Source: Catajapyx aquilonaris (taxonomy: Eukaryota). Taken from it: DNA of 46,246 nucleotides. The translations under genes were made by a program, and so were the position numbers. The notes under the pieces were generated by a model. That model saw only the letters and a list, made by a program, of their open reading frames with translations. It was not told the origin of the DNA and did no database searches. Where the stretch lies: the NCBI GenBank assembly GCA_000934665.2, contig JYFJ02000807.1, positions 62,001 to 108,246 on the forward strand. Reading direction: 5' to 3'. Position 1 is the stretch's first letter. Every line of letters starts with the position of its first letter. This document shows, piece by piece, positions 1 through 46,246 of this stretch.

Positions 1-713
1 GGCTTTTCTGCCAGCCTGCCTCTCTTTCTGCAATGGCATGGAAAAATTAGTGTCTCATTGGGATAAGTGAATGTCTGAAAAAGAAAGACTTGCCCTTTCG
101 TATGTCTAACAGTCAGGATCAGTTTCTGTTGTGAAGCATCGGAAATAAAATAATTCTGAATTGGTTTTTTTATTCGCCCTCATAGTTTCAAGCTACACTG
201 TGTCATGTACAGAGAGGATTGGGTTTAGACCTAACCTGTCTGTATGTATGTAGAATGGACATGCTTGCGTTTTCAGTGTTGTGAGACACTCAGATTATTT
301 TCTCTACTGGTTTATAGAAGCTAAAGCCTCATCCAACATGTGTGTCAATTGAGCATGTTGGCTCCTTTCATTAAATAATACCGAAGCCATTCATTAACAG
401 GGGCAATTTCTTTTCTTCCACATTACTCACCGGTTTCCCTTCACTATTGGTACATTATAGCATGACCCATTATGTAATTTTGCTTCAATATAGTAAAAAC
501 ACATAGGTTTACCGACCTCATCTTCTTAGCCCCATGGTGTCATGATGCACATTGGCCGAAGTCATGTCTTGTGACAATTTTATTTCATGTTATGTGCATA
601 ATTTAAGACACAAGTAAAACATATTGTGAGATTTGGAATAATTAATCATTGCCATGTTTGAGTTTGAATTCTATTTGTTGCAATGTGTCTTATGCCTTCT
701 CTTGATGTTCCAG

Positions 714-3700
714 GAGGTGCAATAGATAAGGTGCGAGCTAATCATCTGAAGATAGATGACATATGCATTGCATGCAGGTTACTCCCAGCAAAACCAGTGG
801 AATGCCATCCTTTCTTTTCCGGAGGAATCTGTGAAAAGTGCAAGAAGAAATTAATGAAGACTCTCTACGTATGCGGAGAAGATGGAACCAGTGTAAGTGA
901 ATTGCTGTTAATCTTTCAGTTAATTATTTAGCTTGTATTATGAGTTGAATTGTTCAATGTAATAGATGATTACTGTGCATAGCTGGGCATAAGAGCAGTC
1001 CCTTGGAAAATTTTCCGGTGGGAGGGGCACAAGTGGTGATATCCACTCGCTCTGCTCACGCTGGAAAATGTCCCAGGGACTGCTGTTATGTCCAGCTGTG
1101 TACTAACCCATATATTGCAGCATACTGATAAAAACGGGAATTCCAGTAGGTACTGCAGTATGTAAAATAATTAAGGTCCCTGCAACATATCCTGCAAAGT
1201 GGCCAAAGCACTACCCAGATTACATGTCGTTCTCATTATTACTATTGACAATATTAGTTTGAATGCCATTTTGTCACTTACCCATGAATAAAGGCATGTT
1301 AGCACACCTTTTTTGTTCCTTCTTCCTCAAGTAAATTAAATGATCAAGAGTGAGCTCCCTCCAAAAGGAATTATAGGCAGTACCTGAAATTAGGGTGATA
1401 GTTTAAAGTGTCTGAACTTGAACTGGGCATGTGAAATGGAACCTGTAATGTAGTAAGATGTGCATTTATGGTTTTTCTTCTCTACAGGTTCATTGCACCA
1501 TTTGCAGTGAAGCCAAGCAAGTGATTACTTGCTCCAAACGTACTTGCAACAGGTAGTGTCTTTCATGGTATTCCTCACAGTACACATAGGGAATTATAGA
1601 GCAGCATTTCAATCATGCTTTCTTTACATTTTTAGTACGTTTTGCAAGAAATGTTTGAAGGCCTTGGCAGGCTCAGAAGAAGTGGAAACTATTTTAGGAG
1701 CTGACATCTTGACATGGCACTGTTACTTGTGCAGGGATGACTACGAAGACGTGGATTTGCTTGCCAAGCGGGATGGGTGGCAGCGCTATGTAAGTATATT
1801 ACCAGGCAGAAACAGACTCCAGAGTGTATTATTAAATATTTTTGCATTTCAGGTAATCAAATTATACTCACCTTTTTACTACATTAGTCATAAAAATGTG
1901 AGTTATAAGATTCGGCAAATGCGAGTTCTGTCCATATTTGATGGAATTGGAACAGGTATGTGAAATATTATATTTCTGCGGGAAATGTCAGTGTCCAGGA
2001 GATTTTGAAGTGACCAGTAACTCGAACGGGTTTGTTGACTTGGAGGCAATAATGTGTGTGACCTGTTTGTGGTGATCTTTCCCACAGGGGGTAAAGGCAC
2101 GATCATGATTTTTAAAACCTAATTCCTCAGCTGGGGTTCTAATTAAGCTCAGATGGAGTTTCATTTTTCGTCAAGTATTATTAGGGACACTATTAAAAAT
2201 TATTGTGGATCACTGCAAAATCAATCCTGGGAGATCTCCTTTTATTGCAAAAAAAATGGCTGCTGTTTATTGTGTAAATGATGTTAAGGTCATTAATTTT
2301 CACCCAGGACTCTATGTGTTGGATAAGTTGGGACTGAAAATTGAAAGGTACCTGGCTGCTGAGAATGACGTAGATGCGAAGAACGTGGCCACCATGAAGT
2401 TTGGAGATAAAATTAAGCATCTCAGCTCAGTGGAAAATGTAATCAGTTCAGAACTGGACAGACTGGGACAGATTGACCTGGTTCTTGCCAACATACCCTA
2501 CACCGCTGCAGAGACACCGGAGGCTACAGCTGGTGAGTGATTAACTAGATTTGCATTAAAGTGTTGTGAAGTGTAAGTAAGTATAACGTACTCTGCCTAA
2601 GACCCATGACAAGAAAAAACTGGTGAAATTGTGAGAGTGAGTAACCCTGGGTCAAGTGCATAAGCATTTCTGGTTTTCTAAACTGGTTATGGGGGCAGGC
2701 CCACAAACCAGGTTTTAATAATTAGGTTAACACTCCCTTAGGATTTATTGAAATTTCACTCTCTTGGTATCTATCTCAGAACAACTCTTAGTACTGTATA
2801 TTTGAATAGGTATTGCATAATTTCCTTGTTTACTTTGCAGAGATCATGAAAATGTTCCATGAATTTCATCGCATACTGCGAAATGTTCAGATCCATAACA
2901 ATGGGCATCAAGTTTTCTGGCTATTTGAGTGCATGACTATGGAAAAAAAGGAACAGGACATCATGACAAGGTGAGTTAATGATGCAAAGGTACGTGACTA
3001 AATATTTTCTGGAAAACTGTGAAGTTTTGTTGCCGAAATGAGGAACAGTCCCATGAGTGGACTTACTCTTGTGTGTGTAAGTTCAATTCATACGTTTTTC
3101 TTTCCTGCCTTCCAATTTTCAATGAGCTGGCACTTTACGAGATGTTTGATAATGCATCCACGTGGCATCATCTTGACTCCACAAGATTCCTAATTTAACC
3201 ATTGTTTACTCTTTGCCCCTATTACCCAAAACAGCTTCTAGCATTATCTTTTTAAGTTGAACTAGAAACTCTTAAGATGCTGTAGTTACTTCAGGGAAGT
3301 TGGTGGAAGCATGTATCATCACATGGTTGCATGATAACACAATCTCCTTTAGACTGTGTATATACAGTAATGACCTTTTCATAAGAGAAGAAGAGAACTG
3401 GAAGCAACCTTTCACACAAAGATATCTCTGAGATTAAATGGTGCAGTAAAATGATTATGCAAGGATGTGGCAAGGGTATCAAGCAAGCGCTCTTGTAGCT
3501 TAGTGGCAGAGCAAACACTTGATTCAAGTGTTGACCTGGGTTCGATTCCTGGCGGGGGCAGTGCGATACATTTACTCAGTCACATCTTGCTACCTTACTA
3601 GTCTTGTCGATAACCTTGAACACTTCCATGAAAGAAGTGTGTAAACCAAAACTTTTTGTGAAGAGTTGCTGTATCCATGCAGTGAAAAATTGTAATCTGC

Positions 3701-6700
3701 ATTTTTGGATAAAAATTTTAATGCGGTTGGGTTTGTTTGCTTTTGGAATACTCTTTATGACTATTTCAGTCAGAACTATTTGAATCAATACGTTTGACCA
3801 CGTTTATGAAATCAGATTCTGGCATGACAGGTCATGTACTGAGCAATGACCAGATACGCTACCTAGTGTAAAAAAAAGCCTTCCTGTAAATAACTAGTAC
3901 TTATTTCCCACTGAGTCGAGAGAAGTTGCCATGAAATTATTCCATGCATCTTACACATGTATAGAATACTAACATATTTAGTGTATTAGATATTAGAGTA
4001 TGTGTATAATAGTGTATATGCCATTTTATGCAGGATGTTTGGAAAATACGAAACGTATGATACCACCGGTCCAGAACACTATTCTGATTTAATAAGAACT
4101 CTGGAATTTTCTCTTAAAACTTGCAGCGGAGTTACTAGGGTCCTCCAAAGTATGGGTGGAAAAGGTCTAAGTGATTTTGGTAAACAGGGATTTGTCCAAA
4201 TTTGATGTCTAGTTAGGGCTAATAAAAGCCTCCCTGGGCCAGTTTGATATAGTTATGTATCAATGTGCCCCATTCATGATAGTGCAGTACAAAAAATTTA
4301 GTACATCCCCGAATGCCCCCATAATTATGGAATTGCTATGAAAAGTAACAGGATTGGAAAATGCTGTGTGTCTGGTTGAGGGGGCATTACTTCAATTTTT
4401 GAAAGCCTCCCATTAACAACAATAAATGGCAAAGAAATTTTGATTGACCTATTGATGTGTAATTCTTCGAGGATGTGGAATGAAGTGGTACATCAGTATA
4501 CATTCAACAGCTGAAGATACTGGTTTTGAGGAAACAAAGTACAGTATGATCAATAATTGGGCAACTTCAATAGGTTTGAGATAGTAAGGGATGCAATTGT
4601 AATGTACTATGTGAAAAGAATTGGAAAGCATTTTGTGTCTTTGATCTGTGGTAGACCATGTGCTAGGTGTCACTGACAATTGAAAAGGACATTATGTGGT
4701 AAAGGAGCCTTCCCAGTGGGCTTCATGCATTATGATAGTTTTAATTTGAGTATGTGGGGTTGCGAAACCAGTGGAATTCATAGAGCATCAGATGGACAGT
4801 TCAAAATGTGTTTTCTGTGCCATGAGCCAGGAGGGAATTTACATCTCCTCTTTTTCACAGAGAACACCATCACTGGAAATGTGCCTCTTGACATGGTGGA
4901 GAGTTGCTGCTGCAGCATCAGGAAAGGGGTGTTGTGAAGGAGAAGGCATATGTCCTCCCTTTCCCACAAACCCTGGTTGAGCTGCAGGAGCATATCCCCC
5001 TTGATGTCGCGAATGTTGAATGGAATGGGCTTGCCTGCATCTGGGAGGAAATTACCCGTTCATGAGGGATTTGTTGCGTAATGGAAGGGTGCATATGTTT
5101 TAAAATTTTGAAATATGTTGAAAACAAGTAGTGCTAAGTGCTTTGTGTACATAGCTCTTTTTATTACCTTTGTAAATTGTTCAAATTGCCCAGCCAATTT
5201 TGAAACATCCCACATATTTGCATTTACCTTGAATATTTTTTATTTCCAGTGCCATTAATACTTTCCCTTCCAATCTGCCGTCCAATGTTTTGCGACTGAT
5301 TCAGAAGGTGGGGGATGAGATGCATTGGGAAGGGTGGTGCAGGTGCAATTCTAATACATCTGGTTTGTTCATCTGGTTGTCAAGTATCATAAATTGACCC
5401 ACTAATGGGCTGGTTAATCTTACCTCTCCCCAAATCATGCTGTTATCCATGGAATTGAATCATTTCATTTTTTGGCACCAATGGTACTGCCTATGAGCCT
5501 TTTGATTTCAATTATGCAACCCAGATATAAGAAGTGATCCTTTCTGCACCATCCCTGTTTTACAGCCTTCCTATCAGTTAACAAAATTCTGACTTCAGTT
5601 TTCGAAATTTTGGATCTGGAGAAATCACAATACTCCAACTTTCATTGCAGCAAAATCATTTACGCAACAAATCCTTGTAGGGCTGGGGTAAAACCAGTGA
5701 CCTGCCCTAAGATGTGGTGTGGACTTGGGGGCCAGACAGACAGGCCATGTTCAGCCGCGGCTCGTCGGGGTCAGGGCTAAACCTGGCCGCGGCTCGGCCA
5801 CTGTGCAGGAGATACCCGTCCAGACTGGACACAGTATTTACTAATGTTACCGGTAGATGGTGCGCGAGAAAACAAGTGACCCCTGATATGTGGCTGCCCC
5901 TCTCATCACCTGTTAGCCAAAGATGGAGGTTGAAGATGTCGTCATTTTGCACCTTTTCTTCAATTCAGTTCCCAGAACATGGGGAGTTGCCCTTGTCTGC
6001 GCCATGATTTTCCCATGTTCTTCCTAGCTCTCCTGCAGTCACACCACACCGTTCAAACCGGTACATGCACACTGTTCCCAGCTGTTCCTACCTGGCCATT
6101 ACTCATCACCTCTCACTCAAAAGCACGCGAGTCTTCTATGTATGCGCTACAGTCATGGCCGGGTTGGCTGGGGTCCCAACCAACTTTGGTCAAGTGGGCT
6201 AAGCTCTACCAACTTTGTTGGGAGTGCCAAGGCCATGGCTCCAATGCTTGGACGGTGGTGGCCTGGACGGGCTGCGAATTTGCCTTGGCCAGCCTAGGCT
6301 CAACATGGCCTGTCTGTCTGGGGCCTTGATTGACATTGCCACTAATGCAAAAGATGGTAATGCCAAGAAGCCACCATCAGTAGCTCCATCTGCTGCCATA
6401 CCTCAGCCACACCAACTTGGCAGAGAGCTGACTTAACTTTATACCAAAATTTTAAAAAGAATGCAGGACATGCCTGGGATTCTCGTGGACCCTACAGGTG
6501 TCCCATAACCATGAGATCTCACAAAAGTAGTTCCGTAACACCAAAACTCAAAAAGTGGTGTTCTGGTGTTCTGAGCTTACAGCAGGGGTGGGCAAACTTT
6601 TTTCTCCATGGGCCTCATCTAACAAGAAATTTCAACTTATAAAAAAAGTTTGCAATTATATATCCATTGATTTAAATGAACTTTCATTAATTGCATAAAT

Positions 6701-9700
6701 TACCATTAAATTCTCTGAAAATCAATAAAATTAGATAACTATATCAATGAAAATGGCCTGTATAAATAAAAAACAATTTTTCAACATTTTGAGGAATTCC
6801 GAAATTTTTGTTTGTCTTTTATCTCGTGGGCCGTAGTTTGCCCATCCCTGGCGTACAGGGTTAAGTTCCAAAGACTTGCAGGTGGGTCTGACCAATATAA
6901 TTTTTTAACTCTGGCCCTCTTTCCCTCCTCACCTTTCTGCACCAAGGCCTGGCCATTTCCCCAGCCCCTCGTTCCCAATCATCCTCTGTAAGTTGCTTCC
7001 CAGAATACCAATTTTTGCCAGATTCATAAATGTAGCCATCTTGGAAATTGTTGCAAGCCCTAGTCTCCTGACTTACGGAGGGACCATGAGAATCCTACTC
7101 CATACTGGCAACAGCTCATTATTTCCATTGAACAACTTCTGAAAATGGGGCCAAGTTTAGATGGCCAGGCAGCTTCACTTCATCTATTGGCATTTCTTTG
7201 TGGGATAATTCCTAAGGAGGTGAAATTAATCCACAATTGGAAGTCATGCTAGTCTTTAGTGGGCCTTTGCAAGATAGTTCAATGCGCAAGTGAGGCAAAA
7301 TGTTATGATTACAGATTTGATAGGGACAGATATGTGATGTCAAAGGTCAGCTACTTGGCTTGATGTACTCTGTGGACAACAACTTTTTAACAGTCTAATT
7401 GTTGCAACAAGCTGTAATGCCACATTCTGTCCAAAATTATGTAATTTTTGTTGCAATGGCAAAAATTGCTATACCTACCTAATTTGAAAGATATGCTACT
7501 GACCCTGCATTAAAATAAAAGTTTGTGTAAACTTTTAGTTACAGTATTAAATTCATATTAACATTGCTAAATTACATTAATATTTGGAACATGAAAAGTA
7601 CTATCGGGTTCAAATACTTTTGGCCACTTTATCCTGGTCTTGAAGCAACCCTTCGCGCAAACCCCATGTTAAGTAGGTATGTGTGTGAAGGGTTGCTTCA
7701 AGACGAGGATAAAGTGGCCAAAAGTATTTGAACCCGATAGTACCCTACACCAATAAGCACATAATGAAGGGATCATTTTCACAGGAATATTTCTTTCAGT
7801 TTGGAAATAATTTCAGTGAGGTCATACATGTGGCAATTACAAGTTGCCTGTACCTTCCATGCAATAGGCTGCTGGTTCTGATAATTGCTGTCATGTCATA
7901 CTCACTGTAAGTGACATGGTTGCATCAGCTGAACCAATTGCTAGCAACATGGTAAGCTTCGAAGGTGACCTCTTCAAGCTGTCCATTTAGGGATTTAATC
8001 AAGCCTGGAGAGGCGTGCTCCTTCCATCAGCATTAACGTAATGGCTTCTGGAAAACTTTGGTGATGGAGTACTTAATAAATAACATTTGTGTATGATGCT
8101 TTGTAAGCTTATTTAAATTAAGATGTATTTTTGCAGTAACTTGGGTGCATGTTTGAAAGTTCACATGCATTTATTTTCATCATTACATCTGCACATTTAC
8201 GCCCTTGCCCCACTGTCAGGTGTTTGGCAATGCCCTTCACATGGACTGGTAACCTAAGTTTGCAGCCATTGGCACTCATGGTTTTTATTATACAGGGTGT
8301 ATCTGAACTCAGTGCCCCGACGTATATGACTGCCTTCCTAGCCACCAGAGGATCGATTTAAGTATAGGAATCATTATGTTTGGCCGCCGCATTACGGAGA
8401 TAATTGGCCGCAAACATGTAGTACAAAATATCCTGTCGGTTAGGCCACCCATCGAACCCTCCCCCAGTCAGAAGGCTGTTAGGTCTGGGGGCGGGACTTT
8501 GTTGGTTTGTTGCCCACAGGTGGTAAGGCCTCTTTGGCTAGTTACACCAGAAAGTTCGATTTAAAAGTCAGAAGGAGCGATCAGGCAAAAATTGCTAAAG
8601 AGTGTATCTCCGTAATGCGGCGGCCAAACATAATGATTCCTATACTTAAATCGATCCTCTGGTGGCTAGGAAGGCAGTCATATACGTCGGGGCACTGAGT
8701 TCAGATACACCCTGTATAAATATTTCAGTTTATTTCTGTCATTCTTCTTTATGGTGAGAACTCATCACACACCTAAACTGATAATTTTTTTCAGATCACC
8801 AAATAGATGGTTCACTCGGTTAAAGGTTGGACTGGAAGGGAGGGTGGTGTGGGGCCATTGAAAAATGGTTGTCTGACCATTTCCTTGCCAAAAGTAAATG
8901 TGCAAGTGAAGTGCTGACTGATTTTGCAGTGAGTTGCCAGGGGTGGTTAAGCTAATGAAAGACCTGCCTTCGACAAAGCTGCAGTTCTTAAACTTCACGT
9001 GAGACAGAGGGCAATCCAAGCATGGAATCAAATCTGGGACCTTTTAATTCATGGACACAAGCATTATTATTGAACTTCTGTTGCAGTGGTTGAGAGGGTT
9101 AATGGTAGTAGCTCTAACTTAATTCGAGATAAACTTAGAATGTACAGTATTTCAAGAAATTCACCTTTTGCTTAGGTGAATACTTGTGTCGTAACATTTA
9201 TGAGGTGTTTGGAAAATAATATAAAAGCATGGTAACACAGGTAGGGGATGCAATTCTCAATCGAAAGTACTGGAGCAATTTGTCATGAAGGTACTCCAAC
9301 CCTGCAAAGTTTGGCAGAGTTATATCTGAAATTTTGGTATCAGTGATGTGCCAAAAAACAAGATCCAATGAGGTCTGCAATTCCTCACTATTATCCAGTT
9401 GGGCACATGGGCTATACAGGGTGTGGAAATTTAAGGTGCTTTCACTTTGGGGATGGTAGATGGAAAAGAGGTTTCTTGGGTCAGCCTAGTTACTGAGATA
9501 ATGGGATATTTGTCATGCAGTGGAACATTTCCTGGAAGGTTTGCACCCCACCACACATGGGGCGGATCTGAAAGGTCCTGCTTGCTTACATCTCGTTAAC
9601 CCCGGAACTGTGACGTGGGTCTTTTTGGACCCCAAAGGAATTAAAATGCATTAAAATTATAATTACAATGAACTTTGGCCATTTAAAAAATGATATAACA

Positions 9701-11199
9701 GGAAGTGAATGCTTATTTTGAATTAGCAATCATTTTAGGCATTATTCAAGAATGATTGCATATAGTCAATACATTGAAAAGTATTATATAAAAATTAATA
9801 ATAATTAAAATATGGATGGGGTCCTAAAAGACCCCATGTCACGGTTCCAGGGTTAAGCGAAAGAACAATCTGATGCCACACCAGCCGTAGTTTGCTGAGC
9901 ATGCTTGCAGACGTATTCAGGGACATGAGAGGAGGAAAGAGCTGGGTGGAGGTGGGGCTGAATGTGATGGTACATCGTTCTTAGGTTTAACAGACTCTTT
10001 GTGAACTTGGTGCAGGTCAACATATACATAGGTGACTGAGAGTGGAGGGATTATTGTAAATTATCCTTTTGGGGCACCCTTGGAGGTCGTTTGTAAACAG
10101 GGGACTTCCTGTACTGAAAATGAAACATTTTCAGTATTGCAAAAATATTTAGGATAAATAGTAGGCCTATAATATGCAAGTAAGGGGAGGTGCGGTGGCC
10201 GAGATGGTAACGCCTCTGCTTGCTGAATGAAAGGTCCCAAGTTCGATCCCTGCCTGGGAGCTCCCTTTCGCCTGCATCAGGATGGTCTCTGGCCCTCGCG
10301 TTGGAGGTGTTTGGCAACCTAACCCCCTGAGGAACAGCACACGATCCTTTTACCGACATTGCACTTGCACCTACATTCCCTCCCCAAAAATCCCTATCCT
10401 TACCCAATGTCCTTGATATCCCTGCACCGGAGTCGGAAGAAAAATGGAAAATAACTAAGAAAATATGGTGGTGTCCTCCCCCCCTAAAAGAGCCACAGGC
10501 TCTCTCACGGGGTAGCAAAATATTTTTTTTTTTAATAAATAAAATAATATGCAAGTAAAACTGGGACCTTTTTGCTCCTGGAACTGCATTAAGAAATTCA
10601 GTTGATGCAAGAAGCTTTATGACGAGACAAGGTGTTGGTTTGAAATATTACTTTTCAGTTACCGGGAAGACACACTGGAAATCACACTGATGGTGAGAGA
10701 ATAATTTGTATTTTCTCCATTTAGGTTCTTGGAATGCGAGCCTGTAACTCTGGATCCAATGCTGATTCCCAATACGTACTTTGGGAGATCATTTTGGGGC
10801 AACATTCCTGGATTGCGGGCAACACTGGCCACAGAGAAGTTGGGAGCACGACTTTCTCTTCAGGAGTTCCTTGTTGGAAATTCCAAGCCCAGACTGAGTG
10901 CAGAAGAGAGCTGCATGCTGCTCTCTCTCCCTAATCCATCCGGAAGTACTTCTGGAGCCGATGGAATGTATTTCACTGCCTCTGCTCCAGAGATGAAGTC
11001 CAATGCCCTGTACCCCATGCAGTGGTTAAGTGAGATAGTGACTGCCTATGGTCTGAACAGCCAGTTGGAAGGCCTGAACAGGCTCTCAGTGGTGGCCTGC
11101 AGGAGACTCCTCCGCAGAGCCTCCAGCGCCTTGGTCACTGCTCAGATCTTGAGAACTCTCACGCACTTCTTTACCTGTGTGAATGATGATGAACACTAG
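714..11199 (+). CDS. Dnmt3: DNMT3-family protein (ADD + C5-methyltransferase fold), predicted catalytically inactive (DNMT3L-like); 5' exons probably lie outside the window
   Basis: Exons 714-892, 1488-1552, 1636-1789, 1853-1955, 2308-2532, 2841-2970, 10725-11199(TAG). All introns are GT-AG and splicing keeps the frame. ADD: CIAC..HPFFSGGICEKC..EDGTSVHCTICS..CSKRTCNSTFCKKC..WHCYLC. Methyltransferase fold: RVLSIFDGIGTG, YLAAE, IDLVLANIPY, FHEFHRIL, FWLFECM, RFLECEPV, FWGNIPG, C-terminal RRLLRRAS..LTHFFTCV. Confidence 0.92.
978..1100. mobile_element. Short MITE / hairpin element in DNMT3-like intron
   Basis: About 40-bp imperfect terminal inverted repeats: catagctgggcataagagcagtcccttggaaaattttcc / ggaaaatgtcccagggactgctgttatgtccagctgtg. 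TA flanks the right side. Confidence 0.7.
3489..3560 (+). pseudogene. tRNA-like sequence (tRNA pseudogene or SINE head)
   Basis: A-box TAGCTTAGTGG and B-box GGTTCGATTCC with cloverleaf-like arms. The acceptor stem has three G-U pairs and the anticodon loop is not 7 nt. Confidence 0.6.
5728..6325. mobile_element. PIF/Harbinger (Tourist)-like non-autonomous DNA transposon
   Basis: TIRs ggggccagacagacaggccatgttcagcc / ggctcaacatggcctgtctgtctggggcc, with a 3-bp direct repeat TTG on both flanks. Confidence 0.7.
6583..6850. mobile_element. hAT-type MITE
   Basis: TIRs CAGGGGTGGGCAAACT / AGTTTGCCCATCCCTG; 8-bp TSD gcttacag / gcgtacag (1 mismatch). Confidence 0.85.
7601..7740. mobile_element. Near-perfect palindromic MITE (CTATCGG termini, TA flanks)
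   Basis: About 55-60-bp arms starting ctatcgggttcaaatacttttggccactttatcct, with the reverse complement ending ccgatag; TA on both sides. Confidence 0.85.
8293..8714. mobile_element. Tc1/mariner-like MITE with 110-bp TIRs
   Basis: 8293-8402 is the reverse complement of 8605-8714 (no mismatch seen); CAGGGTG termini; TA target site on both sides. Confidence 0.92.
9600..9852. mobile_element. piggyBac-like MITE
   Basis: TTAA on both flanks; termini ccccggaactgtgacgtgggtctttt / aaaagaccccatgtcacggttccaggg. Confidence 0.8.
10184..10543 (+). mobile_element. tRNA-derived SINE
   Basis: A-box tggccgagatgg, B-box gttcgatccc, AT-rich tail, 15-bp TSD ataatatgcaagtaa (10169-10183 / 10544-10558). Confidence 0.85.
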
Positions 11200-11289
11200 G
11201 TGAGCCCAGGAATTTGCCAATTTTTGCTTCCTGTCTGCATGCCAATTTGTAATGGATTACTTTCTGCTCTTACCTACATATTCATAATT

Positions 11290-11542
11290 GAAGACCTTGG
11301 GAGAGAGGGAGAGAGAATGGATCAAGGTCCACCTCATGTTGAGATATTGAAATTTCAAATTTCGAATGTCCATTGGGTTCCATTGTAACTCCCACTTTTG
11401 GGACCTTCCATAGGGGACTATGATCATTACTCCACAACCACAACCAAACCATCATATTCTAGGCTAGTGAAACTATCTTCTGAGATATGGAACTCATTTT
11501 TGATGAAAGGAGAACCTTGATCGTTCTTCCCCCGAGGTCTTC
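11290..11542. mobile_element. MITE with GAAGACCT termini (Sola-like), copy 1
   Basis: TIRs gaagacct..gatcaaggt / accttgatc..aggtcttc; AATT on both flanks; homologous, in inverted orientation, to 13786-14036. Confidence 0.75.
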
Positions 11543-13785
11543 AATTGCGATATACTTCAGAATTTTAGTAGTCGTAAGAGGAACAGAGATGCACATAATA
11601 ATTTATCATCACAAAAAACCTGCTTCATATCCAAGAAGTAACGTTGCATGGTTATGCACTGTATATGATATATAGCATGTTTGGCCAGGGGGTCCCAAAG
11701 GTGCATTGTGATCACCATTCACTTTGAGTCTTAGAACATCAATTGACTATTCTTAACTCGAGCAACTCATTGCATGGATTCATATCTCGGGCCTTCCACA
11801 TTTGGCAACAATGCTGGGCGTGACAGTTTGCAGGAGATGGGACCTATCTGGGCTTCATTCATGGCAACAGTAATAATATTCTTTACACGCATCTACGTTA
11901 ATTATTTAGATGGTAAGACTTGTTTAGCTGAAACCCCATCCTGTTGAATATTTGTTTCATGTCTTGTTCAGATATGACTGTTTGCTCCATTGATCCACAT
12001 GTTATCTGATGAGAGAATTTGAATTTAGAATATTCTCTTTTCTCTTATGACAGAGGTCGTACATATTGAAGAATGAAGATTTTATTCATTTCAGACTCTC
12101 AAGCAGTGACCAAGTTTGATGAAGAATGTGTGAGTGTAGGTAATTATTATTTTTTTGTGTTAATATTCGAATGGTTTTAGATCATCGTATAAAGAACCAT
12201 CAAAATATTCAATGAAAATGTAGTGTTTTGTGATGCATAGCACCAACAGAAATTATGATTCCATGTACCTGTAAATAAAATATTTACTTTGTGATGACCA
12301 TAATTGACGTTGCAGAGAATTGCAATGGGAGTTCAAAACGTGCTCAGTAATGCTCTGTAAAACATTGATTTGTGTTGCAAACTTTTCCTATTGTTTACGT
12401 AGAGATTTATATTGATTTCATGGGGGTGCTGAAGCAAAGGGATAATGTGTTGAATCTGCAAGGACGGTATATTATTATATGGGTTAGCAGTCTTGGGGAC
12501 GTCATCTAAAAATAGTGCTTGAAATCTTAAATGTTTTACTTTATACTAAATGTGTGTGCATGTATGTACAACAGTCATACACGTCCCATGTGTTTCCAAA
12601 TTTAGCTCACATCCATATCAATGAAAATTATGCAGCCACTCACCTCGGTTGCCTCATCTTCAAATTTTTTGCATAGAGTTATGTATACCATTGGCAAGCC
12701 CATTTAGTGAGCTTGTCAGTGATGGTGATGTGTTTGACACACTGCTGCACTTGAAGGTGAGACAACAAGAATGGCTGGTAATGATCTTGCATGAATGTAT
12801 GGATAAATAAGGATCCTGAAGTGACAATTTCGAAATCTACAGCCAGATGCACATGCCATCTTCCTACCTTCTGACAAAGCCAGAAACTCTTGGGTGTGAC
12901 TGCATATGTTAAAAGACATTGGCTGCACTTGGGGACTCTGTTGATGTGCTGACAAAAATTGTATCTGAAACCCACATTATTTTCCCTCGAGACTGCAAGT
13001 AAGGTCACACCAATTTTAGTAATGCCTGCACACAAAATTGACCAGTAAATGGCATGAACAGAAAGGTGTGATTATGTGGGCCCCACACCCCAGATTATTT
13101 AACTAGTTACTTTCATTCTTTTGTATTATGTATTAGTTTAAGGTAAATGGGTTATCTGGCCATTTAATGGCATTTTGTCGTGCATTTTTACTTCCCCCAT
13201 CCATTTGGCATTAACTGAACACTGCATGCATGAGAAGGCAGATTTTATTGACTGCATGAATTTTAATCATAACACCTGGAGTGGTTTTCTTTGGTGCAGT
13301 GGTTGTCATTTTATGAACTTCAGTCCAGAGGATGTCTAAATGTTTGTGTTGCCGTACAAGTAGTTGTACACGTAATAATTTGTTCCACTTTTTGTGCACA
13401 TGGTATTGTAATGAAAAGTAATAAAAGAAAAGGGGAAATCCTTAGTGTGATTTATTTTCTAAAATACTGTAGACAGTAAACACCCCAACTTGTCACAGAT
13501 GTCGCTTCTGCAGTAAAATGTGGACAACAAAAAAATGTAATGGAATGGTGGATCATGTACAAAGAAGGGAAAACAATCTCTTGGTCATGACAGGTAAGAG
13601 TATCTATTCTCTCAGTACATTTTGCATGACTGGATGTAACATGGAATTACCCAAGAATTTCTGTTTCATGTGAAAGCAGGTCTAGGTTATTGAAGCATTT
13701 GAAGGCAAAAATACTTCAATATTACAACAACTGGACAACTGTAGAGCAGTTGTGTGAGGGATATGGTCAGTTAAGAGAAGTATTT

Positions 13786-14036
13786 GAAGACCTCTGGAGA
13801 AGAACGATCAAGGTCCACTTTTTTTCAAAAATGAGTTACATGTCTCAGAAGACACTTTCACTAGTGTAGAATACTATGGTTTGGTCTTGGTTGTGGAGTA
13901 AAGATCATAGGTCACAACGGAAGTCCCCGAAAGTGGGATTTACCATGGAACCTTACTATAGGCCTTCGAAATTTAAAATAGGAAGATCTCAGTTTCACCT
14001 GAGGTGGACCTTGATCATTCTTCCCCTGAGGTCTTC
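13786..14036. mobile_element. MITE with GAAGACCT termini (Sola-like), copy 2
   Basis: Same family as 11290-11542 in opposite orientation; direct 4-bp flank ATTT on both sides (AWWT pattern). Confidence 0.75.
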
Positions 14037-14467
14037 ATTTAGGGTGAGGGATAACTACAGCAAGCAGCTTAGGCGAGATTGGGCACTTGGCTCTTACCTG
14101 TAATCACTGCTCCAGGAATTTTGATCAGTTAACTCATAGCTTGCTGGTGGTTTGTAGTTCTTGTTCCTCACGTTTTGCGGCTGTGTTGGATGTCCGTGTG
14201 GCATTTGCTGCTTTCCAGCTCTGCTAGAAGTGAACCCATTCTATAATACTCAGCCATCTCTTCAACCATCATTTCAGTGTATTTTCTGTACTTCATGTTG
14301 TACACTACTGTACCTTGCCATGGCCAACTCTGACCTTAATTCAAAGTTAGATCAAGTGTCATGAAATTCCAGTAGAACTTGGATACATGCAGTGGAGTGT
14401 CCCACTTCTCTCATCCAGGTCAACATTATTTGTGAGCACTTTCTGAACAACATGGTACTGTACTGTA

Positions 14468-14544
14468 CTATCGGAACAGAAATGGTCTGGACACTTGTCT
14501 TTGGTCAGCCTCCCGAAGTGTCCGGACCATTTTTGTGCCGATAG
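14468..14544. mobile_element. Very short palindromic MITE (CTATCGG termini)
   Basis: ctatcggaacagaaatggtctggacactt ... aagtgtccggaccatttttgtgccgatag, TA-flanked; same termini as 7601-7740. Confidence 0.7.
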
Positions 14545-14774
14545 TACATACTTAAAAACTGGAACAAGTCCTAGAGGAGGTGCAAGTATCCCTAGAGATG
14601 GCCGACATTTTTAATAAAAATGTTTCACAAAATAATACTTTTATTCCAAAAACGGTGTTACAATAGATTTAATAGCGATAATCTTGTTTCCTATATTTAC
14701 AACATTGGGGTGCTTTCAGTGCACTACAGTATTCCAAAAATATAACACTAGTCATCTAACCAGCATCGGTATGC

Positions 14775-17700
14775 CTACGACTGCTTATTGTCAGTATCGG
14801 GACGGACATGAGGAAAAAGCGAGTGATAGGACGGTAAAGGATCGGAATCGAGTGTTGTGTACGGCGGGGGAGGGTCGTACTGGGACCCATGACCTCCTCC
14901 TCCTCCCTCCCCCAGTAATTGTGCGGGGTCGCATTGATGAACCGCCATCTCCAACCGAGGTGCCGAGAGGATTACGGTGACATTGTCCGGAGTAGTGACC
15001 TGCAAGAGAGGGATGCCCTCAGGCGGGGATTGGAGGTATAGCTGAGGATGTGCACCGGACAGGTCGGTTGGAGGGTACCTGGTGTCGGTCAGGATGTCAC
15101 TCCGAGACATCCTAAGGTGGTGCCTCAGATCGTGAGTGCACTTAAGTAAGCACGATATTAAACTAATTATGCAGGCTAATATTATTCCGCCCGCAAATGC
15201 GTAAAGGAAATAAATGCCGGAGGATCTTCTCTCCTTGTCGGCCTGGTGTGCGACTTCGTGGTCCGGTCTGCTGCCTGCAAAAAAAAACAAAACAAACAAA
15301 CAAACAAACAAACAAACAAACAAACAAACAAACAAAATCTTATGAATTATGTAATTATAAGTTGGCCCTGTAGGCAGGCCCGCCTCCAGGCATAGACGAC
15401 ATAGGCAGCCGCCTATAGGGCACCGATTTTGGGAGGGCGCCACAAACTAAAGTTGATTATAACACTATGCAAGAATGCAACACAATTTTTGTCAATGGGA
15501 GTTCATCACTATTTCCATGTAATTTAGGTCACTCGTATGGGATCCCATAAATGACCATTCATTTTGTCTGAAATTTGTTTTTGACCTTGGGGGCAGTCAA
15601 AATATCAATTTCCTCGAAATGTAGGGGGCATTCCAAATCAAGTGGACCAAAATGAATACCGTGATGGGGAGGGGGCGCTCTAGAAATATTTTGGAAGAGG
15701 CGGAAAATGAGCCCTCTTTTGGAGATATACAGTATTTTGGTTAGTGGAAGTGGTCAAAACTCAATAAACATAATTATACCAGATTATACCCGTACTGTAT
15801 ATCAAATGAAAGAGGCAGAAGAGGAGAATGGGCATGTGGAATTTGTTTTCCTTGAAAATGCAGCTAGAAAAAAGTGTGTGTGGCATTCAATTTATCACAG
15901 TCATGTCCAACAATTTGGGTCCTTGAAAATTAATGCTAATATGTAATATACCGTATGTGCAAAACATTAATTTTTCTAATATTTTCTCGCGAACCATGTA
16001 TGAACCAGGCTTCAAACTGATCAACATATTATACATTGTGTGAATCACAACTGCCTCCCAATATGATTGATGTGATTCAAATCCTTGGACATGTGACATT
16101 GGAATCTCACACAAGTTTTTCTGGCTACATTCATGAGGAAAACGAATTCCATAAGCGCATTCTTATCGTCTTTCTCTATTATTAATATACATTGTTTATT
16201 TGGTTTTGATCACTTCCACTAATATTACCAAAAATATATCCAAAAGGCCTCATTCTCAAGCCTTTTCCAAAATTGCGCGATTTTGCCCTCTCCGTGACAT
16301 TACTAAATAAATAAAATAATAGTGAAACTTGATATGCAGCGTTATGTCATAGGTGCGTAGTCTATAGCTGTGATTTTTTTTCTCACCAAAATCAGAGATG
16401 GCCGAGCAACATTTGAACCTGAATGACCCCTATATATCGAGGAATTTAGTTTTTGACTGCCCCAAGGTCAAAAAGAAAGTTCAGACAAAATGAATGGTCA
16501 TTATAAGTTACGAGTGACCCAAGGAACACGGGAATAGCAACGAATTCCCGTGGACAACAGAAAGTTGATTTTTGTTGCATAGTACAATAGATCGTCATAT
16601 AATATGTTGCAGAGGGGGCGCCAAGTGTACTAATCGCGCCTAGGGCGCCGAAGGCGCTGGATCCGGCCCTGCCTGCAGGTTATGCTGTGCGGGATACAAG
16701 GGTGCGGTTGCATAACAGGTCAGGATGAGACTATTACACTGCACTGGTTGCTGGAGTAAATAAAATTTTCGCAACCCCGGACTTGACCCCTCGACCTGCA
16801 GACTTGACCAGTGCAGATTGAGTAATGAGAAATTCACGCCAGATCAGCGTGCATTACAACTTGAAAATGCATATTGCAGTTATACTTACTGGCCTGGAAT
16901 ATTTGCTTGCATTCATTCCCTTCTTTGATATAACCATGTCCGCATACAACCCGGACATTATCGCATCTGATATTCTTGCTAATGCATGTGTAGTCATTCC
17001 CTGTGCATTGCTTCTGTGGTCTCGCAGCACTTAAAGCAGGGCAAGCTATGGAGTATATAAGTAACAATACTGTACTCACACCTGATATTTGAGGACAGAT
17101 TAGTGGTGTTTCGCACTGTACCTCTGAACACGACGAAACCAAACTTCAACGCGATTGGCTCTTTGGTCTCCAACCATTCAAATTTAAATTCCACTGTGGT
17201 AAGTCCTTTCGCTGTTTGTCGAAGCATGTCTCCATCCTCTCCGACGTACACAAGCTGTCCTGGTTGAATGTGCACATCACCATTGAGGTTGCGATGGCCA
17301 CACATCCGTTTGGTTAGGTCAAACTGTCCAAGCGTTAAATGCACCATAAGTTTGGATTGTGGTACAAGAGATTATTTACGTATATCATACAGTACCTTAA
17401 CAAAATCTATACATTCTCCTTGACTGTCACTCCTCAGTGACATATGCTCAACAGTAACAAGTAGCTGATATGCATCGGGTGCTTGAATCTGAAGCGTGCA
17501 AGAAGTGTTGAAAGAGGTTTGAGGCACAGGGTTTATGGTCAGAGTCTGAGCTATTACTCCGGAACTGTTAGGCACTTTAACAGTCACCAGTTTCCTCTCA
17601 GTATTGAAAATGCATGAGTCAGGTTTTATGAAATCTGAAAGCACATTTGGTGGAATGAGACGTATAATGCATCAAAACACTATGGCTATACTGTATTTGG

Positions 17701-17786
17701 TACTTACAGTGCACGTACTCACGATCGTGATAGCCTGATATGTTGGTAATTACGATGAAGAAAATGAGGGCACATGCGTGTTTCAT
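14775..17786 (-). CDS. CUB-like/LDLa-like type-I membrane protein with tandem PY motifs, paralogue A
   Basis: Exons 17786-17708 (MKHACALIFFIVITNISG signal), 17634-17396 (..FNTSCTLQIQAP..CIDFVK), 17323-17122, 17045-16890 (CTGNDYTCISKNIRCD..CGHGY..GNEC), 15274-14775 (TM IYFLYAFAGGIILACIISLISCLL; PPPPY..LPSYHSLFP). Confidence 0.85.
15279..15337 (+). repeat. A-run plus (CAAA)n microsatellite forming the pyrimidine tract of paralogue A's last acceptor
   Basis: Run of A followed by repeated acaa, directly next to the 3' splice site at 15275-15276. Confidence 0.9.
15375..16671. mobile_element. hAT-type element with nested inverted-repeat elements, inserted in intron 4 of paralogue A
   Basis: Termini caggcccgcctccag / ctggatccggccctg; 8-bp TSD cctgtagg (15367-15374) / cctgcagg (16672-16679). 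Internal inverted arms at about 15465-15633 vs 16421-16582. Confidence 0.8.
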
Positions 17787-17827
17787 AGTATTTGTGCGAG
17801 GATTTTTCGAAGCACGATGTTTTCAGT

Positions 17828-17935
17828 GGCATGGCCAAAAATCTATATAAGGAGACTGAGTTGTGAGCATGAGTGGGAACATTTGTTGATTTAAAGGTTC
17901 AGACATGTATACCGCCTGGGGCCATCTTGAATCCA
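17828..17935 (-). promoter_or_regulatory. Conserved upstream cassette of paralogue A (shared by the tandem family)
   Basis: On the + strand: catggccaaaaatc, tgagcatgag, gccatcttgaatcca (YY1/Pho-like CAAGATGGC on the - strand). Equivalents at 20675-20770, 23354-23467, 26658-26740, 29221-29347 and partially 31576-31612. Confidence 0.65.
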
Positions 17936-19047
17936 TACTCAGCATTTCAAACGGTGCAGAGTACAGAGCCTGCCACTGCTGCCAGTAACCAGAATGGAAA
18001 AATCAATTTTACTTATTTATCACGCCCTAATTCTGGCGTTAATGTCAAGTGTAGTGGTCTGTATTAATGATGCGGCTATAATATTATTAATGCCACAGCA
18101 TTATTATGGGGGAATATATTAAAAATTTGCCCTCAATCCTACCCAATGTCGCATTATATTTTTCATCTTCTCATATTATTATTATTAGGGGATAATAAAG
18201 TGACACATTTATATTACAACAATATTTATAGTATTTAATTTTTCAGATATAATCCTGTTCAAACTTATGTTGCAAATATAATGGAGGGTTTACTTGGTTA
18301 ACTGTATGAATACATATTGTTATTTTACATGTACTTATATACCAATGACGTGGGCCATTGTTAAGTAGTTTTATTTAAGATGCATGTTACGAAGTTGGTT
18401 TTGACACATTAAACAATACGTCGACTATCAGAGGTTTAAATAAGCTATATCATGTGTGGTTTTTGTTCCATGAACTCACCCTTATTCAGAAAACCACTAT
18501 GCAGCATTTAATTGTTCACGAAAACGCATTAAAATTGACAGTATTCGTTATCAAGTTATAATTATTGATCTTCACCTTGCCAGACTGTGAAACTGTACAA
18601 CACTTGGCCTGATAAAAAACACAATTTCAGTACCTGTAATAAGGAATATGTATGTCTTTATACCAGAACAAGCGTTTGTATATGAAAAACAGTCAATTCT
18701 TGCCTCACCTCTGACTTCGAGCCCTTGATAACAGTGGCTAATTCATTCTTATGACACTAGCATTTAACATGTTGGAAGCTATCAAGCTTCTATATTTCAA
18801 GATGATGTAAAGATATTTGTCTCATTTTCTGTCCTATGAAGAATATTCTCTCAGCTCTTTGCAGCTCTTTCGAAGGACTCAATCGTATTTTCGCCATTGT
18901 TAGGTTTTTGATTTGGCATATCATACTTGCTTGTTGCGAATACTGTCCACCGCTTCAAGACTGCAAGAGTTACGCACATCCTATAAAAGTAACAACAAAA
19001 CACTGGCAGTGAATAAACAAAACCTGTCCATTTCACTCAAGTCCCGC

Positions 19048-20628
19048 TCATTTACAACATGGTTTTTCTTCATTCGGTGCAACAACATCAGGAAAGAGTG
19101 TCTCGTACGCAGGAGGAGGATTGTTGCTGGGCAGTTGAGCATAGGACGGTGGAGGATCCTCGATGGGTGCAACACACTGGTGGTCATCCCTTCTTCCCAC
19201 TGTGGGGCAGCTGCTGCCATCACTGGTAAGCGGCGGGGGTGAATCAGGCAGGGCCACGATGGTGTAGTCCTCGGCGCGATTCATCAGTGGCGCAGGCGGT
19301 CGCGCGCGTTCTGGTCGCGTGCGAGGTTGCGTCCGTCCAAGAATGCTCCTGTTGGATGACCGTACCACTCGCCTTGTGGATCGCAAGCGGTGACCTGCGT
19401 CGCGACAGCATTCGTGCAGCGAAGAGACGATGCCGAAGAGACAGAAGGTCAGCCATATCCTGCCTGCCAGGGTCAGGGCGAATGGCCACCTCGATGAGGA
19501 CTTCGGAACCTTTTCCCCTGGTTGGATGGGCCTGTCTGAAAATTATGAGGTGAGGTTAGAGTACGTACATTGCAGTTCCATCGCATGTAATAAAAATTCA
19601 CTTACTGGTTTTAGGGACATGCTTGCATCCATTTCCGTCTGCAACGTAACCAGGTCCGCAGTCAACTCGAAACACTTCGCACTTTAGAACTTCGTTAATG
19701 CAAAGATGGTCGTTTCCAGCGCACAACTTTGCAGTTTTCGGCACCCCGTAATCGGTACAAACTATCAGGAACCAACGTATATAGCGGTTATGACATTATA
19801 AAGTACAGATATCGTACTATGTATTCAAAGTTGTCTTACCTTCAAAAGTGGTAAAAGTGAGTTTTAAAGAGACACGCTCTCTTCCGTACTCCTTCCTGTC
19901 CAATCGATTGTCTGGTCCAAACTGCAAGTGTACTTGCATGGCGTCGTCTGAAGTATGTTGGTACAAATCGTCGACATGGGGACGTGCAGCAAAAACCTTC
20001 GGATACATGATTTGGTCTGGCCTGATGAATATTTCGTCATCGTAATTTCGTTGGCCACATAACGGCGCAGTCTCTGCGTGGTCATTGGCACCAAACTGCA
20101 AAAGGTTTTTTTTCCCCCTTTCATTAGAGGCGTCTTCGATCAATGACAACACTATAGCACCTCTCTTGCTACACGTGATGCTCGTTGAATTATTCACTTA
20201 ATTTTAAAGAAATATACGCAATGTGTCTTACCTTTAAATAGTCTATGCAGAGGCCGTTCTTCTCCTTCCTAAAATTCACCTCCTCCACAACAGCAAAGAG
20301 ATTCAATCCTTTAGGAGCCGCAACCTCAAATTTGCAAGAAGTGTTGTACGTGTGGTGAGTCACGTGATTGACTTGACTCATGTGTACTGTAACCCCGATG
20401 TAACCCTCCGGTACCATCAACGTACGTAACGTCGTTGGCTCCGTTCTCAAATCACATATATCTCGAATCGAGTCTGCAATAATTATATAACTAATTATTG
20501 TCTGGATTCCAGAGGTGAAATAAGGTCCTAATTGCTTGAGGGTACTTACAGTGCAAGTACTGGTATTTGTCGGAGTCCGCCGCCTTTGCTATGATGATGA
20601 CCAGCATGATAATTGAAGTGCGTTTCAT
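19048..20628 (-). CDS. CUB-like/LDLa-like PY-motif membrane protein, paralogue B
   Basis: Exons 20628-20550 (MKRTSIIMLVIIIAKAA), 20473-20232, 20095-19840, 19761-19606 (CAGNDHLCINEVLKC..CGPGY..GNGC), 19535-19048 (TM WPFALTLAGRIWLTFCLFGIVSSL; PPPSY..PPPAYETLFP). Confidence 0.85.
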
Positions 20629-21883
20629 GGTTTAGGGCTCAGGTGTCCGACTGGCAGATAGGCTATGTCAGGGGCATGGCAAAAATCTATAACTCCACTG
20701 AGCATGAGCGGACGTCACTTCCGAGATTGTGACAGAGAGTGCGGCGGGGATTGAGCCATCTTGAATCCACCTACATGCTGAAGTACATTATATAACTACT
20801 GTAGTTCTTTGTGCAGTTAAAAAAAATCCAATCGACTTTTTACTTGCTGTGTTCGTTGTTGTATAAGATCTCGTGACATTATACTGTTGGCATGCTGGGG
20901 GTATATAATTTCAAAGAAGGTCAACCTTATCTATATGTTATTTTTCATTTCTGCTATAGGCCCTACCCAACACACAGTTCGAAGTGGGATTTAAAAATCT
21001 TTATTGCGTGATAAATAAAAAGTTGCATTATAAATGAGAGCTTATCACACATATTTTTATTATAAAAACTTGAGAAATTTCTAGAAATATAGAACCTACT
21101 TAGACAATCCCAATGTTAAAACAGCGTTATTATAGGCTAGTAGCTTAAACTTTACCTGGAGATGTCCTACGACGCCGCTGTATAATATACCGTACCTCCT
21201 TATTATACTCCCCTTAATCATTGCTATATAACAGCCGATGCTTACTTCAGTATCAGCATTCATCCAAAATAGGGATGTAACCATCATTTTGTCCCCCACT
21301 GGGACTATGTCACTAAAAGGGGGTTGGGTCAGCAACTACGGATAAAATGTGCACAAGTGAAACATATGCTTCGAACAGAGTGTTGGTGTTTGTTTTGAAA
21401 AAGCACAAAATATTGTAGTGTATCACTGCAGTAGTTTTATTACGAGGTCTGCATAATACCAGCACTATTATGTATATTTTTGTGTATGTGAAGGCAATGG
21501 GGGGGGGGGGGGTATTTTTAAAAATTGCGTACTTTACTTGAAAATTCAGTCCATGTTGCTACAGTTCTTTTCCATAACTGTGTTGTTAGTGTCACTAGAT
21601 CAAATACGATGGTGCTACGAAGGCCCTAATTTGCATAATTTTTGTAGAAACGTCACATTAGGGAGCTCGCCTCTCATTTTATGCATATTAGTAGAAGTTG
21701 CCTTGTTGAGGTGATCTATTAATTTTTGGTGTATAAAACCTAGCTAATTTTATTGAAGTTGGAAATGGGGCTTCTACAAGGAAAATGTCAGAAAGTGATC
21801 ACTACACTATGCATGCACAGGCTCCTCATCATCACCATAATTATGAGTATAAAACCCGACATATAAATGCAATATTACAGTAG

Positions 21884-23307
21884 TTAAGAGTTTCTTCTGC
21901 TGCACATATCAGGAAAAAGTGATTCGTAAGGAGGAGGAGGGTTACTGCCGTGGACTTGAGCGTAAGATGGTGGAGGGTCGTGGTGGGAAGGACTGGGTTC
22001 GATCCTGGCTGACCCACGTGAGGTCATCAGGTCAGTTTCTGTGACAACGATGACGTCATCCGGAGGAGCACCTTCTGCTTGAGGCCTGGATTGCTGCAGT
22101 CGCGCTTGAGGAGACTGATACAGTCTCCTGTGAGACATAATGTCCTTATGGGAAAGTGTCTGCCTCCATGTGAAGTAGACAAAGCACAAGAGCAAGTAAA
22201 GGATCAGTCCACACACAAAAATAAATTTAATCGACAATATTCGACTTCCATCGAAACGTATTCCCAGTTCGTTCAATGAAGACTTGCCTGTAATGAAATG
22301 TTATTTTAATTGTCAGACACCATACACTATTGCAAAATTGCAGAAACATCAATTGTTTCTCTTAGTGTTATATGATAAGATGACTTACCTCCATTTCCAG
22401 GAAGTGATCTGCATTCGTTTCCAAAATTATAGTATCCTCGTCCGCAGTTAATACCACGCCTGCACTTCACATTTTCATTGATGCATACGATATCGTAGCC
22501 ATTGCATTTCTTCCAGTCCAATCTATTATCAGGAATGCAACCTGTTAAGGATAATACCATTAGCATAACTCAGGAACCAAGCCAAGAATTGCTCATCTGC
22601 CTTCAATATGGTAGCCAGAAAACTTACCTTCAAATGCGGTGAACACTAGTTTCATTTGAGGAACAATGACGTTTGAGCCTGATTTTTGCTCAGGTCCTAA
22701 ACTCATGTGCACCTTGATGACGCCATTGGATGTATCTTGAAACATGTGAGCCATGTGGAAGCCTTCATTTCTCGGTTTCAACTTGCCTGGTTTCACAAGC
22801 ACATCTCCAGAATAGAACACATTTCCACATGATGGTTCAGTCTCTTCACCATTAGCACTAAGCTGAAGGTCATTATAATAAATATTACTTACGTAAGTCA
22901 CACTTTGGGTCAAATCATACCTTAATGTAATCTGTACAGTTTCCATCCAGTTCTTGACGTAAGGACAAGCTTTCGATGGCTACAAATAAATTCAGGAATT
23001 TAGGGGCATGGACCTCAAATGTGCAAGACACGTTGTAAGGGAGGGTGCCATGCGTCCGTTTTATAGGAAGCATTTGAACTATCACCCCGTTGTAGCCATT
23101 AGGTACTGTGAGTGTACTGAACGTGGAAGCGTAGTAGCACACGTCATTCATGTAATCTGCAACACACACTTTGGTTAACAAGTTTTTGTCGTAAGCTAAC
23201 AAAATAATTATGAGGTTAATCGACTTACAGTGCCAGTAGGGGTAGGTGCCAAAAGCAGTCGTATTTACAAGGAGCATTGCTAGAGTGAGAAACGATGCTT
23301 GTTTCAT
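21884..23307 (-). CDS. CUB-like/LDLa-like PY-motif membrane protein, paralogue C
   Basis: Exons 23307-23229, 23156-22921, 22862-22628, 22541-22389, 22287-21884; TM FIFVCGLILYLLLCFVYFTW; PPPSY..PPPPYESLFP. Confidence 0.88.
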
Positions 23308-24418
23308 GGTCTGCCGTGGTCAATCTTCGAATCCACGGCGATGAGGACGTCGCCATTGCAAAAATCGATAGGACAATGAATTGAGCATGGGCGAAGCACG
23401 TGGCAGATTCAAGAGTATGCCGAAAGGCCCGGAGAGAATATGACTGGTTGGTGCCATTTTGAATCTATGGAGTTTACAATGGGAGTATGACGCAGGCTAA
23501 TAACTTACCACTGGGATTGTATAGGTGATCACAGTGAACTTCTCAGATGACAGACTGATTTCGAATTTTTATTCAGATATTGTGTAGGTTCGTATTTTGA
23601 GTGCCCACTTTGGCAGCTCTATTTGCTGGGAACAAACTGTTTTCTAATCACTAGCTATACAAACATATTATTTGACACTCTACAGTTCAAGATATTAAGT
23701 TTCCACCCTTACACAGAGTGCATTAGTTGTAGGAATGCCTACCAGTATATACGAGTATGACACAAATCTCGACTTGTGGACTCTGAAAAAATGCATAAAT
23801 TCAAGAGTCAGTATATTGTTGCCAATATAGTTTGAGAGGGAGGAGTTCGATTTGGGGAAGTTTAAGTTCTATCACTTTACAATGTCACCAAAAAGTCTAT
23901 ACAGGGTGTTTCACTAGGTAGTACCCCCAAAGAATGGGTGTCCATAACTGGAGCATTTGCACACTTGCATATAAAACATTTTTACGCGAAATTAGCGTGT
24001 TTAATGTGGAACGCGTATGCATTGGATGGAAGAGCAAGTCTCGACGATTCGAGTGGTATTTTTTTCGAGGAATTCTTAAATCAATTCAATTCCCCTGGAA
24101 GGAGTGTCCGACGTAATTTTTTTCCTTGACGTGTCCATCACTGGGACACTTACCTTATAATATCTTTGCTGTCGTGCGGAGTGAATCCTAATTAATAGCA
24201 TTGGTATTAATCCCCAAAATAAATACATTGCTTACGTAGATTAATATTGTAAACATAATGTCATGCTCACTTACTTTACAAGTTTTCTGCGTAATATTCA
24301 TTTATTTAGTAAGCTCATTTTATTTCAAAACTTACCTGAGTGAAGTTTCACTGTGAGGCATTCTGGTTCTGGTATAGCTTCTTGACTTCTGTGCTGAGCA
24401 TTTTTTTTAAAAGTAAAT

Positions 24419-24830
24419 GGGAGACGTAGTGGCGCTGTGGTAACGTATGAGCCCACGGATATAAGGGTCCCGGGTTCGATCCCCAGCCCGGGCTTTCCCC
24501 CCTTTATCTCATGCAGAGTTGGGTCGTCTCTGGCTACGTCTAGGGTGGTGATCCTTGACGTAACCACCCGGGGGAACTCACAAAATGTATCCATATTAGT
24601 CTTTCGTACTGCTCTTTGCACATCCCCTCCTAGTTACCCTGCCCGTGGGCCTGGGGGCTTCGTACAAGGCACCAGTTAATATTGAACTACATCAATATCG
24701 CTTGGGGCAATTAGTCCTCCCCGAATACCCCGTATTAAAGGGGTGGCAAGGGGTATATTTAAAAAATAATAATTTGAGAGTAACTCTGGACCAAAACAAG
24801 GGGTGGAGCTTCGCAGTGGAGAATAAAATC
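24419..24830 (+). mobile_element. tRNA-derived SINE (3' end approximate)
   Basis: A-box gtggcgctgtgg, B-box ggttcgatccc, body ending near aataaaatcaa; no clear TSD. Confidence 0.7.
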
Positions 24831-25030
24831 AATGTATAGTTGAAGGGTAAATAACGTAACGAGCATTTTGACCATTTTTTATTGACTGGACCAATATCAC
24901 CAAAGAGGGCCCACGCCATTACACTTACCGTACTGTACAAAAATGCGATTCACATGGACAGAAAATAAACAGCCTTTGATTGGCACACCAGATGATAGAA
25001 AAAGAAAATGAAGGGTCGTTATCTGTCTCA

Positions 25031-26611
25031 TTATGTGTTCGTACCTGCGACCACATCAGGGAAGAGTGCCTTGTACGGTGGAGGAGGATCGGAATGGACT
25101 TGAGCATAGGAAGGGGGAGGGTCGTCGTGTTGGGAAGGTGGACAGATGCACTGGTCTGCAGCATCCCCCAGGTCAGTCATGTCAATTTCGACAGGCAATG
25201 GCGATTCATGGGGGAGGATGACGGTCATGTCGTCCAAGAAGGTTACTTGTGGTATGTGCCTGACAGCAGCAGAAGGTTGGGAGGAGGTCGGGAGTCTGGC
25301 TGGAGGCGGGTGGAGCCTCCTGTGGGCCATCATGTGCCGGCGGGCCTTCAGGGCCTGGCGCCACTTCACGCACACGAAGCATATGAACAGGTATAATATG
25401 GAACTACACACAAAGATGAATATCATTGGATAATACTTGCTCTCTTTCTTGAAAACATTTAACGGTTCGCCCACTTTCACCCAAGTCCTCTCTGCAATTT
25501 CAGGGGAAAATATATTACATAATAAATGTCCAATAAAATGTAAGTTACGCTGCATGCTTGAAAGACTTACCGGTGGGAAGAGGTCTGCATTCTGTGCCGA
25601 AAATGTAGTGGCCAAACGGACAGACAATTAAACATTTGACGTTTTCGTTGATACAAAGGGTATCATGAGCAGGGCATACCGTCCACGTCCCAAACTCACT
25701 GATACACCCTGGATGGAATGCAGTAAGTTAGGAAAAATTGAATGGGTTTAAGACCAGCAATGACTGTATGATGTCAAACTATCAAAACCTACACAATAAT
25801 TCAAAATGATTATTTTGTAGTCATAAAGGCTGAATATTACTTTATATCTGTATAAAATTCAATGTGATTTCTTATAAGAATTGCCTTGTGTAATAGTACC
25901 TTCAAAAGTTGTAAAGACCAGCTTCATGCTGAGGTCAACCTTTTTGAGCTCCTGACCAATTTTCAAATAAGTTTTGATGACTCCTTGAGATGTACTTTGA
26001 AACACATAGGGCGTGTGATAATCATTTCTGGGCTTGACACTTCCTGGCTTCACCAACACATCGCCGGAGTAAAGGACGGACCCACATAACGGTTCAGTCT
26101 CAAAGTTGTCACTGCCAAACTGTAGATTGAACATTATTGGTGAGTAGACTTTAGCTACAATGATTGCATACAATAGGAGACACGGTTGTTATACCTTGAC
26201 ATAATCGATGCAGCCCCTTTTCAGATCCTTTCTAAAATTTAAATCTTCCACGACAACCAACAGGCTGAAATCCTGGGGAGCTCTGACCTCAAAATAACAA
26301 GATGTGTTGTAGACGTCATGATATGCTGGCTCTATCTTGCTACTAGTCAACTGCACTGTGATGCCACTATAACCCTCTGGGAATGTCAAGGTGCGTCGGG
26401 TCACTGAGTTGGACACCTGACATATATCACTTACAAACTCTGCAATAATTATGTTCACATTATTATCAGATTAGAACAAACCTCAATAACAAAATGTGCC
26501 ACAAAAATGCCTTTTCAAACTGATATTGTACTTGCCAGTCTCGTATGCGTACTTGTCGGATTCAGCTCTGTGAATTACCAGAATGACCATGAGTATGTAA
26601 GTGAGCCTCAT
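25031..26611 (-). CDS. CUB-like/LDLa-like PY-motif membrane protein, paralogue D
   Basis: Exons 26611-26536 (GC donor gcaagt), 26439-26195, 26119-25900, 25708-25571, 25491-25031; TM MIFIFVCSSILYLFICFVCV; PPPSY..PPPPYKALFP. Confidence 0.85.
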
Positions 26612-27426
26612 GACCTGGAGTTCGTAGTCCTGTGATCCACATTGGTGTGAGAGTCGTCATTTGCAAAAATCTTTAAACAGCTACTGAGCATGGGCAGTCA
26701 CGTGGACGAGTCGACTTTGGTCCAAGGACGCCATATTTGGTCCCGAGTTTGCTATTCGGTATAGGCTACGTCTCACTGAATTGTCAGAAGCATGATCTAA
26801 TTCGGAAAACTGGGTGCTTAATTGCGTGTCGTAGGGTATTTAACACATTAATTATCCGTGATATCCATAATACTGAGTCGACATTTTCTGTGGCGAAACA
26901 TGCGCAATTTCATCTTCTGCTGTAGCCTCGGTTATATGCCAGTCTAACCTCTAAAATGGAATGAGCGAGTGAAACAATGGCGTCAGACATCAGCACCATT
27001 TATTAGTAGTTGTAAGGAATGATAAAAATTTAAAATAACAATCTACAATAAAACTTGTAGCGCAAATGGCTTATAAACAATTAATGATCAATATTTTCTT
27101 TAAAAAGAATTTATGAAACTCATATACGTACACTATATTGTTAGTGACATTATACGCCTCGCATTACGCTTCCACGAACCATAACATAAAATGTTTATTT
27201 CATGACACGAACAATTTGTTATTAACATGAAATTGCATAAGAATAATGCACATACCACTGTTCTGCACACCACTTTAAAGGAAGACACGATTATTTTTAA
27301 AAAATCAGATAAAATTTGCAATATGCAATACAAATTTCATGTTGAACTTCTGATAACGTAACAATAACAACGACTAATGAAAATGCTCTCTGGACTTTTT
27401 TTTCCACCTGTTTCACTTCTGTTGAA

Positions 27427-29177
27427 TCATTTGCTTGAGTTTGAACGGGCTACTACATCAGGAAAGAGTGACTCGTAAGACGGGGGAGGATTGTTGCCAG
27501 GGCCTTGAGCATAACTGGGAGGACTCTCCTGCCTTGGACAAGATCCTTCTTCATCCAAGGCTGTGTTTCCACCACTCATTGGCAAAGGAGGCTCGGGCAA
27601 TACGACTACAGTTACATCATCAAAGCGAGTAACTCGTATCGGATTGCTTCCGTCCGATTGCGGACGATGTATGATCTGCTGGGGCCTTCTATTCACCAGT
27701 ATATCTCTTGGCGTCATCAGCAACTGGCGGTTTGAGTTCAGAAAGACACGTGTGCACACTCGGGCACAGGCGAAGCAGGAGAATGCATAGAGGACACAAT
27801 ACAAAACAATGACAGAGAACTGCCTCTCGTAAGAATGGACACGGGGGTGTCTCGTAGGTCTACCTGAAAGTAATGCAGGGGGTTACATCAGTGTTTTGGT
27901 CATATACAGCAGCTACAGAGAACAAGCTAGATGGCTACGAATTTTTTTGTAGCATCTATTCTGTTAAGCTAAAGTACCAGTTCCACAAATTAAGCAGCTT
28001 CTCTATTTTCTCAATTCTACAGAAATTCTACAGAGGTGTTCCACATGGACCCCAGCCCCTCAGGTATTCAATTTCTTCCCAAATGTTATCCAAATGTTTC
28101 TTCGTCGCATTACTATCTCTGCTGTATCGTTTACATTTTTTGGCTTAAAATTCCGGTGGCTGTTGGACGCCCTTGTTGGAACACATACTCAGAGGCGTAC
28201 TTACTGGTTGGAAAAGGTTTGCATTCCTTTCCGACGCTGTAGTAACCTCGGCCACATTCAACATTACACTTTAAATGTTCATTGATGCAAATGGTGTCAT
28301 ACGCTGTGCACGAATTCCAGTTGTCAAACTCATCTGCACAACCTGAAGAAGTGGAGTTCATGGTTATGTATATTCGTGTCCATAGCTCACTTATCTAAAA
28401 TTCCACAAACCTTCAAACGCGGTGAAGACCAGCTTTAGATTCATCTTCTTGGTTACCTCCAGGTACTCTGAGAGTGTCTCTGGCCTTGGTCCAACTTTCA
28501 AGTGGACCTGGATAACTCCTTGCGATGTATCTTGGAAGATGTGCTGGGCCATGTGGTCACCCATCTCTGGTTGGAGGCGACCTGGTTTTACCAGGAGGTT
28601 TCCAGAATGGGAGATGTTGCCACACAACATTTCAGTCTCTAGGTTGTCCTTGCCCCCAAACTGTGTTGGTAAATTGTGAAGAAAACGCAAGAAAATTAAT
28701 CGCACTAAATGTTGGATCGTAGCCAAACAATCCGGAGCTTCGTCTAAATGACACACATTTTTAGTATTATGGTCATACAGTACCTGTAAGTAATCGATGC
28801 ATACGCCGTCCTGTTCTCTCCGTAACGACATCTCTGCCAGGATGACGAATATGTGGAATCCGATAGGTGCTTCGACCTCAAATTTACACGACGTGTTGTA
28901 GACATGGTGTAACATGAGATTAATGGGTATAAATTGCAACGTGATCCCAACATATCCGTCAGGCACTCGAACTGTCTGAAGTTCGCCGCTTATGCGACAT
29001 ACATCACTAATGAAATCTGGAACAGCAGTAGCTTATATCAGAAGGTTAGGTCCCACCACAAAAATGCGGCGAATGAGGTCAAAATGTAACTTCACACTTA
29101 CAGTTTCGGTACTGGTACCTGTCAGATGTGGTGCTGGCAATAATGGCAATCAAAATGAGTATAAATGTGTGTATCAT
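27427..29177 (-). CDS. CUB-like/LDLa-like PY-motif membrane protein, paralogue E
   Basis: Exons 29177-29102, 29016-28784, 28660-28411, 28342-28205, 27863-27427; TM FSVIVLYCVLYAFSCFACA; SPPSY..PPPSYESLFP. Confidence 0.86.
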
Positions 29178-29911
29178 GGCACTGAATCCCGAATCTTTGC
29201 ATCCACGTTGATGCCAGGGCCATGGTAAAATCATTAAATGCTACTGAGCATGGGCCGATTCCAATGTCACGTGGGGAAATCAAATGCAGAGTGATGAACG
29301 CGTATGGGCTCTCGCGGGTTCTGGTCTGGAGCCATCTTGAATCCACCACCATCATGCTTTGGTTTTGATCGACGAGAATAGAGAGCTCGAAAATTGTCAA
29401 TAATTATGAAAAAAGTTCATCCTATCTTCGATAATAGTCTCTTTCTGTGTATCCCTTGGAGATTCATGCTACACCATGCCATCAAATAGTTGTCATCCTT
29501 ATGTAAGAAGTGCTTCTTTGTCAAATACATTATTGTAGTGACCTGTTGCCTTAAGGCATTAAAGTACTGTACCAAATAGGCTAATCATCTCCATCTTCTC
29601 CTCTTCCAGGATGTTTCATTTTATTCTGACATTTTATTTACCGCGAGACATAACTGCAGAAAAATCGCAGCAGAATTACTAGAAACATCCGATACTGACA
29701 AACTTTATGTCGTCTTATCCTGGCACTGCTGGCTGTGCCTCTCTGCAATATTCTGCTGGGAACTGATGGCAATAAAACGTTCTTACACACTACAAAAATG
29801 GTCCTGAGTCACATGATAATGAGATTTTATTTCACCATGTATATAACACGACAATAAGAATGAAATATGCTGAAAAAGACATTTTGACACATTTCAAGCA
29901 ATGGTATGACC

Positions 29912-31532
29912 TCACTGTGTCTGAGACACTTCGGGTTTTGAGAAAAGGGAAGAATACGATGGCGGAGAATTGCTAGTAACTTGTCCATAAGACGGGGGAA
30001 GATCTTCGCTAAAAGGCTGACTCGTTTCATTTCTATTAACTGGCGTGTTAGCTCTCACTATCAAGACCGGATCCGGTATGTTGACAAAAGTAGTTTCAGC
30101 AAAGACATGGATATGAATCGGACTAAGTATTTGCGCCTGTTGTTGCGACAGCTGAACCTGTGGCCGTGACTGCTGAGAAGAATATATGACTTGAAAAGGC
30201 CTAGCAAGGAAAGCAAAAAAACGATGCGCCATTAATTTGTAATTGGAATTAAAGCAGAAACGTGACCAGAGTTTGATGCAGCAAGAGAGCACACCAATGA
30301 GAGGTAGACAGTACAATATAAGGCAAGTAAAAATTGTTAAAATCACATCAAATATTGCCTTGCCAGAATAGGCAGCGTACTGGATTCGGTCAGTCTTCGC
30401 TGTAGTTACATCAAGCAAAGGCATGGAAGAATATGTGTTGACAGGATGGACTTGGGGAGGTTTGCCTGTAATGTAGCGTAACGGTATTTTTAAATGCATA
30501 TTAAAAAGACAATTATTCTACGAATACTTGCCGGTAGGAAATAGCCCACTGCATTTTTTATAAAAGCCATCTTCAGTTTGTCCACAGCTGATGTCACATC
30601 TGAGTTGATTGTTGATGCAAAAGGTGTCATACCCGGCGCATGTATGCCACTTATCAAAGCCGTTAATTGGGCAGTCTGTAAATACAGTTCCTGCATTAGC
30701 TGTGCGTACCTACCTGTTGCTTAGTGTATGTGCCAATAATGCGACTTTTCGAATTACAAAATCCAACATCGTAGCTGTTGCAATGATTTTTGAACACAAT
30801 GATTCTGTAATTACATGCGAAGCACAACTACCTTAATAATAGAAAGCTTACCTTTAAAAGCTGTTACTACTATTGTTAGATTCCAGGATGATTCCTTTGT
30901 CCTGAGGTGAGGTCCAATTTTCAAATAAATTTGGATAGCCCCACTCGTGGTGTCTTGGTACATGTTTTGGGCAGTGGATCCTGCTTCTGGCAGCAGAAGT
31001 TGGCCTGGCTTCACTAGAATGTGGCCGGGATGGGGCATTTCGCCACACGAAGGTTCAGTCTCAAGCTTGTCCTTGCGACCAAACTGTCCCGAAATATAAG
31101 TGTCAATTTAAGGAGCTAATAATCCATTTTAAAACTCATACCTGTATGTAATCTATGCACTCGCCGTTCTTTTGTTTTCGTAGGCCCATCTCTTCAGCAA
31201 TAACGAAAAGGTTGTGACCTTTGGGACCTTCGATCACAAACTTGCAAGAGGTGTTGTATACATGTCTCAGAGTACGTTTGTTGTATCTAAATCTCACTAT
31301 AACTCCACTGTAGCCATCGGGCACCCTCATTGTTGTGTTAAACTGGCTGGTAACCGGACATACACCTTTGCCAGTAAAATCTATAACGTGATAGGAGAAA
31401 CATGATTTGCTGCAACAGGTGGTGGTTTTCTGGTAAATACTTACAGTCCCAGTGCAGGTACATGTCAGATGATCTTATGCTTGCCAAGCAAGTAGTAATA
31501 ATAAAAACCATTTCCGGAAATCTGTGCTTCAT
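29912..31532 (-). CDS. CUB-like/LDLa-like PY-motif membrane protein, paralogue F
   Basis: Exons 31532-31445, 31380-31142, 31083-30852, 30675-30532 (GC donor gcaagt), 30465-29912; TM VILTIFTCLILYCLPLIGVLSCCI; LPPSY..SPPSYSSLF. Confidence 0.85.
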
Positions 31533-32353
31533 GGCACTCGCTTGGTATCCGTGGGGTCCATGTTGATGCTGCGGCCATTTCCAAATCAATAAAGCAAAGC
31601 TGGGCATGGGCAATGGAGTCTGACGCCAAAGAAAGAGATACGTGTATTTTCTATTCTGCTTATGTAAAGGCATTAGCAGGATCTCATAAGGACTACTTTG
31701 GCGAGCAATTTATATTTGACTTGTCAGTTATTTAAATGCATTATAATTTTTTGAGGACATACTCTGCCTCGGAATGTAGGTCGCCAGGGTAAGTTGAATT
31801 TCCTTCTCACAGACGAACTGAACACTTTTGTGCCATTGACAGCAACAGTGAGCCTAACAGTTTGGTGGACGACGTCCTGCGATAATGTACCTTCTCCAAC
31901 GGAACTTTTCCCCAAGAATCGCCACACATATACCCATAGCTAAGCTCTTGATGTAGCTCATGCGTCTAGCGGCATGGTATATTATAGCTTACGTATATGT
32001 AGACCTACCGGTACTAGTACAGTAACAATGTTTTTGATAAGTCATAGTTAAGTTGTTTTTTTTTACAAGCGTTGGAAGCAATTTATGAATTTCAATAACA
32101 CCCTAAGATTTGATAAAAACGTTTATTTATGTTTTATGGGTTGATATACACGATAAAAAATTTATAAACTTAGGAATAGGAGTAAGTGTAAAAGTCTAAA
32201 CAGAGGGCATTAACAATATAGACCTGCTCTCTGCAATAGACGGTTTTGATATTATAATAAACAGATGTGTAAACATCAGCCTATATAACCTTACTGGCAT
32301 TTTGTAGACATGTCTGTGACACATGTGAAACACTCTAAGCGACTGAAGTGAAC

Positions 32354-34528
32354 TCAGTGAGCTTCTCCTCCTCCTCCCTGAGACGGTTCATGCTGGTCCT
32401 TGTCAGATGCTGCTGCCTCCACAGATTTTTGCTCTGTGTCCTCCGGCGGGTTGGCTTCAGCAGTGGCTTCTTGCTGCTGCCCGCCACTCTTTGTGCTGCT
32501 GCTATCAGGTGCTACTGGAGGCGCTTCCTTGTCCTTCTCGGAGGAGCCAACCGACGAAGAGTCCGAATCGACCTCGACCTCGACCTCATCCTCAGCGGTG
32601 GAGGTCTGCTGGAAGGCGACGAGGGAGGGCTTGAATTTGGAGTCGATCGACATGAGGATCCTGCTGCTGGCCTTCTTCCGAGACAGGTCCTGGTCCGCCT
32701 CCTGGTCGTAAGGGTTGTCGTCCCATCCCAGCCTAGTCAAAACATCTTCTTCGGCATCCCACAGGGCACGCAGCTTGGAGTGGTCTGCACCTTCTATGTC
32801 CTTCACGTACGCCTTGGTCATCTGGCGCTCGTACTCACGGACCTTCTTCCTCTCAGGTGCAGTGAACTTGGGCAACCTGAACCCGTACTCTTTGGCATCA
32901 GTCCGGAGCTCATTCCTCCTGAACCTGTCGAGGCGCCTCTTCTCCTGCCTCTTCTCCTGTCGCAGCATTCGGGCGTCCTCCTTCTCCGGTTTGGGCAGCT
33001 TGGTCCTGACGAAGTGGACCAAGGTATCCTCCTCCTGGTCCTTCCTATTCGCCCTGTCTGCCAGCATCTCCTGCCTCTTCACCTTGCGGTGCTGATCCCT
33101 GTTCTGACTTAGAACCTCGTTGCCCATGTACACGTTCTCCTCTCCGGCTCCGCACAGACGGAGGTCCAAGAACTCGAGGGTGGTGTTCTGGCGGACGCCA
33201 CTCAGCAAGGCCTCTCCCGCCTTGGTACCCATCAAATTCCCAGACAAGTCCAGAGAGAGGAGGGTCTTGTTGTGGGTCAGGGCTCGGCCAAAGTCCTGCC
33301 CGCCGCCGCTTCCGAACCGGTTGCAGGTCAGGTTCAACTCCAGCAGATGCTTGTTGCGGGACAGTCCCACGGCCAGGCTGGTGGCACCCGCCTCCCCGAT
33401 GCAGTTCAGGCGGAGGTTCAGGGACTCCATCTTCACCACCGTGATGGTCAGCATATGGGCCAAGGCCTTGGCACCCGAGCATCCGATGCCGTTGTTGGTC
33501 AGGTCTAACACCTTGACGCTGGGCATGAACATGATGGCCTTGGCCAGCACCTCGGTCCCCTTGTCCTCCAGTCGATTGTGCGACAGGTCGATGACGGCCA
33601 GGACCGACATGGGCAGCAGCCCCTCTGCCAGGATGACCATGTGGTTGGGCTCCAGCCTGCTCCTGGCTACCCGCAGAGACCGGAGTTGGTCTTTCTTCTT
33701 CTCCAGAGCCACGTTCAGATTCCTCATGTCGTTCGCGGTCACGTCGAAGAGGCGCCAGGCAAAGTCTGTCCCGCATCTCTTGGCCCCGAATCTGACTGTC
33801 AGATCCTCCAGCTTGGGTAACTTTGTCAGAACCGAGGTCAGGTCGATGTGGTCGTTGACAATCTGCCTCAGCTCCGTCACACTGGGGTCTGATCCCCAAG
33901 ACTTCTTGTCGGTGGTGGGCAAGAGCTGGTTCAGCTGGAGTCGCACCACCACCTCCTTACACAGGTCGACCAGGTAGACCAGGTCGTCCAAACTGTCCTG
34001 TGCAGGGGTGTACGACTCGATGGCCTCTGCCAGGAAACGCTCCTTGGCATACCGGCACCACTCCACCTCCCCGTGCTTCGACATGTCGCACGAGATCCAC
34101 TTGGCCTTCGAGTATCGCTTCCAAAAGTGGTCGTCCGAGATGTGAGTGGCCAGCAGAGGGAAGGGCAAGTCCAAGGGAAGAATATCCATCAGGTAGTCCG
34201 CATCCTTCGGAACCATCTTGCCCACCACGGTGGGACCCCCTACCAAGGCTGCCAATATCAGAAATTTATCATGCAATAATTAAAAACTCGGTCATCTCCA
34301 TCATTACAATAATACCTGGAGAGGGCTGCATGTCAACTCACCTATAATATGGAAGTTATTTGAAATAGCTTCGACGCACAGCTCTGAGAGCCTGGAAGGC
34401 ATCTTTTCGTCCCAGTAAGGGTTGTCGCACACAATGCCATGTGTCATGTCCACCGAGTGCCTGACCCCTTCCGGGTTGGCCGAGTGGATTCGGATGGTCG
34501 GGCGAGGAACTGTGTGGGGGATCCTCAT
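32354..34528 (-). CDS. TCTE1: Dynein regulatory complex subunit 5 (TCTE1/DRC5), leucine-rich repeat protein
   Basis: Exons 34528-34342 (..LSELCVEAISNNF, donor gtgagt) and 34248-32354. DRC5-typical N-terminal block LPLDLPFPLLATHISDDHFWKR..W..ERFL, then GTDFAWRLF, then RI-type LRRs (IDLSHNRL, LDLTNNGI, LNLRLNCI, LDLSGNLM, LDLRLC). Confidence 0.9.
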
Positions 34529-35105
34529 CTTCACTCACTCTATTGTACTCTTCTTTCCAAAGAAAGGTTCGGTGGTTTGTGCTGACGAAGATAAGCAGCT
34601 GGTCACCCACAGAGGGAGACAGAGATTATCGCTGGAACACAGTCCGTCCTTTTCCTCTTGGTATATAAACAACTAAGGTTGCTGTGGCAATGCCCATATT
34701 TTCACCAGGCCTTCACCTTCTCCCACCATATATAAAAAATAAACAAGCATTATATTGTTATAATATGTGGTATACTGATCCTGCCAGTTATACCGCCCGT
34801 ACAGTACTGTACAGTACTGTACGACAAGGGTGAAGTTGCATATCAACCAGGATGAATGAGTTGAACCAAGAGCTGTTATTATACACCCAATTGCGCTGCG
34901 CATGGTTATGACACGGGCCAACGGGGAGGTGGCCAAGGATGACCTCGGAGGTCAAGTCCAATGTGCTAAAACCTGCCTAGTTACTACTACCCCTAATGAT
35001 CACCCTGGTGCATATGTCAAGGCCTCCGTATTGATTTTCATCTCGAACGTATACAGACAGACATACGTCTTGAAATATGTAGTAGAAGATACTGCAACTT
35101 GTATA

Positions 35106-36050
35106 GGTACCTGCACCAAATAAGGCCCACCTAACAGATAACAATTTTTCACCAGTCCCAGTGAACGTTGAGCACTTATTTGACTGCATGGACAGATACA
35201 TCACATAATAATGCACAAGTCAATATATATCCGTGTATGCTGGAATCCATATCCTTCGGCTGACAGCCTGCTTAGTAAAGTGTTACAGATGGGCCTTATT
35301 AAGACCATAGGTCCCAAATAAGGCCCACGTAAGTCCGCCACCATTGCAAGTCCTATTTCTCACGTTTCACAATCTGGACACAGAAACTGCTCCTTATATC
35401 TTCTGCTGTAAGACCCACGCAGTCTTCCTGGACCCAGGTTAGACAAGAAAATAATGACCTCCGCATGTCCCTCACATCATCCTCATGGCATACGGAGCTA
35501 TACCAACACATTTTGCTGATGGTGGACAGTCAATCGACAGCCTTTCTCGTCCATATTGTAGATTTTTTCGGGTCTGGTTGTCCCTGCATGTCTTCTAAAG
35601 TTTGCTTAAATGTTTGAAAGTAGTCAAGTCTAATAAGGCCCACCACGATGTTGACTGGGCCTTATTAGGAACGCAGTAGCCTTTCAGCAAGTGACCTGTA
35701 GTACCTAAAGGGAACTGATTTAATCATATGTGCCACTACGATAGCTATCCTCAGTCGCTCAGGTGTCTGTACGTACTGTACCATTACACAGGCGTAGGAC
35801 ATCGCGCTTGTCTTGTATCTAGGCTTTTCTCAGGCGCAAAATTACAACGCAGCTGTTTTTCTGGCCTCTCGATAATGACTGGCAAAATTCATGGACCTAT
35901 GTGTCCTGCACGAGCGTTCCATCTACCGAACTGTACTCACTTTTTGATGCTTAATCGACCCCTGCATGCCATTTTGCGTTACGACCGCAATTAACAGAGA
36001 TATAAAAACTGGGCCTTATTGGGAGCTGGGCCTTATTTGGTGCAGGTACC
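35106..36050. mobile_element. Non-autonomous TIR transposon with internal AATAAGGCCC repeats
   Basis: TIRs ggtacctgcaccaaataaggccca / tgggccttatttggtgcaggtacc; the motif aataaggccc/gggccttatt recurs about 7 times. Confidence 0.8.
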
Positions 36051-36709
36051 TTTTAGTTGTATCATATCATTATCCACTTTTGGATTCATCTACAAGGCTA
36101 TGGCAGTGTGGACTCTGATAAAGAATGCTCTTTCTACATGAAGGAAGGGAAGTCAACATGTGCAAGTGCAACATGTGCAGCAGGAGTACGAGCCCACTTG
36201 GATTTTAAAATATTTGCGTCTTCCTTCGGAGGGGAATAGTAAAGCCGTCGTCAGTCCCGTGTGCTTGTGACATTGAGCGAGTGCACGTTAAAGATCCCCA
36301 GAGTGGCCAAATTTCCAGGAGGAGGACCACCCCCTGGCGTAGGTGTTTAGCCTTAGCAGCAGCAAGACATTGGTTTATGGGAAGCAGCGGGAAGCAGTGT
36401 GTGACACTCTCTTCCTGCAGATGTCGCGTCGGTGGCCCCATTGGATCATCCTTGCACGCCCGTGACGTCACGATTTAAAATGAAGCGCATTAAATCGAAA
36501 ATTAAATCCTGGAGCCACTTCCGCCCTGCCGCAACTCTCCTAATTGCAGATGACACGCGGCCAAAATAGATTGTGAGAATTTGAGGTCCAGAGGCGGCGG
36601 GCACGACACATCCTGGGTGTCAGCTGGAAGGCACTGGCATTTTGGTGGCAGTGGGTGCCATGCATTTGTTGGGTGCAGTACTGCAGTCCAGGGGTGTCCC
36701 ACCAGTACA

Positions 36710-39226
36710 ATGCACCACACCTGCCCACCGGGACCGAGGCCCGTGAATCTCGGCCCGGGGGCGGCCCATCCCTCGTCCACGCTGCTGCTGATCCTCTTCA
36801 TGCTTGCCTTCCTGCTGGTCGGAACGTCTGCTTACAAGCGGAGTACGTTACTTCCTCATTGCAGCCTCCTCTCTCACCCAGAGGCAGACCAAACTTGCAG
36901 TCATTCATATCATGTGAAATAATTGCATCCAGTTGTTTGTGTATGCATTTGGTACACTATATGGGATTCAAACACTTGGTCCTAATTTGTGCGCATGCAA
37001 TGGGTGTAGCGATTGACCATGTCATATGATCATTGAGAGGTAGTAGGTATCAGGTAAAGTGTGAACCAAATGCAGGTAATAATAACTAGTCAGCCCATGT
37101 TGTGTGGTAATCAAGACACCACGTATTATTAAGTTTACGTTGAGTAAAGCAGGAGTAACGATAAAAGCATCAGTACAACTTGACTTGAGTGTCATAATTA
37201 TTTTTGGTCGTGTCTTCTCACTTCTGAGACAGATGCTGTTGAGCTAGGTTGTGAGAAGAAGTAGTCAACAACAGTTCTCATATCTGGTGATAAAGCATTC
37301 AGGCACACTCTTTGCCAATGCAGAGTTACACTGGTGATGCAGTGGTGTTGCTGTGGGCTGCTTGACAAGTTGTAATATTATGGTTTGGAGAATTGTAGCA
37401 CCAATGATAGACTAATGGCCTAATTGCCACATATTATTTTAGGGCTTCTGGTTTTTTTGGTAGTTGATTTAATCCTACATCCATTATAAGCATTTGAACT
37501 GATGAACATGTGTCCTTTCAGTGTACATCGAGGGTGCAAATGTGTGCTCTCCAAGTCAAAGAAGGCAGAAGCTGAAAATGTCGGAAGGTGATGACATTTA
37601 TGGCATAATTGTGCAGCTGACACACTATGCTTCTATTGCGGACAAGACTTATGGTCTCGACTGCAAATTTGAGGTCATTGCTCCAGATGGTTTCAGACTA
37701 TTTCTTGTTATTGAAAAAATGGACTTTCGAATTAGCACAGAAGGCAGATGCATCGATTCAATCAAGGTATACTCTTTCATTCTACTCTAAGCATGAAAGG
37801 ATCCACGATTGTTTTTGTCGTGTTTCTCAATAATATGTAAGGTTTTATTTGTTTAAATAGCGTAGGTAGCAAAAATAGAACCAAGTTTTCCTAGTGACAG
37901 TCCAAATCATAAACGTCCAGGGATTTTAGCGCCNCCCCCCCGGTCCCAAAAAAAGAAAAAAAAGAAAAAGAAAAAGAAAGCCACGAAAGTAAATGTTAAA
38001 CATATAGTTGTCACTTAATATTTTTATTTGTAAAGAATAAGTTCCGGTTCACCAAGACCGGTTTATGATAAAACCCTGGTTCTTTCGGAAAAGCCATACA
38101 AATATGTATGGATTTTCCGAAAGAACTGTGGTTTTATTATAAGCTGGTCTTGGTGAAACCAGCCTTGAGTAATGCTGATTAATCTATGATGCTGATATTG
38201 ACCGTACCAGTACAAAGAAAGACCTGCATATCTTAGATTCCATTTTGATAATGGCCTCATGTGTACCTTGCTAAAATTGCTTTTTGTCACAGTTCAAATG
38301 GTCAGGATATCAGTCTGGTATGTTATGTGGAACAAGGAAACCAAGTGACCCTCTTGTGGACCCAAGTTTTGTTTCTGATGCAAATTCAGATGCAATCAAC
38401 ATGTTCCATGACAGAGGAGAGATAAAAGTAGACGTGAATATAGGACCAAAGTATTTGGTGTCAGGACCAAACCAAAATTTAAATCCTCCTGTACCAATTG
38501 AAATAACACTCATCTTTACTGCATTTAAAGGTAAGATGAAAGAGCTTGTACTATAGATCTTGCAGAGCATGTTGTATAACTCCATCTTTTGAATGCAGGT
38601 TGCTCCCAGTTGGGTGTGTTCAAGCAGTGGAAGTCATGCCCAGGCTATAATGACTTCTGCATAAATGACAATTTGATATGTGACAACCACATAAACTGTG
38701 GCCTTGGATCAAAAAATGACGAATCGGGATGTGAACCAGAACCTGCAGGTGAGATGACTATATCCTTCACATCACCATGTGTGTCTACCAATAACTCACA
38801 CTGTGATCTCATCCAATTCTAGGTGGTCAACTTCCAATATTTGTGTTTGTTATCATTTTGGTAGGACTTTTAATAATGGGCATCCTCTTCTGTGGTGCTG
38901 TTCACCATCTCAGAAAGGGCCGACATTGCTGTTGGAAGCCTGCTGAGGTTTCCAGTGTGGCAGCACATCGCCAGTACCATCACAGGCCTCCAAGCAGAGT
39001 TCCCAACAGGAGGCATTCAGTCCATGAGGAAGACCCTCCTGAGGTGATTAGGCCGTCAGCCCCAGAAGAGACACACCTGGAAGACTTTTCTGTCCTTCCT
39101 CCTGAAACTTCAGCACCCAGGGAGAGTGATTCCACTCACTTAGAAGCAAAGAATGACGTGAATGAAGATCTGCCCCCATCATATGCATCCCTTTTTCCTG
39201 AAGATGCCACCAGTTCAAGAGCATAG
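36710..39226 (+). CDS. CUB-like/LDLa type-I membrane protein with PSAP and PPSY motifs (likely progenitor-like family member G)
   Basis: Exons 36710-36842 (hydrophobic LLLILFMLAFLLVG; start uncertain), 37522-37766 (CKFEVIAPDG..CIDSIK), 38293-38530, 38599-38748 (CPGYNDFCINDNLICDNHINCGLGSKNDESGC), 38823-39226 (TM; RPSAP; LPPSYASLFP). Intron positions and phases match paralogues A-F. Confidence 0.87.
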
Positions 39227-40469
39227 AGAGATTTACAGTGGAAGTGCCAATAGAAGTGCCTTGAAGTTTCTGCATGTTCCACATGGGACCAGTGTGATTA
39301 CCTTTCTGAAGGTATTATTTTATTGAGTGGTGTGTTATGTGGCATGAATTCCGTCCTTTTTTGCACATGGTGATATCATGCTGTGTATGTGATTTTATAT
39401 CTTTCAAAGAAGCTAAAGAGTGTTGGCACTGTGTATTAATCATGCTGCATCTAACTGTGATTTTCGCTCATAGTCTGTTATACATCAAAATGAATCTTCA
39501 TTAGATTTGCCATATAAAGGAAGGATGTCAATGGAGATTTTTACTGCATTGAGTTCTCATTTTATGTATTGTATATTGTATTATTGTATTTTATCAGGTT
39601 TTTAAAGTTACACATTGGAAATAAATGCTCACAAAGCGGTCCCGATTTTATTGGTTATACTACAGTACTGTCCTGATATTTGCACCATTCACACCCATGT
39701 GTTGCAGTGTATAGTCTCTAACAAAATTTAGAGGTAGGTTGCAGGTTAAAAGAAACTGACAATGTGAATAATAAATAGGGCCTATATAATAATTTTTTAT
39801 GGGGTGTAGGGGTGCTCCACTATTATTTTAGTGGAGAGCGGATGCCACAAGCTTTTTGACATACACTCTGTTAATATGCACCTTTGGTCTGCTGCTATTA
39901 GTAGGATTTCTGAGTCAGGATCAAGATGTTCTCTGTCTTCCCCATTGTCAACTGGATGAATTCAATTGGTAATGACAAGTTCTTTTGCTGGTTCCCACAG
40001 AATTCACCCACATTGATATATGAACCCAAATACTCAGTAATAATCGCGGTTGGCCGTGCTCTGCGTAGCAAACAAAATAATAGTGGGCTATATCTGGACT
40101 GGATCCAGTGTCATCAATGCTGTGTAATGGGGTAAATAATTATGTTTCTCCCACTTGAGGATTTTTTGGTCATTCAGCTGATGGACACTCACTCACAGTC
40201 AGAAAGCCTACTACAGGTTCAGATATGGAACACGGGTACTCATATCATTGAAAGGCACGGTTGCAATTATTAGGCCAGTGCCAAAATTCTGGTTTAGCTA
40301 TGAAGTAAATGGCATTGTTGCAGTTTTAGGAAAAGCAGTGTGGTGACTCATAGTGCTTGTGATAATGCTACAGATATTTCGGAAGCATAAGCAACTGAGA
40401 GCAGGTAAAAAATATCTCTGGTCATATTAGGGGCAGTTGGAAAGTAAGTTTTGCAATGCTACAGTTTTG

Positions 40470-41125
40470 ACGCCATGTGACGGACTGGGCAGATATGTTG
40501 ATCCTTCCTCTATACTATAGGAAGGGTATGTGTCTTCTTGCACCTTATGCCCAGGTGCAGCAGCCGTTGGACGAGGCCAACTGGTGAGCAGAGCGTGCCT
40601 GCCCATATGCCTCCAGGAGAAGTCATGCCAGACAGCTAGAGAGTATTGACAAAAGTGAGGGCAGATTTTCGCTACCAGTGGTCGACATATGACATACGAC
40701 ATTCATGATTCATAGCCGGATAGTGGAGGTGTAATATTGGTCAGGAGATGTCATGTCTGAGCAAATGGTGGGCCAATGTGGTGCCAGAATTGGGTGGTGC
40801 AGCCATTTCCGGAATAAGCTCGTGAGCGTGACGGAAAACAAGAGACCTTGGACTACCGGTCAGGGCAATTACCGATACTGTCCTCAAGTGTCCTAACTTC
40901 TGCCTTAGTCTGCCTTAGTGACCAACACTGTCTCTCTGCCATGACTAACTTCTCCTGGCGACATATGGGTGAACACACTTGGCTCGCCACTTGCTCTCGT
41001 CCGACGGCTGCTGCGCCTGTGCATAAGGTGCAAGGAGGCACCACAGCAGCCTACCTGTCCTACAAAGTAGAGGAAGGAGCAATGTCTCTGCCCATGCTTG
41101 TCTTTACCTGGTCCGTCACATGCAG
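40470..41125. repeat. Diverged long inverted repeat (old foldback/MITE element; ends approximate)
   Basis: About 40470-40680 matches the reverse complement of about 40880-41125. Example: cttgcaccttatgcccaggtgcagcagccgttggacgag vs ctcgtccgacggctgctgcgcctgtgcataaggtgcaag. Confidence 0.7.
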
Positions 41126-41174
41126 CTGTAACTGTAGCATCCCGAAACTTAGTTTCCGACTTACCCTCATATAA

Positions 41175-42745
41175 TCTAGTTTGGGAATCTAATAGTGAAA
41201 CCAACCCAAGGTAAAGTAATGGCTAAGTATTGTCTGGCTGTATTATGCCGCATTTACATGTGAGCGATTTGATCAGCAGCATGCAGCGATGAGTATCGCT
41301 GAATGATGTATCCATCAATTGTTTGGGGCGAAAGTAACAATCGATTTTCACTCCTAAACTATTGGTTTCATAGCTGAGTGAATCACTCATATGTAAACAC
41401 AGCCTTTAGGATGGGCCCAAAAACATGCAGTAGCATTGGCAGAAGCTCATCACATACACGCAGAGTTCGGCAGAGGAGGGACCAAGAGCCTGCTGTGGAA
41501 GAACACCAGGCACGTCTGAATGCTAAAGCTATATATGGAACGTCAGGCCCGTCTCAGTGCTGATTCCGCCAGACACTCCACCAACAGACAAAATGAGTCT
41601 GCTGAAGAAAACCAAGCCAGACTCCATTCTATGAGAAACGCAGCCATCAGCCAGAGATTAGCTCCATTTTCCTCAACCCATCTCCTAAATGCCGCTTTCC
41701 ACTACTCAGCTGACATGGACTATTCTTCTGTCGATGTTGTTGCAATATGTCAGAGGTATGCCAACATTGTCAGGCAAAGAAGTGGAAAGGTGAAACAAAA
41801 TCGATCTGCTGCTCCAATGAAAAGGTAGCCTTCCTCTACTGGCTGAGCCTCCACAGCTACTTAAAATGCTCCTCTTAGGTACAGGACATAATTCAAAACA
41901 TTTCCTGAAGACCATCAGAAATTACAATTCAGTCTTCCAGATGACATATTTTGGGGGCAACGTTGTAAGAGCAGGGGGATTCATGCCTACATTCAAAGTG
42001 CAAGTGCAAATTCACCATTGCATGGGATCACTCCTTCCTTCAGAAAATGAGAGTCCACGGTTTCTGCAACTTTACTTCGTGGGGAACATGCAACACCAGG
42101 CGGAATACCGTTGCACCTACTTAAACGGCACACGCATGGACATCATACTGCAACTTCAGGAGATGATCCATTCCACTCACACTATGTCAAAAGCTTCAAA
42201 CTTGCACTTGAGAGTCCTCCTTCTCCAGAATCTGAATTGGTTATCGATGCAGACAAGTGATCTCAAGCATCGTGGTCGATTCAATCAACTTTCTTGCAAT
42301 GAGATTTCCGACTTGCTGTCATGATGAGTGGTCAGGAGCATGGTAAGAGGGATATTGTGTTGAAGCTTCACGACAACACGCTTCATCTATGCAATAATTA
42401 TGAATGTAATTGGCTATACCAAATTTTCCATGTGCATGAAGTCCAAACAACACACTATGGATGTCAGATTGTAAGCTCTGCTATGTTGGAGCTTCTACTA
42501 CATTTACTACACGGCCTTCAATTTTTCATAATATACTTTTGCTGGATTTTTAAGGTGTATTGTGTATTTTCTTACAATCTCACATACGCAGTGTGTTGTT
42601 TGGACTTCATGCACATGCAATATGCTCCATGTTACAGGCATGCCAATATTGTATAGCCATAATTATTGCGAAGGTAAATTCTACCAAATCAATGAGATAC
42701 TCCTATGGAAATTCATAACCCGAGCAACGCCGGGTATTCTGCTAG
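41175..42745 (+). mobile_element. Decayed, internally deleted Helitron (5' end approximate)
   Basis: Frameshifted Rep/helicase N-terminal remnants (HFLKTIRNYNSVFQMTYFG..PTFKVQVQIHHCMGSLLP..PRFLQLYF; RDIVL). Canonical 3' end: hairpin acccgagcaacgccgggt (42718-42735) followed by CTAG|T. Confidence 0.88.
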
Positions 42746-43185
42746 TAAGTTAATAAAACGAGTTATGGATTGTTCATTAGCAGCAACTAATTTTATAGCG
42801 AAGCAAATTGTTGGAATCAATCAGAGCCACATGCACATTCACATTATTATAATCAATTAATCATCACAGTGGTCTAGTGGATATTCCATCCTTATAGCCC
42901 TTCCCATTTTCTTGTCACTTGTTGCTATAGCAACGAGTAGCATTTAACCAAGAGAATTTATCTGTACAATAAATAATGAGATGGCAGGTCATTACCGTCT
43001 CTTTCTGTCAAGCACTGAAGCACGTAGGATAAGCATGTTTACCATAGGACACCAATATAATAAGGTTGTCAAAGAAGGTCATTTGGTATTGTTCAGCAGA
43101 GGATGAAGCAATGTTAAATCCGCATTAAGCTGTATTGTAACAACGAATAATATTGTCTGCTGCACATCTTTGAAACAAGCTAGGT

Positions 43186-43499
43186 CAGTGGTTCTCAAAC
43201 TGTGGTACGCGTACCATTGGTGGTACTTCAAGCCATGCCAAGTGGTACTCATGTGGCCTGCGCATATGACTTTGGAGTCTTTTTACCTGTTTATACGCCT
43301 CGTGCTTTTTAAAAACTATTCTTTAACTAGTTTTATATCACTTTAACCTCATAATTATGGTCATTACAGTGATTATAGTGACATTTTCTTCAAAACAACA
43401 CGGGTGTAAATTCATTGACAGTGGTACTTCAGTTTACTGATCCTCACGGAGTGGTAGGTACCTTGTAGGTACTTGTTCAAAAAAGTTTGAGAACCACTG
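43186..43499. mobile_element. hAT (Charlie-like) MITE
   Basis: TIRs CAGTGGTTCTCAAACT / AGTTTGAGAACCACTG; perfect 8-bp TSD agctaggt. Confidence 0.92.
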
Positions 43500-45157
43500 A
43501 GCTAGGTCATCCATAAATCCAAGAACGTCGCCCTGTCGCGTCAGCATGTACACTGTACAGCATATGTCTGAGTATGGCGGGCATATTATGTGCCATTCAT
43601 TTGAATAGATTGCCATTGCAACAGACAAGGGCACCTTCCTCCTGCAATAGCCTCACATAATATTACAGGGTGCTCCAACTGAAATAGTTATTGGCACTTC
43701 TACTGCGCTGTTTATTATTTAATCCACATCTCTCAGCAGTGGTTCTGAAAATTGAAGTCCCTGCAGTATGATGGCTGCTAGTCCACACACAGCATAATCA
43801 AAATATCTCGAAGCCCACTTATTCCTTTAAGCAAACTGTCACTGGCACGGTCACGGGTCAGAAAAGTCTAATCGAAAATTGGCATTGTTGATCAAGTTTT
43901 CTGATCATATAGTGTCACAAATCATCCGCTCTTTCAAGTAGGCTACCGCTATACCGCACGATTAGGCAGTTAAAAAACTTGGACAGCTCCTACATTGTTC
44001 TCGTAAAAGCAATTTTTCTGTAACTATTGGGTATAGTCAGCAAGAGCTTGGTAGGCCTAATAATAGTGGGTGTCAAAGACAGTGGGGCGTGGAATTTTCG
44101 TCCCACTGCTATAGTTACTGCTAACTTCGCTAAGTTAACAGTAACTGTAGCAGTGGGCAGTGGGAGGAAATTCCACCCAGTATCACTATTATTTACTCTT
44201 TGCCCTTTGCCCCTTTGGTGTGTCGATCGACTCGATCGTTACTTTCATATTCGTCTTGGTGTCCACATTCAAATAATCTCCAGGGTTGGAAATAAGTGAG
44301 AATTGGCGGGAAGGCGCCCAGGTGCTTGCTAGTGAGCTGGGCGGAGCTGGGGGCACGCAATAAAACAGCAGGCAAACCACTTGTAATAAAATCAGGCTGA
44401 CTTGACTCGAGCAATGAAATTAGCAAATCTTTAAATAAAATACGGGAAACTGCGTCGCCATGGAGGAAGGCCAGTGTAGGCGGGTGACGACGACGCGACA
44501 TCTTCCGGCAGCCAACGCCACTCGCGTTCTTTTCTTTCTTCGCACTCCACTCCCAAAGTCCCAACGTCCGAAGCTCTGCTAGCACTCCTTCGGCGTGACT
44601 GTCTCGTCGTTTGTCCAGTGAAGCGACGTCGATGGAAGGCTAGGGCAGCGGTGCCGTCATCTGACCGTCTATCTGGGGACTCAGGTGAGCCTGTCCGCCA
44701 CGTAAAGGCGGGGTTCAAGCAATGTGGAAGGGACAACACCCTGTCTGGGCTGGGCTGTCTGTTTTGCTCCTGGCGCTACAATAATATGGAGACAGCCTGT
44801 GCCCCTTCGCCATTTTGGGTTCGACAGGGACGAGACACTTACTTGCTAGTAGCACCTGTGGACTTGGGCACATCTGACGTGGTAGCATGCAAAACATCTG
44901 CGGACGTAGATGTGGGCCAAATTTAGGTGGTGTATCACATGCCATTATGCTAGCACCAGTATGGGCAGTAAATAATCTTATTTGCATGTGGGTGGGATTA
45001 GCCTGGTCTTGCGTTCATGGTGTTTATGCATGGCATCTGGCACACTGCAGGTATATAGGATTAAACTAGCCTGTCGGGGATAATGCAAAGACTCACACTG
45101 TCAACGCACATGTGTGTTGTCAGCCTTATCAGCGAGTTATAATAATTGTTACCTTGT

Positions 45158-45571
45158 ACCGAAGCAGTAGTGGTGGAGTGGATATGGCGTCTGACTGCTA
45201 ATCGGGAGGTCCTGGGTTCGAGTCCCAGAGGCCGGCGATCCTGACCTTCGTTTTCTGTGGTTTTCCAAGGTCGCCCCAGGAACATTCTGGGATCGTACAG
45301 TAAAATAAGCCACAGCTGCTTCCTTCCTTTCCCTGCCCTGGAGGAGGTGCGGTGTCGGTGAGGGTTTCAGGCCTGCGCCTAGGGGGGTGTCTCAAGCTTG
45401 GCCCCCTGAGGGCTCACAGCCCCCACCACAAGACAATGCACTGCACCACTCCTCCCTCTTTATCCCTTCCCTGTCCCCCGCACCGGAGAGAAAGAAAAAA
45501 CATGTGGAAGTAATTTCGCATTGACCACTATAGGTCTCAAGGGGGTACCAAAGTAAATAAATAAATAAATA
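45158..45571 (+). mobile_element. tRNA-derived SINE with (TAAA)n tail
   Basis: A-box gtggtggagtgg, B-box ggttcgagtccc, (taaa)n tail, 10-bp TSD gttaccttgt (45148-45157 / 45572-45581). Confidence 0.85.
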
Positions 45572-45663
45572 GTTACCTTGTGCGGCCTTTTTAAAATTTG
45601 TACCAGATGTTCCCTGTAATTCGGGACAGACTTCTTGGAGTAATGGAGGGGATCAAGACAAGT

Positions 45664-46152
45664 ATTTTTGACATAAGAACTTGTGTCCGGAAACGCCATC
45701 TAGAGGGTGTTCATAGACAAGGAACAGGTGCGCTCAGACGCGGAGGCGTTAGCGAGCGGACCGTATTGTTGATAGATGGCGCTCGGATAGTAAACAACGA
45801 TGCGATGTGCCATAACCTGGCAACAAGGTGGATAGAACCCTACACCGTGCCTGGCATAACCAAAGCAGAACTCTTTGGGCATAACAGAGCCATCTAGCAA
45901 CTAAAGTCCGCCTCCTATGAGACGTGCAGATAGTAAACAACTGTTATATTGTTGCCAGGTTATGGCGTATCGCGTTGTTGTAAGTAAACAACGATGTGAC
46001 ACGCCATAACCTGGCAACAACTGCGCGCCATCTATCAACAAAACAGTCTGCTCGCCTAGCGTCTCCCGCGTGACATGTCTGAATGCACCCGATCCTTGTC
46101 TATGAACACCCTCTAGATGGTTTTTCCAGACATGGGTTCCCATGTCAAAAAT
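45664..46152. mobile_element. Long palindromic (foldback) element
   Basis: Arms such as ccatctagagggtgttcatagacaagga / tccttgtctatgaacaccctctagatgg; symmetry centre near 45900. The right side runs into another element end (gggtcattccatgtcaa, 46153 onward). Confidence 0.75.
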
Positions 46153-46246
46153 GGGTCATTCCATGTCAAATCATCACAGTTTGGAATTAAAATAGGCCTT
46201 GACCCCTCAGATTTTGATGAAACTTGGTGTATCTAGTGTCCTTACA

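Follow-up and report, generated by a model that had tools for sequence, protein, structure and literature searches.

Does a DNMT3-family gene that has lost its catalytic residues still encode a working protein, and if so, what might that protein do? In mammals (DNMT3L, DNMT3B3) and in plants (DRM3) a central part is played by inactive paralogues that steer or stimulate the active enzyme of de novo methylation, and to our knowledge the targeting of gene-body methylation in invertebrates is still poorly understood. The locus analysed here lies in a stretch of 46,246 nucleotides of DNA (the window), in which an earlier note had described an intact but catalytically dead DNMT3. We see about an even chance that the gene encodes an expressed, long-maintained DNMT3-family pseudo-enzyme which would act non-catalytically.

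Gene structure and transcription

The DNMT3-family gene was modelled on the plus strand as seven GT-AG exons between 714 and 11199, which join to 1362 nt, or 453 codons followed by a TAG stop codon at 11197-11199. The joined frame has no internal stops, and an AG acceptor and a GT donor are found at every junction; a random frame of 453 codons would remain open with a probability of about 4e-10. The claim that seven exons join in frame without stops is therefore borne out. The range given for them in the earlier note, 2308-11199, does contain exons 5-7, but it begins downstream of exons 1-4 (714-1955), which encode the ADD domain and motif I. The features of the locus are as follows.

714..892, + strand: exon 1 so far as the window shows it, coding for the GATA-like first zinc finger of the ADD (tblastn against millipede DNMT3 P0004, E=3e-12; PDB DNMT3L ADD, E=1.2e-09)
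1488..1552, + strand: exon 2, start of the PHD-like finger of the ADD, C-x2-C ... C ... C (AG/GT junctions, frame, cysteines aligned with the canonical rows)
1636..1789, + strand: exon 3, remainder of the PHD-like finger of the ADD (PDB ATRX ADD, E=6e-04; Pfam PF21255, E=0.0014, under the curated cut-off; alignment)
1853..1955, + strand: exon 4, linker and motif I, VLSIFDGIGTG (alignment; consensus match 0.80)
2308..2532, + strand: exon 5, motif II with its Glu, motifs III (SSV) and IV (ANIPY, without the Cys) both degenerate, catalytic loop replaced (PDB DNMT3C, E=3.5e-07; alignment)
2841..2970, + strand: exon 6, well-kept counterpart of the DNMT3A/3L interface helix, and motif VI changed to ECM (tblastn, 52-54% identity to P0004/P0009 over 26-27 residues; segment match 0.67)
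2971..10724, + strand: intron 6, 7.75 kb, with a tRNA-like element at 3489-3560 and high-copy repeats (Rfam tRNA, 39.7 bits; depths in the thousands in the DNA run X1)
10725..11199, + strand: exon 7, RFLECEP helix, motif VIII and TRD (both degenerate), then motifs IX and X (PDB DNMT3A, E=4.8e-09; alignment; X5 contig over 10780-11197)
11200..12094, + strand: 3'UTR intron (GT..AG) immediately past the stop (X5 record 15 joins 11197 to 12093; gt at 11200, ag at 12093-12094)
12095..13435, + strand: 3'UTR exon, end inferred from the length of the contig (X5 record 15 over 12093-12500 and 935 further letters; AATAAA at 13420-13425)

Transcription was assessed with X5, a 2022 run of unrecorded kind which we read as cDNA-like solely from its GT..AG joint. 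Among the joints listed, contig record 15 of this run splices 11197 to 12093 at GT..AG, carrying exon 7 into the 3'UTR exon, and the inferred end of the contig lies about 10 nt past the AATAAA. In the four exon-bearing bins within 418-2085, the X5 depth corresponds, if a single depth is assumed, to 123, 58, 98 and 221 nt, against 121, 58, 98 and 224 nt in the model. The spliced mRNA, which had been proposed as a check, is thus seen in part: the 3'UTR joint is present and the depth fits exons 1-4, while joints between coding exons are absent among the joints listed. The gene is most likely expressed.

The 5' side of the model has one alternative. If the acceptor at 712-713 is unused, exon 1 could begin at an in-frame ATG at 683 or 692 (683-892). 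The roughly 123 covered nt in the X5 bin 418-834 favour a start near 714 over one at 683. Exon 1 follows a strong acceptor, and the gene itself extends at its 5' side beyond the window; no PWWP domain was found by tblastn in positions 1-713.

Family membership and the ADD domain

Six canonical DNMT3 proteins gave tblastn matches on all seven exons. When single exons were compared with PDB, exon 7 matched DNMT3A (E=4.8e-09) and exon 5 matched DNMT3C (E=3.5e-07), and exon 6 alone gave no useful match. Exon 1 matched the ADD domains of DNMT3L (E=1.2e-09), DNMT3B (1e-06) and DNMT3A (8e-06), in that order. The Pfam scan of single exons returned no match to PF00145, and its only ADD match was the sub-threshold one of exon 3 to PF21255 (E=0.0014). 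Judged by sequence, the gene is a member of the DNMT3 family by descent.

The protein was aligned with 12 canonical DNMT3 rows, giving 13 rows in all; the canonical rows include the invertebrate proteins P0004 (millipede), P0005 and P0001 (ticks), P0009 (spider), P0003 (annelid) and P0011 (mussel). In this alignment the ADD stands N-terminal to the methyltransferase-like (MTase-like) domain, each of its zinc-binding cysteines has an aligned canonical counterpart, and it retains 13 of the 14 invariant columns, as expected from the claim that the whole ADD is preserved. Its identity to the canonical rows is 25-40%, and the median among the canonical rows themselves is 38%. On these alignments the ADD is as conserved as is normal for a DNMT3.

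Loss of the catalytic motifs

In the canonical rows GSPC and ENV are found in 12 of 12, motifs VIII and X are conserved, and the motif X Trp is present in all. Against this background the motif changes listed in the earlier note were each recovered. Motif I (FDGIGTG) is kept, with a segment match of 0.80 to the consensus. In motif III the protein has SSV, against GDV or similar in 11 of the 12 rows, and motif IV reads ANIPY, so that Pro-Tyr stands where all 12 have GSPC and the nucleophile Cys is gone. Behind motif IV the loop is shorter by 5-7 residues, and it agrees with the consensus at none of 15 positions. Motif VI is FECM, which keeps the Glu alone of the ENV seen in 12 of 12; motif VIII is YFGRSFW, with its first Arg gone and its second retained; and motif X is RRAS where the canonical rows read G(R/K)(S/A/T)W. 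Invariant columns in motifs VIII/X are lost at F315, R426 and S429. The Glu of motif II is retained, as is that of motif VI; the motif III Asp and the motif X Trp are gone.

The losses are uneven along the domain. The consensus match is 0.00 in the catalytic loop, where canonical conservation is 0.88, and 0.07-0.20 from the TRD to motif IX, the most degenerate region here and presumably the one missing in DNMT3B3. In motif I (0.80) and in the helix that follows the catalytic loop (0.67), agreement with the consensus is as good as in the canonical proteins. The two interface-type helices score 0.67 and 0.47, with one aligned interface Phe replaced by His (H259), and at the second interface (homodimer/DNA) the Arg residues have gone. 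We take the Phe-Phe and Arg columns to be the DNMT3A/3L and homodimer/DNA interface residues.

Lacking its nucleophile Cys and most of its catalytic loop, together with the first Arg of motif VIII, the DNA-recognition region (TRD) and motif X, the protein would not be expected to methylate cytosine. It could still be an enzyme if an alternative exon supplied PC/ENV, or if it performed unusual chemistry on another substrate, and the retained motif I, motif II Glu and motif VI Glu would suit such a protein. An exon restoring GSPC/ENV, which the earlier note had named as refuting evidence, was looked for across the 46 kb by tblastn of six canonical DNMT3 proteins, and no other DNMT3-like exon was found (best off-gene E >=0.088); intron 6 gave no match to canonical DNMT3 at E<1. 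A 'SVPVIR' match at 18609-18722 (E=0.34) was taken as chance. With no further DNMT3-like exon in the window, and with losses that take in the nucleophile, the Asp of motif III, the first Arg of motif VIII, the Trp of motif X and the TRD, an active enzyme is very improbable.

Is the gene maintained?

The MTase part keeps 33 of 67 invariant columns against 13 of 14 in the ADD (Fisher p=0.0026), and is 27-33% identical to canonical rows which are 45-89% identical to one another. The unequal loss of invariant columns therefore points to a protein that, through most of its history, was in part under selection. An exhaustive search of 1.84 billion representatives with exon 7 returned 12 matches, all of them canonical DNMT3 at 27-32% identity, so no close relative (none above 32% identity) was found among those representatives; word-based protein searches with exon 7 and with exon 1 gave no match. 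In the tree, which was built without any DNMT3L row, the gene sits on a terminal branch of 4.55 changes per column, against a median of 0.58. Since this long branch joins at an unsupported node, neither phylum nor sister group is readable from the tree.

The DNA run X1 holds a second version of exon 7 at about the same depth as the window version. Among the sites listed the two versions differ at 15, of which 11 differences are non-synonymous and 4 synonymous, giving a pN/pS of 0.81, and an omega of <=0.2 is rejected (p=0.01). The second version also skips 172 nt (10823 to 10996), which is not a multiple of 3. X5 carries the window version at all 15 listed variant sites.

The near-neutral pN/pS makes partial decay a live rival. 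The gene would then be a transcribed duplicate in the course of being lost, with catalysis and constraint already gone and a stop merely yet to come. Such a history would produce differences like those between the exon 7 versions, a skip of 172 nt in one of them, a very long branch (4.55), and an empty return from both the exhaustive and the word-based searches for an orthologue. But neutral drift down to about 30% identity would not spare 453 open codons and 12 splice sites, the contrast between ADD (13/14) and MTase part (33/67) points to long selection on part of the protein, and the version seen in X5 at all 15 variant sites is that of the window. A decaying duplicate seems unlikely, if still a serious contender, and if it were the answer the locus would be of little interest.

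A maintained protein might also work as a methylation-independent chromatin reader, in which the ADD, possibly with an upstream PWWP, finds the targets and the dead MTase fold is put to other use, with no DNMT3 partner. The conserved ADD suits this idea, as do the replacement of one interface Phe by His and the loss of motif X and of the homodimer Arg residues; methylation-independent gene regulation is also discussed by the authors of work on Daphnia DNMT3.1, in the excerpt of that source used here (PMC8016896). Yet within the MTase part conservation is best in motif I and in the DNMT3A/3L interface helices, a pattern that is hard to explain without a partner or a cofactor pocket, and we consider a stand-alone reader doubtful.

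A possible accessory role

A non-catalytic pseudo-enzyme, the reading we prefer, could work in the manner of DNMT3L, of DNMT3B3 and, as proposed, of Daphnia DNMT3.1. The ADD would bring the protein to H3 tails, and the MTase-like scaffold would pair with an active DNMT3 encoded elsewhere. What has been kept would serve this role: the ADD, the part around motifs I-II, and the two helices that form the dimer interface in mammalian DNMT3A/3L. Against it stand the near-neutral differences in exon 7, the lack of a close relative in the searches, the change of an interface Phe to His, and the lost homodimer Arg residues. By analogy a DNMT3L-like partner role is plausible. The more specific proposal, an independently evolved cofactor of DNMT3L type in an animal that is neither a vertebrate nor Daphnia, encoded at a separate locus, docking on active DNMT3 by its interface helices and reading H3 with its ADD, is one we put forward tentatively.

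If that proposal is true, animals would have acquired pseudo-methyltransferase partners on at least three separate occasions, and plants on one further occasion. Together with Daphnia DNMT3.1 there would be two independent cases among invertebrates, which would suggest that partners of this type originate repeatedly. The gene would also offer a natural experiment, showing what an accessory protein has to keep of the MTase fold, in this case motif I together with the interface helices.

Comparison with known systems

The closest parallel is Daphnia magna DNMT3.1, an invertebrate DNMT3 without catalytic motifs that, according to excerpts of the two sources, has been published, mutated, phenotyped and likened to DNMT3L (PMC8016896, PMC11963560). 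As described there, it shares with the present gene an ADD and an MTase domain lacking catalytic motifs, expression, and the standing of an invertebrate paralogue, and its authors propose a DNMT3L-like action together with the active DNMT3.2 (PMC8016896, PMC11963560). To call this kind of component little-described, as the earlier note did, was therefore an overstatement: DNMT3.1 is a published precedent (PMC8016896, PMC11963560), and the locus is a further case of a known kind. The two differ in detail. In the excerpted descriptions Daphnia DNMT3.1 is without five of six motifs, keeps motif VI and has a PWWP, whereas here motif I is kept, motif VI is ECM, and the 5' end of the gene is beyond the window. 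No Daphnia protein was among the 12 exon 7 matches, so that there is no sign of orthology and an independent origin is likely; DNMT3.1 was compared by description.

Mammalian DNMT3L likewise combines an ADD with an inactive MTase-like domain in which the interface helices are kept. In the present gene, unlike DNMT3L, motif I is intact and a full-length C-terminal region is present. The MTase-like exons match DNMT3A/B/C, with no DNMT3L match at E<=1 for exon 7 or at E<=10 for exon 5, and DNMT3L is reported, in the part of the source used, from eutherians and some marsupials only (PMC6976628). The gene appears not to be an orthologue of mammalian DNMT3L, as its MTase-like exons leave the DNMT3L chains unmatched and its CpG pattern and the identity of its neighbour look non-vertebrate.

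Other inactive members pair with active enzymes by different routes. Excerpts of the literature describe DNMT3B3 as an inactive splice form of DNMT3B (PMC7846833) and plant DRM3 as an inactive family member (PMC2965745), each a partner of an active enzyme. DNMT3B3 is produced as an isoform by an active gene, whereas here the locus is separate, and DRM3 belongs to a rearranged plant lineage, unlike this gene. With canonical invertebrate DNMT3 the protein shares the ADD-MTase order, a similar C-terminal end and 27-40% identity by domain, but it has lost the GSPC, the ENV and the conservation of motifs VIII and X that the 12 canonical rows display.

Genomic setting

CpG o/e is 0.28-0.43 over the gene body, against 0.62-0.92 in undepleted neighbours. 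The depletion of the gene body would fit a methylating genome and expression in the germline. The earlier note had placed the gene in an invertebrate, and the mosaic form of the CpG depletion agrees with this, as does a DRC5-like neighbour gene that is only 33% identical to vertebrate DRC5. The window also holds a neighbouring gene family. Its identification as CUB-domain genes was dropped, as Pfam gave no backing (0 families in the 4 family ORFs scanned), and its one lead is a weak Atlas match (0.91, 152 shared features).

Gene structure and family membership

One + strand gene of seven exons occupies the leftmost 13 kb of the window, as found by reading the sequence and by scripted splicing.

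Exons of the DNMT3-like gene (window positions; each is bounded by AG and GT)
714-892, + strand: exon 1, first ADD exon
1488-1552, + strand: exon 2
1636-1789, + strand: exon 3
1853-1955, + strand: exon 4
2308-2532, + strand: exon 5
2841-2970, + strand: exon 6
10725-11199, + strand: exon 7, with the TAG stop at 11197-11199

Started at the in-frame ATG at 683, the frame runs for 453 codons to the TAG. The earlier note had described a seven-exon in-frame splice without stops, and this held: AG and GT are found at each junction and all 453 codons are open. Its range of 2308-11199 does cover exons 5-7, but the ADD domain and motif I that it cited are encoded by exons 1-4, outside that range.

Searches of solved chains matched exon 7 to DNMT3A (E=4.8e-09), exon 5 to DNMT3C (E=3.5e-07) and exon 3 to the ATRX ADD structure (E=6e-04). 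Exon 1 came closer to the ADD of human DNMT3L (E=1.2e-09) than to that of DNMT3B or DNMT3A, and its span 716-892 shares with human DNMT3L a V-(K/R)-A-N stretch ahead of the first zinc finger. The MTase-like exons gave no match to DNMT3L among solved chains, and the closer DNMT3L likeness of the first ADD exon is probably chance or convergence. An exhaustive phmmer search with exon 7 against 1.84 billion representatives found 12 proteins at E<=0.001 (27-32% identity) and none at E<=1e-10. The ten that were looked up, from ticks, millipede, spider, killifish, annelid, crinoid, hagfish, frog and mussel, are all named or recognisable DNMT3. Judged by sequence similarity, the window gene belongs to DNMT3; no orthologue was found in the exhaustive search or in word-based protein searches with exons 1 and 7.

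Loss of the catalytic motifs

The window protein was aligned with 12 canonical DNMT3 proteins in MAFFT (13 rows), and every motif statement of the earlier note agreed with the alignment. GSPC and ENV are present in all 12 canonical proteins. Motif IV of the window protein is ANIPY, where Tyr replaces the nucleophile Cys, and the loop behind it is 5-7 residues shorter and matches the consensus at 0 of 15 positions, versus an agreement of 0.88 in canonical proteins. Motif III is SSV, motif VI is ECM with Glu its sole retained residue, motif VIII is without its first Arg, motif X is RRAS, and the stretch from the TRD to motif IX matches the consensus at only 0.07-0.20. Val and Cys occupy two aligned positions which we take to be Arg residues of the DNMT3A homodimer/DNA interface. 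Motif I (FDGIGTG) and the motif II Glu are retained. This protein almost certainly cannot methylate cytosine, and the open frame and the alignment together confirm the observation of an intact DNMT3 with altered catalytic positions.

An alternative exon supplying GSPC and ENV, which would have overturned this picture, was sought with tblastn (word size 2), using six of the 12 canonical proteins (P0001 and P0005 from ticks, P0004 from a millipede, P0009 from a spider, P0002 and P0007) against the entire window. The search matched all seven exons and nothing elsewhere with E<0.088, the 7.75-kb intron 6 included, so the window holds no such exon.

Evidence of expression

Run X5, from 2022, was read as cDNA-like; no listed run is recorded as RNA. 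Its contig record 15 (1761 letters) covers 10780-11197 and resumes at 12093-12500. The skipped DNA begins with gt at 11200 and ends with ag at 12094 after a shift of the shared 'ag', and is a + strand intron directly behind the stop codon. Exon 7 thus ends with the TAG codon and the 895-nt spliced intron starts at the next base (11197-11201), and therefore the entire 3'UTR lies in a separate exon. The record's other 935 letters, if collinear, end near 13435, about 10 nt beyond an AATAAA at 13420.

In the bins that hold exons 1-4, the depth of X5 corresponds to 11.9 times 123, 58, 98 and 221 nt, versus 121, 58, 98 and 224 modelled exon nt, and the bin 1-417 has zero exon nt in the model. Such values agree with spliced cover of exons 1-4, with no joints between coding exons among the rows listed. 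They are likewise consistent with exon 1 beginning at the acceptor (714) rather than at ATG 683, and further upstream exons are therefore likely outside the window.

Maintained pseudo-enzyme or decaying duplicate

The terminal branch of the window protein is 4.55 changes per column, versus a median of 0.58. An open frame of 453 codons with every splice site intact, despite such a branch, favours long maintenance; a random frame of this length would stay open with p ~4e-10. The decay is also domain-specific, which favours the same reading. As the earlier note had claimed, the ADD is kept: it retains 13 of 14 canonical-invariant columns at 25-40% identity to the canonical rows (canonical-pair median 38%), versus 33 of 67 columns in the MTase part (Fisher p=0.0026), where identity is 27-33% versus 45-89% among canonical pairs. 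Within the MTase part, motif I (consensus match 0.80) and the helix behind the catalytic loop (0.67) are kept best, and the RFLECEP helix and FWGNIPG come next. The two helices are presumably the DNMT3A/DNMT3L interface, and their being kept along with motif I again favours long maintenance, with His (H259) at one of the two interface Phe positions.

A decaying duplicate, which we consider unlikely, finds support in exon 7. In X1, a DNA sequencing run that may be the assembly's source, a second version of this exon is covered about as deeply as the window one (28-32 vs 25-27). It spans 10717-10819 and 10995-11193, jumps from 10823 to 10996 (172 nt) and differs by about 5%, with non-synonymous sites in the majority; either a paralogue or a very divergent allele would explain it. 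The versions differ at no fewer than 15 sites (11 non-synonymous and 4 synonymous among those listed). The listed differences give pN/pS 0.81 across both spans, with omega <=0.2 rejected (p=0.01), which counts against strong present-day constraint. Its ten amino-acid changes bring back no canonical residue. At each of the 15 listed variant sites X5 has the letter of the window, and the second version was not seen in that run.

A chromatin reader that works without a partner would account for the well-kept ADD, but less readily for the kept interface helices; we hold it slightly less probable again than the duplicate. Our preferred reading, to which we give about an even chance, is a maintained and expressed pseudo-enzyme, with the ADD, motifs I-II and the interface helices as its constrained parts. 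By analogy, it may reasonably be supposed to act by a DNMT3L-like mechanism.

Daphnia magna DNMT3.1 is an invertebrate precedent for such a protein. According to passages in PMC8016896 and PMC11963560, five of the six MTase motifs are missing from it, ADD and PWWP are present, and its expression is high; mutating it gave a starvation phenotype, and its authors proposed a DNMT3L-like interaction with DNMT3.2. No other invertebrate case surfaced in full-text searches of the articles themselves, and the terms 'inactive' and 'pseudogene' were absent from the searched text of a 138-Ecdysozoa survey (PMC8821070). Excerpts of other papers report DNMT3L from eutherians and some marsupials only (PMC6976628), and DRM3 and DNMT3B3 as other inactive partners (PMC2965745, PMC7846833).

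CpG pattern and neighbouring sequence

CpG o/e is 0.28-0.43 across 1-14 kb versus 0.62-0.92 across 14-37 kb, with GpC near 1. Mosaic CpG depletion marks invertebrate gene-body methylation, which suggests that this genome methylates DNA and that the DNMT3-like gene is methylated in the germline. The step is sharp at the gene's 3' end and resembles the boundary of a gene body methylated in the germline. This mosaic, together with the low identity (33%) between a DRC5-like neighbour and vertebrate DRC5, places the host among non-vertebrate animals.

Intron 6 (2971-10724) contains a tRNA-like element at 3489-3560 (+; Rfam tRNA, 39.7 bits). Repeats at 7507-8757 and 9592-10425 in this intron and at 11260-11676 in the 3'UTR intron reach X1 word depths of 6,000-58,000, versus about 30 in unique DNA, and are probably SINE-type families.

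The ORFs at 41520-42656 (+) bear a likeness to the N-terminal region of Helitron Rep/helicase proteins; 41821-42324 had no Pfam match. At least seven related genes of two or three exons each form a tandem array at 14775-31474 (- strand) and 37506-39226 (+ strand). Each product has a conserved module of extracellular look (...C-I-D-Y-x-K-V), a hydrophobic stretch and a tail that carries a pair of PPxY-like motifs (PPPSYAQ ... PPP(P/S)Y(E/K)(S/A)LFP). Pfam assigned no family to the four array ORFs scanned, and Atlas pointed weakly to a CUB domain (0.91, 152 shared features), with nearest clusters mostly annelid. An intronless ORF at 32354-34279 (- strand, 641 aa), which lies in the sole GC-rich stretch of the window (0.54), encodes a DRC5/TCTE1-like LRR protein (LRR_6, E=3.7e-19; 33% identity to vertebrate DRC5) that ends in a long low-complexity tail of acidic and basic residues; the ORF may be a retrogene.
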